Assembly: GCA_012719455.1 (NCBI GenBank)
Contig: JAAYAJ010000023.1
Span: 33,045 to 97,044, forward strand
Direction of reading: 5' to 3'
From: Acidobacteriota bacterium
Lineage (GTDB): Bacteria > Acidobacteriota > UBA6911
DNA length: 64,000 nt
Shown: positions 1 through 64,000 of the stretch, piece after piece
How the letters are laid out: each line of letters starts with the position of its first letter
Position numbering within the stretch: position 1 is the first letter of the stretch
The notes under the pieces: generated by a model
Told to the model about the DNA's origin: nothing
Seen by the model: only the letters and a program-made list of their open reading frames with translations
Database searches by the model: none
Made by a program: the position numbers and the translations under genes

Positions 1-259
1 GGCTGACGATATGGGCGGTGGCGTTGAGCACCGGCTTGCGGTTCGACATCGTCCTGCGGAGCGCGCAGGCGTTCTCGCAGATGTTGGCGCGGAAGACGTC
101 CGAGCAGCGCTGTCCCAGGGCTTCCTCCCGGGGAACTTGGGTGATCTCCTCGGCCGCCCGGTTGAAGCCCGTGATGCGCCATTCGAGATCGACGGTGAAG
201 ACCCCCTCGTTGATGGAATCCAGAATGGTCTGTTCCCTTCCTTCAGGCTGCCGGCTCAC
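1..259 (-). CDS. sigma-54-dependent transcriptional regulator, N-terminal PAS domain (partial; gene continues past window start). Putative GTG start at 259
   Basis: Minus-strand translation gives VSRQPEGREQTILDSINEGVFTVDLEWRITGFNRAAEEITQVPREEALGQRCSDVFRANICENACAL... This closely parallels the N-terminus of the complete regulator at 11695-13110 (ILESISDGVFTVDAGWNITSFNRAAEEITGV...RCSDVFRSSLCGQECAL). The frame is open to the window edge. Confidence 0.6.
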   Translation of the reverse strand, partial: MSRQPEGREQTILDSINEGVFTVDLEWRITGFNRAAEEITQVPREEALGQRCSDVFRANICENACALRRTMSNRKPVLNATAHIVS

Positions 260-356
260 ACACCCCCCATGTCAATGCAAAATGCAAAACAATAATACCA
301 TCATCCTTGCATTATGCAATACACATGCAGGCACAAAGGGACATTCCCGCCAGGGG

Positions 357-1142
357 TCACAGCCGCAGCGACAGTTTGCGGGCCGCGCGGCGGAACTGGC
401 GCGTCCCGCCCCCCTCGCTCACGGTTTTGAGGATCTGGGCGGAGTCCACGACCTGGAAGCCTGAAAGGAGGGTCACGCCGTACGGACGGAAGACTTCGGG
501 GAGGAAGGGGGTGGAGGGCCCGAGCACCGCGATCTCGCGCGCGCCCCGGCACAGCTCCAGCAGCCGGTCGATCGTTTGGTTCAGGAGCGACGACGCGGTC
601 AGGATAACGACGTCGCAAGCCGGAAGGTGCTCGCCCGCCGCCGTGTCGGGCAGGATGTCAAACTCCGGGTTGGATTTGCGCTCGAAGATGCAGAGCGAGC
701 CGGCGCGTTCCCTCAAAGGCGCGACCAGGGGCCCGAAATAGCCCACCATGCCGACGGCATCCCCGGCCCGCACCTGGAGGATCTCGGCGATGTCCGCCTC
801 CACAGCCGTTTCCGGGGCGGGGACGAGGGCGTTGAGCGTCGCCAAGCCCACGGCCGCCGCCGTCACGTTCGGATTCTTCAGCCACTCCACCAATTCCGCG
901 GCGGTGCGCCCGGCCACGCGTCCGGCCGCGGGCACCACGCAGCACGACTCGTACTCCCCCTCGTGCAGGGTATAGGCGAGGCCGCACGCCCCGTCGTCCA
1001 GGCAGACCGCCGTATAACCCAGTCCGATCCGGACATCGGCCGCCATCCTCTCCGCACCCAGCTCCTTCACCCGGTCCACCAGTTCGCTTGCCAGCATCTG
1101 CAATCCCCCTTTGCCGTCGATGCATGCAATCGGCATTCCCAT
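357..1142 (-). CDS. DUF364/DUF4213-family protein (Rossmann-like, putative cofactor or heavy-metal chelation domain)
   Basis: 261-aa ORF with a Gly-rich nucleotide-binding-like segment. Family assignment is from recall of DUF364 sequences. Lies directly upstream of and co-oriented with the partial sigma-54 regulator. Confidence 0.55.
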   Translation of the reverse strand: MGMPIACIDGKGGLQMLASELVDRVKELGAERMAADVRIGLGYTAVCLDDGACGLAYTLHEGEYESCCVVPAAGRVAGRTAAELVEWLKNPNVTAAAVGLATLNALVPAPETAVEADIAEILQVRAGDAVGMVGYFGPLVAPLRERAGSLCIFERKSNPEFDILPDTAAGEHLPACDVVILTASSLLNQTIDRLLELCRGAREIAVLGPSTPFLPEVFRPYGVTLLSGFQVVDSAQILKTVSEGGGTRQFRRAARKLSLRL

Positions 1143-1159
1143 CCCGGATCATCCGGTTG

Positions 1160-1175
1160 AGGACCGCAAATTGCA
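1160..1175 (+). promoter_or_regulatory. candidate sigma-54 (-24/-12) promoter upstream of NifX-like gene 1
   Basis: aGGaccgcaaatTGCAtg: GG-N10-GC spacing is correct. The -12 TTGCA is a perfect match; the -24 element is weak (GGACC vs GGCAC). About 90 bp upstream of the ATG at 1268. Confidence 0.3.
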
Positions 1176-1267
1176 TGGGTCTATGGGGTATGAAAGTATC
1201 ATGATTTTCCCTATACTGTAATGCCGGTTGCTGAAAACCGGGTTACCGATCAAAAAGGAGAGAAAAA

Positions 1268-1642
1268 ATGAAGGTAGGATTCCCCATCGAGACAGACAAC
1301 GGAATGGACAGCAAGGTCTATGGACATTTCGGCTCCGCCCCGGCATTTCTCATCGTCGACACGGAGCTTGACCAGGCTACCACGGTCGGCGGCTCCAGCG
1401 AGCACAAGGAACATGGCGCATGCAACCCGGTAAAGACCCTTGGCGGCAACCTCCCGGACGCCCTGGTGACGGGGGGGATCGGGATGGGGGCCATCATGCG
1501 GCTGGGCGAGATGGGCGTAAAGATCTACCGCGCGGCGGCGCCCACCGTGGGGGAGAACCTGGCCCTGCTCAAGCAAAACGGCTTACAGGAATTCTCCGCC
1601 AACGACACCTGCAAGGGACATGAGGGAGGCTGCGCCCATTAG
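1268..1642 (+). CDS. NifX/NifB-like dinitrogenase FeMo-cofactor biosynthesis family protein (PF02579-like), paralogue 1
   Basis: 124 aa, MKVGFPIETDNGMDSKVYGHFGSAPAFLIVD...GGIGMGA, the typical Nitro_FeMo-Co fold signature. RBS AAAGGAGAGAAAAAATG. Confidence 0.75.
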   Translation: MKVGFPIETDNGMDSKVYGHFGSAPAFLIVDTELDQATTVGGSSEHKEHGACNPVKTLGGNLPDALVTGGIGMGAIMRLGEMGVKIYRAAAPTVGENLALLKQNGLQEFSANDTCKGHEGGCAH

Positions 1643-1674
1643 CCCACTCCGCGCGCAACCGGGGAAACCTTAGT

Positions 1675-2103
1675 ATGCCTGTTCCCACGCAACACCATCT
1701 CGAGGACTCCAGGAACCGGGAGCACCCGGACTGCATCGCCTGCGGTCAGGGGAAGCTTCCGGGCTTGGGGCTGGAATTCGCCGTGTGCGAGGACCAAGGG
1801 GTCCGGGCGGAGTTTCCCTGCGCCCGCATCTACCAGGGCTACCCTGGTCTGCTCCATGGCGGCATCAGCTCCATGCTCCTGGATGCGGCGATGACCAACT
1901 GCCTTTTCGCCCATAATATCAGCGCCCTGACGGCCCGGATGATTCTTCGCTACCTGCATCCGGTCGAAGTCGACCGGCCGGCGACGGTCAAGGCGTGGCT
2001 CCGTGAATATGAGCCCCCCCTCTACGTTCTGGAGGCGGAAATTGAACAGAACGGCCGGGTTCTGGTGAGGGCCTCCGCAAAGTTCATCAACCGGGAACAG
2101 TAG
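1675..2103 (+). CDS. hotdog-fold thioesterase, PaaI-like
   Basis: 142 aa with the YQGYPGLLHGGISSMLLDAAM motif (an HGG thioesterase signature). Confidence 0.5.
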   Translation: MPVPTQHHLEDSRNREHPDCIACGQGKLPGLGLEFAVCEDQGVRAEFPCARIYQGYPGLLHGGISSMLLDAAMTNCLFAHNISALTARMILRYLHPVEVDRPATVKAWLREYEPPLYVLEAEIEQNGRVLVRASAKFINREQ

Positions 2104-2187
2104 CCGTTTTTGTCCCGATCGCGGTTGCATTTTGCGCGGATTCCCGCCAGAATTCCAAATTCAGCGCCGATTTAGGGAGACAATTCC

Positions 2188-2637
2188 ATGGACAACCCTG
2201 ACGAGGGGATGGAGCAGCCCGATTTCCCGGGTCCCATCCTTTTTTACAACGAAGAGGTGATCGATCATTTCACCAACCCGCGCAACGTGGGGGAACTCAC
2301 GGAGGCCGAAACGGACGGCTACGGGCTGGTCGGGGACCCCTCCTGCGGGGACCAGATGAAGCTCTGGATCCAGGTACGACAAAACCGGATCGAGAAGATC
2401 GCCTTCAAGTCCTTCGGCTGTCCCGGTGCCATCGCCACCAGCAGCATGCTGACGGAACTGGCGCAGGGTAAACCGGTCGAAGAGGCAAAGAGCATCACCG
2501 ACGACGACGTGGTGGAGGCCCTCGGGGGCATTCCGGAACGAAAGAAACACTGCTCGCTCCTGGGGGTGATGGCGCTCCAGGCCGCGATCCGGGACTGGGA
2601 AAGCCGGGGATCGGCGGGCGGGGGATCGCAACAGTGA
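2188..2637 (+). CDS. nifU: Fe-S cluster assembly scaffold protein, NifU/IscU N-terminal type
   Basis: 149 aa. Carries the conserved Cys-containing scaffold segments (GDPSCGDQM, FGCPGAIATSS, KKHCS). Overlaps the downstream nifS by 4 nt. Confidence 0.8.
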   Translation: MDNPDEGMEQPDFPGPILFYNEEVIDHFTNPRNVGELTEAETDGYGLVGDPSCGDQMKLWIQVRQNRIEKIAFKSFGCPGAIATSSMLTELAQGKPVEEAKSITDDDVVEALGGIPERKKHCSLLGVMALQAAIRDWESRGSAGGGSQQ

Positions 2638-3779
2638 TATACCTCGATCACAACGCCACCACCCCGCTCGACCGCCGGGTGCTGGATGCCATGACCCCCT
2701 ACCTGACCGAACAGTGGGGCAACAGCTCGAGCCCCTACCGCTTCGGCAACCAGGCGCGGATAGCCCTGGAAAACGCCCGGGCCCGCGTTGCGGCGTGCAT
2801 CGGCGCCGCCGCCGACGAGATCGTCTTCTGCGCAAGCGGGACGGAGGCGGACAACCTCGCCGTCCGCGGGGTCGCCGCCGCCCTGCGCGAGCGCGGCAAC
2901 CACATCGTCACCTCGTCCGTGGAGCACCATGCCGTGCTCCACACCTGCCGCGCGCTCGAGGCGGAAGGGTATCGCGTCACCTATCTCCCGGTCGACCGCG
3001 ACGGCCTCGTCGACATCGAGGAACTGGAGCGGAACCTCACGCCGGGCACCATCCTCGTCAGCGTCATGCACGCCAACAACGAAACGGGGGTGCTGCAGCC
3101 GGTCGGGGAGATCGCCCGGATCGCCCGGGAACGGGGGATCGTGTTTCATTCCGACGCGGTCCAGACGGCGGGAAAACTGCCCGGAATGCTGTGCCACACC
3201 GGCGCCGACCTCCTCTCCTTTTCGGCGCACAAGTTCTACGGCCCCAAGGGGGTCGGCGCCCTCTACGTCCGCCGCGGGACCCCCCTGCTTGCCCGAATCA
3301 CCGGGGGACCCCATGAGCACGGCCTGCGCGCCGGGACCGAAAATGTCCCCGGCATCGTCGGCCTGGCCGCCGCTCTCGCCCTGGCGGTGGAGTCGGCCGG
3401 GACGGAGGCTCCCGGGAGCGCCCGGCTGCGGGACCGGTTCGAATCCCTCGTCCTCCAGACCATTCCGGGCGCACGGATCAACGGGAACGGGGCCCCGCGC
3501 GTAGCCAACACCTCCAACCTGAGCTTTGACGCCGTGGACGGGGAATCGATCGTGCTGGGACTCGACCTGTCAGGGATCTGCATCTCGACCGGCTCGGCCT
3601 GCTCCACGGGGGACCCGGAACCCTCCCACGTGCTCCTGGCCATGGGGCTTTCCCCGAAGGAAGCGCAGGGTTCGGTCCGGGTTTCGCTCGGCCGGCACAC
3701 TGTAGCGGCGGAGATCGACGCCGCCGCATCCGCCCTGGAGCGGACGGTCGCGCGCCTGCGCGCCATTTCGTCCCTGTAG
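2634..3779 (+). CDS. nifS: cysteine desulfurase (NifS/IscS family, PLP-dependent). GTG start
   Basis: 381 aa. Aminotransferase class V hallmarks include the SFSAHKFYGPKG PLP-lysine region and the STGSACS active-site Cys loop. Translationally coupled to nifU. Confidence 0.85.
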   Translation: MIYLDHNATTPLDRRVLDAMTPYLTEQWGNSSSPYRFGNQARIALENARARVAACIGAAADEIVFCASGTEADNLAVRGVAAALRERGNHIVTSSVEHHAVLHTCRALEAEGYRVTYLPVDRDGLVDIEELERNLTPGTILVSVMHANNETGVLQPVGEIARIARERGIVFHSDAVQTAGKLPGMLCHTGADLLSFSAHKFYGPKGVGALYVRRGTPLLARITGGPHEHGLRAGTENVPGIVGLAAALALAVESAGTEAPGSARLRDRFESLVLQTIPGARINGNGAPRVANTSNLSFDAVDGESIVLGLDLSGICISTGSACSTGDPEPSHVLLAMGLSPKEAQGSVRVSLGRHTVAAEIDAAASALERTVARLRAISSL

Positions 3780-3784
3780 CCGCC

Positions 3785-4510
3785 CTACAGCCCCCAGCTC
3801 TTGAACATGTCCCGGTAAAACTGCGGCTGCTCGAAATCGGGGCGCATGACCATGTTGTGCTCCTTGTAGGAGAACATTCCTCCCGCCTCGAGCCCCGCGA
3901 CGAGGCCCGCCACCTTGGCCCCGGGGACGGCGAAGATGATTTCGTCCTCGGCAGTCAGCGCCCGCTGGTATTCGCCGGGATCGGGGAGCACCACCCACGA
4001 CTTTCCAGTCTTGATCGGTTCCACGACCGAATAGCCGCAGGAGGGGGGGAAGAAATGGCCCCGGACTTCGGGCACCTCCCCGATCTTCATCGAGAGGAGC
4101 AGGGCCCGCAGTTGGGCGTTGTTCATGTAGGCCAGGACCACGTCGGGCACGAAGGCGGCCTTTTTGAGCGGGGCGGTGAGCACCCCGACATACTTCCCCC
4201 GCTCGAAGGAGTCGTAGGGGTGGCTCCAGGCGGAGATCGAATCGGGTTTATCCACCATTCCGTAGGCCATCAGCGCGGTCGGGCACCAATGATCCTCCCC
4301 GAGCATCGCCACGGTCTTCCCTTCGCGCCGCGACAGGGCGACGGCCTGGCACTGGGCAAGATGGACCTTGCCGTCCCTGAAGGGGCGGAAGGCGTCGGGC
4401 GGAATCTCCGCTCCTTTCTCCAGCATCTTCAGGGCGACGGGTGACGTCCTCAGGATCAGGGTGTTCTCCAGTTTTTCCCCGTACGTATTGAAATCCTTCA
4501 CTGCGGGCAT
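3785..4510 (-). CDS. DUF169 domain protein
   Basis: 241-aa ORF with clean codon structure. Family call from recall of DUF169 (COG2043) sequences. Confidence 0.55.
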   Translation of the reverse strand: MPAVKDFNTYGEKLENTLILRTSPVALKMLEKGAEIPPDAFRPFRDGKVHLAQCQAVALSRREGKTVAMLGEDHWCPTALMAYGMVDKPDSISAWSHPYDSFERGKYVGVLTAPLKKAAFVPDVVLAYMNNAQLRALLLSMKIGEVPEVRGHFFPPSCGYSVVEPIKTGKSWVVLPDPGEYQRALTAEDEIIFAVPGAKVAGLVAGLEAGGMFSYKEHNMVMRPDFEQPQFYRDMFKSWGL

Positions 4511-4563
4511 GCGCCTCCTCCTTCGATATGGTTTGCGGTTGTCCCCTTATAGGCCCGCGCCGG

Positions 4564-5514
4564 CTACCGGGTCAAGGCCGAAAACCGGTAGTGGGCCGCC
4601 GCCGTATTGAGTTCGAAAACCCCGGGCATCTCCCGGCTGAAGGCGGTGAGAGCCTCGAACCCGGTGCAATGGGCCGGAATCAGGTGCCGGGGCGCCAGCC
4701 CCCGGATGTCCGCGATGGTCCTCCGGATCCTGTCGGCCGGGGCGTTGATCAGGTGGAAACCGCCGATGACGGCATGGACTTTGCGGACGCCCGAGACTTT
4801 CTGCGCCTGCCGGACGGTGTTGACGATTCCGGCGTGGGCGCAGCCCGAAACCACCACCAGCCCCTTCCCCTTCAACACGAAGAAGAGGGCCAGCTCCCCC
4901 GGGAAATCGTCCTGCTCCATCCGCTCCCCGCGCCGCACCAGCAGGGCGGGATTCGGAGTCTCGTAATCAGTCTCCCGCCCGATCCCGCCCGTCACCCAGA
5001 TTCCCGGGAGGATCTCGCCCGGGTCCCGGACCTCGACGGGGCGCACCCCCAGGGCTTCGAGCCCGCCCCTTTTCAACTGACCGATATCCTGCACCTCCAC
5101 GCTGCCGGGGCGCAGCGACCCGCGGCGGAGAAACGCCTCCACCCCGGCATAAAAGGGGAGACCCCCGGGGCTTCCGACCCGCCGCAGGATCTCCGCCGCC
5201 CCCGACCAGTGGTCGAAATGCCCATGGCTCAGGACAAAAGCCCCGCTATTCCCAAGGTCCAGGCCCAGCAGCCGGGCGTTGTCCAGTATCCTTTCCCCGT
5301 CGAGGCCGAAATCGAACATGCAGCGGCTCGTCCCGGCGCCCGTGGACACCTCGATGTAGTACGAGAGCCCGTGCTCGGCGTGGATGCATTCGCCCGCGCC
5401 CACGCGGTAGTGGGTGGACACCTCCGAATCGGGCCTCAGCGAGTCGTAGTAGTTGTCCGTAAGCACCCAGATGCGGACTTCATCCGCTTCCATCGTATGA
5501 CCGGCTTGTACCAT
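4564..5514 (-). CDS. MBL-fold metallo-hydrolase (COG1237-like)
   Basis: 316 aa with the metal-binding motif SHGHFDHWSG. Confidence 0.7.
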   Translation of the reverse strand: MVQAGHTMEADEVRIWVLTDNYYDSLRPDSEVSTHYRVGAGECIHAEHGLSYYIEVSTGAGTSRCMFDFGLDGERILDNARLLGLDLGNSGAFVLSHGHFDHWSGAAEILRRVGSPGGLPFYAGVEAFLRRGSLRPGSVEVQDIGQLKRGGLEALGVRPVEVRDPGEILPGIWVTGGIGRETDYETPNPALLVRRGERMEQDDFPGELALFFVLKGKGLVVVSGCAHAGIVNTVRQAQKVSGVRKVHAVIGGFHLINAPADRIRRTIADIRGLAPRHLIPAHCTGFEALTAFSREMPGVFELNTAAAHYRFSALTR

Positions 5515-5597
5515 TCCCCCCTCCTGGATTCGAGATCAGGGGCCGCAGCCGGCCCCTTCCCCCTCCTTGCAATTCTCCGGCCAGAGCCTGTACCATC

Positions 5598-5613
5598 TGG
5601 CCCATAAAATGCA
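5598..5613 (+). promoter_or_regulatory. candidate sigma-54 promoter upstream of the DsrE-like gene
   Basis: cTGGCCCataaaaTGCAtgg: TGGCCC has 5/6 matches to TGGCAC. GG-N10-GC spacing is exact. About 40 bp upstream of the ATG at 5656. Confidence 0.5.
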
Positions 5614-5655
5614 TGGTTTTTGAAGGGAATCCATAAAGAGAAAAGGAGACATCGA

Positions 5656-5976
5656 ATGAAACTGGGCATGATCATCAGTCAGACCGATCCGGAAACCGTG
5701 TTCAACGCCTTGCGCCTGGCACTCTACAGTCTCGAGCAGGGGGACCAGGTGCGCATCTTCCTCTCCGGCAGGGGGGTGGAGATCGACGACATCGAGGATG
5801 CCCGCTTCAACGTCAGGGAGCTGGCCCGGAAAATCCTGGACGCGGGGGGGGAATTCCTGGCCTGCGGCACCTGTCTCAAACTTCGCCAGTCCGAGGGCTC
5901 CGAAATCTGCCCCCTGTCCACCCTCAAGGACCACTATGAAATCGTCCGTGATTCGGACCGGCTGGTCACTATCTGA
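5656..5976 (+). CDS. DsrE/DsrF-like family protein (sulfur-relay-like fold)
   Basis: 106 aa, MKLGMIISQTDPETVFNALRLALYSLEQGDQVRIFLSGRGV...ACGTCL. Start chosen at the internal ATG, which has a GGAG RBS 7 nt upstream. Confidence 0.6.
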   Translation: MKLGMIISQTDPETVFNALRLALYSLEQGDQVRIFLSGRGVEIDDIEDARFNVRELARKILDAGGEFLACGTCLKLRQSEGSEICPLSTLKDHYEIVRDSDRLVTI

Positions 5977-6120
5977 TAGGTCGAGGGCCCCGAGCCCGGA
6001 CGACGTGATTATGGTGGAGACCCCTTCTCCCGGTGTGCTCAAATCCCGGGAAGCGCCGGCCCTTCGCGGCCGGTGCGGCGGAGGGTCCCCATGTTTCACC
6101 CGATACGGCGAGGATATGCA

Positions 6121-7428
6121 ATGAAAAACTTCGGCATCAGGATAATGGCGTCGGCGGCCCTGGCGCTCTGTCTCATTTTATCGGTCCCCGGCCGGACCTC
6201 GGGGAGCGAGCCCCCGACGACAGGGGCCTCGGCACGGCCCGATCACGTCACCCTCACCTGGACCGGGGACCCGGCCACGACGATGACGGTCACCTGGAGA
6301 ACGGATGCCACGGTCGGGGAGAGCTTCGTCGAGTACGGGCAGGGGGCCGCTCTCACCGGCAAAGCGCTCCGGGCGCCGGGGACGGCGCGCGATTTCACCT
6401 CCGACCTGGGGACGGCGCGGATCTTCTCAGCTACCCTCGCGGGGCTCGCCCCGGGCAAGCGCTACACCTACCGGGTCGGCGGCGGCGACCATTGGAGCGA
6501 AACCTCGAGTTTCGAGACCGCCCGGAAGAAGATCGACCGGTTCACCTTCCTCATTTTCGGCGACAGCCAGGCCCCGATCGACGGGGACGCTCCCTTCGGC
6601 ATCTGGCGCCGCACGGCGCTGAGCGCCATAAGGGAAAACCCCGAAGCACGCTTTATGGTCCTCACCGGCGACCTCACCGACTGGGGGTTGATGCAGGCCC
6701 ACTGGAACGCCTGGTTCGCCGCTTCCCGCGGCATCATCGACCGGCTCCCGTTCATGCCCGTATCGGGGAACCACGAGCATTACGGCTCCCGGAAAGCGGC
6801 CCGGCAGGATTACTACCTCGCGCAGTTCACCCTTCCCGGCAACGGGCCCGAAGGGCTCCGGGGCCAAGCCTATTCCTACGACTACGGCCCGGTCCATTTC
6901 GTGGTGCTCGACAGCCAGCAGGTGGAGCAGCGCCAGCAGGGGGACATCCTCACGCCCCAGAAGGAATGGCTCGAACGGGACCTGGCGGGGAGCGAGGCCC
7001 CCTGGAAGATCGCCTTCTTTCACCGCCCCCCCTACGGGACGAAGCTGAACCGGGACGAGGCCGAGATCCGCGACGCCTTCTGCCCGATCCTGGAACGTCA
7101 CGGCGTCGACCTGGTCTTCAATGCCCACGACCACGGGATCTCCCGCACCCCTCCCATGAAGGGGGGCGTCGCGATGGAAAAAGCCTCGGAGGGAACGATC
7201 TACCTCGTGGTGGGACACAGCGGCGGGAAAACCTACAAGGACAACGCCAGGAAGGAGTTCCACGACTTCTTCTACAATCCCCTCGACCAACCCAACTACT
7301 GGGTGCTCGAAGCTTCGGAAAAGAAAATCGGGGTGAAGGCGCGGAAAGTCGACGGAACAATCATCGACTCCTTCGAGATCGACAGCAAGGGGACCTTCAA
7401 ACAGAAAGAGCAGCTGAAGGAAAACTAG
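6121..7428 (+). CDS. secreted purple-acid-phosphatase-like metallophosphoesterase
   Basis: Signal peptide MKNFGIRIMASAALALCLILSVPG. Metallophosphatase motifs GDSQ, GDLTD, GNHE and NAHDHG are present, after an N-terminal PAP/FN3-like domain. Confidence 0.75.
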   Translation: MKNFGIRIMASAALALCLILSVPGRTSGSEPPTTGASARPDHVTLTWTGDPATTMTVTWRTDATVGESFVEYGQGAALTGKALRAPGTARDFTSDLGTARIFSATLAGLAPGKRYTYRVGGGDHWSETSSFETARKKIDRFTFLIFGDSQAPIDGDAPFGIWRRTALSAIRENPEARFMVLTGDLTDWGLMQAHWNAWFAASRGIIDRLPFMPVSGNHEHYGSRKAARQDYYLAQFTLPGNGPEGLRGQAYSYDYGPVHFVVLDSQQVEQRQQGDILTPQKEWLERDLAGSEAPWKIAFFHRPPYGTKLNRDEAEIRDAFCPILERHGVDLVFNAHDHGISRTPPMKGGVAMEKASEGTIYLVVGHSGGKTYKDNARKEFHDFFYNPLDQPNYWVLEASEKKIGVKARKVDGTIIDSFEIDSKGTFKQKEQLKEN

Positions 7429-7440
7429 CCCGCGGCCGCC

Positions 7441-7473
7441 CGGCAGGGGGCGGGCCAGGCCCTCCCCCTGCCG
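7441..7473. terminator. GC-rich hairpin between convergent genes (possible bidirectional terminator)
   Basis: cggcaggggg-N13-ccccctgccg: a perfect 10-bp stem lying between the stop codons at 7428 and 7478. The U-tract is weak. Confidence 0.4.
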
Positions 7474-7477
7474 CACC

Positions 7478-9163
7478 CTATCCTATTTCCTTCTCGAACG
7501 GCCACATGGCCAGCCCGCCGTCGAGCACCTTCACGTCGACGAATCCCGCCCCGACGAGCACGCGCGACGCCTCGTACCCCCGGAGCGAAATGGCGCAGTA
7601 GCAGACAATCTCCCGGTCGCGCGGGACCTCCGCGAGCCTCCGGCGCAGGGCGCCCAGCGGAATCAGGGTGGACTTGGGGAGCCGGACCTCGGCGTACTCC
7701 TCCGGGGAGCGGGCGTCGAGCAGGAAGAAGTCCTCGTTTGCCTCGATCTTCCGGTGGACCTCTTCGGCCGTGATCCCGACCATGAGCCCGTCGCGCTTGT
7801 TGCGCACAACGTTGGCCGCGGTGACGAGATTGTCCATGGCGGAGGCATAGGGGGGGGCGTAGCTGAGATCGAGCCCGGCGATGTCATCGATCGTCATCCC
7901 TGCCGTGATCGCCGTGGCCGCCACGTCGATCCGCTTGGCCCCTTCCCCAGGTCCCGTGACCTGCACCCCCAGCAGCCGGCCGGTTTTCCGGTCGGCGACC
8001 ATTTTCACCAGGAGCGGCTTGGACTCGGACATGTAGTGGGCCCGGTCGGCGCCCGGGACCATCGCGCTGATCACCTCGTACCCGGCGGCGCGGGCCGCGC
8101 GCTCGGTCAGCCCGGTCCGGCCGGCGCAGTAGTCGAAGACCTTGCAGATGGAACTTGCGACGATGCCGGGAAAGATTTCGTTCCCGCCGCAGATGTTGCA
8201 GGCGGCCACGCGCCCCTGCTTGTTGGCCGTCGATCCCAGTGGGACGAAGCACGGGTTTCCCGTGATCCGGTCGATGCACTCGACGCAATCGCCCGCGGCG
8301 TAGATGTCGGGGTCGGAGGTCTGGAGGCGGTCGTTGACACGGATGGCGCCGGTCTTTTCCCCGATCTCGAGCCCCGCCCCCTTGGCGAGCGCCACGTTGG
8401 GGCGCACCCCGATGGCGATGATGACCATGTCGGCGGGAAGTTCGCCCTTGTCCGTCTTCACGTGGGTGATCTTCCCACCGCCCCCCCGGTCCTCCAAGGC
8501 AAGCGCACGGGTGCCGGACAGGATGCGCACCCCTTGCGATTCCATGTAATTCTCGACCAGGCGCGCCATGTCCCAGTCGAGCATGCCGAGGATCTGCGGC
8601 AGCATCTCCACGATGGTGACCCGGCAGCCGTGCGCCACCAGGGCCTCGGTAGCCTCCACCCCGATCAGCCCCCCCCCGATGACAACCACGTCCCTGGCCG
8701 TACGTTCCGTGACCAGGCGCTTGATCCCCTCGGCGTCATGGATGCCGTGGAGCGTGAACACGTTCCCCTTGTCCACCCCGGGGATCGGGGGGATCATGGG
8801 AGTCGCCCCGGTGGCCAGGACCAGCTTGTCGTAATCGAGCGTCGACTCCTGCCGCGTGGCCAGGTCCCTGACGCGGACGCTCCGGGCGACGCGGTCGATC
8901 TCGAGCGCCTCCGTGCCGCTGCGGACCTCGAAGTTTTTCACGTTCCGGAAAAAGACCTCGTCCCGGATCACGCCGGCCGAAGTCCCCATAAGCTCCCGTT
9001 GCTCCTTGATCTCGCCCGAGACGTAGTAAGGGAGCCCGCACCCCGCGTAGGAGAGAAACGACCCCTTTTCGATGATGGTGACCTGGGCGTCCGGCGCCAT
9101 GCGCATGATCCTCGAAGCTGCCTTGGGGCCCGCGGCCACCCCCCCGATGATGACGACTTTCAC
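7478..9163 (-). CDS. CoA-disulfide reductase/NADH oxidase-family FAD flavoprotein with C-terminal rhodanese domain (GTG start)
   Basis: An FAD/NAD(P) disulfide-oxidoreductase fold carries a C-terminal rhodanese domain with the active-site Cys (CYCAISLRG). The GTG start has a GGAGA RBS. Confidence 0.8.
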   Translation of the reverse strand: MKVVIIGGVAAGPKAASRIMRMAPDAQVTIIEKGSFLSYAGCGLPYYVSGEIKEQRELMGTSAGVIRDEVFFRNVKNFEVRSGTEALEIDRVARSVRVRDLATRQESTLDYDKLVLATGATPMIPPIPGVDKGNVFTLHGIHDAEGIKRLVTERTARDVVVIGGGLIGVEATEALVAHGCRVTIVEMLPQILGMLDWDMARLVENYMESQGVRILSGTRALALEDRGGGGKITHVKTDKGELPADMVIIAIGVRPNVALAKGAGLEIGEKTGAIRVNDRLQTSDPDIYAAGDCVECIDRITGNPCFVPLGSTANKQGRVAACNICGGNEIFPGIVASSICKVFDYCAGRTGLTERAARAAGYEVISAMVPGADRAHYMSESKPLLVKMVADRKTGRLLGVQVTGPGEGAKRIDVAATAITAGMTIDDIAGLDLSYAPPYASAMDNLVTAANVVRNKRDGLMVGITAEEVHRKIEANEDFFLLDARSPEEYAEVRLPKSTLIPLGALRRRLAEVPRDREIVCYCAISLRGYEASRVLVGAGFVDVKVLDGGLAMWPFEKEIG

Positions 9164-9228
9164 GCTGTCTCCTTTCCCGGCGGCACGCCGGATCAACCGT
9201 TATCGGCTTTTATACCGCCATCGTGCTC

Positions 9229-9240
9229 CGATTGCAATCG
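9229..9240. promoter_or_regulatory. perfect 12-bp palindrome CGATTGCAATCG (candidate regulator/enhancer site)
   Basis: Lies in the divergent intergenic region upstream of the sigma-54 promoter at 9452. Related TTTTGCA/TGCAAAA half-sites occur at 9332-9343 and 9367-9380. Confidence 0.3.
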
Positions 9241-9451
9241 CCGACCTCAAGGCGTCTCTTCCCGCCGTGGCCGCTCCCGTCCGTGGTCGACATCCACGAG
9301 AAGGATCCTGCCCGCACCGGAGCCGGGCATCCATGCAAAACACCCGAATCCAGCTCTCCATTGCGGGCATTTTGCAATGCTCGACGGTCTCTTGCCGCAT
9401 CCGGCGGGCCGTCCCCCCGCGATTATGGCCCCGGCGCGGGTCCCGGCCGAT

Positions 9452-9467
9452 TGGCACGACTCCTGCA
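9452..9467 (+). promoter_or_regulatory. sigma-54 promoter of the NifX-like/MinD/MinD/EBP operon
   Basis: TGGCACgactccTGCA: a perfect -24 TGGCAC, exact GG-N10-GC spacing, and a -12 TGCA. It sits 64 bp upstream of the ATG at 9531. Confidence 0.6.
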
Positions 9468-9530
9468 TGGTCACCAGTGCGGCACCGCTGTGCGGCGCCG
9501 CGAAAATCTCTTCCAGGAGGTAGTCACCAA

Positions 9531-9896
9531 ATGAAAATCGTCATCAGTTCCCAGGGGAACACGCTGGATTCCATGGTAGACCCCCGCTTTGGACGGGCGG
9601 CGCAGTTCATCCTCTATGACACGGAAACGGAGAAGTTCGAAGTTCTCTCCAACCAGCAGAGCCTGAACGCGACGCAGGGCGCCGGCATCAAGGCGGCCGA
9701 GACCCTGTCCGGTCGCGGAGCCGAAGCGCTGATCACCGGCCACTGCGGTCCCAACGCGTTCCAAACCCTGTCGGCCGCCGGCATCGCCATATACATCGGG
9801 GCCGACGGGCTCACGGTGGCCCAGGCCATCGACAAGTTCAAGGCCGGCGAGCTCCGCACGGCGCAAGCGCCCGACGTCAAGGGCCACTGGCAATGA
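9531..9896 (+). CDS. NifX/NifB-like dinitrogenase FeMo-cofactor family protein, paralogue 2
   Basis: 121 aa, MKIVISSQGNTLDSMVDPRFGRAAQFILYD...ITGHCGPNA. RBS AGGAGG. Overlaps the next gene by 4 nt. Confidence 0.75.
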   Translation: MKIVISSQGNTLDSMVDPRFGRAAQFILYDTETEKFEVLSNQQSLNATQGAGIKAAETLSGRGAEALITGHCGPNAFQTLSAAGIAIYIGADGLTVAQAIDKFKAGELRTAQAPDVKGHWQ

Positions 9897-10780
9897 TCAT
9901 CGCGATCGCTTCCGGGAAGGGGGGGACCGGGAAAACGACCATCGCGACCAACCTCGCCATGTGTCTCCAGAAACCGGTCCGGCTGCTGGATTGCGACGTC
10001 GAGGAGCCCAACTGCCACATTTTCCTGAATCCCGACCTGGACGGCGGCGAACGGGCCACACTTCCCGTGCCCGTCATCGACGAAGGGCTGTGCAACAATT
10101 GCGGCGAATGCGGCCGCATCTGCCAGTTCAACGCCATCGTTTCGCTGAAGACGAAACCGCTGGTCTTCCCCGCCCTGTGCCACGGGTGCGGGGGATGCAT
10201 GCGGGTGTGCCCCACCGGGGCGATCAGCGAGGAGGGGCGCGAAATCGGCACTGTCGAGACCGGGACCAGCGGCCATATCGAATTCGTCCAGGGACGCCTT
10301 GACGTGGGGCAGGCACAGAGCCCTCCCCTGATCCGGGCCGTCAAGCGGCACATCGCGGAAGAAGGGGTGACCATCATCGACTGCCCCCCGGGGACCTCCT
10401 GCCCGGTGATCGCCGCGCTGAAGGGGTGCGATTACGCCGTCCTCGTCACCGAATCCACCCCTTTCGGGCTGCACGACCTGAAGCTGGCCGTGGCTACCGT
10501 ACGGCTGCTTCACCTTGATTTCGGGGTCGTGATCAACCGGGCCACCCCGCACGATGTCATGGTCCGGGAGTATTGCAAAAAGGAGCGCATCCCGGTCCTG
10601 CTCGAGATCCCGGACGATCGCAGGGTGGCCGAGGCCTATTCGCGCGGCAAGCTGATCGTCGAGGCGGTGCCCGAACTGAGGGAGTCGTTCGAGCGGCTGT
10701 GCTGCGCCATCATATCGAGAATCCAGCATCGCGACGCGGCGCCGATTCCGTGCGCCGGGACCACACCGGGGGTGTCATGA
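9893..10780 (+). CDS. MinD/ParA-superfamily P-loop ATPase with inserted 4Fe-4S ferredoxin domains
   Basis: IAIASGKGGTGKTT Walker A. Two Cys clusters (CNNCGECGRIC and CHGCGGCMRVCP) are inserted after the P-loop. Confidence 0.75.
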   Translation: MIIAIASGKGGTGKTTIATNLAMCLQKPVRLLDCDVEEPNCHIFLNPDLDGGERATLPVPVIDEGLCNNCGECGRICQFNAIVSLKTKPLVFPALCHGCGGCMRVCPTGAISEEGREIGTVETGTSGHIEFVQGRLDVGQAQSPPLIRAVKRHIAEEGVTIIDCPPGTSCPVIAALKGCDYAVLVTESTPFGLHDLKLAVATVRLLHLDFGVVINRATPHDVMVREYCKKERIPVLLEIPDDRRVAEAYSRGKLIVEAVPELRESFERLCCAIISRIQHRDAAPIPCAGTTPGVS

Positions 10781-11688
10781 AAGAACTGGTGGTAATCAGC
10801 GGCAAGGGGGGGACCGGCAAGACCAGCCTGACCGCCTCGCTGGCCGCCCTGGCCGGCGACGCCGTGATCGCCGACTGCGACGTGGACGCGGCGGACCTTC
10901 ACCTGCTGCTCTCCCCCAAGGTGCTCAAGGTCGAGGAGTTCCGGAGCGGGCGCGAGGCCGTCATCCGTCCCGGAGACTGCATCGCCTGCGATGTCTGCCG
11001 CGACGTGTGCCGCTACGACGCCGTCCGCCCGGTCTTCGAAAACGGGCGCAAGGCGCACTATGCCGTGGACGCGATCGCGTGCGAGGGGTGCGGCGTGTGC
11101 GTCCGCTTCTGCCCCGAACACGCCATCGATTTCCCGGAACGGGTGTGCGGGGAGTACCGCATCGGCGAGACCCGCTTCGGCCCCATGGTTTACGCGCAAC
11201 TGGGAATCGGGGCGGAGAATTCGGGGAAGCTGGTATCGACCGTCCGCAAGGAAGCCCGCGCGATCGCCGACGACGGCAATGCACGCTGGATCCTGGTGGA
11301 CGGCCCGCCCGGCATCGCCTGCCCCGTCATTGCCTCCATCACCGGCAGTTCGCTCGCCCTGGTCGTGGTGGAGCCCACCCTTTCGGGCATCCACGACATG
11401 GAGCGGGTGCTCGAACTGACCCGCCACTTCGCCCTGCCGACCTTCGTCTGTATCAACAAATGGGAACTCAACCCACAGATGACCCAGGAGATCGAGGCCG
11501 CCGCACTGGCCGCCGGCGTCTCCCTGGCGGGGAGGATCGGTTACGACCGGGCGGTCACGGACGCGCAGATCCGGGGCCTGACGGTAGTGGAACACGGGGG
11601 TCGGGCGGCGGAGGATATCCGCGCCGTGTGGGCCGCCCTGGCCGACGCGCCGGGCGCTCCGGCGGCGCCCGCAACCATGGAAGTCTGA
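10777..11688 (+). CDS. MinD/ParA-superfamily P-loop ATPase with inserted 4Fe-4S ferredoxin domains (second paralogue)
   Basis: VVISGKGGTGKTS Walker A. Cys clusters CIACDVCRDVC and CEGCGVCVRFCP. The start was re-picked at the ATGA overlap with the upstream gene (the ORF track extends to 10573). Confidence 0.75.
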   Translation: MKELVVISGKGGTGKTSLTASLAALAGDAVIADCDVDAADLHLLLSPKVLKVEEFRSGREAVIRPGDCIACDVCRDVCRYDAVRPVFENGRKAHYAVDAIACEGCGVCVRFCPEHAIDFPERVCGEYRIGETRFGPMVYAQLGIGAENSGKLVSTVRKEARAIADDGNARWILVDGPPGIACPVIASITGSSLALVVVEPTLSGIHDMERVLELTRHFALPTFVCINKWELNPQMTQEIEAAALAAGVSLAGRIGYDRAVTDAQIRGLTVVEHGGRAAEDIRAVWAALADAPGAPAAPATMEV

Positions 11689-11694
11689 CCGGCC

Positions 11695-13096
<1,402 letters not shown>

Positions 13097-13110
<14 letters not shown>

Positions 13111-13735
13111 TGATGTCTCCCAGGATGATGTCGGTCGCGATCCTCGCCCCGATCCCCGGGAGCATGCTGCACTTTTCGAACCCCTTCTCCTGCTCGAACC
13201 TCGCCATGTTCTCGGGACTGGCACCCGGATCCATGTAGCGGCCGAAGACAACGTCCTCCTGGATCTTGGGACAGGTGTAGGCGCCCACGGCCTCTCCGAA
13301 CCGCTCCATGAACTGCTTCGCCATCCCCATGGCGGCTCCCATGGATTCGAAATCCCCCAGGTCGTCGCTCCCCCGGTAGAGGCCGATGGCAGCGAGTCCC
13401 CCGGTCACCCCCCCGCACATCCAACCGGTGCTCCCGAACCCGGGGAACGGGGAGAGGGCGCGCAGGACCTCTACGCTGCCCAGCCCGAACTCCTCCATCA
13501 CCGCCAGCGCCGTGCCGCGCGCGCAGTTCCCGGCGAAGTAGTTGTACTCCTCGGCTCGCAGTTCGACCCGGGCCAGGATCCGTTCCCGATCGCGCAACGC
13601 CTCATCCGCACCGGGGAGCTTCCGGCTGAATCCCGCCGCGACGGCCGCCCGGCACCGGGCCTCGATGGCGGCCATATCCCATTCCCGCCCGGCCAGGGCC
13701 TTCAATTTCACCTGCAGCGCCTTGTAATCCGCCAT
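13097..13735 (-). CDS. C_GCAxxG_C_C family protein (putative redox-active)
   Basis: 212 aa with the NCARGTALAV and GWMCGGVTGG motifs typical of PF09719. Confidence 0.55.
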
Positions 13736-13901
13736 GGAATCTCCTCACCGTTGCGGGGAAAAGCCGGGCCGCATCGGCCACGATGGTCGCCCGGGGTTTG
13801 CCGGCCCCGCCCCGCCGAAACCCCGGCGCCATTGTAGCCGAAGGCCGCAGGGATCCGTACCGGTTTTCGCCCCGGTCTCTCCTCATCCCCTGATCGAGCC
13901 C

Positions 13902-14513
13902 CTACGGCCGGCACCGCCCGCACGGCCGGAATCCCGCGGCAACAGCCTCTGCGCGCGATTGAAAGACCCGCGTACAGCGCTTGCAGTTGTAATCCGGGCA
14001 GGAGGGGGCGTGGAAGACACGGCTCCCCGTGTTTCCGTGATAAACGATTGACCGGTTTTCCGCCGAACCGGAGGAGGTTCCCGGCGCTCCCCACATCCCT
14101 ACACCGGCCTCCTTGGCATCCTGTTCCAGCCGGGCGAGGAGCCAGTCGGAATTGAAACGGCCGTAGTACCGGGCAAGCCCCGCCTTCAGGAGTTCCACGG
14201 AGAGATCGCGGCCGTCGTCGAGGTACACCCTGGCGACGGTACGGCCGTATGGGTCCTGCTCCTTTTCGATCACGGTGACGGTCTTCCCGGCCGCCATCCG
14301 GGTCGCGAACGCCTTCGCCTCCTGCGCGAAGGGCTCCTCCTTCTCCGGACAATCGATCCCCTCGAGCCGGATGCGGATCCTGCCGCCGTCCTTCGACACC
14401 TCCATCGTATCGCCGTCGATGACGAAGAGGCATTGCGCGGTGAAGGTTTGGGGCACGGCGGGGAGGCCGCACAGGAGCACGAAGATCAGGAGCAGGGAGC
14501 CGCGCGCGTTCAT
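13902..14513 (-). CDS. secreted thermonuclease (SNase-like) with C-terminal Cys-rich metal-binding tail
   Basis: Signal peptide. The SNase core segments IDCPEK and TVARV...DGRDLSVELLKAGLA are present. C-terminal CPDYNCKRC...CGRC. Confidence 0.65.
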   Translation of the reverse strand: MNARGSLLLIFVLLCGLPAVPQTFTAQCLFVIDGDTMEVSKDGGRIRIRLEGIDCPEKEEPFAQEAKAFATRMAAGKTVTVIEKEQDPYGRTVARVYLDDGRDLSVELLKAGLARYYGRFNSDWLLARLEQDAKEAGVGMWGAPGTSSGSAENRSIVYHGNTGSRVFHAPSCPDYNCKRCTRVFQSRAEAVAAGFRPCGRCRP

Positions 14514-14606
14514 TTCATCCTCCGATGAGACCGCAGGAACCCGTCGCCTTTGGCCTCCGCCGTGGCGGTCGATGAGCGGGGGATCGGCGCTTCCCTCCCG
14601 GAAGGG

Positions 14607-15782
14607 CTATTCACTCGAATAATTGTCGAAATAGCCCTGGATATGGATGATGGGCGTTCCCTTGTCGCCGCTTCCGCTCATCAGGTCGCACAGGGAGCCG
14701 ACGAGGTCGGACAGGCGCCGGGGCGTTGTCCCGATTGAGGCTTCCTTGCCCAGCAGGTCATTCCCCTTCCCGGAGATGATGGCCCGAATTCTCTTTTCCG
14801 CATCTCCCGCCGGCAGGCCCGCAAGCTCGTTGTCGGCGATGTACTTGATCTTGATTTCGTTCAGGGTCCCGTCAAGCCCGGAGGTGAACCCCGGAGCAAC
14901 CACCGGGTCGGCGAGTTCCCAGATCTTCCCAATGGGGTCCTTGAAGGCGCCGTCGCCGTAGACCATCACCTCGACGTGCTTTCCGGTCGCCTCGAAAAGA
15001 CGCCGGTGGATTCCTTCACAAAACGCCTGCGCCTCCCTCGGAAAGAGCTTCAGCCGCGTCGGCCCCGCCTGGTTCGATCCCAGGAGCCCGTATTCCGGAT
15101 TCCACCCGCCCCTTCGGGGCTTGTTCATCAGGTCGTCGAGGCCGACCACCGTCCTGCCGCCCGCGGCCAACAGCCTCGCCTTTATCCGTTTCCGGTCGTG
15201 GATGTGCGCCACCACCACATCCTTTGAATAATCCAGCGCCCGGAGAGGATCGTTGGCCAGCACGATCTCGACATTCCCGTCCACTCCAAGGCTCGTGTAG
15301 AGCTCGATATAATCCAGCCCGGTAAAGGGGTGCTTGAAACTGTGGCCGAAATGCCTCCGGTATTCCTCCTGCGAAATCACATCGGCATGCGGATCGATGC
15401 CGGCGGCCTCCATCCCGTCGACATCCATGAGGTGGTTGCCCACCTCGTCGCACGGGTAGCTCAGCATGACCGTCACATGCCTGCGGCTCATCGCCAGGCC
15501 TTTGAGGATCAACGAAAATCGGTTCCGGCTCAGGATGGGGAAGAGGACGACAAAACCGTCGGTGAAGAGCTCCAGGGCCTGCTCGGCGATTTCGGCCACC
15601 TCCACGTAATTCCCCTGCGAGCGCGCAAGGAGAGACTCGGTGACGCCGACAATGTCGCGGTCCTTGATTTCAAAGCCATGGCTCCGCGCGGCTTCCAGGA
15701 CGCAATCAACGACGATCCGCTCGAGGTCGTCCCCCTGGCAGATGAGCGGGGCCCGGATGGCGCGGGCCTGGGTGCCGATCAT
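14607..15782 (-). CDS. CofE-like (F420-0:gamma-glutamyl ligase family) protein with a large internal insertion
   Basis: Pattern similarity to CofE at the N-terminus (PLICQGDDLERIV...RDIVGVTESLLARSQG), in the middle (GKHVEVMVYGDGA) and at the C-terminus (CDLMSGSGDKGTPIIHIQG). About 390 aa versus about 250 for canonical CofE. An alternative GTG start lies at 15791. Confidence 0.45.
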   Translation of the reverse strand: MIGTQARAIRAPLICQGDDLERIVVDCVLEAARSHGFEIKDRDIVGVTESLLARSQGNYVEVAEIAEQALELFTDGFVVLFPILSRNRFSLILKGLAMSRRHVTVMLSYPCDEVGNHLMDVDGMEAAGIDPHADVISQEEYRRHFGHSFKHPFTGLDYIELYTSLGVDGNVEIVLANDPLRALDYSKDVVVAHIHDRKRIKARLLAAGGRTVVGLDDLMNKPRRGGWNPEYGLLGSNQAGPTRLKLFPREAQAFCEGIHRRLFEATGKHVEVMVYGDGAFKDPIGKIWELADPVVAPGFTSGLDGTLNEIKIKYIADNELAGLPAGDAEKRIRAIISGKGNDLLGKEASIGTTPRRLSDLVGSLCDLMSGSGDKGTPIIHIQGYFDNYSSE

Positions 15783-15950
15783 TCTTCGCACTGACTCCTC
15801 CTTATGTACCGTCCGGCGCCGCGAAAGCGCAGGCCCCTCCAGCCTCCGCCGCCACGGCGGGGCGGCCGGAAGAAGGCATTGTCGCACGAGTCAACGTCCC
15901 CTGCAATGGCACCCCATCGGCGGGATCTTGCACCTCGGGGCGGCGCCGTC

Positions 15951-18398
15951 TCAGATCCGGTTCTCACTCCGGGAGATGAGGTCATCCTGGCAGTCGCGCG
16001 TCAACTCCACGAAATAGGCGGAGTACCCGGCAATGCGCACCACCAGGTTGCGGTGCTCTTCGGGAGCCTCCTGCGCCTTGCGCAGCAGCTCGGTCGACAC
16101 CACGTTGAACTGGGCTTCCGCGCCGCCCTTGTGCATGTACGTCTTCACCATGTCGCGCAGCTTGGCAATCCCGTCATCGCGGCTCAGAGAGGTGGGATGC
16201 AGCCGGATGTTCAGACAGACGCCGTCCATGAATTTGCTGTGGTCGTAGCAGAGCGAGGAGAGAAACACGGCGGTGGGGCCGTTGGTGTCCCGCCCCTGCA
16301 CCGGGGAGGCGGCATCGGCGATGGGGGTCCCGGCCTTTCTGCCGTCGGGCGTCGCCCAGGTGGTATACCCCTGTCCCACGTGGTCCGCCGCCCCGTACAG
16401 GCCGGCCTTGAAGATCCTGGTACGGGCGGAATAGCATTCCTTGCAGCTTTCGTAATAGGCGTTGATCACCCAGGCCATCTGCTCGTCGGCATAGGGGTCG
16501 GCATTCCCGAAATGGGGCACTTCGTGGATGATCCGCTGCCTCAGCTCCTCGTACCCCACCCAGTCGGCCATCACGGCGTCGTACAGCTCCCGCGCCGTGC
16601 ACAGCTTCCGGTCGAACACCATGTACCGGATAGCGGTCAGGGAGTCCGCCACCGTGGCCAGGCCGGTCGCGGTCCCTCCGTAGGAATTGTACTTGGCCCC
16701 TCCCCAGGTGCAATCCTTGCCCGACTCCATGCAGCCGTCGAGCGAAATGGACAGCATCGGGTGCGGCGTGTGGTACTGGACCAGGTACTCGAGATAATTG
16801 TTCAGGCTCACCTGGGCCTTGAGGAAGTAGCGGGCCAGGGTGCGCCAGGCCTCCCGGACCTCTTCGAACGACTTCATGTCGTACAGGTAACCGGTGTGGA
16901 TCGAGCACTGCTCACCGTTGTAGGGATTCTTGCCGTCGTTGATCGCCATGGCCACCAGCTTGCTGTAGTGGATGGAGGCGTGCGGGGGAGCCACCCCGTT
17001 GGCCGAGGCGTAGTCGTTCCCCGAGCCGGTGATCTCCTGGCAGCCGATGATGGCGTAGTCCCGGGCGTCCTCGAGGGTGAAGCCCAGCTCCCTGACGATT
17101 CCGGGGATGATGACTTCGTCGTTCTGGAACAGCGGCAGCCCGCCCACCTTGGTCGAGGTCTCCAGGGCCAGGGCCCACAGCTCGTCCGGGGTGCCCTTGT
17201 GGACCCGCAACGAGATCGTGGGGTCATGGAGGCTCAACCGGGCCAGGCTCTCCAGCACCATGGAGGTGACGGGGTTGCTGGCGTCCGCGCCCGTGGCGGG
17301 GTCCACCCCGCCGATGGTGGTGTGGAGATAGGTGTTGCCGATGCCGATGATCTTGACCAGTTCGCCGGCGCCCCCGCCGTACATGGAGTTGACCTTCATG
17401 AAGAAGCAGTCGACGATCTCCTGTGCCTCTTCAATCCCCAACCGGCCTTCTTCCAGGTCTTTCTTCAGGTAAGGCCAGGTGTACTGGTCGAAGCGCCCGA
17501 AGGAACCCACCCCGGCGATGAAGCTCAGGCGCAGGATGTACTGGTAGGTGATCGCCGCCTGGCACGCCTCGCGGAAGGTGCGGCAGGGGTTTTCCGAGAT
17601 CCATTCCAGGCTGTCCGCCATCGACTCCAGTTCGGCCCGGCGCTTCGAATCGGCGCAGGAAGCGGCCTTTTCCAGGCACTTCTCCGCGTAGCGCCTCAGG
17701 AGGATCGTCGCGGCGTCGCAGGACAGGACGACGCCGTTGTAGAACAGGCTGCGCTGGACATCCTCCCCCATGAGGTTGTTGACGTGGGCGTCCAGCCATT
17801 CCTGGGCCTGCCGGCGGATGGCGCCGTAACCCGTGTCGATGATCTTCCGGAAGCCCGGGGTCAGGTGGCCGCTCGGCATCATCAGCAGGGGTGCGCCCTT
17901 GACCGTGGCGGAGACCTCCAGGCGGCAGAGTTCCTCGTACCCCTCCGGCTGCCAGGCGGCCGCGATATCGTTGTATGTGCGCCCCTTCCAGTATTCGCGG
18001 ATCGACGCCAGGTCTTCATAATCCTCGGGAGCTATCGACATGCGCAGCTCCTCTTCGTCGGGATTGTGGTACAGACCGTCCTCCCTGAGGGTCCAGACGC
18101 CGTTTTCGATCATGGCCGGGAGCCATTCGCCGTTGCCCCAGTCGGGCATGTACCCGGCGCCGCAGAAATTCCGGCTGCTGTTGCCGACGATCATTTCGAA
18201 GTCCTCGACCCTGACCGTCATCTGCTCGCAGATCGCCTTCAGCACCGTGGGGCGGCGCAGGCAGGGGATGAGATTCTCATTCTCCTGGAAGCAACGCGTC
18301 GTGATCATGGCGCTTTCCGAGTCGCTCTGGATAACACGATCCCGGATCAATTGATGCATGAGCTGCATGCGCTCGCTTACGGGCTTGAATTTGTACAT
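15951..18398 (-). CDS. glycyl radical enzyme (PFL-like, PFL2/glycerol-dehydratase-type family), 815 aa
   Basis: C-terminal glycyl radical motif RIAGYSAYFVEL. Candidate catalytic Cys loop IIGCQEITG. The ATG at 18398 has a GGGGAGGACGAC RBS. The ORF track extends further upstream only through non-coding-looking sequence. Confidence 0.85.
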   Translation of the reverse strand: MYKFKPVSERMQLMHQLIRDRVIQSDSESAMITTRCFQENENLIPCLRRPTVLKAICEQMTVRVEDFEMIVGNSSRNFCGAGYMPDWGNGEWLPAMIENGVWTLREDGLYHNPDEEELRMSIAPEDYEDLASIREYWKGRTYNDIAAAWQPEGYEELCRLEVSATVKGAPLLMMPSGHLTPGFRKIIDTGYGAIRRQAQEWLDAHVNNLMGEDVQRSLFYNGVVLSCDAATILLRRYAEKCLEKAASCADSKRRAELESMADSLEWISENPCRTFREACQAAITYQYILRLSFIAGVGSFGRFDQYTWPYLKKDLEEGRLGIEEAQEIVDCFFMKVNSMYGGGAGELVKIIGIGNTYLHTTIGGVDPATGADASNPVTSMVLESLARLSLHDPTISLRVHKGTPDELWALALETSTKVGGLPLFQNDEVIIPGIVRELGFTLEDARDYAIIGCQEITGSGNDYASANGVAPPHASIHYSKLVAMAINDGKNPYNGEQCSIHTGYLYDMKSFEEVREAWRTLARYFLKAQVSLNNYLEYLVQYHTPHPMLSISLDGCMESGKDCTWGGAKYNSYGGTATGLATVADSLTAIRYMVFDRKLCTARELYDAVMADWVGYEELRQRIIHEVPHFGNADPYADEQMAWVINAYYESCKECYSARTRIFKAGLYGAADHVGQGYTTWATPDGRKAGTPIADAASPVQGRDTNGPTAVFLSSLCYDHSKFMDGVCLNIRLHPTSLSRDDGIAKLRDMVKTYMHKGGAEAQFNVVSTELLRKAQEAPEEHRNLVVRIAGYSAYFVELTRDCQDDLISRSENRI

Positions 18399-18794
18399 GT
18401 CGTCCTCCCCTTTATCCCAGCCTTTATTATAGCAGCGGGCGGGGGGAAAAGGCGGCAGGGATATTGCGCCATCGGCCGCCGCGGCGGCGGGTTCCTTCCG
18501 CGGCGCCTTCCGGTTTACCGTCCCCGCTTGCCGCGATCGGCGGATCCTCCTGATGCGGCAAGCATTGCGTGGTGCCGCAGGGGAGGGGTAAAAACGGCTT
18601 TCACCCGTACACCTGCGACCGGGATGAGAGAGTTTCCCCCGCCCATGGCGCACTTTTGGTATCTTTTTGGACCCAAAGGATGGTACACAAAAAAGAACGA
18701 TCGATAACGGGGTGTGATCGATCCACGACAAACCGGGTGAAGCCTCGAAAGCAGCGCAGGGCGACACAGGATTTGCAGAAAAGGAGATCCCGAC

Positions 18795-20804
18795 ATGCTG
18801 ACGAAGAATACGCGTCTGTTGCCGTTGGTCTTTGCATCCATGGCTATGGCCGCCGCGGCCTTTGCGCTCGATTACTCCGGCAGGCAGAAGAACCCGGCTA
18901 CCTTCGAAACCCTCGAAGAGGCCCGCTTAAGCGGGCCCGTCGCCGTCGCAGCCCTCGAGGGGAACGTCGGGGGGACCTTCAAATCCCACCCGGTCCTGGA
19001 CGGTTACCCGGCCGACACCACCTACATCTACCGGTCGCCGAACCTGTACGGCGGACGCGCCGCGGCCCGGATCAACACCAACCTCCTCGTGTTTGCAGAG
19101 AGATCCTTCCCCGGCAAGGACGCGGCCCGGCGCTACCTCGAAGACCTCGGGCTGATCCGCATCATCGACGAGGCGATCGGCAGCGTCATCCTGGTCACCC
19201 CGGCCAACGGGAAGGCCTTCGGCCCCAACGACCAGAAATACTACTATGCCCTCCAGACGGCCATCTTCGCGCAGAAGGCGGGAGAAAGCTCCGGGCCGGC
19301 CTTTGGCGGCGCTCCCGGAGCGGGCGCCAAGCCCGCCTTGGGCGCCCCCGCTGCGCCCGCAGGCAAGCCCGGTCCCGGGACCGTGCCGGGTCCCGGGATG
19401 TTCGGGGCGCGGGGAGCCAGGTATTCCGACGCCGAGTATTTCGGCGGCTTCGGCTATACCTATGTCATCGGGATCGACGGCGGAGCCGCCTACCTGAACA
19501 ACTACGTCGCGGGAACCCTCGACTACGTCAGCAGGATCGCCGGGATGCTGCTGATCAATGGAAGCATGGAAACCGGCCGCGAGGTCGCCGCCCTGGTTCC
19601 CGTATACCTGGTGAACGCACCCGACCGGGTGGTGGAAGCCTACAAGAAAGCCAACGATACGGACGCCTATGAAAAAACCGGGGAGGTGGAGGCGTTCTTC
19701 GACCAGTCCCTGCCGCTGAAGAGAGTGGTTGTGGCCCGGGACCGGAACCCGGACATCGCCCGGCATATCAGGAACGCCTACTACGACTTGTTCATCAAGG
19801 CGATGCGCGTACCGGTGGGGAGAGCGGGCCTCCACAGCGCTTCCACCCCTTACCAGGGTTACAGCATGGATCAGGCGCCGTTATCCCTCTGCGAACGGAA
19901 CGCCGTCATCGGCGGCGCCACCCGGGACGGCATTCGTGTCATCGGCCGCAGCGAGGACAGGTTCAGCCACATCAAGACCCCGGGCGGCGAATACCTGCAG
20001 ACCTGGTTCGAATACCTGCCCGATGAAGTGCTGCAAAAGACCGCCCCGACCGGGACCGTGCCCCTGGTTCTCGCCAACCACGGAGGCGGGGACGACCCCC
20101 GGCAGTTCATCGAGGAAATCGGCCTGCTGCCGCTGGCCGGCCGCGAGCGCTTCGCCATGGTCGCACCGGAGCATCAGAGCATCGGCTCGGTGCTTTCCGA
20201 ATCCCTCCCCGCCCTGGTGGAATACATGCTCGCCACTTATCCCGCACTAGACCCGGCGCGCGTGTACGTCACCGGGTATTCCATGGGCGGAGCTGCGACC
20301 CTGAGGGCCGTCAACGGAAAACCGTCCCTGTTCGCCGCGGCGGTGCCGATGGCGGCGGCCCCCTACACCGGGACCCCGGAACAAGCGGCCCGGCTTCAAA
20401 AGGCCCGCCTGCCGATCATGTTCACCACTTCCTCTTTTGACTTGGGGGGCGCGTTCGATCAGACCCGGGGCGCCATCGCCGGCGGATACCAGGCTCAGCT
20501 CAACCTGTTCCTCGGCTACAACGGGATGGACAAGATAGCGGCGTATGATTTCGAGGCTTACCCGGTGAACGGGTTCAAGGCCGACCGGATGCTGCGGGTG
20601 CGGCTCAACGGCGAATACGACAACTACCTCTGGTACCTCAACGACGGCGCCGGCGTCCCCATGGTCGCGCTCTCCTACACCATGAACCTCCAGCACGCCC
20701 TCTACCCGGAATACGGCAGGATCGCGTGGGAATTCTTCAAGCGCTACTCCCGCGACCCCCGGACCGGGAAAATCCGCTACCACCCGCACGGCGGAGGATT
20801 TTAG
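18795..20804 (+). CDS. secreted alpha/beta-hydrolase esterase (PHB-depolymerase/feruloyl-esterase-like C-terminal domain)
   Basis: Signal peptide MLTKNTRLLPLVFASMAMAAAAFA. Carries a Gly/Pro/Ala-rich linker and a C-terminal domain with the nucleophile elbow GYSMGG. Confidence 0.65.
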   Translation: MLTKNTRLLPLVFASMAMAAAAFALDYSGRQKNPATFETLEEARLSGPVAVAALEGNVGGTFKSHPVLDGYPADTTYIYRSPNLYGGRAAARINTNLLVFAERSFPGKDAARRYLEDLGLIRIIDEAIGSVILVTPANGKAFGPNDQKYYYALQTAIFAQKAGESSGPAFGGAPGAGAKPALGAPAAPAGKPGPGTVPGPGMFGARGARYSDAEYFGGFGYTYVIGIDGGAAYLNNYVAGTLDYVSRIAGMLLINGSMETGREVAALVPVYLVNAPDRVVEAYKKANDTDAYEKTGEVEAFFDQSLPLKRVVVARDRNPDIARHIRNAYYDLFIKAMRVPVGRAGLHSASTPYQGYSMDQAPLSLCERNAVIGGATRDGIRVIGRSEDRFSHIKTPGGEYLQTWFEYLPDEVLQKTAPTGTVPLVLANHGGGDDPRQFIEEIGLLPLAGRERFAMVAPEHQSIGSVLSESLPALVEYMLATYPALDPARVYVTGYSMGGAATLRAVNGKPSLFAAAVPMAAAPYTGTPEQAARLQKARLPIMFTTSSFDLGGAFDQTRGAIAGGYQAQLNLFLGYNGMDKIAAYDFEAYPVNGFKADRMLRVRLNGEYDNYLWYLNDGAGVPMVALSYTMNLQHALYPEYGRIAWEFFKRYSRDPRTGKIRYHPHGGGF

Positions 20805-20836
20805 CAGGAGGCCCGGCGAGGCGCGGGGCCGGCGAG

Positions 20837-21376
20837 TCAGTAGCGCGACGCTATCCAGCCGCTGTTGCAAAGGGTGAAACATTCGCCGCACGATCGGCAG
20901 GAAAGCTCCGCTCCTTCCACCAGCGCCGGCCGGCGTTCGACGCCGCGGCCCTTGAAGTAGATCCTGTTCTCTTTCTTGATCTCCGCGCAGTAGCGGAGGC
21001 AGCGCCCGCACTGGCTGCAGTCCGCAATGCCCGTTTGAAAGCGCGAGGAGGTGACCCCGTATTCCTCGGCGTACGTCTGCCAGGAAGGCCAGAGGAGTTC
21101 AATGACCATCTTGCGGATCTTGACCACCGTCTCCGTCTTCGTCCACACCCGGAGACCTTCTTCGATGGGATAGACGCAGGACGCCACGACCCTCTTGCGC
21201 CCCCCGGCGGTTTCGATCTCCACCATGCACATCCGGCAGGCGCCGAACGGCTCCAGCCGGTCGTCATCGCACAGGGTGGGTATTTCAATGCCGGCAGACC
21301 TGGCGGCCTGCAAAACGGTGGTTCCCGGCGCGCCCTCTACGGCACGACCGTCGATTTCCAATCGGATAGTATCCAC
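20837..21376 (-). CDS. NuoG-N-terminal-like / HoxU-like [2Fe-2S] + [4Fe-4S] iron-sulfur protein (GTG start)
   Basis: The 2Fe-2S ferredoxin-type segment (LCDDDRLEPFGACRMCMVE) is followed by 4Fe-4S Cys clusters (CSQCGRCLRYC; CRSCGECFTLC). It has no catalytic/molybdopterin domain. The GTG start has a GGGAGG RBS 11 nt after the NuoF-like stop. Confidence 0.6.
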   Translation of the reverse strand: MDTIRLEIDGRAVEGAPGTTVLQAARSAGIEIPTLCDDDRLEPFGACRMCMVEIETAGGRKRVVASCVYPIEEGLRVWTKTETVVKIRKMVIELLWPSWQTYAEEYGVTSSRFQTGIADCSQCGRCLRYCAEIKKENRIYFKGRGVERRPALVEGAELSCRSCGECFTLCNSGWIASRY

Positions 21377-21387
21377 GACGCCTCCCG

Positions 21388-23304
21388 CTACCTTGAAGTT
21401 CCGGCCAGGCCAATCTCTTCGGCGGATTTCCGCAGGACCGCACCCGCCGGAACCTTGACGACAGCACCGAATTTTGCAGGGCATGCCTTTAAGCAGGCGC
21501 CGCACTTGATGCACTTCTCATGGACGATGGTGAAAACACCCGCCTCCGACTTGTCGATGGCGTCCACCGGGCAGTTGCGCTGGCAGGCGCCGCAGGCCTG
21601 GCATTTCTCCTGGTCGATCTCGTAGGCGATGAGCGCCGTGCAAATGCCGGCGCGGCATCGTCCATGCCGGATGTGCTCCTCGTATTCCTCCCGGAAATAC
21701 TTCAGGGTGCTGGCCACCGGATTGGGCGCCGACTGGCCCAGCGCACAGAGAGATGCGACCTGCATGAATTCGGCCAGCTCCTCGAGGATTTCGAGATCCC
21801 CCTCCCGACCTTTCCCCGCGGCGATGTTGTCGAGGATGGCTAGCATCTGGCGAATCCCTTCGCGGCAGGGAACGCACTTGCCGCAGGACTCGTGTGCGAG
21901 GAAGCTGGTGTAGTACCGCGCGGTATCCACCATGCAGGTGTTTTCGTCCATGACGATCATGCCGCCCGACCCCATCATGGAACCCGCCTTGGTGAGTTCG
22001 TCAAAATCGACCGGAAGATCGAGGAGGGCCGCAGGAATGACACCGCCGGAAGGTCCACCGGTCTGCACGGCCTTGAACGATTTCCCGTCGGGAACCCCTC
22101 CGCCGATCTTGAAAATGATGTCGCGGAGCGGGATTCCCATCGAAACTTCCACCAGCCCCGTGTTTTTGACCTTGCCTACCAGGGAAAAGATCTTGGTGCC
22201 CTTGCTCCCTTCCGTCCCCATCCCACGGAACCAGTCGGCGCCCTTGTCGATGATATGGGGAACGGTGGCCCAAGTCTCGACGTTGTTCAGGCAGGAGGGT
22301 TTGCCCCAGAGCCCTTTCTCCGATGTGTGCACGTATTTGGGGCGCGGTTCACCGACACGCCCTTCGATGGCGCTCATCAGGGCGCTGGATTCCCCGGAAA
22401 CGAAGGCCCCGGCCCCGCGATGAATGACGACGTCGAAGGAGAATCCGGATCCGAGGATGTTCCTGCCGAGCAGCCCGTATTCGCGCGCCTGCTCAATGGC
22501 GATCTCGATGCTCTTGCGCGCCAGGGGATACTCCTGGCGCACGTAGATGAACCCTTCCGCGGCTCCAATCGCATAGGCGCCCAGGATCAGCCCTTCCAGG
22601 ACGCTGTGCGGGTTTCCCTGGAGCAGGCTGCCGTCCATGAAGGCGCCCGGATCCCCCTCATCAGCGTTGACAATGACATATTTCGGTTCGCCGGGAGCGT
22701 TGCGCGTGGTTTCCCACTTCCGGCCGGCGGGAAATCCGCCGCCGCCGCGGCCGCGCAGGTTGGCCTTTTTCACTTCGTGGAGCACCGATTCGGGCGTCAT
22801 TTCGGAAAGAGCCTTCGCCAGCGCGCCGTATCCGCCGACGGCGATGTAGTCCAGGATGCTGGAGGAGTCGATCCTGACGTTGTCCCCGAGCAGGACGCGC
22901 TCCTGGTGCCTGTAGAAGGGGATGTCCTGCAAGCGCTCGATGCGCTCGCCGGTTCCTTCATCGAGGTACAGGAGGTCGCGGACCGGACCTTCACCCGCGC
23001 CGAGCCCGTCGATGATGGGCGCCGCGTGCTTCGGCTGCACTTTGGTATAGCAGGTGTCGGAGGGGTGGATCACCACCAACGGGGCGCCTTCGCAGAAACC
23101 GTGGCACCCGGTCCGGCGGACGCCGACTTTGTGCCCGAGACCGCGCTTTTCGATCTCGCCATCCAATGCGTCCGCCACCGCCTCGGCGCCGCAGGCAAGA
23201 CAACCCGATCCCGTACACACCTCCAGCCAGTCCTTGGCGTTGCGCTGGGCGACGGCCTCCGCTCTCAATTTTTCAAGATCCGCGACGGTCTTCAAGCGTT
23301 TCAT
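21388..23304 (-). CDS. NuoF/HoxF-like NAD(H)-binding FMN flavoprotein subunit with N-terminal thioredoxin-like 2Fe-2S and C-terminal 2x[4Fe-4S] domains
   Basis: 638 aa. The FMN/NADH site carries the GRGGGGFPAGRKWE and ESCGKCVPCREG motifs. The C-terminal CxxCxxCxxxCP is present twice. Confidence 0.85.
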   Translation of the reverse strand: MKRLKTVADLEKLRAEAVAQRNAKDWLEVCTGSGCLACGAEAVADALDGEIEKRGLGHKVGVRRTGCHGFCEGAPLVVIHPSDTCYTKVQPKHAAPIIDGLGAGEGPVRDLLYLDEGTGERIERLQDIPFYRHQERVLLGDNVRIDSSSILDYIAVGGYGALAKALSEMTPESVLHEVKKANLRGRGGGGFPAGRKWETTRNAPGEPKYVIVNADEGDPGAFMDGSLLQGNPHSVLEGLILGAYAIGAAEGFIYVRQEYPLARKSIEIAIEQAREYGLLGRNILGSGFSFDVVIHRGAGAFVSGESSALMSAIEGRVGEPRPKYVHTSEKGLWGKPSCLNNVETWATVPHIIDKGADWFRGMGTEGSKGTKIFSLVGKVKNTGLVEVSMGIPLRDIIFKIGGGVPDGKSFKAVQTGGPSGGVIPAALLDLPVDFDELTKAGSMMGSGGMIVMDENTCMVDTARYYTSFLAHESCGKCVPCREGIRQMLAILDNIAAGKGREGDLEILEELAEFMQVASLCALGQSAPNPVASTLKYFREEYEEHIRHGRCRAGICTALIAYEIDQEKCQACGACQRNCPVDAIDKSEAGVFTIVHEKCIKCGACLKACPAKFGAVVKVPAGAVLRKSAEEIGLAGTSR

Positions 23305-24380
23305 GCCTGCGCCTCCTCCCTCTGCATTGTTTTGATGATTTTGTCAAGCCGGCTCCGGTCGGGATCCCGATAGTAGTCGCTGTCGATCTGGATCACCGGC
23401 GCCAGGGCGCAGCATCCCAGGCAATGAACGGTCTCCAGGGTGTAGGTGAGGCGGCTGTCCGTCTGTCCCGGTTGCAGACCCAGGGCGGCGGAGACCCTGC
23501 TCAGCAGTTCGGAGCTCCCCCGCACGTGGCAGGCCGTCCCGGTGCAGACCTGGAAAGAATGACGCCCCCGTGGTTCCAGGCTGAACGCCTCGTAGAAGTG
23601 CACGATTCCGTAGATCTCGCGCAGCGGAACGTCGAGTCTGCCGGATATCCATTCGAGGATGTGGCGCGGAAGCCAGTGAAACTTCTCCTGGACGTCCAGG
23701 AGCGTCTGGATGAGCGCATTCTTCCGGAAGCCGTAGCTGCGCATGATGGCGTCGGCTTGCAGGAGATCCTCGCGGATTTCGGCAATGGCGCGTCCCTTGT
23801 CCCAGGTCCGACCCAGGCTCTGCGCGTGGCGTTTCGCCTCTGTCTCGAGGCCGGCCAGCTCCTCGAGCAGCGTACGCTTTCCCATGCCCAGGGAGTAGGC
23901 TTCCTCGAGGAGTGCAAGCGCCTGAAGCAACAGGTCCTGTTTCATCCTGGGCGCGTGGGCCCGCCTGCGCAACCTGCCGAGCTCCACCCCGCGCCGCACC
24001 GACTCCAGGAGCCTTTCGGGATTGACCGGCTTGGCCAAATAATCGTGGGCTCCCAGCCGCATCGATTCCACCGCGGAATCCACCGTCCCCTTCCCGGTCA
24101 TGACGACCGGTACCGTGGCGGATGCGGCCTCGGCCAGGCGGCCGAGCGCCTCGAATCCGGCCACACCCGCAATCTCGGGATCCAGGAGTACGACGCTCGG
24201 ATTGTCCGCTTCCGCCATCCGGAGGCCCTGCTCCCCATCCCCCGCGACGGCGACGCGATAACCGTCCTCCTCCAGGATCCGGCGACAAGCCTCCGCGGAG
24301 GCGGCATCGTCATCGATAATGAGCACATCCAGCGGGGGCGATGCCTCCGGACCAATGACTGTCATCCTACGGGAATTCAT
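23301..24380 (-). CDS. response-regulator receiver domain fused to NuoE/HoxE-like [2Fe-2S] thioredoxin-like subunit
   Basis: N-terminal REC domain: DVLIIDDD, the phospho-acceptor in VVLLDPEI, VVMTG, and LAKP. C-terminal NuoE motif CTGTACHVRG...HCLGCCALAP. Overlaps the NuoF-like gene by 4 nt. Confidence 0.7.
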   Translation of the reverse strand: MNSRRMTVIGPEASPPLDVLIIDDDAASAEACRRILEEDGYRVAVAGDGEQGLRMAEADNPSVVLLDPEIAGVAGFEALGRLAEAASATVPVVMTGKGTVDSAVESMRLGAHDYLAKPVNPERLLESVRRGVELGRLRRRAHAPRMKQDLLLQALALLEEAYSLGMGKRTLLEELAGLETEAKRHAQSLGRTWDKGRAIAEIREDLLQADAIMRSYGFRKNALIQTLLDVQEKFHWLPRHILEWISGRLDVPLREIYGIVHFYEAFSLEPRGRHSFQVCTGTACHVRGSSELLSRVSAALGLQPGQTDSRLTYTLETVHCLGCCALAPVIQIDSDYYRDPDRSRLDKIIKTMQREEAQA

Positions 24381-25167
24381 AGACAACCTCTGTAATTGGC
24401 TACGTTTATGATAATGCTGCGTACCCCCGCCCGCCGACGCCCCGTCCCCGTCGGAGCTTTCCGGGCCTTGGCCCAAGGCCTCAGCCAAGTTTCCTGGGGG
24501 CCGAAATGGCATCGCTTGCGGGATTTCAACTGCCGTCATCCGGAAGGCTCGGCCTGTGCTTCTCGCGTTCTTGTGCAGTATTTACAAATGCTGTTTGCGG
24601 CAGGTCCGGTGTTTATCCTCGCCTTCCGGCATCCGCCGATCTCATTCCCGGGCGGTTCCTGTTACACTCGACGATTTGCGCCGCTTCCAGGCATGTTGCC
24701 AACCACCGGTGATTGCCAATCATGTTGAGCAAACCAGCCTTGCAGCGTTTCGGCGACAACTTCCTCCCTTTCAGAACCGTCATTGTATCGTCGCCCGCCC
24801 GAAAAACCAAGCAAGACAATGAGGCAGTCGCCGGGGGGATCGATGATGCAGCATGGCCGCCCCTTCCTCGAACCTGGAGAACGTCCGATCCAGGGGGGGG
24901 CAGCCCCGGCACGACCAGGGCGGGAATCACTCCCAGACCGGTCACCTCCTGGGACACCCACTCGAAGCCGAAGGGAGCGTCCGATTTAGCCCCATCCGTT
25001 TACTCCATCCTTTCCGCTTTCTCCGCCCGCTCAATCCGCATATAATGGCCTCAGGGTTTCTCCAGTTTCCAAGGCGTTAGAGGAAGAACTTTCCGAATCG
25101 GCGCCCGCGGCCCATTGCGCGGCAACGGACCGGTTTCCACGCGGATCCTTTACAACGGGAGGGAGAC

Positions 25168-25710
25168 ATGACGGAAAAAAAACAGACGAGCCGGAGGGAT
25201 TTTTTCCAGAACGTATCCGCCGGGGCGGCGGGGATGGCTTTTGCCAGCGTGCTGTCCACGCTGCATGCGGCCGCGGCGGCGCAGCAGCCGGACTATTACG
25301 GCAAGATGGACGTGAGCAAACTGGGGAATGTCTTGAGGGAACCCAATGTCGTTGAATTCAAGCCCTGGAAATCGATCCACTCGACGATCACTTCTCCCAT
25401 GATCACGGCATGGGGCACGGGGGACATTCCCGAGTCGAAGCTGGCGATCGGATTTGCCTATATCACCAAGCCCGACTCGCTGGGGGGAGCCACCCATTCC
25501 CATGCCCATGACCAGTGGATCTTCCTGATCGGCGGGGACGGGAAAAATTTCCTCGAATTCGACGCCGACGCCGAAATGCTGCTGGGCGACAAGGTCAGGA
25601 AGGTCAACTATTCCTGCTATTTCTATATTCCGCCCAACACGCCCCATTGCCCGCTGGTCATCAAGCGCGTCGGCAAGCCCATCGTCTTCATCGACGCGAG
25701 GATAGGCTGA
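25168..25710 (+). CDS. Tat-exported cupin-domain protein
   Basis: Twin-arginine signal SRRDFFQNVSAGAAGMAFA. A cupin-like His cluster (HSHAHDQW) is present. RBS GGGAGGGAGACATG. Confidence 0.6.
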   Translation: MTEKKQTSRRDFFQNVSAGAAGMAFASVLSTLHAAAAAQQPDYYGKMDVSKLGNVLREPNVVEFKPWKSIHSTITSPMITAWGTGDIPESKLAIGFAYITKPDSLGGATHSHAHDQWIFLIGGDGKNFLEFDADAEMLLGDKVRKVNYSCYFYIPPNTPHCPLVIKRVGKPIVFIDARIG

Positions 25711-25750
25711 CGCACCGATAGCGTCATAACCTGATGGGGTGCGGGACGCC

Positions 25751-26284
25751 ATGGTCTACCGTCACTGGTCCGCGCGCCCGGTAAAACTTGCCGGGCGGAC
25801 CTACCCGCAAAGCGGGCATCCCAAGCCGAATGGTTTCTGGTTTGACGTGGACGACAGCTGGAAGCGGTGGTGCATATCGGTGCGCTTCCGTATCGACAGG
25901 CTGCGCTACTCCCACGAGGTGACCATTCTCGACCCTTCTCGGGTCCTCTTGCTGGAAACGGCGGAAGAGATCGACCGGTTTACGCGCGCATACGGACATG
26001 ATCTTTCCTCCCATATCGAACCGTTGCAGGGACCCGAAGAAATGCGTGCGTTCGCGGACCAATACGGGCAGGACCTTTTCGCCGGTATTCGGAAGCACTT
26101 TTCCGCCTGCATCCTGTGGGGCGAAGTCGCCCAACGTCATGCCGGCATCATCGTCGCTCCCTATATCCCCGAAAGAAGCACCGCCTACCTGTGGTACGCG
26201 GGGTGGAACTGCGCCGGCGGATGCGTCTGGGATCTCAGCGTCATCCGCCTGGGCCGGGCACACCCGACCGAAACCGGCGCCTGA
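25751..26284 (+). CDS. hypothetical protein (no recognisable domain)
   Basis: ORF 25739-26284. The start is uncertain: GTG at 25739 or ATG at 25751. It lies 29 bp after the cupin gene on the same strand. Confidence 0.3.
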   Translation: MVYRHWSARPVKLAGRTYPQSGHPKPNGFWFDVDDSWKRWCISVRFRIDRLRYSHEVTILDPSRVLLLETAEEIDRFTRAYGHDLSSHIEPLQGPEEMRAFADQYGQDLFAGIRKHFSACILWGEVAQRHAGIIVAPYIPERSTAYLWYAGWNCAGGCVWDLSVIRLGRAHPTETGA

Positions 26285-26317
26285 AGGACAGGCAGGAAGA
26301 GGCGGGAACCGGCGCGG

Positions 26318-28273
26318 TCAACGGGACTTGCGGGGGCCGTAATGCGGGACGGGGGCGCCCCGTTCGTAGGCCCCCAAATCGGGCAACCGGCCGTGGTAGC
26401 CGTCATTGACATTCGGCAGGATGATCCCGGCATCGACCGCTTTCGAGCCGGCACGCAGGCGGAAGTCCAAATCCCTCGCATCATGCAGCCTGCCGGGATC
26501 TTCCGTCGTCAGGGCCGGAACATTTTCAAAAATGTCGTAGTCCAGCAGTACGCTGTGTACATCGTGCCCGGTAGCTGCGCTGTATTCCGCCAGGGTCCGA
26601 AAACGCCGCTCGACGCGCTTTCCGGTGAAATCCGCCGCCTTCCCGAAATCGGGCGATTTCCAGATGAAGGACACCTCCGCGCCGGGGTTCGGGCGGAAAC
26701 CGTTGTAATCCGAACTGGAATAATTCGTCGCGGTATCCACGCTGAACACCTCCTGCGCGGCGCCCTGTCCCAGGATCAGGTTGTTGCGATAGTGCAGGTT
26801 GGAGGCCTGGTCCATGGAAAGCACTTCGGAGGTAAAGGTGTTGTGGTAGACAAGGATGCCCGTGCTGTTGGCGGTGAACTTGACCGATCCCCCTTCCGGC
26901 GCGTGGTACACGATGTTGCGGATGAAATAGACCGGGCCCCCGAGAACGGGTTGCGTGCTCAGCGAACGATGCGCCTGGTTGAAGCAGCGGTTACGCAGGA
27001 CCCGGATGTTGTGCATGACGCCGTCGGCCTCGATGCAGTTGTCATCCACGTTGGTGATGTCGTTATTGTAGATATCGATGGATACCGGCATCCGTTCGCG
27101 GATCGGGTCGGGGTTGCCGTCCGGCTCGCCGTACGTCGCGTGATCGATGCCGTCGTGGAAGTTCGCAACATAGTTGTAGGCGATTACGTGTCCGGAACCG
27201 TAGACCTTCACAGCCAGTTCCGAAAGGACCGGCGTAGGATAGCCGGGAGTGCCCTGCCACACCCGCCCGATCCAGCCCTCCAGCCTTTCGGGATGACTCT
27301 TGCCGATAAACGTGTTGTCGGCGATGTAGAAATCTTTCGAGCCCGACCAGTCCGTATAGATCCCTCGCCCGATATTTTCCAGGCGGCAATTCTTGACACT
27401 CAACCCCACGGCTCCCGCCACTCCCTTGTGGCCGGCCTGGAAGGCCACTTCGGTGTTGCGGATGGTCAGGCCCTCGAAATAAAGGTAATCGGCTCCCATT
27501 ACGTCAAAAAGAACATGGTTGCCGGCTCCGTCAAAGATCGCCTCGCCGTCGCCGGCCGCCACGATGGCGATCGGTTTCTCCGCCGTTCCACTCTGGCGAA
27601 AGCGGTAGGTGCCGTCAAACAGCAGGCCCAGCTGGTTCGCGTAACGATAGCGGTCTTCCCGGTAAAGACCGGCATGAACCAGAATCGTATCTCCGGGTTT
27701 CACCCGGGGCGGGTAGGCGTTAAACCAGTCCGCGCCGTTTGCCTGGGTATAAAACGCGGCCAGAAGCCCCGTGAACGAAGGCTCCTGCTTTTTCCCTTTA
27801 AACCCCGGGGGGTACACGTGGAAAACGCGTCCCCCGGCATAGGGGCGAGGTTCGGCGCGGGTGCGGACCACGAATTGCCGGCGCGCGGTGTTTTCGACGC
27901 CGTCGGGGTCAGTCATTTGGAGGAGGACCTCGTACTCCGTATCTTCCTGCAGGTCCATGATGCTGCCGGCGAACATGTTCGGCGTTACGTAATCGTAGGC
28001 GCCGTAAGTGTTGATCATTTGTTCCCGCTGCAGGCGCAGAAGCGGCAAGCCGTCACGCCACCGGTCCTCTCCCACCTTCCGGTACTGTACCGCAACGCCG
28101 GCATTGCGGTTGGCGTCGCCGTCAATGCGCCACTCAAAGCCCAGCGATATCAGCGTGGGGGGCCCGACGATGAATTCGCCCGCCCGTGTTTTGTTTTCTT
28201 CCGCCGGCAACGCAACGGCCGATAGAAACAGCGGCACCATCAAGGAGAACAGCAGTCGCAGGATTGTCTTCAC
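26318..28273 (-). CDS. secreted right-handed parallel beta-helix repeat protein (pectin-lyase-fold; possible polysaccharide lyase/hydrolase)
   Basis: GTG start with a GGGAG RBS. Signal peptide VKTILRLLFSLMVPLFLSAVALPA. Repeated short beta-helix-like segments and NxxxN-type repeats (IYNNDITNVDDNCIEADG, IRNIVYHAPEGG). Confidence 0.55.
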   Translation of the reverse strand: MKTILRLLFSLMVPLFLSAVALPAEENKTRAGEFIVGPPTLISLGFEWRIDGDANRNAGVAVQYRKVGEDRWRDGLPLLRLQREQMINTYGAYDYVTPNMFAGSIMDLQEDTEYEVLLQMTDPDGVENTARRQFVVRTRAEPRPYAGGRVFHVYPPGFKGKKQEPSFTGLLAAFYTQANGADWFNAYPPRVKPGDTILVHAGLYREDRYRYANQLGLLFDGTYRFRQSGTAEKPIAIVAAGDGEAIFDGAGNHVLFDVMGADYLYFEGLTIRNTEVAFQAGHKGVAGAVGLSVKNCRLENIGRGIYTDWSGSKDFYIADNTFIGKSHPERLEGWIGRVWQGTPGYPTPVLSELAVKVYGSGHVIAYNYVANFHDGIDHATYGEPDGNPDPIRERMPVSIDIYNNDITNVDDNCIEADGVMHNIRVLRNRCFNQAHRSLSTQPVLGGPVYFIRNIVYHAPEGGSVKFTANSTGILVYHNTFTSEVLSMDQASNLHYRNNLILGQGAAQEVFSVDTATNYSSSDYNGFRPNPGAEVSFIWKSPDFGKAADFTGKRVERRFRTLAEYSAATGHDVHSVLLDYDIFENVPALTTEDPGRLHDARDLDFRLRAGSKAVDAGIILPNVNDGYHGRLPDLGAYERGAPVPHYGPRKSR

Positions 28274-28311
28274 GATTTGGCTCCCGTTTCCTGGACCTTC
28301 TGAATTCCAGC

Positions 28312-29271
28312 CTACTTCCCGGGTTTCCTGGGGTGTCGATTGAAGAACTCGAACACATCGGGCATGGAACCCGCGATGATGCTTCCATGGTCCAGGCCCG
28401 GCAACTCCTTCCACTGGACGTCGAAGCCGGCGGCTTTGAGCTGTTCGGCCGTGGTTCGCCCCATGGCGCCCAGCTTATCCTCGCTGCCGGCGGTAAAATA
28501 GAGCGGGGTGTCTTTCAACTTCCCCTTGGGATCGGGTGAGCCGAAGCCGGCGATACAGGCAACGGCCGCCCAGACCGGTGCATATTTTTCGCCGAGATAC
28601 AGCGCCCCGGCGCCTCCCATCGAGTGGCCCATCAGGAAGATGCGGTCGTCGTCGATGTCGAATTCCTTGCGGACCAGATCCAGGACTCTCATGGTGTCGA
28701 TTTCGCTGAGTTCCGAGACCCTGGCCGGGTCGGTCTCCCTGGTTCCGCCGATGGCCGGCCCCTGCATGACGGGCATTACCTTCGGAGGAGCGGCGCGCGC
28801 AGGCCCGGGAGCCGATGGGGCGTCCTTGCGTCCAGCGAACATGTTGGTGTTGCCGAACGGGGCGGTGGGGCTGTACCCCATCACGCCAACGAGGATGTAG
28901 CCGTTCTTTTCCGCCTCCTCCACGCAACCGGAACGCATGAAGGTGCCGTAGTTTCCAAGGTATCCATGCAGCGCCAGGACCAGGGGGGCCTTCTGGCCCT
29001 TGGCGATTTTCGAGGAGACAAACACCGCGTACGGCATGTTTTCTCCGGTTTCCTTGAAGCCGTATTCGCGGATTTCCACGCGATCATCGACCGGGTCGTG
29101 GCCGGCGCGCCGGGCCTGTCCCGCGGCCTTGCCCACGGGGGGGCTGGTCACCCTGGACACCCCGGGGGGGAGCGGCTGGTTTGCCGGAACCGCTGCGTTC
29201 TGTGCATAGGCCATGATCACCAGGCACATGGAGGCTGCCGCATACAACAACATCCTGCTTGTTTTTGACAT
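28312..29271 (-). CDS. secreted alpha/beta-hydrolase esterase (phospholipase/carboxylesterase or PHB-depolymerase-like)
   Basis: Signal peptide MSKTSRMLLYAAASMCLVIMAYA. Oxyanion/His region LALHGY and the GHSMGG nucleophile elbow. Confidence 0.7.
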   Translation of the reverse strand: MSKTSRMLLYAAASMCLVIMAYAQNAAVPANQPLPPGVSRVTSPPVGKAAGQARRAGHDPVDDRVEIREYGFKETGENMPYAVFVSSKIAKGQKAPLVLALHGYLGNYGTFMRSGCVEEAEKNGYILVGVMGYSPTAPFGNTNMFAGRKDAPSAPGPARAAPPKVMPVMQGPAIGGTRETDPARVSELSEIDTMRVLDLVRKEFDIDDDRIFLMGHSMGGAGALYLGEKYAPVWAAVACIAGFGSPDPKGKLKDTPLYFTAGSEDKLGAMGRTTAEQLKAAGFDVQWKELPGLDHGSIIAGSMPDVFEFFNRHPRKPGK

Positions 29272-29281
29272 GATACACCCC

Positions 29282-30505
29282 CTATCCCGCCGCCCCGGGC
29301 GGGACACTTCCCGTTGTGTACACCTTCACCGCCTTCAGTTCCCCGGAGGGGCAGACTGACTCACAGGCGCCGCAGCCGTTGCATTTTGCAGGATCGACGG
29401 CTGGAAAGGATTCATAGGCTTCTTCATCCCAATGGATCTTGATGGCCTCATAGGGACAGGCGTTTACGCAAGCCTGGCACTCGCTGATGCCCCATAGACA
29501 CAGGAATATGTCCACGCTGGCCGTTCCGATGACATAGCTGTTTTTCTGCTCCAGGTTCAGCCGCTGCAGGGCTCCGCTGGGGCAAACGGTCGTACAGGCA
29601 TGGCAGTCATTTCTGCAGTAATCATTTTCGAACCGGACAACGGGCGACAGGAATCCGAGGACCCCGGATTGTCCCGCATCGGGATGAATGATCCCGGATG
29701 GACAGGCGCGCATGCAATTGCCGCAGCGCATACAAAGGCCCGTAAACTCATGCTCTTCAATCGCGCCCGGCGGCCGCAACGGGGCGTGGTCGGATCTTGC
29801 CGCGCCGATCTTTCGTGCCGCCAGGCTCAACCCCAGGCCGGCTGCAACCGCAACAAACATTCTCCTGCCTGCCCAAACGGCCTTTCCGCGCGCGGTTCTT
29901 CCGCCCGGTTCGACTTGGCCCGACTTTCGAAAATTCCTGCAGAAGGACCCGGCCTTTCCCAGCAGGTCCTGGGTGGCGCCCAGGGGGCAGATCCGGGCGC
30001 ACCAGAGATCCCCCGAAGTGATCTGCAACAGGATGAGCAGGACGATGCCGTACAGGGAAGCCAGGACCGCCAGGACCCCCGTCGCTCGATATACCGAAAA
30101 CGCGTTGTTCAGGAACGCCAACGGGTCCATCCACAAAAAGAGCGGATAACCCAGGATGGCGCCGGCGGCCGTCAGCAAAACGATATATTCGCCTATGGGA
30201 GGGGAACGCTTCCACCAGGTTCCGGCCGGCGATCGGACGCCGGAAACGGCATCCAACAGCAGGCCGACCGGGCAGACATAGCGGCAGAACCACCTTTTCC
30301 GCAACAGCGCGATTGCCGCAAAAGCCAGGCCGAGGATGGATCCCACCCAGATCGTTCCACCCGCCAGGATTGTACCTATCACAACGAAGGAGCTGGCTTG
30401 TACAAATACCCTGGAGCTGTCGATCCAGAAGGGGAAGGGGGACAACATGAGAATCGCGAGCAGAAAACAACCCAGCCTCACGTAGATGCGTCCTTCACTT
30501 GTCAT
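29282..30505 (-). CDS. NapH/MauN-type membrane-bound polyferredoxin (integral membrane 4Fe-4S protein)
   Basis: Multiple TM helices with CRYVCPVG and CARICPLG motifs. C-terminal ferredoxin clusters CMRCGNCMRACP, CHACTTVCP, CQACVNACP and CNGCGACESVCP. Confidence 0.7.
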   Translation of the reverse strand: MTSEGRIYVRLGCFLLAILMLSPFPFWIDSSRVFVQASSFVVIGTILAGGTIWVGSILGLAFAAIALLRKRWFCRYVCPVGLLLDAVSGVRSPAGTWWKRSPPIGEYIVLLTAAGAILGYPLFLWMDPLAFLNNAFSVYRATGVLAVLASLYGIVLLILLQITSGDLWCARICPLGATQDLLGKAGSFCRNFRKSGQVEPGGRTARGKAVWAGRRMFVAVAAGLGLSLAARKIGAARSDHAPLRPPGAIEEHEFTGLCMRCGNCMRACPSGIIHPDAGQSGVLGFLSPVVRFENDYCRNDCHACTTVCPSGALQRLNLEQKNSYVIGTASVDIFLCLWGISECQACVNACPYEAIKIHWDEEAYESFPAVDPAKCNGCGACESVCPSGELKAVKVYTTGSVPPGAAG

Positions 30506-30634
30506 TCGGGCGCACCTCCTCTCCGGCACCTGAGCCCATGTACCCCCCCTAACCGCTCATGGCGGCATAGTTCCTTCCCGTCCCCATCGTGCGCAAACGC
30601 GTTCTCGAAAAACGACGCCATCAAAGAACGATCG

Positions 30635-32113
30635 CTAAGGCAGTATGACACCCTGCTTTTTGAGGCTGGATTGCAGGGCCCCGATATCGATCTTCCTGAG
30701 ATCCACACGGCTTTTGACCGACTGGGCCGCCGCGGTGCCGGCTGCCTGCCCGAGGCAGATGCAATGGTGGATCAGGTTGAAGGCGTCATTGGTGACGGCA
30801 TCCGATGAAAACGCCCGGCAGGCGACAAGCATGTTGTTGACATTGCGCGGGATCAGGCAACGATAGGGCATGTACATCAAGGGATTTTTTTCGTCCATGC
30901 CTGGAAAGATGGCGATGGTGTCCTTGAAAGGGGTTTTGTTTTTCATATCCTTTTCAGTGACAACATACTCCCCGACAACCCGTCGGCCGCCGCGCGTGCC
31001 GAGCTGCGAATTGGACAGAACGATGAAGCTCTTTTCGAAACCGGGAACATTCTTCTTGTAAAAATCGTGGGTGATCATCATCTCCTTGCGGCCCAGAAAC
31101 TCCACCCGTGTCAACTCCTCGACGTCGTACTGGCTTTTGTTCGCGTACCGGGGAAAGCACCAGACCACGTTCTCCTGGTTTTTCAGGTTGCTGGTCAGGA
31201 ATCCCGCCGTCCCCCCCAGCTTTCTGACCTCGCGCATCTTTTCGGCCAGTGCCTTGGCGTTGGCTTTCTTGTACTGCTCATATTTTTTCAGATCGACGTT
31301 GTCGATCCAGTAGGAGAACGAAAGGTTGGAACTCCTCAGGGCTTTATCGATATGGGTCTCGAAGCGTGCCCCCGTATAGGGGAGCAGGTCCCCATCGCCG
31401 GTGGAATCGATGACGATCTTCGCCAACACCGCCTGCCGGCCCGATTTGCTTTCAAAGATGACACCCTTGGCCTGGTTTCCCTCCATGATCGGCTCTGTTC
31501 CCCACGAATGGAGGTAGGTCTTGACCCCCGCTTCCGTCATCATGTCCTGAAACAGGCACTTGGACACCTCGGCATCGATGTGGGCCGAGTATCCCACACT
31601 GTTGCTGGTGGCGTAAAAGGGGGACCGGTTCCGGTAATATTCGACCAGTTTTTTGTCCCTGGACCCCCAATGCTCCTTCTTCGGGTAATCGGCCGCCTCC
31701 CTGGCATCCAGCCTCTTGATCCACTCCTGGGTGATGCCGGCGATCTGCTGCTTGCCGTTAATATCGGTCATGGCGGGGATGATGGTGACCAATCCGCCCG
31801 TGCTCATGCCGCCGAGGTGCTCGTATCTTTCAATGAGAACCGTGTCGGCTCCGCTCCTTGCCGCAGCCAGGGCCGCGCCGATCCCCCCCGGCCCGCCGCC
31901 TACGACCACGACATCGGCCGTTCGGCACACCTTGGTCTGACGGGCGGCTTCCCTGATCGTCCCCGCGGACGCCTTTGCCGACTTGGCGGATTGGGCCGAC
32001 ACCGGAATCGCCATACCTCCGGCGCTCAAAGCAACCGCCGTGGTCCCCTTGATTGCCGTGTTCTTGAAAAACTCCCTGCGAGTAATCCCATCACTAGTAT
32101 TGGAAAGTGCCAT
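30635..32113 (-). CDS. Tat-exported FAD-dependent oxidoreductase (PF12831-like)
   Basis: Twin-arginine signal ITRREFFKNTAIKGTTAVAL. FAD-binding Rossmann motif VVVVGGGPGGIGAALAAARSGADTVLIE. Confidence 0.7.
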   Translation of the reverse strand: MALSNTSDGITRREFFKNTAIKGTTAVALSAGGMAIPVSAQSAKSAKASAGTIREAARQTKVCRTADVVVVGGGPGGIGAALAAARSGADTVLIERYEHLGGMSTGGLVTIIPAMTDINGKQQIAGITQEWIKRLDAREAADYPKKEHWGSRDKKLVEYYRNRSPFYATSNSVGYSAHIDAEVSKCLFQDMMTEAGVKTYLHSWGTEPIMEGNQAKGVIFESKSGRQAVLAKIVIDSTGDGDLLPYTGARFETHIDKALRSSNLSFSYWIDNVDLKKYEQYKKANAKALAEKMREVRKLGGTAGFLTSNLKNQENVVWCFPRYANKSQYDVEELTRVEFLGRKEMMITHDFYKKNVPGFEKSFIVLSNSQLGTRGGRRVVGEYVVTEKDMKNKTPFKDTIAIFPGMDEKNPLMYMPYRCLIPRNVNNMLVACRAFSSDAVTNDAFNLIHHCICLGQAAGTAAAQSVKSRVDLRKIDIGALQSSLKKQGVILP

Positions 32114-32570
32114 GGCTCCCTCGTTTCTGAAAGGTTTAGGATGTAACGCCAACCTAGCCAACTATTCACCGATTTGTCAAGGTTTTCGTCACACAAAGGA
32201 ATCCGCAGGGCCGCCTGGCCCGCCGGGCCCACGGGGGAGCTCGGAGTCCTGCCGCCGACCCCCGGGGCATCTTCCCGAAGGGCGGGGACATCCCTGAGCC
32301 TTCATGCTTTGATCCCGACACGGAAACATCGTTTGGGCATTTCCATCCCGCGGCGCAAGCATGAAGGAAAACCATGCAACGAATGCTTTAGAATACCCCA
32401 TATCCATGCTAGGTTGGCCTTGTACAAATTCCGTTTTCCAAAACCTCTTTTCCGGAAGGGGAAACAGGGCGAATCGAGTCACCCGACGGCCGAGACCTGG
32501 TGGCCGGGCCCACCGCGCCGTGGACCTGCCGACAGGCGGAACTATCCAAGCTAGAAAAGGGAACCTCCCC

Positions 32571-33395
32571 ATGAATCTCAGAAACGCCGCACGGATCGCC
32601 ATCATGGCGGGGGCCGTCGTGCCACTGGCCGGCTGCACCGTGCAAAATCACTTTCTCTACTACCCGGGCCGGCGCCTGCCGACGACGGGGGAACTGGGGG
32701 TGCTGAACCTCCGGTTCTGGCCTTCCGGACCCGCGGCCTATCGCGGTTTCATCGGCGCGGCCACGATTGCGGCCGCGCAGGGCACCGTCATCGTTTTCCA
32801 CGGCAACGCGGGCACCGCCGCCGACCGGGCCTACTACGCCGATGCGTTGGCCCCGCTCGGCTACCGCGTCATCCTGGCCGAGTATCCCGGTTACGGCAGG
32901 CGTGATGGAAGGCTGGGCGAAGCGCCGTTCATCAGCGATGCCAAGGAGACCCTCCGGCTGGTGTCCGGGCAATACGGAAGCCCGATCTTCCTGCTCGGAG
33001 AATCCCTGGGCTGCGGAGTGGCGGCGCGACTGGCCGGGGACAACTCCCTCCGGATCGACGGCGTACTCCTGGTCACGCCGTGGGACACGCTCCGGGCCGT
33101 GGCCGGACACCATTTTCCGTGGGCGCCGCTCCGGCTCCTGCTGAGAGACCGGTACGACAGCGTCGGGCACCTGAAAGCCTACCCGGGCAGGGTCGGCATC
33201 GTCGGCGCTGAAAAGGACGAGGTGATTCCGGTCAGGCACGCGACGGCGCTCTACGAGTCCCGCGCCGGCGACAAACGGATGTTGATCATTCCCGGCGCCG
33301 GACACAACGACTGGATGGAACGGGTCGGCCCGGGCCATTGGCGGGAGTGGATGGATTATGTCCATGGAGCGCAGGCCGACCACGGGGGCTCGTAG
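32571..33395 (+). CDS. alpha/beta-hydrolase lipoprotein
   Basis: Lipobox PLAGC. GESLG nucleophile elbow. Catalytic His near the C-terminus (GAGHND). Confidence 0.65.
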   Translation: MNLRNAARIAIMAGAVVPLAGCTVQNHFLYYPGRRLPTTGELGVLNLRFWPSGPAAYRGFIGAATIAAAQGTVIVFHGNAGTAADRAYYADALAPLGYRVILAEYPGYGRRDGRLGEAPFISDAKETLRLVSGQYGSPIFLLGESLGCGVAARLAGDNSLRIDGVLLVTPWDTLRAVAGHHFPWAPLRLLLRDRYDSVGHLKAYPGRVGIVGAEKDEVIPVRHATALYESRAGDKRMLIIPGAGHNDWMERVGPGHWREWMDYVHGAQADHGGS

Positions 33396-33497
33396 ACCGC
33401 CGCCATGGAAACCCCCACGCCTCGAGGTACGCCCGGGAATCGTCGGCTGCCCGGATCCTGCGGCGGCGCGCTCGGGTCCCAGCCCATCCGTTCGCCG

Positions 33498-34118
33498 CTA
33501 CTTTTCCGGGGTGTCGAGCTTACAGGCGGGGGACAGAATGGCGGCCAATGCCCTGGAATTCGCCTTCAGGTCCCAGTTTCGGGGATCGGCGACAAGCCTG
33601 AGCGCGCAGCCCTCGATGAAGCTGGCGGCGATGTCCGCAAGGGATTCCCCGGTCACCCCGGGAAACCGTGCCGGTTGCTCGGCCACGACGGCCTGCGCCA
33701 GCGGCAGGTAGGAATCACGATGCCGCTTCAGTGCCTCCCGAATGCGATTGCGGATGACATCGTCGCGCGTACCCATAAACCAGAAATCGAAGAAGAGCTC
33801 GATGCGCGTCCGATCGTGTTGCAGGCGATCAAGGGCGCCCTGGACCTCGGCGGACAGGCGCGAGTAGGCGCTTTCCGGCGCAGCGCCGCTCTCCCCGCCG
33901 CGCCGCAGGATCGTCTTCGCGAGCAGCCATTCCAACAGCGCCAGCAGGAGTTCTCTCCGGCTGCGGAAATAAAAAAACACCAGGCCGTTGCTGACGCCGG
34001 CCTTCGCCGCCACGGCCCGAGTGGACAGGCCGGACAGGCGCTGCGCGAGTGCGACTTGGCAGGCGGCCTCCAGGATCTGCTCCCTCCGCCGGTCCTCGGA
34101 AACCCTTTTCCCAGACAT
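33498..34118 (-). CDS. TetR/AcrR-family transcriptional repressor
   Basis: N-terminal HTH RQRLSGLSTRAVAAKAGVSNGLVFFYF. Divergent from the RND operon. Confidence 0.8.
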   Translation of the reverse strand: MSGKRVSEDRRREQILEAACQVALAQRLSGLSTRAVAAKAGVSNGLVFFYFRSRRELLLALLEWLLAKTILRRGGESGAAPESAYSRLSAEVQGALDRLQHDRTRIELFFDFWFMGTRDDVIRNRIREALKRHRDSYLPLAQAVVAEQPARFPGVTGESLADIAASFIEGCALRLVADPRNWDLKANSRALAAILSPACKLDTPEK

Positions 34119-34169
34119 ATTCCCTCCATTGGTCGCATGCTCAACGATATGCTATCCTGCTTTTCCTGC

Positions 34170-34185
34170 TTGAGCAATTGCTCAA
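34170..34185. promoter_or_regulatory. candidate TetR operator: perfect 16-bp palindrome TTGAGCAATTGCTCAA
   Basis: Lies in the 86-bp divergent intergenic region between the TetR gene and the adaptor gene. A partial copy, TGCTCAACGATATGC, lies just upstream. Confidence 0.45.
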
Positions 34186-34204
34186 TATATAAGAGGAGGC
34201 GGTC

Positions 34205-35404
34205 ATGCTCTTCCCGAATCGAAGCGTTTTGGCGATAGCGGCCCTCGCGCTCATTCTCGCGGCCTGCGGGCAGGGGAGGGAGCCGGATATCGGAATGGCC
34301 CCGCCCATCCCGGTCCGGGTAAGGAAGCCGGACGTCGTCCAGCGGCCCGTACTCGTGGCGGCCAGCGGAACGGTGGAGGCGGCCAGGACGGCCGACATCG
34401 GGTTCCAGGTTCCGGGACTGGTCACACAGGTGTGGGTCGAGGAGGGGCAGGCTGTCCGCAAGGGGCAGGTTCTCGCCCAAATCGACGCCACCGACTATGG
34501 GTTCGGCCTGCAGGCGTCGGAAGGACAGGCGGCCGTCGCACAGGCGAATCTTGACAAGGCGCAGGCGGGCACGCGCGCCGAGGAGATGGAGCAGGCGCGC
34601 GCCGCGTACGAAAAGGCCGAGGACGAATACCACCGCTACCGGCAACTCTACGAGCGGAAAAGCATGGCGCCCGTGGATTTTTCAAAAGTCGAGGCGCTAT
34701 ACCGCGCGGCCAAGGCGCAATATGAAATGGCTAAAAACGGCGCGCGCCCGGAGGATCGGGATGCGGCCGGAGCCTCCGTCAGCCAGGCCCTGGCCCAGGT
34801 GGCCGCCAGCCGCAAGCGCGTCGCCGACACGCGCCTCGTATCGCCCATTGACGGGATTTTGGCGCGGCGCGCCATCGATCCGGGCGAAAATGTGAGCGCG
34901 GGCCTGCCGGTCTTCAGCATCGTCGATCTCAGAACGGTGCACGTGCGCGTCGGAATCCCGGAAGCGGACATCGGGCGGATCCACACGGGGCAGCACGCGC
35001 GGATAACGGTCCCGGCGCTGGATGGGAGAGAGTTCCCGGGCAGGGTCGAACTGGTGGGAGTCGCCGCCGACCCAAACTCGCGTACGTTTACAGCAAAAAT
35101 CTCCGTCCCGAACCCGGATCTCCGGCTGAAGGCGGGCATGATTGCCGAAGCCAGCATCGAGGGGAGCGGCAAGATCCACGCATTCGTTCTCCCTGGGGAA
35201 GCCGTCGTCCACGATCCCCAGGGCGCCAGTCTCGTCTACGTCTATTATCCCGACCACAAACGCGTGCATGCGCGCCGGGTCGAGGCCGGCGCCGTCCGGG
35301 ATAGGGGCGTGGAAATCAGCACGGGCCTTTCCGGCGACGAACTCGTCGTCGTGGCGGGCCAGCACCAGGTGCGCGAGGGTTCCCTGGTCGAGGTGATGCA
35401 ATGA
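34205..35404 (+). CDS. RND efflux periplasmic adaptor (membrane fusion protein, HlyD family) lipoprotein
   Basis: Lipobox ILAACG. Typical coiled-coil and beta-barrel adaptor regions. Overlaps the permease start by 4 nt. Confidence 0.8.
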   Translation: MLFPNRSVLAIAALALILAACGQGREPDIGMAPPIPVRVRKPDVVQRPVLVAASGTVEAARTADIGFQVPGLVTQVWVEEGQAVRKGQVLAQIDATDYGFGLQASEGQAAVAQANLDKAQAGTRAEEMEQARAAYEKAEDEYHRYRQLYERKSMAPVDFSKVEALYRAAKAQYEMAKNGARPEDRDAAGASVSQALAQVAASRKRVADTRLVSPIDGILARRAIDPGENVSAGLPVFSIVDLRTVHVRVGIPEADIGRIHTGQHARITVPALDGREFPGRVELVGVAADPNSRTFTAKISVPNPDLRLKAGMIAEASIEGSGKIHAFVLPGEAVVHDPQGASLVYVYYPDHKRVHARRVEAGAVRDRGVEISTGLSGDELVVVAGQHQVREGSLVEVMQ

Positions 35405-38400
35405 ATCCCGTGCGCAGCTCCTTGCGGCACCCCAATGTAACGCTCATGCTGACGGCGGCGCTCGTCCTTGCCGGCGTCTATGCCCTCGCGAAAATGCCGC
35501 GGCGCGAGGATCCGCAGATCACCATACGCGCCGGGCTGGTGTCGGCCCAGTATCCCGGCGCCACGGCGGAGCAGGTGGAAAAGCAGGTCACCGCCAAGAT
35601 CGAGGAGCGGCTGTTCCGCTACGCCGAAGTGCGCAAGGACCGGACCTATTCCACCAGCCGTCCGAACGTGGTCATTATCAACGTGGAGCTGGAGGACTGG
35701 GTAACGGACCCGGACACCTTCTGGTCCAACCTCCGCCACGACATGAATCAGCTCCGCGCCACGGATCTCCCGCAGTCCGTCCGCGGACCCGTCGTGGACT
35801 CGGACTTCGGCGACACCGTCGCCGCACTGATCGCGGTCCGCGGCACCCGCTACGGGTATCGCGAGCTGAAGGAATACGCGCAGCGCATCGAGGAAGGATT
35901 ACGGACTCTCCGGCCCGTGGCCAAGATCCGACGCATCGGCGAGCAGCCGGAGGAAGTTCGGATCACCAGTTCGCTGCAACGTCTTTCGCAATACGCCCTC
36001 AATCCCGCGAAAGTCGCCGCCGCACTGCAGGGGCGCAACACCGTCGAGTATGCCGGCAGCCTGGATTCCCCCTCCGCGGAAGTTCAAATGAATCCCAACG
36101 GACCGTTCCAGACCGAGGACCAGATCCGGCGCGTGATCGTCGACCTGTCTCCCACGAGCGGCCAGCCCGTGCACATCGGGGATGTGGCCGACGTGCGCCG
36201 CGGATACAAGGACCTGGAATTTGCCACGCGCTTCATGGGAGAGCCGGCGTTGATGCTGGCGGTCGAAATGCAGGAAGGCAACAATATCGTTGAATTCGGG
36301 GACGCCCTGCGCGCCGAACTGGAGAAGGTAAAAAAGACTTTGCCTCCCGACATCCGCATCGATTTCGTGGCCGACCAGCCGCGCATGGTGAAGGAACGCA
36401 TCTCCCATTTTATCCGGGAATTCGGGGTTGCCATCACCGCCGTCATTCTCGTGACCATGCTGCTTTTGCCTTTCCACGTGGCGCTGATCGCGGCATTGGC
36501 GATCCCCATCACGGTTGCCGTCACCTTCGGCGCCATGAACGTTTTCGGCGTCGAATTGCACCAGGTTTCGATCTCGGCCCTCATCGTCGTCCTGGGAATG
36601 GTGGTCGACGACGCCATCGTGGTCGCGGACAACTACGTCGAGTTGCTCGACCACGGGGCGCCCGTGCCGGAAGCGGCATGGCGCAGCGCATCCGAAATGG
36701 CGGTGCCGGTGTTCACGGCGACCCTCACGATCGTCGCTTCTTTCCTCCCCCTGCTGATGCTTTCGGGGGCCGTCGGGGAATTCATCAGCGCCCTGCCGCT
36801 GACCGTGGCCATCGCTCTGCTCGTCTCTTTCGCCGTCGCGATGCTGGTGACGCCGCTGTTGTCGCGCTTCTTCATCAAGAAGGGGCTCCGGGAAGAAGTC
36901 CCCAACGGACTGCGGGCGCGCTTGAGCCCGCTCACCCTGATGCGGCGACGCTACATGCGCGCCATCGGCTTTTCGATGAAGCACAAGCCCCTTGTCCTCG
37001 CCGGCGCCCTGCTCGCGTTTCTCGCCGGCGTCGCGATGTTGCATTTTGTCCCGCGCCAGTTTTTTCCATCGGCGGAACGAAACCAGTTCGTCGTCGACCT
37101 GTTCGCCCCGGAAGGCACCCGAATCGAACTTACAGACGAGCTGGCGCGCCGCATCGAGAAGCACCTGGCGCAGCAAACGCCGGTGCGCGATTATTCCACG
37201 TTCGTGGGAGGCAGCGCCCCCCGGTTTTATTACAACGTGAGCCCTCAGCCGCCCGCTTCCAACTATGCCCAGTTCCTGGTGAACACGGAATCGGTGCGGG
37301 ATACGCCCCCGCTGACCTATCGCCTGCGGGAACAGCTCACGCGGCTCGTCCCCGAGGCCCTCGTGATCGTGCGCCAGCTCGACCAGGGACATGTCATCGA
37401 GGCGCCCGTGGAGGTGCGCATTTCGGGAGGCGACATCGCCAGGTTGAAGGAAATCGGCGATGGCGTGCAGCGGGTGCTGCAGGAAACGCCCGGCGCAGTG
37501 TATGTGCATACCGACTACCGCCAGGACCTGTGGCAGATGCGCATCGACGTGAAGGAGGAATCCGCCAACCGCATGGGACTCAGCAACAGTTCCATTGCGC
37601 AACAGCTGGCGGCAAGCTTCCACGGCCTTCCCGTGACGACGTTCTGGGAAGGGGATCGCGCGGTGGACGTGGTCCTGCGAGTGGAAGAGGATCGCCGGAA
37701 ATCCTTCGCCGATGTTGAGAACGCCTACGTCACGTCCTATCTCACGGGGGCACGGGTTCCGCTGCGCTCCGTCGCCTCGTTCCATCCCGAGTGGCAGAGC
37801 GGCCGCATCGTCCGGCGCAACGGCGTCCGGACGATAACGGTGCGCTGCTTTCCCGACGAGCACCGTCTCGCCTCGCAGATTCTGGCGTCGGCGGCAGGGA
37901 AGCTGGATGGCATGAATCTGCCGCAAGGGTACGCGATCGCCTTCGGGGGCGAGGCCGAAAGGCAGGCGGAGACATTCGCGGAATTGGTCCACGTATTGAT
38001 CGTCAGCATCGCGGCCATATTCCTGATCCTGCTGTTTCAGTTCCGCTCCGTCTCGGAGTCGCTGGTCGTGATGGCGGCTATCCCGCTGGCGTTTCCGGGC
38101 GCCGTCGCGGGATTGCTTCTGATGGGCAACCCGTTCGGATTTACGGCATTCATGGGCATCGTGAGCCTGGGAGGCATAGTCGTGCGCAACTCCATCATCC
38201 TGGTCGATTACATCAAAGAACGCCTGCGCGAGGGAGTCGGTCTCGAGCAGGCGGCCATGGAGGCAGGGGAGCGAAGGCTGCGGCCGATCTTCCTGACAAC
38301 GATGGCCGCGGCCGTGGGCGTGACCCCGATGATATTCTCGGGGTCCTCTCTGTGGTCGCCCCTCGCCAGCACCATCGCCGTCGGCTTGATCGTGTCCATG

Positions 38401-39801
38401 TTCTTTACGCTGATCGTCGTCCCCGTGCTTTTTACCCTCACCAAAAGGCGCAGGGCTTCCGCCCCGTCGTCCGCCGCCTTCGTTGCAGTCCTGTTGGCCG
38501 TTTTCCTCCTTACCCCTCCCGCCGCCCGTGCCGGGCAGCGGCGCATTTCGCTGGACGAGGCCGTCGACCTGGCCGTGAGCAACAACAGCGTGGTAAGGCT
38601 CTCTTCGCTGCGGATCCAAGAGGCCGAAGCCAGGCGGGACCAGGCGAGGTCCAATTATTTCCCGCAGGTGTCGAACGAGTCCAGCCTGTACAACATCATC
38701 GAAAAGCAGAGGCTCGTTCTTCCCGCCGGTTCGCTGGGATCCGGTTCCCCGATCGGGGAAATCCCCGCCGTACCAACGACCATTTATCAGGGCGGACGCT
38801 CTCTGCTGCTCTCCCAAACCACGGTCGCCCAGCCGCTGACACAGCTGTTCAAAATACGGGCGGGAAACGCGGTGGCCCGAACGGACAGCGCCATCGCAAA
38901 AACACATCTCGAGCGGGCCCGGGTGGAAGTCGCCGCGAAAACCAAGGAGTTGTATTACACGCTGCTGGGACTGGAGGCACGGCAGAAGGCTGCGCAAGCC
39001 GCGGTCGCAGCCGCGCAGGCGCGGCTCGAAGAGAGCCGCGATGCCGCCGAGACGGGAACCGCCCTGGCGGTGCAGGCCATGCGGGCGCAATCGGCCCTTC
39101 TGGAACGCCGACAGGCCGTCATGACGCTGGATATGCAGGTCGAGGATGCGCTGTTGGAACTTAACGAATTGATCGGGCTGCCGCTCGACACGGAACTTGT
39201 CCTGGCCCCGGCGGAAACCAGGCCCGCCATTCCGTCGCTCGAGGATTCCCTTAGCGAAGCCGCGTCACGAAGCCCGGAACTGGAAGCTGCGAGGCTGACG
39301 GTCGAAAAGGCGCGCCATGCCTTTGCCGCCGCGAGGTCCGACCGCATTCCCGAAATCGGGCTGTTTGCCCAACATATCTACCAGGACGGGGTCCCTTTTC
39401 TCGCGTCCAATAACGGCGTCGTCGGTTTCAGGCTGAACTACGACCTCTTCGATTGGGGCAAGCGCAAGGGAGCCATCCAGGAAAGGGCGTCGCAGCTCGC
39501 GCAGGCGGAAGAAGAGATGCGCCGCGTGGAACGACGAATCCGGATCGACGTCGAAAAGGCCTACCGGCGCGTTCAGCGCGTCGCGGGCGTGGCCGAGGTG
39601 GCGCGCGAAGCCTTGAACGTCACCAGGGAAACCCTGCGCATCGCCAAAGACCAGTATGAACTGGGACTCGGCAGCCGGGCGCTTTATGAAGAGGCGAACG
39701 CCGCGGCGGCCGCCGCGGACGCCGACCTCGTCGCCGCGGACTGTCAAATAGCGGCGGCGCTGGCGGACCTGGACCGGCTGCGCGGAGACAGGAGCAATTA
39801 G
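35401..39801 (+). CDS. RND efflux permease (AcrB/HAE1-like, about 1020 aa) fused in frame to a TolC-like outer membrane factor (about 445 aa)
   Basis: Continuous 1466-aa ORF. The N-terminal 12-TM RND fold is followed by ...TKRRRASAPSSAAFVAVLLAVFLLTPPAARA, a signal-peptide-like segment. An OMF domain with two coiled-coil repeats follows. There is no stop codon at the junction. Confidence 0.75.
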   Translation: MNPVRSSLRHPNVTLMLTAALVLAGVYALAKMPRREDPQITIRAGLVSAQYPGATAEQVEKQVTAKIEERLFRYAEVRKDRTYSTSRPNVVIINVELEDWVTDPDTFWSNLRHDMNQLRATDLPQSVRGPVVDSDFGDTVAALIAVRGTRYGYRELKEYAQRIEEGLRTLRPVAKIRRIGEQPEEVRITSSLQRLSQYALNPAKVAAALQGRNTVEYAGSLDSPSAEVQMNPNGPFQTEDQIRRVIVDLSPTSGQPVHIGDVADVRRGYKDLEFATRFMGEPALMLAVEMQEGNNIVEFGDALRAELEKVKKTLPPDIRIDFVADQPRMVKERISHFIREFGVAITAVILVTMLLLPFHVALIAALAIPITVAVTFGAMNVFGVELHQVSISALIVVLGMVVDDAIVVADNYVELLDHGAPVPEAAWRSASEMAVPVFTATLTIVASFLPLLMLSGAVGEFISALPLTVAIALLVSFAVAMLVTPLLSRFFIKKGLREEVPNGLRARLSPLTLMRRRYMRAIGFSMKHKPLVLAGALLAFLAGVAMLHFVPRQFFPSAERNQFVVDLFAPEGTRIELTDELARRIEKHLAQQTPVRDYSTFVGGSAPRFYYNVSPQPPASNYAQFLVNTESVRDTPPLTYRLREQLTRLVPEALVIVRQLDQGHVIEAPVEVRISGGDIARLKEIGDGVQRVLQETPGAVYVHTDYRQDLWQMRIDVKEESANRMGLSNSSIAQQLAASFHGLPVTTFWEGDRAVDVVLRVEEDRRKSFADVENAYVTSYLTGARVPLRSVASFHPEWQSGRIVRRNGVRTITVRCFPDEHRLASQILASAAGKLDGMNLPQGYAIAFGGEAERQAETFAELVHVLIVSIAAIFLILLFQFRSVSESLVVMAAIPLAFPGAVAGLLLMGNPFGFTAFMGIVSLGGIVVRNSIILVDYIKERLREGVGLEQAAMEAGERRLRPIFLTTMAAAVGVTPMIFSGSSLWSPLASTIAVGLIVSMFFTLIVVPVLFTLTKRRRASAPSSAAFVAVLLAVFLLTPPAARAGQRRISLDEAVDLAVSNNSVVRLSSLRIQEAEARRDQARSNYFPQVSNESSLYNIIEKQRLVLPAGSLGSGSPIGEIPAVPTTIYQGGRSLLLSQTTVAQPLTQLFKIRAGNAVARTDSAIAKTHLERARVEVAAKTKELYYTLLGLEARQKAAQAAVAAAQARLEESRDAAETGTALAVQAMRAQSALLERRQAVMTLDMQVEDALLELNELIGLPLDTELVLAPAETRPAIPSLEDSLSEAASRSPELEAARLTVEKARHAFAAARSDRIPEIGLFAQHIYQDGVPFLASNNGVVGFRLNYDLFDWGKRKGAIQERASQLAQAEEEMRRVERRIRIDVEKAYRRVQRVAGVAEVAREALNVTRETLRIAKDQYELGLGSRALYEEANAAAAAADADLVAADCQIAAALADLDRLRGDRSN

Positions 39802-39809
39802 CGCCAAAG

Positions 39810-39846
39810 AAACCGCGGCGGCCCGCGGAGCCGCCGCGGTTTTATC
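39810..39846. terminator. bidirectional intrinsic terminator between convergent genes
   Basis: aaaccgcggcggc-ccgcggag-gccgccgcggtttt: a 13-bp GC-rich stem with T/A tracts on both sides, 9 nt after the stop at 39801. Confidence 0.55.
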
Positions 39847-39852
39847 TCCCGT

Positions 39853-40833
39853 TCACCGTGCCGGAAAGTTTTTCCGTTCGATGGTCCACCTCTCATCCGT
39901 GCACAAGCCGCACTGATCGCCCACGAAACGGGCGGCGGCCTTTGCATCACCGCGCAATTGCCAGTTCAGCCAGTCCACCGCCACCTGCGCGGCGGCACCG
40001 CCGTTTGGTTCGTGGTAGGTGCCTCCATGGCCTACCGGCAGGTTTGCCACCGCCACGGGAACATGGTCGATCAGCCGGAAGTCCTCCATGCCATTCTCAT
40101 AGGCAACGTCGGTCGACCCGCCCAGTATGTAGAGAACGGGCGTGTGATAGTTCTTCACCGTCGACTTGGGCACCTTGAAGCCGGGCATGCTGGCCCGTTC
40201 ACCGTCATAGGTGCCCGTGTTCTGCATGATCAGGGTCTTCACACGCGGATCCCCGGCGACCAGAGCCGCTTGCAGGCCTCCACAACTGAAGCCCGATACG
40301 GCCACCTGCCGCGGATCGATGCGCCCGAAATACGGGCTGCCCTGACGGCTGTTCTCGGCCAGCGCCCAGTCGATGGCCCTGGTGAGATCCGATGGTTCGG
40401 TGCGCGGAAAGGGCTTCGGCTCTGCGGCGGGCGGATGGGCTCCCGGCCCGCTGAGGATGCGACCGGACGCAAGCACCAGGTAACCGTGCGACGCCAGCTC
40501 AAGCAGATGGAAGCGGGTGCTGGCGGCATCATCCGAACAGCCGCCGTTTCCCCACGCAACCACGCCCAGTTTCTGCGAACCCATCGCCGCCAGGTTGGCC
40601 GGTCGATACACCACATGCCTTGGGAGCTCGGGAATCTCCTCCTTCATCGCCGGGTAGGCGCCGGTGCCCGGGGTGTCCGGAATGTTGTTCTGTCCAAATC
40701 CCGGCGGACCCATCGCCGCCCGATTGGGCCCACCGGCGCGGGACGCGGGCGGCTGCTGGGCGGCGGCCGCCCGCGCGCCGACCAGGGCGCCGGCCATTAC
40801 CATGACGCATATCAAACCTTTTGCGGTACGCAT
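39853..40833 (-). CDS. secreted alpha/beta-hydrolase (dienelactone-hydrolase/esterase-like)
   Basis: Signal peptide MRTAKGLICVMVMAGALVGARAAAA. Nucleophile elbow GFSCGG. Confidence 0.6.
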   Translation of the reverse strand: MRTAKGLICVMVMAGALVGARAAAAQQPPASRAGGPNRAAMGPPGFGQNNIPDTPGTGAYPAMKEEIPELPRHVVYRPANLAAMGSQKLGVVAWGNGGCSDDAASTRFHLLELASHGYLVLASGRILSGPGAHPPAAEPKPFPRTEPSDLTRAIDWALAENSRQGSPYFGRIDPRQVAVSGFSCGGLQAALVAGDPRVKTLIMQNTGTYDGERASMPGFKVPKSTVKNYHTPVLYILGGSTDVAYENGMEDFRLIDHVPVAVANLPVGHGGTYHEPNGGAAAQVAVDWLNWQLRGDAKAAARFVGDQCGLCTDERWTIERKNFPAR

Positions 40834-40915
40834 AATCGATGACAGCCTCCCTTCTTTTCCACCGTGCCACGAAGAGCACGAGGGACACGAAGAAACCCTC
40901 CATTCATTCGGCTCT

Positions 40916-42511
40916 TTACCGCTCTCCTCCGTTCATCCCGGCCTGTTCCCTGCGCCATTGATAGTACGCATCATAAGCCTTCAGTTTTTCCAGGTTCGGG
41001 ATCGGCTTTGCGACGGCGGTATCGTCGAAATACAGAACCTTCTGGTCATCCTCGGTAAAGTTGGGCCATTCCGGCAGGCCGGGTCCGTTCGGGTCCCCCT
41101 TGTCGGCAAAATTGATCCAGTAAGACTGAATCATTTCGGAAAGAGCCAGGTCTTCCGGTCGAGGTTCGCCAGTCCGCCCTCCGAAATTTCCAAACACATA
41201 GGGGATCTCGTCCGCATGATTGGCGCCTTCGGGGGACGCCGGCGTCCGATGGTCATAATAGTAGACAAACGCTTTGCCCTTCCCCATCCGGGATTGAAGC
41301 CGGGCCCAGGCCCAAGTGGGCCAGGAAAAGGCGAATTCGCGGAAAACATCGGCCGAGGCACGGGCGGCTTCGGCGTCGGTCGCATGGGGATAGGCTTCCA
41401 GAATGACATCAGCCCGTTCTCCATACCCGGACCGGATCTGTTGTTCAAACTGATCAGGGGTGACGGAACCCCTCATGAACAATCCGCCTTCGTTGGAATT
41501 GGTGCCCACCAGGATCGGAGTGTCGTTGAACCGTCCCTTCTCATACTGTTCGTAAGGATCTCCCGGGATTACATATCCATCGGCCACCGGCCAAAAAGCG
41601 GCGCCGCCGCCCATTCCTCCTCCGGCGGCCTGCTGGATCTGTTCAGCCGGCAGAGCCCGCGCGGCCTTGATGTTGTCGACACCGAGTTTATTCAGGAAGC
41701 TCGCTCCATCCGATTCCGCCAGCGCCAGTGAGGGGACATTCATTCCCGCTCCCGCTACGACCCGCGGCGGAGCAAACGAGCCGCCGCTTTCGGAAATTGC
41801 GCGCTGGAACAGCCCTTGGGCGGGCGGCGCTGCGGCCAGCATGCCGACCGCGATTCCTCCTGCGGATTCGCCGAAAATCGTTACCCGCGACGGGTCGCCT
41901 CCGAACCGGCCGATATTGTCCCTTACCCACTGGAGCCCGGCGATCATATCCTGAAGTCCATAGGTTCCGGATCCGCGGCCGCTTTCACCGCTGAGCTCCG
42001 GGTGGGCCATAAATCCGAAGACGCCGAGCCGATAGGCAATACTTACAAGCACAACCCCTTTTTGGGCGAATTTGGTTCCGTCGAACATCGGCGTACCCGT
42101 CATTCCACCGACGAATGCGCCGCCGTGAATCCAGACCATCACCGGCCGCTTTTCATCGGCCTTCTTGGCTCCGGTCCAGATGTTCAGGTACAGGCAGTCC
42201 TCACTGAAATTGGCGGAAGTGCCCGTCATCGCAGCCATGCTTGCATCCTGCATGCACCCGCAAGCATATGCATCCGCACTCTTTACACCCGTCCAGGCCT
42301 CCGCCGGCTGCGGAGATTTCCAGCGCAGGTCGCCGACCGGAGGCGCCGCAAAGGGAATTCCTTTGTACACCAAAACACCGTCCTGTTCGACGCCTTCGAT
42401 AGTTCCTCCGGCCACCTCAACGGTTGTTTTCAGGGGCGGCGAACCGCATGCGCCGGCAAATAAAACAACAACCATCATTACAAAAAAACACCCTAAACGT
42501 TTTGACAGCAT
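40916..42511 (-). CDS. carboxylesterase type B (COesterase family) lipoprotein
   Basis: Lipobox LFAGACG. Type-B carboxylesterase signatures include the GESAGG nucleophile elbow. Confidence 0.8.
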   Translation of the reverse strand: MLSKRLGCFFVMMVVVLFAGACGSPPLKTTVEVAGGTIEGVEQDGVLVYKGIPFAAPPVGDLRWKSPQPAEAWTGVKSADAYACGCMQDASMAAMTGTSANFSEDCLYLNIWTGAKKADEKRPVMVWIHGGAFVGGMTGTPMFDGTKFAQKGVVLVSIAYRLGVFGFMAHPELSGESGRGSGTYGLQDMIAGLQWVRDNIGRFGGDPSRVTIFGESAGGIAVGMLAAAPPAQGLFQRAISESGGSFAPPRVVAGAGMNVPSLALAESDGASFLNKLGVDNIKAARALPAEQIQQAAGGGMGGGAAFWPVADGYVIPGDPYEQYEKGRFNDTPILVGTNSNEGGLFMRGSVTPDQFEQQIRSGYGERADVILEAYPHATDAEAARASADVFREFAFSWPTWAWARLQSRMGKGKAFVYYYDHRTPASPEGANHADEIPYVFGNFGGRTGEPRPEDLALSEMIQSYWINFADKGDPNGPGLPEWPNFTEDDQKVLYFDDTAVAKPIPNLEKLKAYDAYYQWRREQAGMNGGER

Positions 42512-42780
42512 CCCGCGCCTCCTGAAAAAGTGTCGGCATGACCCTGCCGATCGACGTTTTTAATTCAAGTCAGACCCTATTGGTTTTTTCGGTTCTTCCG
42601 GCTTTTGAGTGGGTGCCACAACATAATAGTGGTTTAGAATGTCAGGATCCTGCAAGTGGAAAGTAGCGGCAAGGCCTGATTGAAAATACCGCGGGCGATT
42701 GCCGGAGCGGCAAAAACCATCATGCACCGGCCACCGCCGTCCGTCGCATTTCAGCCGGGTTGCGCTCGAGGAGGACGCAC

Positions 42781-43251
42781 ATGATCAAGATTGATATTCC
42801 GGGGCTGGCACCCCTGCGCCTGAGCCACTTGGTACTGGACGTCAACGGGACCCTTGCGCTGGACGGGGGGCTGATCGAGGGGGTGGGAGAGCGACTCCGA
42901 CGGCTGGCCGGGGAGATCGAAATCCACTTGGTAACGGCCGACACCTTCGGGACGACGGACGCCATCGCCCGGGCGCTCGGGCTCCGCTCGACCCTCATCC
43001 CCCTGCACAACCAGGCGGAGGCGAAGCGGGCCCACGTCGAACGGCTGGGAGCGGACGCCGTCGCCGCCATAGGCAACGGGGCCAACGACGCGCTCATGCT
43101 CGAGCGCGCGGCCCTGGGGATCGCCGTCCTCGGTCCGGAAGGGGCGGCCACCGTCGCCCTGCTCGCGGCTCCCGTGGCCGTTCGCGACATCCAATGCGGG
43201 CTGGACCTGCTGCTCCACCCCCGGAGGCTCGCAGCCACCCTGCGGCGCTGA
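42781..43251 (+). CDS. HAD-superfamily hydrolase (small HAD / P-type-ATPase-like phosphatase domain)
   Basis: HAD motif I LVLDVNGTL. A later motif GNGANDALM is also present. Confidence 0.5.
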   Translation: MIKIDIPGLAPLRLSHLVLDVNGTLALDGGLIEGVGERLRRLAGEIEIHLVTADTFGTTDAIARALGLRSTLIPLHNQAEAKRAHVERLGADAVAAIGNGANDALMLERAALGIAVLGPEGAATVALLAAPVAVRDIQCGLDLLLHPRRLAATLRR

Positions 43252-43285
43252 CCCTGCCCTACCGTTCGGCGCGCAACCGGCCGGG

Positions 43286-44077
43286 TCACGCTTCCAGTTC
43301 GAACCGAAAGCGCGCCTGTCCGCAAATGACCTCGTCCCCAGACTGCAGCCGGATGCCGCAGGGGTTGCCCGAGGGCACCTCCAGCGACCTTTCCTCCCTC
43401 ACGATGCTGGTGCCGTAGCGGCTGACCTCGTCCATGATCAGGAATTCCTGGCTCGCGTGGTCCCACCAGATCCTGGCGTGCGCGTAACTCACGGTGGAAT
43501 TGATCTCGCCCCCGTCGTCGAGGAAGATGAAATCGTTTTTGCGGATCACCCGTCCTTCGCGGTCGGTCACTTCGGGCGAACGCCCGACGAGCACCCTCTC
43601 CTTCCGCAGCCGCCAGAACGGCTCCGCCGCGACGCCCTTGGTGATCGTCAACCGCACCGCGGGCATCTCCCGCTTCCCGGACGGGTCACGCTTGACGAAC
43701 TCGATTTTGTAGACCGCCAGGGGCATGGGATCGGCGCCCGGGACCGCTTCGGAGGCCACCGAAATCTCCACCGGCTCCGGGAGGCGGACCTGCGCCTCCT
43801 CGAGCATCTGCAGGATATCCCCCTTGAGCGACCCCCCCTCGAGAAAGGCGGCACGGAAAGCCTCCCCCTGGTCGTCCGTAAGGGGGTAGAGAAGGACCGA
43901 AATTTTCCCGTAGGGGAACGCTTTCCCGGAGGATTCGGTGACGAACCTGGAATCCACCTGTTCCAGGACCTGGCGCCGGATTTCCGACAATTTCTGCATC
44001 GTCTCCGGGCTGAAGGCATTGTCGAATCGCGAGCGGAGCCGCTGCTCCGATTGCGCCAGGATATCCCATATCCCCAT
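43286..44077 (-). CDS. FHA-domain protein
   Basis: C-terminal FHA signature VLVGRSPE...SYAHARI...GTSI...LQSGDEVICGQARFRFEL. The ORF-track entry (43286-44596) is longer, but its N-terminal half is antisense to panD. The start was re-picked at MGIWDIL. Confidence 0.55.
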   Translation of the reverse strand: MGIWDILAQSEQRLRSRFDNAFSPETMQKLSEIRRQVLEQVDSRFVTESSGKAFPYGKISVLLYPLTDDQGEAFRAAFLEGGSLKGDILQMLEEAQVRLPEPVEISVASEAVPGADPMPLAVYKIEFVKRDPSGKREMPAVRLTITKGVAAEPFWRLRKERVLVGRSPEVTDREGRVIRKNDFIFLDDGGEINSTVSYAHARIWWDHASQEFLIMDEVSRYGTSIVREERSLEVPSGNPCGIRLQSGDEVICGQARFRFELEA

Positions 44078-44260
44078 GTTCCCGCTCCCCGCACTCGGCC
44101 CCGTGCCCGCCCACACGGCGCGCCCGGACATTCCGTTACCTTTGGGATCCAAGTGTATCACGTCCCGTCGGCGCCGGGGGGGAGTGATAACGGCAAATCC
44201 GTTATTGGGTGGACGAAGAAAGAGGTTTAGGGCATTATTTCGATGGATCGGAAGAAAACT

Positions 44261-44602
44261 ATGCGCTGGGTATTGAAATCGAAGATTCACAAGGCGACGG
44301 TGACCGAAGCCGACGTGCACTACGTCGGCAGCATCACCATCGACGAGGATCTCATGGACCGGGTGGGGCTCTGGCCCGGGGAAAAGGTCCTGGTCGTCAG
44401 CAACACCACCGGCGAGAGGCTGGAAACCTACGTGATCGAAGGCCGGCGGGGATCCGGCGAGATCTGCATGAACGGGGCCGCCGCGCACATGATCAAGCGC
44501 GGGGACGAGATCATCATCATGGGCTTCGAGCTGGTATCCGAACCGATCACCCCCAGGGTCATCCTCGTAGACGAGCACAACCGCTTCCTGCGGCAACTCT
44601 GA
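44261..44602 (+). CDS. panD: aspartate 1-decarboxylase
   Basis: [32 protein letters not shown] aligns with the PanD N-terminus, including the Gly-Ser processing site. Confidence 0.8.
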
Positions 44603-44605
44603 TCC

Positions 44606-45019
44606 CTATCCTTCGTCATCCTTCACCCGCGAGCGGAGCTTCTTGATGTCCGCACGCCTCTTTTTCTTCTCGAGCCGTTGGAGGCGTGAGGCCGCGCTCG
44701 GTCGCGACCGGCGCCGGGCTTTCGGGGGGACCGACGCCTTTTCGATCAACTCGGCCAGCCGCGCAAGGGCGTCCTCGCGGTTGCGCTGCTGCGTGCGGTA
44801 ACGCCGGGCCTCGATCAGGATCTCCCCCGCGGCGTTCACCCTCCTGCCCGCCAGGCGTAGCAGCCGCTCCCGGACCTCGGGGGACAGGACGCGCGAATGT
44901 AGGGCGTCAAACCGGAGCTGCACCGCGGTCGCGACCTTGTTCACATTCTGTCCCCCGGGGCCCGAGGCGCGGACGAACTCGAAGCTGATTTCATCCGGCG
45001 GAATGTCGATCGGAGCCAT
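44606..45019 (-). CDS. arfB: peptidyl-tRNA hydrolase ArfB (alternative ribosome-rescue factor, release-factor-like GGQ protein)
   Basis: ASGPGGQNVNKV GGQ motif and a basic C-terminal tail, in 137 aa. Confidence 0.8.
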   Translation of the reverse strand: MAPIDIPPDEISFEFVRASGPGGQNVNKVATAVQLRFDALHSRVLSPEVRERLLRLAGRRVNAAGEILIEARRYRTQQRNREDALARLAELIEKASVPPKARRRSRPSAASRLQRLEKKKRRADIKKLRSRVKDDEG

Positions 45020-46017
45020 CAGGGCGCCTTCCCCTCATCCGGGGGAGGCGCCGTCCCTCTCAGAATCAGGACCGGCGCCCCCCTGTCGACCTCCCCCGGC
45101 CGAATCGCGGGGTTGGCACCCGCCAGCGGATCGACGGCGAAATCCCAGACCAATTCGTTGGGCGCCCCCTCCCGGTCAAACTCCACGAGGGCATATTCCC
45201 CCGGCTCGACCGGGGCGGCGGGGGTGACCTTCACCCAGTAGTCGCTGACCGGCTCCACGATAGTTTCCACGTATTGGGCGCGGACGCTCATGCGCCCGTA
45301 AACGGCGATATTGTAGCTGAACACCACCCGGTTCCCCTTCCGCTCCTCGCAGGAAACCAGCCGGAGCCGCCCCGCGGCGCCCTCACTGTCGCCCGGCAAC
45401 GCACCGTCGCCCCGCGGCGCTCCGTTGCCGGGCTCAACCGGGAAATAGATCTCCGGCACCGTTGTGTGCGACCGCACGTCGGCGCGCGGCCCCTCGAGCT
45501 CGATCATCTGCCGGGAACCGGCGACCGGATTGAGGATGCCCCGGAGGATATTGCCTTTCATGTTCTTGTTCAGCCGCCCGCCGCTCTGGTCGAGCAACAC
45601 CAGCACGGGCGCCCCCCCGTAGCGGTCGACCAGGTAGACCCGGCCGGGGGCGGGCAGGCGCATTCCCGGGGCGACCTGCGGGGCCCGGGCCAGGTCCTCC
45701 TGCCGCTGCCGCCGGGCGCTCTCCCCCGCGGCAGCCGACCGCTCGGCCGCCGCGTCCGCTTCGCGCCGCGCCTGCCGCTCCGTCGCCGGCCAATCGACCA
45801 GTTCCGCGGGCATCTCCTCCCACTCGTTGCGCTCGGCGCTGTAGTAGCGGAGGCGCCCCCCCTCAATGGAGTAACCCCGGACCCGTTCCCGGGAACCGTC
45901 GGTCAACACGAGGACGCGCGCGGCCCCTTCGGCCGCCTCCCCGCCGAGAGAGAAGGGGACGGGAAGACAGAGAAGCGCCAAGAGGAAGGTAGACAGTTTC
46001 CGGCGTCCGACACTCAC
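45019..46017 (-). CDS. hypothetical secreted protein (GTG start)
   Basis: Signal peptide VSVGRRKLSTFLLALLCLPVPFSLG with a GGGAG RBS. No recognisable domain. ATGA-coupled to arfB. Confidence 0.4.
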   Translation of the reverse strand: MSVGRRKLSTFLLALLCLPVPFSLGGEAAEGAARVLVLTDGSRERVRGYSIEGGRLRYYSAERNEWEEMPAELVDWPATERQARREADAAAERSAAAGESARRQRQEDLARAPQVAPGMRLPAPGRVYLVDRYGGAPVLVLLDQSGGRLNKNMKGNILRGILNPVAGSRQMIELEGPRADVRSHTTVPEIYFPVEPGNGAPRGDGALPGDSEGAAGRLRLVSCEERKGNRVVFSYNIAVYGRMSVRAQYVETIVEPVSDYWVKVTPAAPVEPGEYALVEFDREGAPNELVWDFAVDPLAGANPAIRPGEVDRGAPVLILRGTAPPPDEGKAP

Positions 46018-46112
46018 AGGCTTTCTCCCGTCCACGACCGAAAAGTAGCACAGAACCCCGCGCCCCGACAGGACCCTTTGATTGGATCGCCCCGGCGCCG
46101 GCAAAGGTTCAC

Positions 46113-46745
46113 CTACCGGACCCGGAACCGGTGCGCACCCAGGGCCAGGGCGAGGGCACGGCACTCCTCGATCTCCCCCGGGGCGAGGACATGACCGACG
46201 ACGCTCGCCTGGACTTCCTCGAAATGCGCGGGCGCGCGGGAGAGGAAATCGAGCACCGAATCCCACAGGACCTCAGCCGTGACCGGGGCTCCGCCGTGCG
46301 CCCCGAATTGCTCCAGGTCGGGAAGGCACAGCTGCAGGTAACGGGCCATATCGGGCGCGTTGAGCGAAACCGACACCCGGTCGACCGCGGCGCCAAGTTG
46401 CGGCAGCACGTCCCGGCCGTGGATGACGCATGCGTGCCCGTTGGTGTTGAGCCGGATCTTCGCCCCCCCGCTCCGCAGCCAGTCGGCCGCTTCGCCGACG
46501 AGGTCCAGCCGGTAGGTCGGCTCCCCGTATCCGCACCAGACGATCTCCCGGAACCGCCGCGGCCCCCCGTGGCGCATCACCGCCTCCCGCAGCGGGCTGA
46601 AATCGGGCTCTTCCGCCCCCCGCAGCAGCGCTCCACCCAGGCCGTCGGAATCCCTGCGCACGCAAAAAGAGCAGCGGTTGGCGCAACGGTTGGTCACGTT
46701 GAGGTACAACCGGCCGGGATCCCCGTAACGATAAGCGTATTCCAT
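46113..46745 (-). CDS. small radical SAM domain protein
   Basis: CANRCSFC (CxxxCxxC) near the N-terminus, 210 aa. Not GRE-activase-like: it has no ferredoxin inserts. Confidence 0.65.
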   Translation of the reverse strand: MEYAYRYGDPGRLYLNVTNRCANRCSFCVRRDSDGLGGALLRGAEEPDFSPLREAVMRHGGPRRFREIVWCGYGEPTYRLDLVGEAADWLRSGGAKIRLNTNGHACVIHGRDVLPQLGAAVDRVSVSLNAPDMARYLQLCLPDLEQFGAHGGAPVTAEVLWDSVLDFLSRAPAHFEEVQASVVGHVLAPGEIEECRALALALGAHRFRVR

Positions 46746-46883
46746 GATTCCGTCCGCCCGTGAGGATAGGGTGTAAAGCGATGATTGTACACCCGGCCGT
46801 TTTGGGCTTCGAGCCCTCCCCGCCCCGGGGTTATAGTAGGAGTCGCCCTCCGCATCGGGCGGCGGGAGAGTATGGGGGAAACC

Positions 46884-47402
46884 ATGGCTTGCATCCGGGC
46901 CTTCGGGCCGTTCGTACCCGACATCGACCCTTCCTCCTTCGTCGCCGAAAACGCAACGGTCGTGGGCGAGGTCCGCATCGCGGCCGAAGCGAGCATCTGG
47001 TACGGGACCGTGCTGCGGGGAGACGTGGGAGCGATCGTGATCGGGGAGCGGAGCAACATCCAGGACCTGTGCATGGTCCACTGCACGACCGACCGGTCGC
47101 GCACCCTCGTGGGGCGGGAGGTGTCGGTGGGGCACGGCGCGGTGCTGCACGGATGCATCCTCGGCGACGGCTGCCTGGTCGGGATGGGCGCCATCGTCAT
47201 GGATAACGCCGTGGTGGGGGAGGACGCCGTCGTCGCCGCGGGCGCCGTGGTACTGGAAGGGCAGACGCTCGAAAGCGGCTGCCTCTACGCGGGGATCCCG
47301 GCGCGGAAAATCAAGACGCTCACGGCGGAACGGATCGCCGCGAACCGGCGCAATGCCGCCCACTACATCGAACTCGGGCGGATGCATCGACTGGCCGACT
47401 GA
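46884..47402 (+). CDS. gamma-class carbonic anhydrase family protein (left-handed beta-helix, YrdA/PaaY-like)
   Basis: Hexapeptide repeats with the conserved motif SIWYGTVLRGD. Confidence 0.75.
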   Translation: MACIRAFGPFVPDIDPSSFVAENATVVGEVRIAAEASIWYGTVLRGDVGAIVIGERSNIQDLCMVHCTTDRSRTLVGREVSVGHGAVLHGCILGDGCLVGMGAIVMDNAVVGEDAVVAAGAVVLEGQTLESGCLYAGIPARKIKTLTAERIAANRRNAAHYIELGRMHRLAD

Positions 47403-47489
47403 TTTTCCGGATCCGGGCGGAAGGCGCCGGCGGGACGGGGGACCCTCGGGGAAGAACGTTCCTCTCTTTTCACGACCAAAGGAGGACAC

Positions 47490-47618
47490 GTGCTGAATCT
47501 ATTGTGGATGATCATCATCGGTTTCATCGCGGGCGCGCTCGCCAAACTCCTGATGCCCGGGATGCGGCCCGAGACTCCGGCCGCCCGCCAAACACTGTCA
47601 CGTCCCGGAAACTCGTGA
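47490..47618 (+). pseudogene. truncated GlsB/YeaQ/YmgE-family membrane protein fragment (42 codons)
   Basis: (M)IIIGFIAGALAKLLMPG matches the family's N-terminus, then diverges to a stop after 42 codons. Full-length members are about 80 aa. Confidence 0.3.
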
Positions 47619-47667
47619 GATAATGGTGTTTTCGTCAAGACAACAGGTCAAAAGGAGGACCTGCGCC

Positions 47668-47931
47668 ATGACTTCGCCCTCCGGAGTTTCGCTCGCCCGC
47701 CGCGTGCTCGCACGCTTCCACTTTCGTTTTCCCACCCTGGTCGCACTCCTGGCGGTGCTCACCCTGGCCGACTTCGTCATCCCCGACTTCATCCCCTTCA
47801 TAGATGAAATCGGCCTGGCCCTGCTGACGCTGCTGTTCGCGATGTGGCGCGACCGCAAGGCGCCGGATCAGCCCGCGGCCGCAGGGGGTTCGACGGCGCC
47901 CGACGCCGCCTGGATCAAGCCGCGGTTGTAG
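47668..47931 (+). CDS. small hypothetical membrane protein
   Basis: 87 aa with one hydrophobic helix. RBS AAAGGAGGA 8 nt upstream. Confidence 0.4.
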   Translation: MTSPSGVSLARRVLARFHFRFPTLVALLAVLTLADFVIPDFIPFIDEIGLALLTLLFAMWRDRKAPDQPAAAGGSTAPDAAWIKPRL

Positions 47932-48059
47932 ACCGCCCGCTCGCCCCGCGCCGCCGCCGGGCGGCGCTCCATGCAGCCGCCCTCCCACGGGGAACCCACG
48001 CCTTGGAGGGGAGGGCCGAAATCGATCCAGGAGCAGTTGATTCCAACCCGCATGAAGCC

Positions 48060-48608
48060 TCACGCCCGCCCGCGCCGCTCTCGAATCGCCCGCCAGGCCT
48101 GGAGCCCCAGCAACGCCAGGACCAGGACAGCCATAGGCACGGGGAGCAACACCGCGAGCAACGCCGCGGCCCCTGCAGCCGCCGTCGCCGGAACACCCGG
48201 GGCGGCGCCGACGGAGACCTTCCCGGCGCCGGGAACGCGCCGGGCCGAGGCCCGGGCGGCCTGTACCCCCCCGGCCACCAGGATCCCACAGACCATGGCG
48301 AGCACGGGGCTCAACCCGCTGATGGCGTGGCTGGCGGCGGCAAAGAGGATGGCGCCTGCGACGGGACGGGCCAGGGTGCGGATCCGCTCGAGGATGACGG
48401 CCACCGCGGGCACCCGCCCCGCCGTCTCCTCGAGGACCAAAAGCGCCGCGAGCAACGCCAGCACCCAGCCGTTTTCCAGGGCGTCCCAGGGGGCGCCGAG
48501 GGTGATGAGGGGGGTGAACCTCGCCAGCAGGCCCACCACGAGGAGCGGGAGGTAGGCATTGAGCCCCGTGGCCGCGCTCAGACCGAACGCCGATAGGATG
48601 TCGATCAT
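48060..48608 (-). CDS. DUF4126-family integral membrane protein
   Basis: 182 aa. Multi-TM, rich in Ala/Leu/Gly. Confidence 0.5.
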   Translation of the reverse strand: MIDILSAFGLSAATGLNAYLPLLVVGLLARFTPLITLGAPWDALENGWVLALLAALLVLEETAGRVPAVAVILERIRTLARPVAGAILFAAASHAISGLSPVLAMVCGILVAGGVQAARASARRVPGAGKVSVGAAPGVPATAAAGAAALLAVLLPVPMAVLVLALLGLQAWRAIRERRGRA

Positions 48609-48659
48609 CGCTTCCCCCGCCTGCAGCCTCGATTGCGGGGCATTATACCAATGCGGACG

Positions 48660-49478
48660 CTACCGCCGCACCGCCTTCCAGGGGGTGCTTGCGCCCGCCG
48701 CCGTCCGGGTCCCCGATATCGCGCCCTCTTCGATCCGGCCGGTATAGAGGACGCCCGCGGCAACGAAATCGATCCGGTCGCCGGTGACCTTGCCCGAGAC
48801 CATGGCACTCCGGTTCCCCGTCCGAAGCGTTCCGGAAACCATCTGGAAATCCTGGCTAAGCTCCAGTTCCCCGCCCTCCATTTCCCAGATTCCCTGCACC
48901 CCGGCCGGGACGATCCAGAGATAGGCCGTGCACCAGGTGATGCAGCTTTCGGGGAGGTTGGCGACCACGTCCGCCTTCCAGTCCTCCATGGTGAAGCTGT
49001 TCGACACGATCCGGGTGCCGGGCTTCAGGCTGAGGAGCGTGGGGCGCAGCTTCAGGTTGATGCTGGGAAGGAGGAACATGGTAAGGACCGTGGCCTCGGA
49101 GAAATCGGTCTCGAACAGGTCCGCCTTCTTGAAGGACGCCAGGGAGCTCACCCCCTCCTTTTCCGCGTTGCGGATCGACAGTTCGACCATTTCGGGGTTG
49201 TATTCGATCCCGAGGGCCCGCACCCCGCGCTGGGCGGCCGAAATCACCGTGCGCCCGTCCCCCGAGCCCAGGTCGATCACGTAGTCCGCGGGGGTGACCT
49301 TCGCCAGGTCGAGCATGACATCGACCAGGGCCTGGTCGGTCGGGACCCAGACCACGTCCTTCCCCGGCTGCCCCACCTGGGGCTGGTACCCCTCCGTCTG
49401 GGCCAGCGCCCCGGTCACTGCGATGCAAAGCCCGAACACCACCATCAACCCGTACCTGGAAGGCGATCGCTTCGTCAT
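48660..49478 (-). CDS. secreted class I SAM-dependent methyltransferase
   Basis: Signal peptide MTKRSPSRYGLMVVFGLCIAVTGALA. SAM motif I VIDLGSGDGR. Confidence 0.6.
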   Translation of the reverse strand: MTKRSPSRYGLMVVFGLCIAVTGALAQTEGYQPQVGQPGKDVVWVPTDQALVDVMLDLAKVTPADYVIDLGSGDGRTVISAAQRGVRALGIEYNPEMVELSIRNAEKEGVSSLASFKKADLFETDFSEATVLTMFLLPSINLKLRPTLLSLKPGTRIVSNSFTMEDWKADVVANLPESCITWCTAYLWIVPAGVQGIWEMEGGELELSQDFQMVSGTLRTGNRSAMVSGKVTGDRIDFVAAGVLYTGRIEEGAISGTRTAAGASTPWKAVRR

Positions 49479-49745
49479 TATTGCGGCTCCTTGTCGATCG
49501 GCCCGGGGCGGCCCGCGGTTCCCCGCGTCGGGACCCAATCGCCCCGATGGAACCCGCGCACCCTCCGGCTGCCGGAAAAGCCGATTATAATCCCGACCCT
49601 TTCCCATCTCCTACGGAAACTGTCGGCCGCCCCCGCATTTTTTCCCTCCCGGAATTCGTGGACGGGGATGCGGGCGACCGGCGGGCGATCGGGCTCACCG
49701 GCCGGGGGATGCATTCCCCGGCCGGTGCGACGGACCGGGTCGCCG

Positions 49746-50852
49746 TCAGCGGATGATCTGGATCTCGTCCGACATTCCCTGCTCGTAGGTGCTCCAGCCG
49801 GAGTTCATCCCGTACGGGCTCCGATGCAGGACCGCCTCGATCCGGCGGATGAGGCCGTTCTCGACCTTGAAGATCTCGGCAACCTGCCAGGTCCAGGGCT
49901 CCGTCGGGCCCTCGACGGCGTCGCGGCCGTCGGGGGTCTTGAAATGGCGCGATTTGCCGGCCGCGTGGTCGAAGAAGCAGAAGCTGAACACCACCCCGCG
50001 TTCGTGGTCCACGGCCACGAAACGGCGGTCGCGGATCCGCGTCACGAAGTAGATCAGCCCCGACTCGAACTGCTGCCTGCATCCCCAGTGGCTCGAATAA
50101 ACCGTCGAAGTGAGGGGGTCGGGCATCTCCTGCCCCGGCGCTAGCGGCACGTTGGTGGCCGGGTTGCCGTTTTCGATCCGGTGGCAGTCATCCGTAAAGG
50201 GGTAGTATCCCTTGCCGTCGTTTTTCTGCATCCCGGTGAAGTAGGCGTTGGCCGTCCGGATCATCTCTTCCCGGGTGGGGCGTCCCGCCTCGGGAATCAC
50301 TTCCGAGTACACCGGGTGGGGGGAGCCCAGCTTTTCGATCCTGTCGGCGACCGAGGGGGCGGGGGGCCGGCTCGGGTCGAGCAGGTTGCTCTCCGGCCGG
50401 ATCACCAGCTGTTCAGCTTCCGTAATCAGCCCATCCTGGATTTTCAGCCGAATGGCGAGGGCCACGGAAGAGGGGGGCTGGTTGCGCGGGGCTTCCTCGC
50501 GCGCGGTGCCGATGAAGGCCACCTGCTGAGTCTCCATGTCCGGAACGTAGAACTTGTAGCTCCCCTTGCCGACCATGCTGGCCCACAGCCCCTCGCCGAG
50601 CTGCAACTGGACGCCGTTTTCGGTAAAGCGGCATTCGGGCGCGAACAGGGTCGGGGCGGCCTCGTGCGCCAGCATCGCGTCCAGGTACCGGTCCACGTAC
50701 CCTTCCAGGCAGGCACGGTCGCAGGGAGCGGCGGCCGGGGCAGACTCCGGACCCGCATTGGAAGAATCGGTTTTCTGGCAGGCGGAAGCGCTGAGCAGCA
50801 GAAAAACGACACAGATGGCACTGATGGTTTTAGCTCGCATATTTCCCTCCAT
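49746..50852 (-). CDS. hypothetical lipoprotein
   Basis: Lipobox LLSASAC. RBS GGAGGG. No recognisable domain. Confidence 0.45.
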   Translation of the reverse strand: MEGNMRAKTISAICVVFLLLSASACQKTDSSNAGPESAPAAAPCDRACLEGYVDRYLDAMLAHEAAPTLFAPECRFTENGVQLQLGEGLWASMVGKGSYKFYVPDMETQQVAFIGTAREEAPRNQPPSSVALAIRLKIQDGLITEAEQLVIRPESNLLDPSRPPAPSVADRIEKLGSPHPVYSEVIPEAGRPTREEMIRTANAYFTGMQKNDGKGYYPFTDDCHRIENGNPATNVPLAPGQEMPDPLTSTVYSSHWGCRQQFESGLIYFVTRIRDRRFVAVDHERGVVFSFCFFDHAAGKSRHFKTPDGRDAVEGPTEPWTWQVAEIFKVENGLIRRIEAVLHRSPYGMNSGWSTYEQGMSDEIQIIR

Positions 50853-50923
50853 TTATATAATGAGACCGATGGGCTTCATCATACTCACGAGGGGGGGAGG
50901 GATCAACCGGGAACGGGCGGCGG

Positions 50924-51667
50924 TCAGTGGGAATGCAGGGCCAGGTGCAGGAAGAGGATCAGGACCACCCCGAGGGAGAAGCCGGCCAGGACGATGCGCT
51001 TGCCGTGATTGACCAGTTCGCCGAAAACGGCATGAAGGGCCAGGAAGATGAAGCCGCCCCCCACGTGCACCAGGGCCAGGTCTATCCAGAGGCCGGAAAC
51101 TCTGGGCAGGATCCAGAGACCCAGGATGCCGCCCAGGAGCGTGGTCGATTCCACGGCGGCCACGACGGCAACCGCCCGCAGCCGCTTCATGCCGGAGGCC
51201 AGCAGGAGTGCCCCTAGCGCCAGGCCTTCCGGGACCTTGTGCACGCAGATGGCCAGCAGCAGGGTGGCGTCCATGCTCCTCCCCATGGATTCCTCCCGGC
51301 CCAGGGCGAGGGCCAGGCCGTCCAGGGTGCTGTGCAGGCCCAGGGCCACGATCATCGCGACCGCGATCTCGCTGAAATGGCGGGTGGCGGCCTCGTCGAA
51401 GTGGCTGGCGGCGCAGGCGGGGCAGACGTGAAACACGTACCGGCTGACCAGGAAGAAGACCCCGTACCCCGAGATCAGCGCCGCGGCCACTTGCACCGTC
51501 GTCAGGCCCTCGCGGCATTCCGGAATAATGACAAAGACGGTCACGCCGAGCAGGGCCCCGGCGGCCAGGCTGATCAGCCGGCAGAGGCTCCGGTGCGACA
51601 CGGCAACGGCCGAACTGGCGGCGCCCCCGGCAACGGCCAGCGCAAACGCCAGCAAAACCCTGGCCAT
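50924..51667 (-). CDS. ZIP-family metal (zinc/iron) transporter, ZupT-like
   Basis: HKVPEGLALG signature in a multi-TM protein. Confidence 0.75.
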   Translation of the reverse strand: MARVLLAFALAVAGGAASSAVAVSHRSLCRLISLAAGALLGVTVFVIIPECREGLTTVQVAAALISGYGVFFLVSRYVFHVCPACAASHFDEAATRHFSEIAVAMIVALGLHSTLDGLALALGREESMGRSMDATLLLAICVHKVPEGLALGALLLASGMKRLRAVAVVAAVESTTLLGGILGLWILPRVSGLWIDLALVHVGGGFIFLALHAVFGELVNHGKRIVLAGFSLGVVLILFLHLALHSH

Positions 51668-51737
51668 CACCACCCCCGCGTCCTGCACACCGCCTCCGCG
51701 CCGGGAATCCCGGTGTCCCGCTTCCCGAACATCGTTA

Positions 51738-51754
51738 TTGCAAATGATCTTGCA
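51738..51754. promoter_or_regulatory. candidate Fur/Zur-family operator (imperfect inverted repeat TTGCAAATGATCTTGCA)
   Basis: AT-rich inverted repeat in the divergent intergenic region between the ZIP transporter and the Fur-family gene. A second related site lies at about 51770-51795. Confidence 0.3.
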
Positions 51755-51824
51755 TTTTCCACAATCCCCGGCAAATGTCAACGATCATGCAAGGCTCTTG
51801 CCATAAGGAGGGTCACGCGCTAGG

Positions 51825-52217
51825 ATGCCTTACGGAGATATGCGGATGCAGAGAAAGACGAGCCAGCGCGACGCCATCCGGGAGGTCTTCCGCCAAAACG
51901 ACCGCCCGCTCGCCATAGAGGAGATCCTCGAGGCCGGCCGACGGCGCGTCCGCTCCCTGAACCAGGCGACGGTGTACCGCAACCTGAAGCTGCTGGTGGA
52001 ATCGGGCTGGCTGAAGAAGATCCACGCCCCGGAACGGGGCACCCTGTACGAGATCGCGGGGAAAGCCCACCACCACCATTTTCGGTGCCGCCGGTGCGAG
52101 CGGATGTTCGAAATCGAGGGGTGCGCGTTCAACGACCGCCATTCGACACCACCCGGGTTCGTGACCGAAGGGCACGAAATCTTTCTCTTCGGGCTCTGCG
52201 CTGCCTGTCGGAGTTGA
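51825..52217 (+). CDS. Fur-family transcriptional regulator (likely Zur, from the divergent ZIP transporter)
   Basis: Winged helix followed by HHHHFRCRRCERMFE...C...C metal sites. The start may be one of the internal ATGs (51843 or 51849). Confidence 0.75.
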   Translation: MPYGDMRMQRKTSQRDAIREVFRQNDRPLAIEEILEAGRRRVRSLNQATVYRNLKLLVESGWLKKIHAPERGTLYEIAGKAHHHHFRCRRCERMFEIEGCAFNDRHSTPPGFVTEGHEIFLFGLCAACRS

Positions 52218-52324
52218 CGCCGCCGGGGAACCCGATCCGGCGGAAGGATCCCTTGAGTTTCCTCCCGGAAAAAGGAAGGTTTCGTGCTGGCATCCCCGTT
52301 TTGTAATGGAAAAGGAGAATCTCG

Positions 52325-52984
52325 ATGCGCTTGACCGTTCTTGCTTTGACTCTTACGGCTTTACTGTCGACGCTCGCGCCCGGCACCGCCGCAGCCCAGG
52401 CCAGGGCAAAAACCAACCGGGGGAATTTGGGAAATCCCGCCCTGCTGAAGGAAACCGCGCCTGAAAAGTTTCAGGCCAGGTTCACCACCTCCAAAGGGAA
52501 CTTCGTGATCGAGGTTACGCGCGCGTGGGCCCCCAACGGCGCCGACCGCTTCTACAACCTGGTGAAGAACGGCTACTACGACAACTGCCGCTTCTTCCGG
52601 GTGGTGGACGGCTTCATGGTCCAGTTCGGCATCAACGGAGATCCGGGACTGAACAGGGTTTGGAACACGGCCACCATCAAGGACGACCCGGTCAAGCAAT
52701 CGAACAAGGAAGGTTATGTCACCTTCGCCACGACCGCCGCCCCCAACTCGCGCGCGACCCAGATCTTCATCAATTTCGCCGACAACCCCTACCTGGACCG
52801 CCAGCGTTTCGCTCCCTTCGGGAAGGTGGTCGAGGGGATGGACGTCGTTAATGCCATCAACAAGGAGTACGGTGAAAAGCCGGACCAGGGGAAGATCATG
52901 GTGGTGGGGAATTCCTACCTGCAAAAAGAATTCCCCAGGCTCGATTTCATCAAGTCGGCCACCATCGTCGCCGGCGTGAAGTAA
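52325..52984 (+). CDS. secreted cyclophilin-type peptidyl-prolyl cis-trans isomerase
   Basis: Signal peptide. Cyclophilin core FHRVVDGFMVQFG. Confidence 0.85.
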   Translation: MRLTVLALTLTALLSTLAPGTAAAQARAKTNRGNLGNPALLKETAPEKFQARFTTSKGNFVIEVTRAWAPNGADRFYNLVKNGYYDNCRFFRVVDGFMVQFGINGDPGLNRVWNTATIKDDPVKQSNKEGYVTFATTAAPNSRATQIFINFADNPYLDRQRFAPFGKVVEGMDVVNAINKEYGEKPDQGKIMVVGNSYLQKEFPRLDFIKSATIVAGVK

Positions 52985-53003
52985 CGGCAGGGGACCTACC
53001 GAA

Positions 53004-54440
53004 TTGCCGGAGGAGCGTATCGTGAGCGAAGAGCCGGAGGAAGATTTTGCCGCAATGTTCGAAGCCTCGTTTCAGGTGAAGAGGCTCGGCAAGGGGGACG
53101 CGATCGAGGGGAGCATTGTCGCCATCGGCCCGGAGACCGCCCTGGTCGACGTGGGGGGAAAGGGGGAAGCCGTCATCGACGTCGACGAGCTGAAGAACCC
53201 CGAGGGGGAGCTCGAGTTCGCCGTCGGCGACCGCATCGAGGCGACCGTCGTCTCCACCGCCGGGGGGCTGAAGCTTTCCCGGAAGCTGCTGGCGGCGGCC
53301 GCGAGCAACCGCCAGCTCGAGGACGCCTTCCGCAGCGGCCTGCCCGTGGAGGGAAAGGTCGAGCGGGAAATCAAGGGGGGATACGAGGTAAGGGTCGGCC
53401 GCAGCCGGGCCTTTTGCCCCGGGTCCCAGATCGATCTCCGGGGTGCCGAGGCCGTCGACCATGTGGGGAGCGTCTACCCGTTCCGCATCATCGAATACCG
53501 GGAGGGGGGAGCGAGCATCGTCCTCTCACGCCGGGCGCTGCTCGAGGAGGAGCGGCAGGCGGAGGCTGCAGCTGTCCGCCAGAGCGTGGTCCCCGGCGCC
53601 GTCCTGACCGGCCGCGTCGCCTCCGTCCGCGAATTTGGAGCCTTCGTCGACCTGGGCGCGGGAGTCCAGGGCCTGCTGCACGTGTCCGAAATGTCGTGGG
53701 CGCGGGTGGCTTCCCCCTCCGAGGTGGTCTCGCCTGGCGAGGAGATCACCGTCAAGGTCCTCGGCGTAGACGAGGAAAAGGGGCGGATCTCGCTGGGGCT
53801 GAAACAGCTGTCGGACGACCCCTGGCTGAAGGCGGGGGAAGTGTACGCCGTGGGCCGGCTCCGGCCCGGCCGGGTCACCCGCGTTGCCGAATTCGGCGCC
53901 TTCGTGGAGCTCGAGCCCGGAATCGAGGGGCTGGCCCACGCGTCCACCTTTGCGCCCTCCGCCGCGGGGGGCTGGTCGAGCCGCGTCACCCCGGGAATGA
54001 CGGGAACGTTCGAGATCCTCTCCGTCGACCTGGAACAGAAACGGATCGGCGTAGCGCTCCAGGGAGAGGGATCCGCGCCGACAGCCGGCGCCGCCCGGAC
54101 GGGCATCGTCCCGGGGGCGCGCCTGACCGGAAAGGTCGAGCGGCTCGAGAAGTTCGGCGTGTTCGTGTTCCTGGCCCCGGGACGGACCGGCCTGATCCCG
54201 GTGAATGAAACGGGGGTCGCCAGGGAGGCGGATCTCGCGCGCGCCTTTCCCGTCGGGGGCGAGGTCGAGGTCATCGTGCTCGAAGTGGACCCCTCGGGCC
54301 GGCGTATCCGCCTGAGCGCGAAGGCGGTGGCTGAGGCGCGCGAGGCCGAGGAAGTGCGCGAGTGGAAGGAACGGCAGGCTCCCTCATCCGAAGGCTTCGG
54401 CTCGCTGGCCGACAAGCTCCGGGAGGCCCTGAAAAAATAG
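53004..54440 (+). CDS. S1 RNA-binding-domain repeat protein (ribosomal protein S1-like, 4-5 S1 domains)
   Basis: The N-terminus EDFAAMFEASF resembles RpsA. Repeated S1 motifs (G.V..V...GAFV.L). Confidence 0.7.
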   Translation: MPEERIVSEEPEEDFAAMFEASFQVKRLGKGDAIEGSIVAIGPETALVDVGGKGEAVIDVDELKNPEGELEFAVGDRIEATVVSTAGGLKLSRKLLAAAASNRQLEDAFRSGLPVEGKVEREIKGGYEVRVGRSRAFCPGSQIDLRGAEAVDHVGSVYPFRIIEYREGGASIVLSRRALLEEERQAEAAAVRQSVVPGAVLTGRVASVREFGAFVDLGAGVQGLLHVSEMSWARVASPSEVVSPGEEITVKVLGVDEEKGRISLGLKQLSDDPWLKAGEVYAVGRLRPGRVTRVAEFGAFVELEPGIEGLAHASTFAPSAAGGWSSRVTPGMTGTFEILSVDLEQKRIGVALQGEGSAPTAGAARTGIVPGARLTGKVERLEKFGVFVFLAPGRTGLIPVNETGVAREADLARAFPVGGEVEVIVLEVDPSGRRIRLSAKAVAEAREAEEVREWKERQAPSSEGFGSLADKLREALKK

Positions 54441-54485
54441 GGGACGGGCGCCGATGTCCACGGAGGGACCCCGGTGCCCGCCTCC

Positions 54486-55160
54486 TCATCTCCGCGCCTT
54501 CAACCGCTCCGCGATCAGGCGCATATAGGCCGCGCGCGCATCCGTGCTACGCCTGAGCATCGTATTGCCGGCGTGGATCCTCCGCAGCATCAGCACCTCG
54601 TCCACGATCGCTTCCCGGTACCCCCGGGCCCGGGCCCGCTCGAACCATTCCACGGTTTCGTAAAACTCGCGGTCTTCGGGGAATCCCCCGGTCTCCAGGA
54701 AATCGGTCCGGGCCATGAAGACGCACCCGGCGCTGTAGCCGGTCCGGACCTCCAGGTCCCCTTCGCTCACCCCCTGCTTCCCGGCCAGTTCGGGGCTGAG
54801 AAAATTCTGCATCTTGCAGAGGACGATGTGCGGGGCGTCGTCCCCCGCGGCCCGCTCGAGCTGTCTCTCCAGCTTGGCGGGCTCCCACAGGTCGTCCGCG
54901 TCCAGGAAGGCGATAAAGGCGCCGGTGGCGGCCTCGGCGCCCCGGTTGCGCGCCCGGGAGACCCCGGCCGGGGGCTGGCGCAGGATGCGGATCCCCGGGA
55001 AGGCCCGGAAGGCGACCGCGACCGTATCGTCCAGGGAGCCGTCGTCCACCAAGACAACCTCGTCCGGTTTGTGGGTCTGGAGGCGCACGCTCTCCAGGGT
55101 TTCCCCGATCGTCCGCCCCGCGTTCCGGGCCGGGATGACTACGCTAATCGTTGCGTTCAA
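54486..55160 (-). CDS. family 2 glycosyltransferase
   Basis: ISVVIPARN...DDGS DxD-type GT-A fold, 224 aa. Confidence 0.75.
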   Translation of the reverse strand: MNATISVVIPARNAGRTIGETLESVRLQTHKPDEVVLVDDGSLDDTVAVAFRAFPGIRILRQPPAGVSRARNRGAEAATGAFIAFLDADDLWEPAKLERQLERAAGDDAPHIVLCKMQNFLSPELAGKQGVSEGDLEVRTGYSAGCVFMARTDFLETGGFPEDREFYETVEWFERARARGYREAIVDEVLMLRRIHAGNTMLRRSTDARAAYMRLIAERLKARR

Positions 55161-55554
55161 CCGGCCACCCCTCGGAGATGTCGACCTGGTGGATCGGGTC
55201 GATCAGCAGCAGTTCCTGCAAGTCCTCGAAGCAGGTAAGGGTGGGAGCTTCCCCCCCGGCCGGCGGCTTCAGATCGTGGGTCCGGCTGGCTTCCCTCGCC
55301 GGCCTCAGGATCTCCTGGCGAAGGAGTTCTCCGAGGAAGCGGGGGACCGCCTCGCGCGCGTCCCAGCCCCGGGACCCGCCCCCTTCCGCCAGCGCCTCGA
55401 CGACGTCGTCGGGGGACGCCCCCGCGGCGAGGGCGGAAAACAGGAAGGTTCCCACCGGGTTCAGGGCGTAGTACAGACCCCGCTCGCCGTCGATGACGAC
55501 GGCGTTCCCCTCGATCACCTCGTGGATGATGCGCGGTTCGTTGACCTCGTACAT
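55144..55554 (-). CDS. PqqD-family (RRE-like) peptide-chaperone homologue
   Basis: MYEVNEPRIIHEVIEGNAVVIDGERGLYYALNPVGTFLFSAL... has a PqqD-like pattern. RBS GGAGG. Overlaps the neighbours on both sides. Confidence 0.45.
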   Translation of the reverse strand: MYEVNEPRIIHEVIEGNAVVIDGERGLYYALNPVGTFLFSALAAGASPDDVVEALAEGGGSRGWDAREAVPRFLGELLRQEILRPAREASRTHDLKPPAGGEAPTLTCFEDLQELLLIDPIHQVDISEGWPVERND

Positions 55555-56750
55555 TTCCGTTCCTCCATTTTCTTCATTAACCGGCGCAGGGCGTGGCCGG
55601 GCAACTGCCAGAAATGCCCGAGTCCCCAAACCAGCTTGAGATACCCTGGAAAGGACAACAGGCAGCTGATGAAGGACTCGTCCAGCCGCTTGATCCGGTG
55701 GCGGTCCCAGATACGTCTCAGGCTGAAGTCCCGGTTGCCGGACCGGGCGTTGCGCCGCTCGATCGCCTGTCTCCTGCGGTGGTACCTCGTGTGGACCCTC
55801 AGGGCCCGCTCCACGTAGAAAGACCCGTAATCCAGGTTGTCCCGCAGTCTCTCCATGACGCCCGTGGGAACCAGTCCCGCGTCGACCGACTGCAGGTAGC
55901 GGAGCGCGTAGCGGACGTTGTAGGAAACACCCCTGGCCTCCGCGGTTGCGACAAACAGCCCCCAGTCGATCGCGGCGCCCCGGATCAGGCCCGCAGCATC
56001 CAGGATCCAGAGCAGGTTGTCCGGATAGGTCTCCTCGAAGACCAGGGGCGCACGGACCCCATTGACGCAGGCGAGGAGCAACTGGTCCTCCGGGCATGGG
56101 ATCCGGGCGGCGGCGCCCAGAAAGCTCCCCGTCACCGTGCGGGCACGCAGGCCGTCGTCGAAACCGGGGCCGACATGCTCGTAGAGGGCGGCGATATGCA
56201 GGTCGATGCGGTGGCCCCGCCCGTTCTCACAGTCATGACCGTGGGGGCTCCAGTAGAGGCGCTGCGCCTCGGTCGCCCTGACGGAATGGAACCCGCACGC
56301 CGAGAGGATGTCCAGTGCCCGGCTCCCTTCCGTCTCCGCGACCAGCAGGTCCAGGTCGTGCATCGGCCTCCGGCCCGGCGGCATGCGGAGGGCGGCACTG
56401 ACCCCCGCGCCCTTCAGCAGGACGGCGTCGACCCCCTGCCGCCGGAGGTCTTCAAGCACGGGGGCGACGGCCGAGAGCAAAAGCGAGGTCTTGGTGAAAA
56501 AGAAGGTGTAGAGGCTCTTGAGCCGGGGACGCAGGGGACCGTCATACCCGGCCTCCCCGGCCGCCACGTACAGCGCCGGGGCCAGGAGCTGCGCCAGGTA
56601 GTCGATCTCGTCGAACTCGACCCCGGCCTCCCATTCCGAAAACGCGCGTTTCCCCTCCTCCCCGCCGCACACGATGGCCTTCAGCATCCGGAGGTGCCCC
56701 GCCTTCAGGGGGTGGTGCGCGCCAAAACGATAGGACGCCGGAATACCCAT
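55515..56750 (-). CDS. uncharacterised nucleotidyltransferase-family protein (PF14907/NTP_transf_5-like)
   Basis: 411 aa. The start overlaps the kinase stop by 1 nt (TGATG). Confidence 0.5.
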   Translation of the reverse strand: MGIPASYRFGAHHPLKAGHLRMLKAIVCGGEEGKRAFSEWEAGVEFDEIDYLAQLLAPALYVAAGEAGYDGPLRPRLKSLYTFFFTKTSLLLSAVAPVLEDLRRQGVDAVLLKGAGVSAALRMPPGRRPMHDLDLLVAETEGSRALDILSACGFHSVRATEAQRLYWSPHGHDCENGRGHRIDLHIAALYEHVGPGFDDGLRARTVTGSFLGAAARIPCPEDQLLLACVNGVRAPLVFEETYPDNLLWILDAAGLIRGAAIDWGLFVATAEARGVSYNVRYALRYLQSVDAGLVPTGVMERLRDNLDYGSFYVERALRVHTRYHRRRQAIERRNARSGNRDFSLRRIWDRHRIKRLDESFISCLLSFPGYLKLVWGLGHFWQLPGHALRRLMKKMEERKCTRSTNRASSTR

Positions 56751-57769
56751 CAGCCCCTCGCTCCCAGCGAGTCGATGAACCGGCCGATACTGCGGGGGAT
56801 CTCCCCGAAATCCCCGCCGAGCTCGAGATCGTAGCAGGGCACGCCGCGACAAAGCGCGGCGAGGCCCGACAGGATGTGCTGGCCGCCCCCCTGGGCCTGC
56901 AGCACCGTGCTCGTCGCCATCTCCATGAGGATGACCGAGGGCGCCGCCGGGGAAATCGTCGTCCGCCCGCCCCCCCCGATCCGGGGCCGGAGAACGGCCG
57001 CGACGGGGAGCGAGCGGACAATGGGCCCGTCCGAATGGTTCAGCATGACCACGTTCTTGTTCTGCGTCTTGTTGGTCGGGTGAAGGCGGCGGGAGAGTTC
57101 CGGAAACCGCGGAAGGGTGTCATCGGTGAGCTTTGCACCGCGGTAGATATGAAACGCGTGCGCGGGGGATTCAGGCTCGACCGCCACGTAATCGTCCCCC
57201 AGGAACTCCAGCCCGTTCAAATGGCAGGCCAGGGCCGTGGTGGATTTGCCCGCCCCGCCGCGCCCCACCAGGAGCACGCCCCGGCCGTTTCGGCCTACGC
57301 TCGCGGCGTGCGTGAAAACCAGGCCCCGTGCCGCCAAGATCCAGTGCAACAGGAACCGCATCGGGGTGCAGACCTCGTAATCGGGGAGGGCGGACCGGTC
57401 GGCGACGCAATACCAGGCGCGGTTGATATCGGTATCGATGAAGCAGAAGATCTCCCCCTCGGGATTGTAGAAGAGGTGCCTGCTCCCCTGGTGGGAAACC
57501 GAGACGCGGTCCCGGTACCGCCGGAGCTCGTCAATCACGGGCGAGTGGGTGAAAACCTCCTCGTCCTCCCAAATGGCAATCGCGAAGTCGGCCTCCCCGG
57601 GGGGTGCGGGGATTTGGTTTTCCTGCAGGGAGGGGAGCAGAACCCCGGCGGGACCTTCCTGGGAGCATTCGAGCCGGATGACGACTCCCGCCACGCGGAG
57701 ATGGACCGCATAACGCCCCCGCTGCCTTTCGAAACTGTCTTGAAGCACATTCCCTGTTCCGGCCTGCAA
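56750..57769 (-). CDS. HprK-related serine kinase (HPr kinase C-terminal-domain-like P-loop protein)
   Basis: P-loop GVLLVGRGGAGKSTTALA, characteristic of the HprK/P C-domain. 339 aa. Confidence 0.6.
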   Translation of the reverse strand: MQAGTGNVLQDSFERQRGRYAVHLRVAGVVIRLECSQEGPAGVLLPSLQENQIPAPPGEADFAIAIWEDEEVFTHSPVIDELRRYRDRVSVSHQGSRHLFYNPEGEIFCFIDTDINRAWYCVADRSALPDYEVCTPMRFLLHWILAARGLVFTHAASVGRNGRGVLLVGRGGAGKSTTALACHLNGLEFLGDDYVAVEPESPAHAFHIYRGAKLTDDTLPRFPELSRRLHPTNKTQNKNVVMLNHSDGPIVRSLPVAAVLRPRIGGGGRTTISPAAPSVILMEMATSTVLQAQGGGQHILSGLAALCRGVPCYDLELGGDFGEIPRSIGRFIDSLGARG

Positions 57770-57787
57770 AATCTCTCCTCCTCTCGT

Positions 57788-58642
57788 TCAATTCAGGATG
57801 TCGTCCAGTTCCTTCATCAGCGCCTGGTACTTGTTCTTGTCCAGCCGGAAAGGGGAGAGGGCTCCCCGGTCCTTGAGGAGCTGGTGGCAGACGACGACTC
57901 CGCGCCCCAAGAGGTCCTGCTTCTGCGCCTTGGTCAGGCTGTGCAGCACCGTGACCGGGTACAGCCTCTCGCGGTCAATCCAATCCTTCAGGCCGTCGCC
58001 GGAGGGGTAATCCCAGCTCAGCATGAGGAGGCCGCTGCAGGTCCCGTAATCAATGGCGTCGCTCGTGAACCGGGTGTTGGTGGCCACCCCCCCGCTGAAG
58101 GTGGCTCCAGGGTATTTGCCCGATTCCTTGAACCGGTCGATGATGTCGTTCACCCGCGAACGCACGTAGAGCGGCACCTGTACGTTCACCGTCTTTTCCG
58201 CGCTCAGCCCGTACTTGCACTCCATGAAGAGGCGGTGACGATCCCGCACGGCAACCACGTCCACTTCGTGGCTCACGCAGCGCCCCTTGAGGACCTGCCC
58301 TATCTCCACCGCGTATCCCTGCCGCTCGATCACCTTGCCGACCAGGCGCTCGAAGGGGTAGCCCGTGGGCCCCATTTCCATGATCGCCTGCTTCAACTTG
58401 TAGCGCGAGGCCACCAGTCGCTTCTTCTTGCGCAGCAGGGCGAAGGCGCGGGCATAGATCTTCCGCGTGGGGACCCCGTCGACCAGCCAGGCCTCGATGT
58501 CCCTGGCCACCTCCCGGATGATGTCCTCCCCTGCGCCCGCGCGGCGCAGCGATTCCTCGAGCTTCTCGATCCGGAACGGCTCCTTTACGCCCGAAGCCTT
58601 CGTGATGAGGACCGCCCGCTTCTCATCTTCACGCATTGTCAT
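57788..58642 (-). CDS. ATP-cone domain protein fused to Mrr-like (PD-(D/E)xK) restriction-endonuclease domain
   Basis: N-terminal ATP-cone-like segment. C-terminal YPFERLVGKVIERQGYAVEI...HEVDVVAV...ECKY PD-ExK pattern. Lies 18 bp upstream of the kinase gene. Confidence 0.55.
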   Translation of the reverse strand: MTMREDEKRAVLITKASGVKEPFRIEKLEESLRRAGAGEDIIREVARDIEAWLVDGVPTRKIYARAFALLRKKKRLVASRYKLKQAIMEMGPTGYPFERLVGKVIERQGYAVEIGQVLKGRCVSHEVDVVAVRDRHRLFMECKYGLSAEKTVNVQVPLYVRSRVNDIIDRFKESGKYPGATFSGGVATNTRFTSDAIDYGTCSGLLMLSWDYPSGDGLKDWIDRERLYPVTVLHSLTKAQKQDLLGRGVVVCHQLLKDRGALSPFRLDKNKYQALMKELDDILN

Positions 58643-58900
58643 TCCCCCGCCCGTGGACCTTCGCTCACGGGCGGCCGCCCCGGATTATACACTCCCCGCA
58701 GGCATACCGGCCATAAATACGCGCAGAGGCTGTTGAGCGGCCGCTTGGCGCACCGGGTGGCGGGGCAGATGCCGACCGCCCGGTGCGGCAGAACGCCCAT
58801 GCTCGGGGCGCACGCATGTACGCCCGACCGGACGTTGCTTACATGACCAAAGTTTTTCAGGAACGCGCCCCCGGCGGAAAAGGGGGCGGCCATCAGGATC

Positions 58901-60181
58901 TCAGTCGACCCGCACCAGCCGGTAGTTCCTGCGGCCATGGCGCACCACGAGAAAACCCCCGTCGAGGAGATCGGAGGCCGTCACCCGGCGCGCGGTGTCG
59001 GCGACGCGGAGGTTGTTCAGGTAGATCCCCCCGCCCTCGACGGCGCGCCGCGCCTCCCCCTTGGACGCTGCCGCCCCGCATTCCACCAGGAAATCGGCGA
59101 CGGCCAGGCCGTCTCCCCCGAGCCGAGCCGCGGCGATCGTACCCGAGGGAACATCGGCGAAGATGTCGGCCACCTCGGCCCCCGTCAGCCCCGCGACCTC
59201 GCCGCCGAAAAGCACCTGGGAAGCTTGTTCCGCCTTGGCAAGGGCCGTTTCGTCGTGGACCATCCGCGTCATCTCCTGTGCCAGCCGGCGCTGCGCCTCG
59301 CGCCGCTCGGGATTGCGGCTCACCGCATCCTCCAGTGCCTCGATCTCGGCCCGGTCCAGCCAGGTGAAATACCGGAGGTAGTTGACGACGTCGCGGTCAT
59401 CGGTGTTCAGCCAGAACTGGTAGAAGCGGTAGGGGGAGGTCCGCGCGGCCGAGAGCCAGACGGCGCCCGAAGCGGTCTTGCCGAACTTGGTCCCGTCCGC
59501 CTTGGTGATCAGGGGGTAGACCAACGCGCCCGCGCTCCTGCCCCGCATCCGCCGGATCAACTCCACGCCGGCGGTGATGTTGCCCCACTGGTCGCTCCCC
59601 CCGGTCTGCAGCGTGCAGCCGAAGTGGTCGTGCAGGTGGAGGAAATCGTACGACTGCAGCAGCATGTAGCTGAACTCGGTGAACGAAATCCCGTCCTCGC
59701 GCTCCAGCCGCATCCGGACCGAGTCCTTGGCGATCATGTAATTGACGGTGAAGTACTTGCCTATGTCGCGCAGGAAATCGACCAGGTTCAGCCCGAGGAG
59801 CCAGTCGGCGTTGTTGAGCAGCAGCGCGGGGTTTGTTTTCACCTCGAAATCGAGGAAGTGGGCCAGTTGCCGCTTGATCGCCTCGATGTTGGACTCGATC
59901 TCTTCGCGCGACAGCAGCAGCCGTTCGTCGGAGCGGCCGCTCGGGTCGCCGATCATGCTCGTGCCGCCGCCGGCCAGCGCGATCGGGACGTGGCCGCAAC
60001 GCTGCAGGCGCGCCAGGGCCAGCAGCGGGACCATGTGCCCCACATGCAGGCTGTCGGCCGTCGCGTCGAACCCGTTATACACCCGCACGGGGCCGCCGGC
60101 GAGCATCTCCGGCACGCTTTCGGTATTCCCGTACACCAGGCCCCGCCACGACAACTCCTCAAACACGCTGTGCCCCATCAT
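58901..60181 (-). CDS. tyrS: tyrosine--tRNA ligase
   Basis: HIGH motif (LHVGH) and KMSKS-like KFGKT. The C-terminal S4 domain is present. The start may be the ATG at 60202. Confidence 0.85.
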
Positions 60182-60292
60182 CCGGTCCTCTCCTTGATTC
60201 AACGGGAAAACATACCCGATTCACCCGGGAGCTGCTAGTATAACCTTATCGCGGCGGTCCTTCCTGCTACGGCCGCCGCAAGGGAGGAACCG

Positions 60293-61171
60293 ATGTCCAG
60301 AGCATTATTCGTCTGTCTTTGCGCCCTCTTCTGCGTCCCGGTCCCGCTGCCGGCCCAGGAGGCGGCCGCCGCGGCCCCGGTTGCCGGGCCGGTGTACATG
60401 ATCGAGGGGAAGGGGGCGGGCAACATCGGCGTGATCGCCCACCCCGGGGGGGCCATCGTGATCGACTCCGGGATGGCCGCATCGGCGGCCGGGGTGCGCG
60501 CCGCCCTCGAAGCGCTCCCGGGAGGGGGGAAGATCCGTTTCCTCGTCAACACCCACTGGCACAGCGACCACACCGACGGCAACCACGCCTTGGGACAGGG
60601 AGCGGCCATCGTCGCCCATGACCGGGTCCGGCCGCTCCTTGCCCGTCCGCAGAGCCTGATGGGACAGACGACCGCGGCGTTGCCGGACGAAGCGCTCCCC
60701 TCGGTCACCTTTTCGAACCGGCTGACCCTGTACGCCGGGGACCTCCCGGTCCGCCTCGTGCATTACCCGGGGGCGCACACCAACGGGGACACGGTCGTCT
60801 TCGTCGACCGCTACAAGGCCGTGCACATGGGGGACATGTTCTTCAACGGTCAGTTCCCCTTCCTCGACGTCGACAACGGCGGGGAAATCGAAAGCTGGGT
60901 GCACCACCTGGACGACATCGTCTCCAAGCTGCCCGCCGACGCGCGCATCATCCCCGGGCACGGCCCCCTGGCGACGGTCGCGGACCTCGTCGCCTTCCGC
61001 AACATGCTGGCGCGGTCGGCCGAAATCGTGGGGGAGCGGATGAAACAGGGCAAGACCCTGGACCAGGTCAAAAACGCCGGGCTGCCGCTCGAGTTCGAGC
61101 CCTGGACCCGGGGGTTCATGAGCACCGCCCAGTGGCTGGAGCTGGTCTACCGGAGCCTCGCGAAAAACTAG
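60293..61171 (+). CDS. secreted MBL-fold metallo-hydrolase
   Basis: Signal peptide. HWHSDH metal-binding motif. Confidence 0.7.
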   Translation: MSRALFVCLCALFCVPVPLPAQEAAAAAPVAGPVYMIEGKGAGNIGVIAHPGGAIVIDSGMAASAAGVRAALEALPGGGKIRFLVNTHWHSDHTDGNHALGQGAAIVAHDRVRPLLARPQSLMGQTTAALPDEALPSVTFSNRLTLYAGDLPVRLVHYPGAHTNGDTVVFVDRYKAVHMGDMFFNGQFPFLDVDNGGEIESWVHHLDDIVSKLPADARIIPGHGPLATVADLVAFRNMLARSAEIVGERMKQGKTLDQVKNAGLPLEFEPWTRGFMSTAQWLELVYRSLAKN

Positions 61172-61182
61172 TCAGGGTCCTG

Positions 61183-61968
61183 TCACCACAGCGAGCCGAT
61201 GGCGGCCGTGGCCAGGATGATGACGGCATAGGAACAGCCGAGCCAGAGGGCGGCCGTCGAGGTCTTGAGCTTGCGCGAAACCGCCGCGGCGCCGATGGCC
61301 AGCAGCGCGATCATCCAGATGTTGAAGATGTCGATCCCCTGCGCCAGCCCCATGACGAACTTCGGCAGCGTCCCCGGCTCCAGGACCCCATCGAGCAGGG
61401 AACCCAGGTTGGAAACGATCACCGACCGCAGGTCCGCCGCGGACACCTCCCCCGGCTGCTTGAACTGCAGGATCACGGCCATCAGAACAGTCGTCACGAT
61501 CGAGACCGCGATCGTGGCGTAGAGGGAGACGGCCAGCAGCGGCTTGAACCGGTTCTCGGCGCCCGCGATCAGGCTGAACAGCTTCATGAACCCGGCGATG
61601 ACGAGGCAGAGCAGCAGGGTCGATATCCCCCCCATCACGACGGTGCCCTTGCCCGCCACGTTCGACATCAGCGCCAACTGCTGCTCCATCTGCTCCGCGG
61701 TGATCCTTCCCTGCGCCACCGCCTCTTCGAGCTGCGCCTCCATGGACGCCTGCATGTCGACCTTCTGGGTGACGTACCAAGCGCTGCCCAAGCCCAGGAT
61801 CACCGCCACGAGGATGGGCACGAGCAGCCGCGGGGCGCGCCCGATCTCGGCAAAAGCCTCCTTCGGGGATGTGTACACCCCGCCGAGACGGCTGAAGAAA
61901 TTCCGGGCCGGGGGCGGCGCCTCCCCCCCTTCGGCGCCCAGGGGTTCACGAACGGATTCCGGCTCCAA
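61183..61968 (-). CDS. Yip1-family membrane protein
   Basis: Five TM helices following an N-terminal soluble region. Family call from recall. Confidence 0.55.
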   Translation of the reverse strand: MEPESVREPLGAEGGEAPPPARNFFSRLGGVYTSPKEAFAEIGRAPRLLVPILVAVILGLGSAWYVTQKVDMQASMEAQLEEAVAQGRITAEQMEQQLALMSNVAGKGTVVMGGISTLLLCLVIAGFMKLFSLIAGAENRFKPLLAVSLYATIAVSIVTTVLMAVILQFKQPGEVSAADLRSVIVSNLGSLLDGVLEPGTLPKFVMGLAQGIDIFNIWMIALLAIGAAAVSRKLKTSTAALWLGCSYAVIILATAAIGSLW

Positions 61969-62145
61969 GGCCCCTCCTTACCATTTCTGATCGGGATCGA
62001 AAGAAACCAAGGCAGTATACAAAAAAACGGGGCCGCGCCGCAGCAAGAATCGCCCGATTTTTGGCGCACCCCGGGCGGGCTTTGAAGTATGATGACCCTG
62101 GGACACACGCCGCGGACAACGGCACGATCGGAACAGGAGGCGCTC

Positions 62146-63141
62146 ATGACCGAAGAGTACAGTCCCGAAAAGCTGCTGCAGATCGCACGCGGGTTCATGG
62201 AAAGCCGGATCCTGCTCTCGGCCGCCGAACTCGACCTGTTCACGCTCCTCGAGGCGGCGCCGCTCTCCGCCGAGGAGATCGCGAACAAAACGGGCGCGGA
62301 CCTGCGCGCCCTGACCGCGCTCGTCGACGCGCTGGCCGCCATGGGCCTCCTTGCAAAAACGGAGGCAGGGTATTCCTGCCCCCCCGGTGTAGCGCACTGG
62401 CTGGGCGGGCACTCCCCCAAAACCATCCTCCCCATGGTGCACCACATGGCGGGCCTCTGGCCGCGCTGGTCGCGCCTCACGGCCATCGTCAAGGGATATC
62501 CCCCGGCCAAGGAAAAGCTCGACTTGACGCGCAACGCCGCGGAACTCCGGGCCTTCATCGGCGCCATGCACTCGATCGGCACGCCCATGGCCGCGCGCAT
62601 CGCGGCCGCCGTCGATGCCGGAACGGCCCGGGCGCTGCTGGACGTGGGAGGCGGCTCGGGCACCTACACGATCGCCTTCCTGCGCGCCGTCCCGGAGATG
62701 CGGGCGACCCTGTTCGACCTGCCCCCCGTAATCGAAATGGCCCGGGAACGCCTCGGGGAGGAAGGGATGCTCGGGCGCACGACCCTGGTGGCCGGCAACT
62801 TTCACCACGATGATTTCCCCGGCGGGCACGACCTGGCCCTGATCTCCGCCATCATTCACTCCAACAGCCCGGAGGAAAACCTGAACCTCTACCGGAGGGT
62901 GTTCCGGGCGCTCAAGGCGGGGGGGCGCATCCTGGTCCGGGACCACGTCATGAGTCCCGACCGGACACGGCCCCGGGATGGTGCGGTGTTCGCCATCAAC
63001 ATGCTGGTGGGGACCTCCGGAGGGGGGACCTACACCTTCGGGGAAATCGAGGCCGACCTCGACAGGGCGGGGTTCACCGGCATCCGCCTCCTGTGCGAGG
63101 GGGACCACATGGACGCCGTCGTCGAGGCGCACCGTCCCTAG
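62146..63141 (+). CDS. class I SAM-dependent O-methyltransferase (with N-terminal dimerisation/winged-helix domain)
   Basis: SAM motif LLDVGGGSGTY. RBS AGGAGG. Confidence 0.7.
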   Translation: MTEEYSPEKLLQIARGFMESRILLSAAELDLFTLLEAAPLSAEEIANKTGADLRALTALVDALAAMGLLAKTEAGYSCPPGVAHWLGGHSPKTILPMVHHMAGLWPRWSRLTAIVKGYPPAKEKLDLTRNAAELRAFIGAMHSIGTPMAARIAAAVDAGTARALLDVGGGSGTYTIAFLRAVPEMRATLFDLPPVIEMARERLGEEGMLGRTTLVAGNFHHDDFPGGHDLALISAIIHSNSPEENLNLYRRVFRALKAGGRILVRDHVMSPDRTRPRDGAVFAINMLVGTSGGGTYTFGEIEADLDRAGFTGIRLLCEGDHMDAVVEAHRP

Positions 63142-63183
63142 CCCCGCAACACCAAAGCCTGAAACGACACTTACGGAGGTTCC

Positions 63184-64000
63184 ATGAAACCGCTCGCCCT
63201 CATCGCCGCATTCACCCTGGTCCTGACCTGGGCTCTCGCCGCCCGGACGGAGGAACCCCCCGGAGCCGAAGACCCCTACCTCTGGCTCGAGGATGTCACG
63301 GGGGAGAAGGCGCTCGCATGGGTCCGGGCCCGCAATGCCGAAAGCGAAAAGGAGCTTGCCGGAACGCCCGCGTTCGCCCAAATCGAGCGCGGCATCCTCG
63401 AGATCCTCGACTCGAAGGAGCGGATCCCCTCGATCAGCAAGGCGGGCCCCTGGTTCTACAACTTCTGGCGCGACGAGCGGAATCCGCGCGGGCTCTGGCG
63501 GCGCACCACGCTCGCGGAATACCGGAAACCGGACCCGAAGTGGGAGGTGGTGCTCGACCTGGACGCCCTCGGCAAGACCGAAGGGCGCAACTGGGTCTGG
63601 GGAGGCGCCCAGATCCTCAGGGCCGGCGGCTGGCGCCGCGCCCTGGTGAGCCTGTCGCCGGGCGGGTCGGACGCGGTCGTGGTGCGGGAGTTCGACATCG
63701 AATCCCGCTCCTTCGTCAAGGGGGGGTTCGAACTGCCGGAAGCCAAGAGCGAGGTCTCCTGGATCGATCGCGATCACATCTACGTCAACACCGATTTCGG
63801 CCCGGGGTCGATGACGACTTCGGGCTATCCCCGGATCGGCAAGCGCTGGCGGCGCGGCACCCCGCTCGCGAGCGCCTCCACGGTGTTCGAGGGGAAGGAG
63901 ACCGACGTCTCCGCGGGCGCGTTCTTCGACGACACCAAGGGGTTCGAGCGGCACTTCGCCTACCGCTCGCCCGGATTCTACGAAACCGAGGTCTACCTCC
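63184..64000 (+). CDS. prolyl-oligopeptidase (S9A) family protein, N-terminal beta-propeller domain (partial; runs off window end)
   Basis: Signal peptide. The DPYLWLEDVTGEKALAWVRARN motif is typical of the POP N-terminus. The frame is open to position 64000. Confidence 0.6.
   Translation, partial: MKPLALIAAFTLVLTWALAARTEEPPGAEDPYLWLEDVTGEKALAWVRARNAESEKELAGTPAFAQIERGILEILDSKERIPSISKAGPWFYNFWRDERNPRGLWRRTTLAEYRKPDPKWEVVLDLDALGKTEGRNWVWGGAQILRAGGWRRALVSLSPGGSDAVVVREFDIESRSFVKGGFELPEAKSEVSWIDRDHIYVNTDFGPGSMTTSGYPRIGKRWRRGTPLASASTVFEGKETDVSAGAFFDDTKGFERHFAYRSPGFYETEVYL

Follow-up and report, generated by a model that had tools for sequence, protein, structure and literature searches.

A single reading frame joins an RND efflux permease to a TolC-type outer membrane factor through a signal peptide-like junction, suggesting a two-membrane polyprotein

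In the window, that is, the whole 64,000-nt stretch of Acidobacteriota DNA that was analysed, we identified an ATG-to-stop ORF of 1466 aa that carries an RND permease followed by an outer membrane factor (OMF) in a single frame, with a predicted precursor mass of 160.8 kDa. It probably encodes a two-membrane polyprotein, in which the precursor would be cut by signal peptidase I (SPase I) into a permease and an OMF, the cleavage being a step that we infer. The continuity of the permease and OMF in one 1466-aa frame had been claimed in the original prediction, and both the ORF call and the Pfam domains bear it out.

35401..39801, + strand: fused RND permease-OMF ORF (ORF call, Pfam and homologue comparison)

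The fused ORF is the second gene of a two-gene operon, in which the MFP adaptor comes first and the permease-OMF fusion follows. The features flanking and preceding the fusion are as follows.

34193..34199, + strand: Shine-Dalgarno (SD) sequence GAGGAGG of the MFP gene (anti-SD duplex -12.0 kcal/mol, 6 nt before the ATG at 34205)
34205..35404, + strand: adaptor (MFP) gene, 399 aa (Pfam HlyD_D23 and HlyD_3; NCBIfam TIGR01730 RND_mfp)
35390..35396, + strand: SD sequence GAGGTGA of the fused ORF (duplex energy -7.2 kcal/mol)
39813..39839, no strand assigned: terminator-like GC-rich hairpin with T-runs on both strands (CCGCGG...CCGCGG then TTTT, 12 nt past the stop codon)

The adaptor scored 217.7 bits with the TIGR01730 RND_mfp model, whose cut-off is 94.9, and its stop codon overlaps the start codon of the fused ORF as ATGA. 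The cognate MFP thus lies beside the permease, as in tripartite RND operons, and 69 of the 72 fused loci with a complete 5′ end have an MFP homologue immediately upstream in the same orientation. The other neighbours tested were hydrolase genes at 32361-33395, 39853-40833 (-) and 40916-42511 (-) and an unknown ORF at 33405-34238; no conserved linkage of these genes to the fused ORF was found in related loci, and they were therefore excluded from the system.

The first two thirds of the protein form a recognizable RND permease.

35401..38436, + strand: RND permease domain, residues 1-1012, with TM12 at its end (ACR_tran, PDB relatives and hydropathy)

Pfam ACR_tran (PF00873) aligned with residues 5-1013 as a full-length match over 1021 profile positions (E 1.2e-187), and the best solved relatives in a PDB search were MexK (531 bits) and 6vej (465 bits). 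The NCBIfam RND subfamily models also gave full-length matches, at scores below their equivalog-type cut-offs (549 vs 1250 bits), which assigns the permease to a divergent subfamily. Kyte-Doolittle (KD) peaks were observed at the canonical RND positions, with TM2/TM3 and TM5/TM6 merged in this crude profile and TM12 at about residues 992-1012. The proton relay of AcrB consists of D407/D408 in TM4, K940 in TM10 and R971 in TM11. As read from the sequence and not from a formal AcrB alignment, the corresponding motifs are VVDDAIVV in TM4, which holds D403/D404, GIVVRNSIIL in TM10, where R929 stands at the position at which AcrB has Lys940, and RRLRPIF in TM11, which contains RLRP.

The remainder of the frame encodes the complete OMF domain that the original prediction had placed downstream of the permease, as is supported by the OEP repeats, an AlphaFold2 model and Foldseek.

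38533..39798, + strand: predicted mature OMF, residues 1045-1466, 46.0 kDa, TolC type, not lipidated (OEP, AF2 and Foldseek)

Pfam OEP (PF02321) was found in two stretches, the better of which covers residues 1280-1460 (E 1e-44). The AlphaFold2 model of this part (pLDDT 85, pTM 0.73) contains two repeats built of a beta-hairpin and long helices, and Foldseek aligned it over its full length, about 430 columns, with TolC, OprM, CmeC, OprN and CusC at TM-scores of 0.70-0.77 (TMq 0.72 for TolC 1ek9). When the OMF was searched against PDB sequences, as a single sequence and with profile HMMs, its N-terminus could not be mapped directly residue by residue, since HMMER aligned the internal OEP repeats crosswise; the comparison there is one of equivalent motifs, by which the repeat-start motif begins 5 residues past the predicted cut, compared with 2 residues in TolC. 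An OMF is ordinarily a polypeptide of its own with a Sec signal peptide at its N-terminus, an arrangement that the fused ORF lacks.

Between the two parts lies a junction of residues 1015-1044, reading KRRR / AAFVAVLLAVFLL / TPPAARA, that has the layout of a Sec signal peptide.

38443..38472, + strand: n-region KRRRASAPSS, residues 1015-1024 (the permease's basic, predicted cytoplasmic tail doubling as a positive n-region)
38473..38511, + strand: h-region AAFVAVLLAVFLL, residues 1025-1037 (KD 3.12 across 13 residues)
38512..38532, + strand: c-region TPPAARA, residues 1038-1044 (predicted SPase I cut after A1044, nt 38532/38533)

The sequence around the predicted cut is TPPAARA(1044)|GQRRISLDEAV, and the window junction shows the positive n-region, short h-region and small residues at -3 and -1 that are expected of a Sec/SPase I signal, which here is internal, after 12 predicted TM helices, instead of N-terminal. 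Its N-in/C-out orientation would be right for SPase I, because the C-terminus of RND permeases is cytoplasmic. No Cys was found in the junction, hence there is no lipobox, and the Cys at +1 that marks NodT/OprM lipoproteins is absent. The n-, h- and c-regions and AxA site described in the original prediction were recovered in nearly all of the family: under a rule-based test, in which random segments drawn from the same proteins served as controls, a hydrophobic core with a (-3,-1) site was found in 137 of 140 unique junctions and in 26.5% of control segments, with the remaining three junctions having no clear site under the rule used. Ala occupies -1 in 83% and -3 in 73% of the unique junctions against a background of 12%, position -2 is bulky and polar, Pro or Gly occurs at -4 to -6, and the +1 residue over the family is E, Q, R, A or G. 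The net charge of the n-region is positive in every junction (median +3), and the hydrophobic run has a median length of 15 residues. The junction indels, with insertions up to about 100 aa, are confined to the n-region on the cytoplasmic side.

The fusion was then found to be widespread. The best 120 protein matches, drawn from JGI, ENA, NCBI and Logan, are all fused proteins of 1440-1542 aa that contain both PF00873 and PF02321, with identities from 100% down to 54%. Likewise, in a genome scan restricted to the best 80 of at least 551 relatives, a selection that favours full-length junction matches, all 80 species-representative loci match across the junction, none has a stop codon there, and 75 stay open for at least 500 codons beyond the match start. 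Over the 120 clusters and 80 species-level genomes the fusion extends down to about 45-54% identity, and the junction indels are in-frame. The isolates with the fusion include members of Acidobacteriota and Geobacterales, namely Telmatobacter bradus, Geothrix rubra, Trichlorobacter thiogenes, Oryzomonas japonica, two Geomonas species and Paludibaculum fermentans. Judged from this distribution, the fusion is genuine, under selection and conserved over at least two phyla. The original prediction had left a choice between a genuine permease-OMF fusion and an assembly error or recent stop-codon loss in this one genome, the latter recommended only by the prior expectation that permease and OMF genes are normally separate. 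The comparative data exclude this second reading, to which we assign a negligible probability: the same 1466-aa protein, residue for residue, was recovered from independent assemblies of JGI and Logan (P0001, with 18 member sequences and 3 contigs), and artefacts would not account for the same fusion, with in-frame junction indels, in so many clusters and genomes, complete genomes of isolates among them.

A separately initiated OMF could also be hidden within a long frame, if translation of an OMF precursor began at a GTG, ATG or TTG in the last part of TM12 and the long ORF were incidental read-through. The window does contain such a codon, and it is the sole in-frame start-type codon before the hydrophobic core.

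38425..38427, + strand: in-frame GTG (V1009) within TM12, candidate internal start (upstream SD pairing +0.6 kcal/mol)

A product starting at V1009 would carry a plausible signal peptide, and one or more in-frame start-type codons precede the core in most loci. However, the pairing energy of +0.6 kcal/mol agrees with the original prediction that this GTG has no convincing RBS, and the SD energy at junction start codons over the family (-3.2 kcal/mol) equals the background of internal controls (-3.35 kcal/mol), with 2 of 62 loci falling in the 5% tail of that background. The true starts of 67 related loci, by comparison, have a mean SD energy of -8.9 kcal/mol, 92.5% of them at -6 or lower. Moreover, no in-frame start codon was found before the core in two loci (L020 and L074), no conserved Met was found in the junction alignment, and the + strand around the junction showed no promoter-like site, so that a separate OMF transcript is unsupported. 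Internal initiation would also leave unexplained why the frame is open across the junction in every locus. We therefore regard it as very unlikely to be the source of the OMF; initiation of a non-SD or leaderless type may occur at the junction.

Two unfused relatives, L082 (GCA_054024135.1) and L083 (SRR13593807), point to the origin of the junction. Both are MFP-RND-OMF operons of separate genes, in which the RND protein (1019 aa, 60-62.5% identical to the window RND) ends 4-9 residues past the basic patch, and the OMF (42% identical) follows after a 12-nt gap or an ATGA overlap with its own ATG and SD energies of -6.0 and -10.8 kcal/mol, which again exceed in strength those at the fused junctions. 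The signal peptide of these OMFs ends at the position equivalent to the fused junction, before R(R/D)-(I/L)-T-L-(E/D), and the N-terminal signal peptide of the closest stand-alone OMFs (43-44% identity) aligns onto the internal core. By these alignments, the junction is a homologue of the signal peptide that stand-alone OMFs carry at their N-terminus. The best explanation is that the junction joins the permease's basic tail to the OMF's own Sec signal peptide, and that the stop codon, SD sequence and start codon separating the genes in unfused relatives were lost in the fusion. In a rough tree (neighbour joining, midpoint-rooted, no support values and two unfused sequences only), the unfused operons are nested among the fused ones, which is expected if both states give the same mature products, and the comparison shows an apparent interconversion of fused and split states. 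Orthologues with separate genes and standard starts, which the original prediction had set against a fusion, do exist, but in a minority of the relatives compared, and the fusion stands.

Based on these features, a processing pathway can be proposed for the polyprotein. The 12 TM helices would be inserted co-translationally, with the KRRR tail staying cytoplasmic; the core, residues 1025-1037, would then engage the translocon N-in/C-out in the manner of a signal peptide, and Sec would thread the OMF into the periplasm, where SPase I would cut after A-R-A(1044). The freed 46-kDa OMF would reach the outer membrane by the usual chaperone/BAM pathway and trimerise, while the permease, of about 115 kDa, would retain the signal helix appended to its C-terminus, barring later trimming, and the mature parts would assemble with the adaptor as an ordinary tripartite pump. 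Synthesis at 1:1 would be forced, and the OMF would be released beside its own pump. What would become of the retained helix, like any benefit to assembly, is something that we infer from this pathway.

Alternatively, the fusion may stay uncleaved, in which case the hydrophobic segment would be a lasting 13th TM helix and the OMF would remain covalently attached to the permease. In some homologues the segment has the hydrophobicity needed to span a membrane, with runs of up to 20 residues. However, the core is the least conserved part of the fused protein: its pairwise identity is 40%, compared with 81-91% for TM4, TM10, TM11 and TM12, yet its hydrophobicity is kept in every case (mean KD 2.41, minimum 1.32). 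On this pattern, the core is seen to evolve as signal peptides do, unlike a packed TM helix. A plain anchor would also have no need of the conserved -3/-1 site and the Pro/Gly c-region, and the interleaving of split operons, which have ordinary signal peptides, with fused ones speaks against it as well. Furthermore, the spacer between the core and the first conserved residue of a complete TolC fold bound for the outer membrane has a median length of only 8 residues. In AcrAB-TolC structures the OMF N-terminus is equatorial, at a distance from the inner membrane far in excess of 30 Angstrom, and an uncleaved tether could therefore not reach; outer-membrane proteins with uncleavable signal peptides remain tethered to the inner membrane and fail to assemble. 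We thus consider permanent tethering unlikely. Where the original prediction left open whether the segment acts as a 13th TM helix or is cleaved, the SPase I features, the homology to signal peptides, the evolution of the core and the spacing of about 8 residues together favour cleavage.

If cleavage occurs as proposed, the junction is probably a natural bacterial example of SPase I acting on an internal signal that follows a 12-TM domain. Intrinsic resistance to drugs and toxins depends centrally on tripartite efflux pumps, and there is still debate over the way in which a given pump recruits its outer-membrane duct; a family that makes pump and duct as a single chain is a built-in test of obligate 1:1 co-synthesis, and its matched fused and split relatives allow direct comparison. 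Tentatively, we suggest as one possibility that this is a natural bacterial two-membrane polyprotein, in which a single round of translation and insertion yields the pump, with a retained 13th helix, and, once cleaved, its duct; OMF release next to the nascent pump would hard-wire pump-duct pairing and 1:1 stoichiometry in cis, unlike in split operons. Were this reading of assembly in cis true, repeated fusion and fission would reflect selection on assembly fidelity and not on transport chemistry. For genome annotation, surveys that count OMF genes will miss the fused OMFs, because the fused genes are now annotated either 'RND permease' or 'TolC family protein', and the two-gene operon can be mistaken for a pump without an OMF.

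A search of the literature for a natural RND-OMF fusion found no description of one; PMC7726332, which came up as a lead, was rejected since 'fused' there refers to nikMN. Engineered fusions in the style of AcrA-AcrB or MexA-MexB serve structural work (PMC4754349 is one example) and likewise link components of a tripartite pump covalently, but they are artificial, join adaptor and permease without intended cleavage, and none joins a permease to an OMF. Compared with AcrAB-TolC and MexAB-OprM, the system described here has the same MFP adaptor, encoded directly upstream, an RND permease with 12 predicted TM helices and, as read from the sequence, the TM4 DD, and an OMF of the TolC fold, and its mature complex is expected to be the same. 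It differs in that the permease and OMF form one ORF, with no separate gene, start codon or SD sequence for the OMF, in that the permease would bear an extra C-terminal hydrophobic helix, and, on the reading of the sequence given above, in the TM10 Arg at the position of AcrB Lys940. In viral and eukaryotic membrane polyproteins, such as the flavivirus structural proteins, internal signals that come after TM segments are likewise processed on the trans side by signal peptidase, but by the eukaryotic ER enzyme and with no link to efflux pumps. A bacterial likeness is the cytochrome b/c1 polyprotein FbcH of Bradyrhizobium japonicum, for which Thony-Meyer et al. reportedly demonstrated cleavage in 1991 and whose precursor is said to be processed into two subunits encoded by separate genes in other bacteria. 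In both cases the upstream part is a polytopic inner-membrane protein and the downstream part an exported one, whose signal peptide, now internal, makes the join, and L082 and L083 have the two parts as adjacent genes with the signal peptide at the N-terminus of the second. Whereas cleavage has reportedly been demonstrated for FbcH, it is predicted for the permease-OMF precursor, and whereas both FbcH products stay in one inner-membrane complex, an OMF released here would have to leave the inner membrane and insert into the outer one.

Annotation of the window, which has a G+C content of 64.7%, places an RND permease and a TolC-type outer membrane factor (OMF) in a single reading frame directly behind a periplasmic adaptor (MFP) gene:

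34205..35404, MFP adaptor gene, 399 aa, with a strong Shine-Dalgarno (SD) site, immediately 5′ of the fused ORF and overlapping it by ATGA
35401..39801, + strand, fused RND-OMF ORF, 1466 aa, ATG to stop
39813-39839, terminator-like hairpin 3′ of the stop codon of the fused ORF

In Pfam, ACR_tran (E 1e-187) covers residues 5-1013, and OEP matches in two stretches that reach residue 1460. In NCBIfam, likewise, RND permease models match over their full length and TolC/NodT models fall on the C-terminal part. The component types, that is, a MexK-like RND permease, a non-lipidated TolC-type OMF and an MFP, are ordinary parts of tripartite pumps. From TM12 to the OMF the junction reads ...VPVLFTLTKRRRASAPSSAAFVAVLLAVFLLTPPAARA followed by GQRRISLDEAV..., with a basic patch, then a hydrophobic core of 13 residues (Kyte-Doolittle 3.12) and a Pro-containing c-region with a terminal A-R-A. 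Each element of the original prediction, a permease and an OMF in one 1466-aa frame with an internal signal-peptide-like segment, was thus confirmed.

The original prediction had also allowed for a recent stop-codon loss or an assembly error. When the full-length fused protein was searched against 5.8 billion clustered proteins, all of the 120 best matches (1440-1542 aa, identity 100% down to 54%, from JGI, ENA, NCBI and Logan) were found to carry both PF00873 and PF02321, with query coverages of 97-100% for nearly all and 70% for one exception, and some were encoded on contigs of 4.7-6.9 Mb. The identical protein, P0001, is present in independent JGI and Logan assemblies. Databases list these fused proteins under generic names, the JGI label being ‘AcrB/outer membrane protein TolC’. 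A scan of GTDB with one genome per species, using alignments centred on the junction, returned >551 relatives, of which the best 80 were analysed; all 80 align through TM12, junction and OMF, and none of them has a stop codon at the junction. The frame stays open for at least 500 codons beyond the match start in 75 loci; among the other five, three end with the contig, L064 has a frameshift after ~210 OMF residues, and L068 is shorter by ~65 residues. By label, 46 loci belong to Acidobacteriota (Terriglobia, Bryobacterales, Holophagae) and 26 are Desulfobacterota-type (Geobacterales, Syntrophobacteraceae and others), and the remainder includes a few MAGs labelled Nitrospirota, Gemmatimonadaceae, Deferribacterales and Chloroflexi. 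Isolate genomes confirm the fusion in two phyla, with Telmatobacter bradus, Geothrix rubra and Paludibaculum fermentans in the first, and Trichlorobacter thiogenes, Oryzomonas japonica and two Geomonas species in the second. Given the independent assemblies, the isolates and the lack of a junction stop in the best 80 loci, an artefact has practically no chance of being the explanation, and we are almost certain that the observation is correct and the fusion genuine and conserved. Across several phyla, it appears to be the conserved state of a large clade.

Frame breaks were seen in a few fused loci, in the OMF of L064 (6836-7618) and in the RND part of L023 and L032, none of them at the junction; they are possibly pseudogenes or MAG sequencing errors.

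Further genes of the window are as follows:

32361-33395 (+), 39853-40833 (−), 40916-42511 (−) and 18795-20804 (+), alpha/beta-hydrolase and esterase genes around the pump operon
33405-34238, + strand, 277-aa ORF overlapping the MFP gene start by 34 nt
15804-18707 (+), 61978-63954 (−) and 26318-28414 (−), large ORFs of 967, 658 and 698 aa, candidate genes in this high-G+C window
21388-23304, − strand, NuoF-like protein, 638 aa, with Complex1_51K, NADH_4Fe-4S, 2Fe-2S thioredoxin-like and 4Fe-4S dicluster domains

The hydrolase and esterase genes comprise Hydrolase_4/Abhydrolase_1 members, weak PETase-like matches, a type-B carboxylesterase (E 2e-112) and a Peptidase_S9-like protein, and no linkage of them to the fused pump was found in other genomes. 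The 277-aa ORF has no Pfam or NCBIfam match and no homologue among the 80 related loci, and may be spurious in this 65% G+C genome. Pfam matches of the three large ORFs are absent or weak, with a marginal Beta_helix for 26318-28414. The NuoF-like protein resembles a flavoprotein subunit, in fused form, of NADH-dependent hydrogenases or dehydrogenases and has no relation to the RND-OMF fusion.

A genuine fused frame could still yield a separate OMF through internal initiation at the junction. Anti-SD pairing was therefore scored 5′ of each in-frame ATG/GTG/TTG between late TM12 and the beginning of the core in 62 fused loci. The best junction value per locus averaged −3.2 kcal/mol, compared with −3.35 kcal/mol in segments of matched size from inside the same ORFs and −8.9 kcal/mol at the true fused-ORF start (67 loci, 92.5% at −6 or lower); just 2/62 loci fell within the 5% tail of the internal background, and two loci lack a candidate start codon altogether. 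In the window, the values were +0.6 kcal/mol for the junction GTG (38425-38427, V1009), as expected from the original prediction that it has no convincing ribosome-binding site, −7.2 for the fused-ORF start and −12.0 for the MFP start. SD sites are thus in use in these organisms, the junction's own one having been lost, and with junction pairing close to background, internal initiation is very unlikely.

No part of the protein is more variable than the junction, where pairwise identity is ~40% compared with 81-91% in TM4, TM10, TM11 and TM12, yet its physical layout is preserved among homologues: the n-region carries a net positive charge (median +3), hydrophobic runs are short (a median of 15 residues), and 137 of 140 unique junctions have a hydrophobic core with a small-residue (−3,−1) site behind it, as against only 26.5% of random segments of the same proteins. 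Ala occupies −1 in 83% and −3 in 73% (background 12%), −2 is bulky and polar, Pro or Gly is found from −6 to −4, and Glu or Gln predominates at +1. The junction has no Cys, which argues against a lipoprotein signal. The AxA site lies at an almost constant distance from a conserved RR-I-T-L-D-E-A motif, and insertions of up to ~100 residues are confined to the region N-terminal to the core, on its cytoplasmic side. From these sequence features, the junction is predicted to be a conserved signal peptide.

A motif, FP(R/W)SQ(K/N)RD(L/Q)GHP, recurs in many n-region insertions of fused proteins of the Acidobacteriaceae/Terracidiphilus type (P0038, P0043, P0053, P0067, and P0081 with more than one copy). 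Its translated occurrences are:

L001 6256, L014 6304, L018 6283 and L034 3512, within the junction n-region
L004 2720, L013 12729 (− strand) and L038 8301, at unrelated positions

Elsewhere in these genomes the motif lies at unrelated, partly non-coding sites, and it has the appearance of a short dispersed repeat that entered the cytoplasmic linker in frame.

In an exhaustive HMMER search of 1.84 billion representatives with the junction and OMF part, stand-alone OMFs of 435-470 aa made up most of the closest 50%-identity representatives. Their alignment begins within the N-terminal signal peptide that they themselves carry, facing the internal core of the fused proteins; P0121, P0125 and P0138 are members of MFP-RND-OMF operons. 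In two such split loci, L082 and L083, the RND protein (1019 aa, 60-62.5% identity to the window RND part) ends 4-9 residues past the basic patch, and the OMF (42% identity) has its own ATG, an SD site (−6.0 and −10.8 kcal/mol) and a signal peptide ending at the same position ahead of the conserved mature N-terminus, the gene spacing being 12 nt in L082 and an ATGA overlap in L083. Compared with this split arrangement, the fused junction is therefore an RND tail joined to an OMF signal peptide, with the intervening punctuation missing. In a rough neighbour-joining tree of RND domains, built without support values, two unfused permeases, the only ones included, fall among fused ones with 65-69% identity to P0025 and P0026, which weakly suggests repeated fusion or fission. 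P0130, a stand-alone OMF relative, lies in an MFP-MFS-OMF operon (L081 4508-7353) and its start overlaps the MFS end by ATGA, the same tight junction, from which another transporter class could acquire a fusion.

An AlphaFold2 model of residues 1016-1466 (25 aligned sequences; pLDDT 85, pTM 0.73) has the two-repeat TolC architecture with a low-confidence, detached signal helix, and Foldseek aligned it end to end with TolC, OprM, OprN, CmeC and CusC (TM-scores 0.70-0.77); the OMF part is thus complete, in line with what had been read from the sequence. The repeat-start motif begins 5 residues past the predicted cut, compared with 2 past the real cut in E. coli TolC, and the median distance from the hydrophobic core to the OMF fold is only 8 residues. 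A TolC protomer tethered so near the inner membrane is unable to reach BAM or to sit above the pump, as follows from AcrAB-TolC structures and outer membrane protein biogenesis. Because the short tether bars both, release of the OMF would be required, and an uncleaved tether, with a spacing too short for the outer-membrane position, is improbable. Post-translocational cleavage by signal peptidase I is instead the probable route: Sec/YidC would insert the 12 TM helices, the hydrophobic core would enter N-in/C-out with translocation of the OMF, and signal peptidase I would cut after A1044, sending a 46.0-kDa OMF to the outer membrane and leaving a 114.9-kDa permease with the signal helix at its C-terminus. 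The suggested fate of this retained helix, and an assembly benefit, if any, belong to the same model.

In a literature search that included the first part of a comprehensive review from 2021, no naturally occurring RND-OMF fusion was found to be described. The fused pump would come as a surprise to specialists on efflux or on protein export, and the finding is directly testable, with cleavage as the predicted key step. It differs from every described tripartite pump in that permease and OMF form one ORF linked via a retained signal peptide, and the closest known precedent is the cytochrome b/c1 polyprotein FbcH of Bradyrhizobium.

Follow-up and report, generated by a model that had tools for sequence, protein, structure and literature searches.

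A four-gene kinase, nucleotidyltransferase, RRE and glycosyltransferase operon from an Acidobacteriota bacterium, with a possible role in phospho-linked glycosylation

The 64,000-nucleotide stretch of Acidobacteriota DNA analysed here (the window) contains, at positions 54486-57769, a four-gene operon encoding a predicted HprK-like kinase (K), a nucleotidyltransferase (N), an RRE/PqqD-type adaptor (D), and a family-2 glycosyltransferase (G). K-N-D-G is the functional unit and the minimal form of a large, unnamed, cross-phylum gene set, placed here between a resident ATP-cone/nuclease gene (g1) and the terminator of that gene. By analogy with characterised peptide-tailoring modules, we give roughly even chances to the reading that K-N-D-G performs RRE-guided serine phosphorylation followed by phospho-linked glycosylation, acting on a target encoded away from the cassette.

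The minus strand from 54486 to 58642 consists of five same-strand ORFs in the order g1, K, N, D, and G (Table 1), and their coordinates bear out the close packing described in the initial annotation of this DNA. The spacing between g1 and K is 18 bp, K and N share 1 nt at a TGATG junction, and the N/D and D/G overlaps, including stop codons, are 40 and 17 nt, a trivial discrepancy from the 38 and 16 nt given earlier. The kinase motif quoted at the time, GVLLVGRGGAGKST, is found at residues 164-177 of K.

Table 1. Coordinates of the genes, motifs and boundary features of the locus, counted from the first letter of the window
Feature	Position	Strand	Description
g1	57788..58642	-	ATP-cone + AF1548-type PD-(D/E)xK nuclease-fold protein; ATG start; 284 aa
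K (g2)	56750..57769	-	P-loop kinase, predicted HprK/PEPCK fold; TTG start, GAGGAGGAGAG ribosome-binding site; 339 aa
K Walker A, GRGGAGKST	57239-57265 (residues 169-177)	-	Catalytic core
K GDDY	57188-57199 (residues 191-194)	-	Catalytic core, with His154
N	55515..56750	-	PF14907 (NTP_transf_5) polymerase-beta-type nucleotidyltransferase; ATG start; 411 aa
N DxD	56340-56357 (residues 132-134)	-	Polymerase-beta-type motif
D (g4)	55144..55554	-	RRE/PqqD domain, variable linker, conserved C-terminal tail; ATG start; 136 aa
D lasso-B1-type RRE/PqqD domain	55300-55551 (residues ~2-85)	-	PF05402, profile-structure match
D conserved tail motif, GEAPTLTCFEDLQELLLIDPIHQVDISEGWP	55162..55254 (residues 101-131)	-	Alignment of 70 D proteins
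G	54486..55160	-	Soluble family-2 (GT-A) glycosyltransferase; TTG start; 224 aa
G nucleotide-binding motif, DDGSLDDT	55023-55046	-	
G DxD motif, LDADD	54891-54905	-	
K-N-D-G block, 3303 bp	54479..57781	-	Absent from otherwise collinear sister Acidobacteriota genome; marks the cassette boundaries
Intrinsic terminator	54442..54482	-	Hairpin then U-run, just past the GT2 stop codon

All five genes had been annotated as one cassette, but synteny gives a four-gene unit next to an unrelated resident gene. A comparison set of 80 related K-containing loci, spanning at least 15 phyla, has D beside K in 69, GT2 genes in 70, and N in 62. The kinase/NTP_transf_5/PqqD trio recognised in the initial annotation is real and conserved in most loci. 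Homologues of g1 occur in none of the 80, and g1 is also missing beside the nearest relatives (48-49% identity), which keep the four-gene K-N-D-G arrangement in unrelated contexts. GT2 ORFs number 158 across the 80 loci, usually two or three copies per locus; conserved to the same degree as the PqqD protein, GT2 belongs to the core and is no downstream extension. Relatives show two gene orders, D-K-G(1-3)-N and K-N-D-G, as well as natural D-K and GT2-K fusion proteins. Besides its HprK-fold kinase, the wider gene set comprises a PqqD/RRE adaptor, a PF14907 nucleotidyltransferase, and between one and three GT2 enzymes, with sulfotransferases, GT4 enzymes, or ABC exporters as frequent extras.

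The cassette boundaries are visible in a sister genome, GCA_030153525.1, where a blastn comparison with the window places the end of g1 (86% identity) at 8855 and the beginning of the S1 gene (86%) at 8858. In this locus (L091) and in L090, g1 directly adjoins the same S1-domain gene and K-N-D-G is absent. The difference from the sister genome is an exact presence or absence of the cassette. The terminator beyond G (fold energy -31.8 kcal/mol, z = -3.6, with 0 of 200 shuffles folding as well) is homologous to the sole g1/S1 intergenic hairpin of the sister genome. Since only 18 bp and no terminator separate g1 from K, g1 is probably co-transcribed with the cassette, transcription reading through from g1. 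Because of the co-occurrence in 80 loci and the sister genome without K-N-D-G, we regard GT2 as core and the nuclease gene as a mere neighbour; g1 is a resident gene outside the system. Its product matches AF1548 (PDB 1Y88) with E = 2.9e-19 over residues 99-257, its ATP-cone match (24.0 bits) is slightly short of the cut-off of 25.8, and its Mrr_cat match is likewise under the cut-off. At least 1495 g1 homologues exist, 55-60% identical even in Bacteroidota, with the domains PF03477, PF04471, and PF22357.

These results bear directly on the initial annotation, which proposed an HPr-rel-A system extended upstream by the ATP-cone/Mrr nuclease and downstream by the GT2 gene. The tight packing of five genes on one strand, the lack of a terminator between g1 and K, and the fact that TIGR04352 is the top NCBIfam match of K all speak for this proposal, and its architecture, a kinase related to HprK together with a PqqD-family protein and a nucleotidyltransferase, is present here at the architecture level only. 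However, K scores 41.5 bits against TIGR04352, whose equivalog cut-off is 200, and D has no match to TIGR04353 (PqqD_rel_X, cut-off 35 bits) at E <= 0.1. Relatives also miss both models: five from other phyla score 20-42 bits against TIGR04352, and the D proteins of three score 17-19 bits against TIGR04353, D proteins scoring higher on lasso B1 models than on PqqD_rel_X. With both curated models tested and neither reached, the identity of the trio as HPr-rel-A is rejected. Five-gene membership is refuted as well by the 80-locus synteny and the sister genome, and with the nearest K-N-D-G cassettes also arguing against g1, and with GT2 belonging to the core, we consider the proposal as a whole very improbable. 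SynChlorMet likewise pairs an HprK-like protein (ScmC) with a PqqD-like one (ScmD), but its radical SAM/SPASM partners are absent here, and the matches to its models TIGR04249 and TIGR04248 are weak (19 bits against cut-offs of 125 and 100), as is a precomputed match to PF27840 'ScmC'.

The recurrence of the cassette in varied settings, like a small mobile unit, the location of one relative beside phage terminase and portal genes, and the nuclease fold of the adjoining g1 would also suit an anti-phage defence or conflict module, with nucleic acids, or proteins of the host or phage, as targets of the nucleotidyltransferase and kinase pair. We find this scarcely credible: PADLOC returned no significant matches for the five proteins, its conserved partners, glycosyltransferases and an RRE, are not typical defence effectors, and g1 is not linked to the cassette.

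K itself can be assigned at the superfamily level. It matches Hpr_kinase_C (PF07475) with 22.8 bits (E = 7.4e-5) over residues 154-201 only, under the gathering cut-off of 33.3. Nevertheless, its H...GxGKS...DD core aligns with that of L. casei HprK/P (H154, GRGGAGKST, D192-D193), and 25 K homologues all retain G169, G172, G174, K175, S176, D193, and Y194, with D192 almost invariant. Read from the sequence, the P-loop, histidine, and DD pair of K are intact. The fold was examined on an AlphaFold2 model of P0080, a natural D-K fusion with ~33% identity to window K in its K part (pLDDT 80-95); Foldseek matched this part to ATP-dependent PEPCK at E = 1e-10 and to HprK/P at E = 6e-6 to 1e-4. Thus, through this homologue, the K family is predicted to have the HprK/PEPCK fold. 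The kinase assignment in the initial annotation accordingly stands by superfamily and motifs and falls short of both the Pfam and the TIGR04352 cut-offs. Because K lies under every curated family cut-off, its substrate class is only inferred, by analogy.

The assignments of N and G proved sound by profile search. N matches PF14907 with 95.9 bits (cut-off 31.2), and in addition to its DxD motif it has KG at residues 113-114 and DLH at residues 183-185; across 43 N homologues K113, G114, D134, and H185 are conserved in at least 90%, and D132 and D183 in at least 80%. PF14907 is the family named in the literature for the 'uncharacterised NTP transferases' of the PsmN/LppN type (PMC6993621, PMC13381572), and it is through this family name that we set N beside PsmN and LppN. 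In vitro reconstitution of the N-type activity is reported for none of these systems (PMC6993621, PMC13381572). G matches PF00535 (GT2) with 110.4 bits against a cut-off of 23.3, and in NCBIfam it most resembles generic GT2 enzymes such as MftF and SunS, every score falling far short of its cut-off.

The PqqD-like nature of D, also claimed at the outset, is confirmed by a PF05402 score of 32.1 bits (cut-off 23.4). The NCBIfam lasso_PqqD models are not reached (lasso_PqqD_Strm, 35.5 bits, cut-off 70), but a profile of the D family matches solved lasso RREs: TbiB1 (5V1U/5V1V) at E = 4.9e-18, 9X90 at E = 1.7e-12, and TfuB1 at E = 6e-9, with 9X8Z also matched. By profile, then, D contains a lasso-type RRE.

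The closest characterised relatives of K-N-D-G are the tailoring modules of phosphorylated lasso peptides and the LPP family, neither of which figured in the initial annotation. The paeninodin (PadeK/PadeB1) and pseudomycoidin (PsmK/PsmN/PsmB1) modules share with the window an HprK-homologous kinase with a DD pair, a PqqD-type B1 RRE, and, across the phosphorylated lasso modules, a DxD-containing NTP transferase of the PF14907 type; sulfotransferase genes are frequent neighbours in both. For the lasso peptides, serine phosphorylation and then addition of a hexose to the phosphate have been shown experimentally: an HprK-like kinase phosphorylates a serine of the paeninodin precursor (PMC8498205), and in pseudomycoidin the hexose on the phosphate needs PsmN, which its authors suggest may feed a glycosyltransferase (PMC6993621). 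Unlike the lasso modules, the window has no C cyclase, B2 protease, ABC exporter, or precursor gene; it does have a dedicated GT2, whereas the glycosyl donor or transferase step of pseudomycoidin is unresolved. The LPP clusters of Bacillota (Popov et al., Nat Commun 2026, PMC13381572) are built, as here, on a discrete lasso-type RRE, an HprK-like kinase, and an NTP transferase with no cyclase, and LppN is thought to require an unidentified partner (PMC13381572). A phosphorylated, glycosylated linear peptide is the predicted product of both, for the window cassette from its genes alone, and both families are patchy, mobile, and often near polysaccharide genes. The defining features of LPP clusters, namely a leader peptidase of the SpI-like kind, an exporter resembling MsbA, and neighbouring precursors bearing the leader YxxPxVLxHQxIxFETxxS, are all missing from the window. 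LPP clusters are also confined to Bacillota, whereas the K-N-D-G family spans at least 15 phyla and has obligatory GT2 genes and a conserved tail on its RRE protein.

On the phospho-glycosylation reading, which as a RiPP-like peptide or protein modification role agrees with the initial annotation and is still the best one, D would hold a peptide or protein segment in its RRE and dock on K, as homology to TbiB1-, TfuB1-, and LppB-type RREs and the D-K fusions suggest. K would then phosphorylate a serine hydroxyl, possibly repeatedly, a step modelled on PadeK, PsmK, and LppK. Finally, N and GT2 may together turn phosphoserine into a sugar linked by a phosphodiester, with N activating the phosphate or making the donor and GT2 transferring a hexose; this step is suggested by the PsmN-dependent addition of hexose to phosphate in pseudomycoidin and by the fact that N and GT2 almost always occur as a pair in this family. 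The recurrence of sulfotransferases beside the gene set parallels the sulfotransferase neighbours of Firmicutes lasso clusters (PMC8498205).

Several RiPP components were sought around the cassette. As the initial annotation also reported, no precursor-like ORF lies in or beside it, and a small-ORF scan of the window and the 80 loci revealed no conserved small ORF; the only [Y/W]xxPx[L/V/I] leader motif found is in the tail of D. The lasso cyclase (Asn-synthetase-like C) and the transglutaminase-like B2 protease are absent from Pfam gene lists covering most of the window and from the families that recur in the 80 loci. In the same lists there is no signal-peptidase family corresponding to the SpI-like (SipW-type) LppS, in the window or related loci, and no MsbA-like exporter (LppD) in the window. 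An ABC_membrane + ABC_tran half-transporter occurs in 11 of the 80 related loci, within the operon in L035 and L041.

The missing precursor would be accounted for if the substrate were not a peptide but a glycan, the cassette serving as an accessory module of envelope polysaccharide or glycolipid synthesis. K could phosphorylate a sugar or lipid-linked intermediate, N and GT2 could add a phosphate-linked sugar branch, and D could be structural or regulatory, its own tail filling the RRE groove. Many relatives do lie among polysaccharide genes (GT4, Wzx-like flippase, ABC-2, RmlC/RmlD, GlcNAc 2-epimerase, SDR, sulfotransferase), a context that fits a glycan substrate equally well; moreover, GT2 copies vary from 1 to 3, as in glycan pathways, the whole K protein, judged from the fusion homologue model, superposes best on PEPCK, a small-molecule kinase, and the tail of D is leader-like and partly predicted to be ordered. 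Yet LPP and paeninodin clusters are found in capsule loci too, making this context non-discriminating (PMC13381572), and minimal K-N-D-G cassettes occupy contexts unrelated to polysaccharide synthesis. The RRE of D is clearly homologous to peptide-binding lasso B1 proteins, and all characterised HprK-like kinases paired with an RRE phosphorylate peptide serine (PMC8498205, PMC6993621, PMC13381572). We therefore view a glycan substrate as rather unlikely.

The C-terminal tail of D is restricted to D proteins, one per locus, and has the family consensus [F/Y]xxPx[L/I]x[K/R][Y/F][T/S]DMQELLLLDPIHEVD(E)xGWP. In the alignment of 70 proteins, the aromatic is present in 56, the proline in 62, and Leu/Ile in 61, while D111 (67/70), D119 (68/70), P120 (69/70), H122 (68/70), and the G, W, and P of the last block (65-67/70) are nearly invariant. 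By its sequence, the tail, [F/Y]xxPxL...DPIHEVD.GWP, resembles a lasso leader motif. It could even be the substrate, in which case D would combine an RRE with its own leader and core in one protein, the tail being phosphorylated or glycosylated and then perhaps processed. A lasso/LPP-like [F/Y]xxPx[L/I] opening followed by a nearly invariant segment is consistent with this, and so is the phosphorylation-site-like pattern after the second aromatic, where 49 of 70 proteins have Thr/Ser and the others mostly Glu, Asp, or Asn; no other precursor was found in the window or the 80 loci, and L012 encodes the tail separately, as a 42-aa ORF directly after the RRE. However, L012 comes from a nanopore-based MAG, where a frameshift may have produced the split, and no hydroxyl residue of the tail is invariant, the candidate site being Glu, Asn, or Asp in the clade to which the window belongs. 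A conserved 'core' is also atypical for RiPPs, and D-K fusions place the tail internally, as a linker. We thus judge a self-contained substrate to be quite improbable.

The tail may instead occupy the RRE groove in cis. In a possible, though unlikely, elaboration, D would be an RRE with a leader-like peptide in cis, a 'self-primed' RiPP-type machine in which [F/Y]xxPx[L/I] docks in the groove and leaves the invariant DPIHEVD.GWP available for interaction with the kinase, the transferases, or both. Such a machine would modify the tail of D or act leaderlessly on proteins or glycans encoded elsewhere. If true, this would explain thousands of such clusters without a precursor gene and give PF14907 and GT2 proteins a defined role, building a phosphodiester-linked glycan. 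The AlphaFold2 model of window D places a strand at 106-109 within residues 101-110, whose pLDDT is ~92, and gives values below 50 for residues 120-136; this model and that of the D-K fusion P0080 disagree on the order of the tail. In the window's own D, the opening of the tail reads GEAPTL, without the leader-like aromatic.

The five genes are packed as tightly as the initial annotation had described. Five minus-strand ORFs with plausible starts lie within 58642-54486 (see table): an ATP-cone/nuclease gene (g1), an HprK/PEPCK-fold kinase (K), a PF14907 nucleotidyltransferase (N), a PqqD/RRE adaptor (D), and a GT2 glycosyltransferase (G). Spacing between g1 and K is 18 bp, K and N have one base in common at a TGATG junction, and the overlaps, counted with stop codons, are 40 nt for N/D and 17 nt for D/G, differing only trivially from the lengths first given. 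Given these coordinates, gaps and overlaps, the packing is real, and K-N-D-G (hereafter, the cassette) is a conserved, translationally coupled operon. The tyrS gene lies upstream on the same strand, and a convergent S1-domain gene ends at 54440. A sigma-70 consensus scan, which is uninformative for this phylum, found no promoter in 54300-59000, and Rfam gave no match to a regulatory RNA in 53000-61000 at E <= 0.1.

Features of the cassette and its immediate surroundings
Feature	Coordinates	Strand	Details
g1	58642..57788	-	ATG start, 284 aa
K	57769..56750	-	TTG start, GAGGAGGAGAG ahead of start, 339 aa
N	56750..55515	-	ATG start, 411 aa
D	55554..55144	-	ATG start, GGAGGA ahead of start, 136 aa
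G	55160..54486	-	TTG start, 224 aa
Hairpin, then U-run	54442-54482		directly 3' of the GT2 stop codon; fold energy -31.8 kcal/mol, z = -3.6

A low-coverage metagenome assembly of the same organism (L003, about 4x) shows, at 11020-12215 and 7590-8869, an N gene called as a truncated 254-aa product and a split tyrS, both probably assembly errors rather than pseudogenes. Another assembly (L093, 1-9000, compared with window positions ~24000-33000) encodes an identical efflux-pump protein with other upstream neighbors (a DNA methylase and a large helicase/nuclease), which indicates strain-level variation elsewhere in the window.

Comparison with a sister genome separates g1 from the other four genes. 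In the Acidobacteriota MAG GCA_030153525.1, whose g1 is 83% identical, g1 is followed by the convergent S1, PPIase, and DUF8021 genes in the same order as in the window. Nucleotide alignment places g1 and S1 contiguously in that genome, and the 3303 bp (54479-57781) that lie between them in the window correspond exactly to K-N-D-G. Between g1 and S1 the sister genome has one hairpin, the counterpart of that 3' of the window's GT2 gene. Thus, the cassette is an indel relative to a close relative: it separates the stop codon of a resident gene from that gene's terminator, and g1 probably supplies its transcription. Composition gave no signal of recent horizontal transfer, as cassette and flanks have equal GC and GC3. 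A GAGGAGG heptamer occurs at both ends of the 3303-bp block (57775-57781 and 54480-54486), a pair that may be a chance likeness of ribosome-binding-site-like sequences rather than a target-site repeat. The g1 product itself (57788-58642, minus strand) belongs to a separate, very widespread and strongly conserved family that combines an ATP-cone, an AF1548-type PD-(D/E)xK domain and an AF1548-like C-terminal domain. This family has at least 1495 members, with 55-60% identity even between Acidobacteriota and Bacteroidota; g1 matches the solved AF1548 structure (1Y88) at E = 2.9e-19, and its ATP-cone is near threshold. We conclude that g1 is independent of the cassette.

The same boundary emerges from a wider sample of 80 K-homologue loci, drawn from a pattern scan with one genome per species, whose ORFs were searched with the five window proteins. 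These loci span Planctomycetota, Acidobacteriota, Cyanobacteria, Chloroflexota, Actinomycetota, Desulfobacterota, Chlamydiota, Verrucomicrobiota, Bacteroidota, Bacillota, Gemmatimonadota, Armatimonadota, several proteobacterial classes, and others. Homologues of D were found in 69 loci, of N in 62, and of GT2 in 70 (158 ORFs, usually two or three per locus); g1 had none in any locus. The functional set is therefore a four-gene unit with GT2 as a core member, not a downstream extension as first proposed, and with g1 as a neighbor, not a member. Conservation of the five-gene order holds for its K-N-D-G part, which is common to the window and its nearest clade, but fails for g1, which is also missing from both nearest relatives with long contigs (K 48-49% identical), where the four genes stand alone. 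The order seen most is D-K-G-G(-G)-N. In one of these two relatives, the cassette has sugar-catabolism genes on one side and hydrogenase-maturation genes on the other; in the second (L087, 363-3557, minus strand), phage portal and large-terminase genes lie about 1.5 kb from K-N-D-G, suggesting that the cassette is carried on, or next to, a prophage. Clustered at 50% identity, the kinase family as a whole gives 3071 clusters that match its profile at E <= 1e-30, and it extends over at least 15 phyla.

Profile searches supported the domain calls for N (PF14907, 95.9 bits), D (PqqD, 32.1 bits), and G (GT2, 110 bits), all over curated Pfam cut-offs. K fell short on cut-offs, reaching 22.8 bits against 33.3 for Hpr_kinase_C over residues 154-201 only, but its core motifs are retained: H154, GRGGAGKST, and GDDY align to the His, Walker A, and Asp-Asp of L. 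casei HprK/P, and the catalytic-core residues are invariant or nearly so in 25 homologues. N retains polymerase-beta-type motifs (KG...DxD...DLH), and G retains DDGSLDDT and LDADD. The catalytic motifs of all three enzymes are thus intact. In an AlphaFold2 model of a natural D-K fusion homologue, the best structural match of the K part (pLDDT 80-95) is ATP-dependent PEP carboxykinase (E = 1e-10, about 390 columns), followed by HprK/P. Natural kinase fusions (P0080, P0083, P0116, P0064, P0345) include D-K (573-617 aa), GT2-K, and methyltransferase-K proteins and a 941-aa protein; the D-K and GT2-K forms imply physical association. D-K fusions carry an extra strand-rich region and a long helix between tail and K (model residues ~176-251).

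The initial annotation had assigned the genes to the HPr-rel-A system, defined by TIGR04352 and TIGR04353. This identity was rejected. The top NCBIfam matches of K were TIGR04352 (HprK_rel_A, 41.5 bits) and TIGR04355 (34 bits), each against a cut-off of 200, and K together with five relatives from other phyla scored only 20-42 bits with TIGR04352. The D protein had no match to TIGR04353, and D proteins of relatives reached 17-19 bits against a cut-off of 35. A five-gene HPr-rel-A system is accordingly very improbable, and two likely annotation errors are corrected: the 'HPr-rel-A' label and the counting of the nuclease gene into the function of the operon. The five-gene cassette is partly confirmed as an observation and partly supported as an interpretation. 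PADLOC returned no significant match for any of the five proteins, which argues against a defence system, a reading we regard as scarcely credible.

Lasso peptide systems offer a closer comparison. Lasso B1 models outscore TIGR04353 for the D family, and among solved lasso RREs, a profile built from 37 D proteins picked up TbiB1 (E = 4.9e-18), 9X90, TfuB1, and 9X8Z, so that on profile evidence the D RRE is homologous to peptide-binding lasso B1 proteins. In paeninodin-type lasso peptides, a precursor serine is phosphorylated by an HprK homologue (PMC8498205). The C-terminal serine of pseudomycoidin is phosphorylated by PsmK through the catalytic pair D158/D159 (PMC6993621), the counterpart of K D192/D193. 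An 'uncharacterised NTP transferase', PsmN (D134/D136), is needed to place one or two hexoses on the phosphate, either as a novel glycosyltransferase or by supplying substrate to a host glycosyltransferase (Zyubko et al., PMC6993621). In the Linear Polyphosphorylated Peptides (LPPs), defined in Bacillota in 2026, LppK polyphosphorylates Ser3 of the core peptide, and LppN, inactive in a heterologous host, was suspected of depending on a partner encoded elsewhere (Popov et al., PMC13381572). The K, N, and RRE trio is common to the window cassette and to both kinds of cluster. The cassette lacks the cyclase and B2 protease of phosphorylated lasso systems and the SpI peptidase of LPP clusters, as well as an exporter and a precursor; in their place, the window's family has an obligatory GT2. 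We read the cassette as an orphan form, coupled to GT2, of the RRE / HprK-like kinase / PF14907 module, which was previously known only as a tailoring set for Bacillota lasso peptides and, since 2026, LPPs. We found no publication describing this gene set in the literature, including that on HPr-rel-A, PF14907, and SynChlorMet.

In the mechanism we judge most likely, by analogy with these systems, D would present a peptide or protein segment to K, K would phosphorylate a serine, and N and GT2 would together build a phosphodiester-linked hexose from the phosphate. The tight linkage of N and GT2 favors the second possibility raised by Zyubko et al., a partnership of N with a glycosyltransferase, and it singles out GT2 as the type of partner whose existence Popov et al. 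suspected for LppN. The nucleotidyltransferases of lasso and LPP modules have been inactive or only indirectly assayed, with a partner suspected missing; in the window's family, dedicated GT2 enzymes go with the transferase in nearly every case, which points to that partner. The interest of this widespread, uncharacterised family, with its leader-like adaptor tail, rests on PF14907 function and a precursor-less RRE rather than on the five-gene picture. It offers a compact route to PF14907 enzyme function and a four-gene system for reconstituting phospho-linked glycosylation.

The accessory genes of relatives bear on the substrate. They encode sulfotransferases, likewise found with K and N in Firmicutes lasso clusters (PMC8498205), GT4 enzymes, ABC-2 transporters, Wzx-like proteins, RmlCD, and GlcNAc 2-epimerase; ABC half-transporters occur in 11 loci and inside the operon in two (L035 and L041). 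A substrate from envelope polysaccharide synthesis, whether glycan or lipid-linked, is a less likely alternative to the peptide or protein proposed here. The only candidate protein substrate seen inside an operon is a secreted C-type-lectin-domain protein with a PEP-CTERM-like C-terminal anchor, encoded between D and K in an uncultured bacterium (L010, 9108-9656, plus strand). As first noted, no precursor ORF adjoins the cassette: no candidate emerged among ORFs of 12-130 aa on either side of the operon or in its gaps, in the window or the 80 loci, and an all-against-all comparison of 5827 small ORFs clustered only antisense shadows of real genes, with no conserved small ORF near the cassettes of the 80 loci.

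In Thioalkalivibrio thiocyanodenitrificans (KB900536.1; L088, 4960-6867, minus strand), three paralogous ORFs of 44, 57, and 54 aa have a leader-like N-terminus, (K/R)LDTxRLLGFRL, and C-termini with GSKIG. They lie beside two unannotated ~325-aa proteins (one with HExxH) and an MFS pump, divergent from a D-K-G-G-G-N-sulfotransferase-RmlCD operon, and look like a separate RiPP cluster. These LDTxRLLGF peptides were rejected as precursors, being present neither in the window nor in any other locus searched; they belong to the neighboring system.

The D proteins exceed a plain RRE by ~50 residues, with a variable linker followed by a strongly conserved C-terminal tail. A search with the window's D returned only 4 proteins, so the diversity of the family was drawn from ORFs of the fetched loci. 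The tail consensus is [F/Y]xxPx[L/I]x[K/R][Y/F][T/S]DMQELLLLDPIHEVD(E)xGWP, with the Pro, two Asp, His, and GWP kept in 62-69 of 70 D sequences. Its first part fits the motif [Y/W]xxPx[L/V/I/F/A] by which B1-type RREs recognize lasso and LPP leaders (PMC13381572); D-K fusions have YSPPEL, and the window D has Gly where the aromatic residue is expected. The motif occurs once per locus, with no copies outside D proteins. AlphaFold2 models, built on shallow alignments, conflict over the tail: the model of the window D places residues 101-110 at pLDDT about 92, forms a beta-strand at 106-109, and leaves DPIHQVDISEGWP disordered, and in the D-K fusion the whole tail is low-confidence. Because of this mixed confidence and the Gly substitution, we advance only as a hypothesis that the tail may serve as an in-cis pseudo-leader. 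That the tail is itself the substrate seems improbable to us. A leader-like tail without a precursor gene raises the testable question of how enzymes that depend on an RRE can function when no separate leader peptide is present. At one locus (L012, 9118-9625, plus strand), two ORFs replace the single D gene, one with the RRE and one, of 42 aa, with the conserved tail alone (MPVLEKYSDMQELLLLDPIHEVDEEGWP...); this is either a frameshift in a long-read MAG or a tail peptide that truly stands alone.
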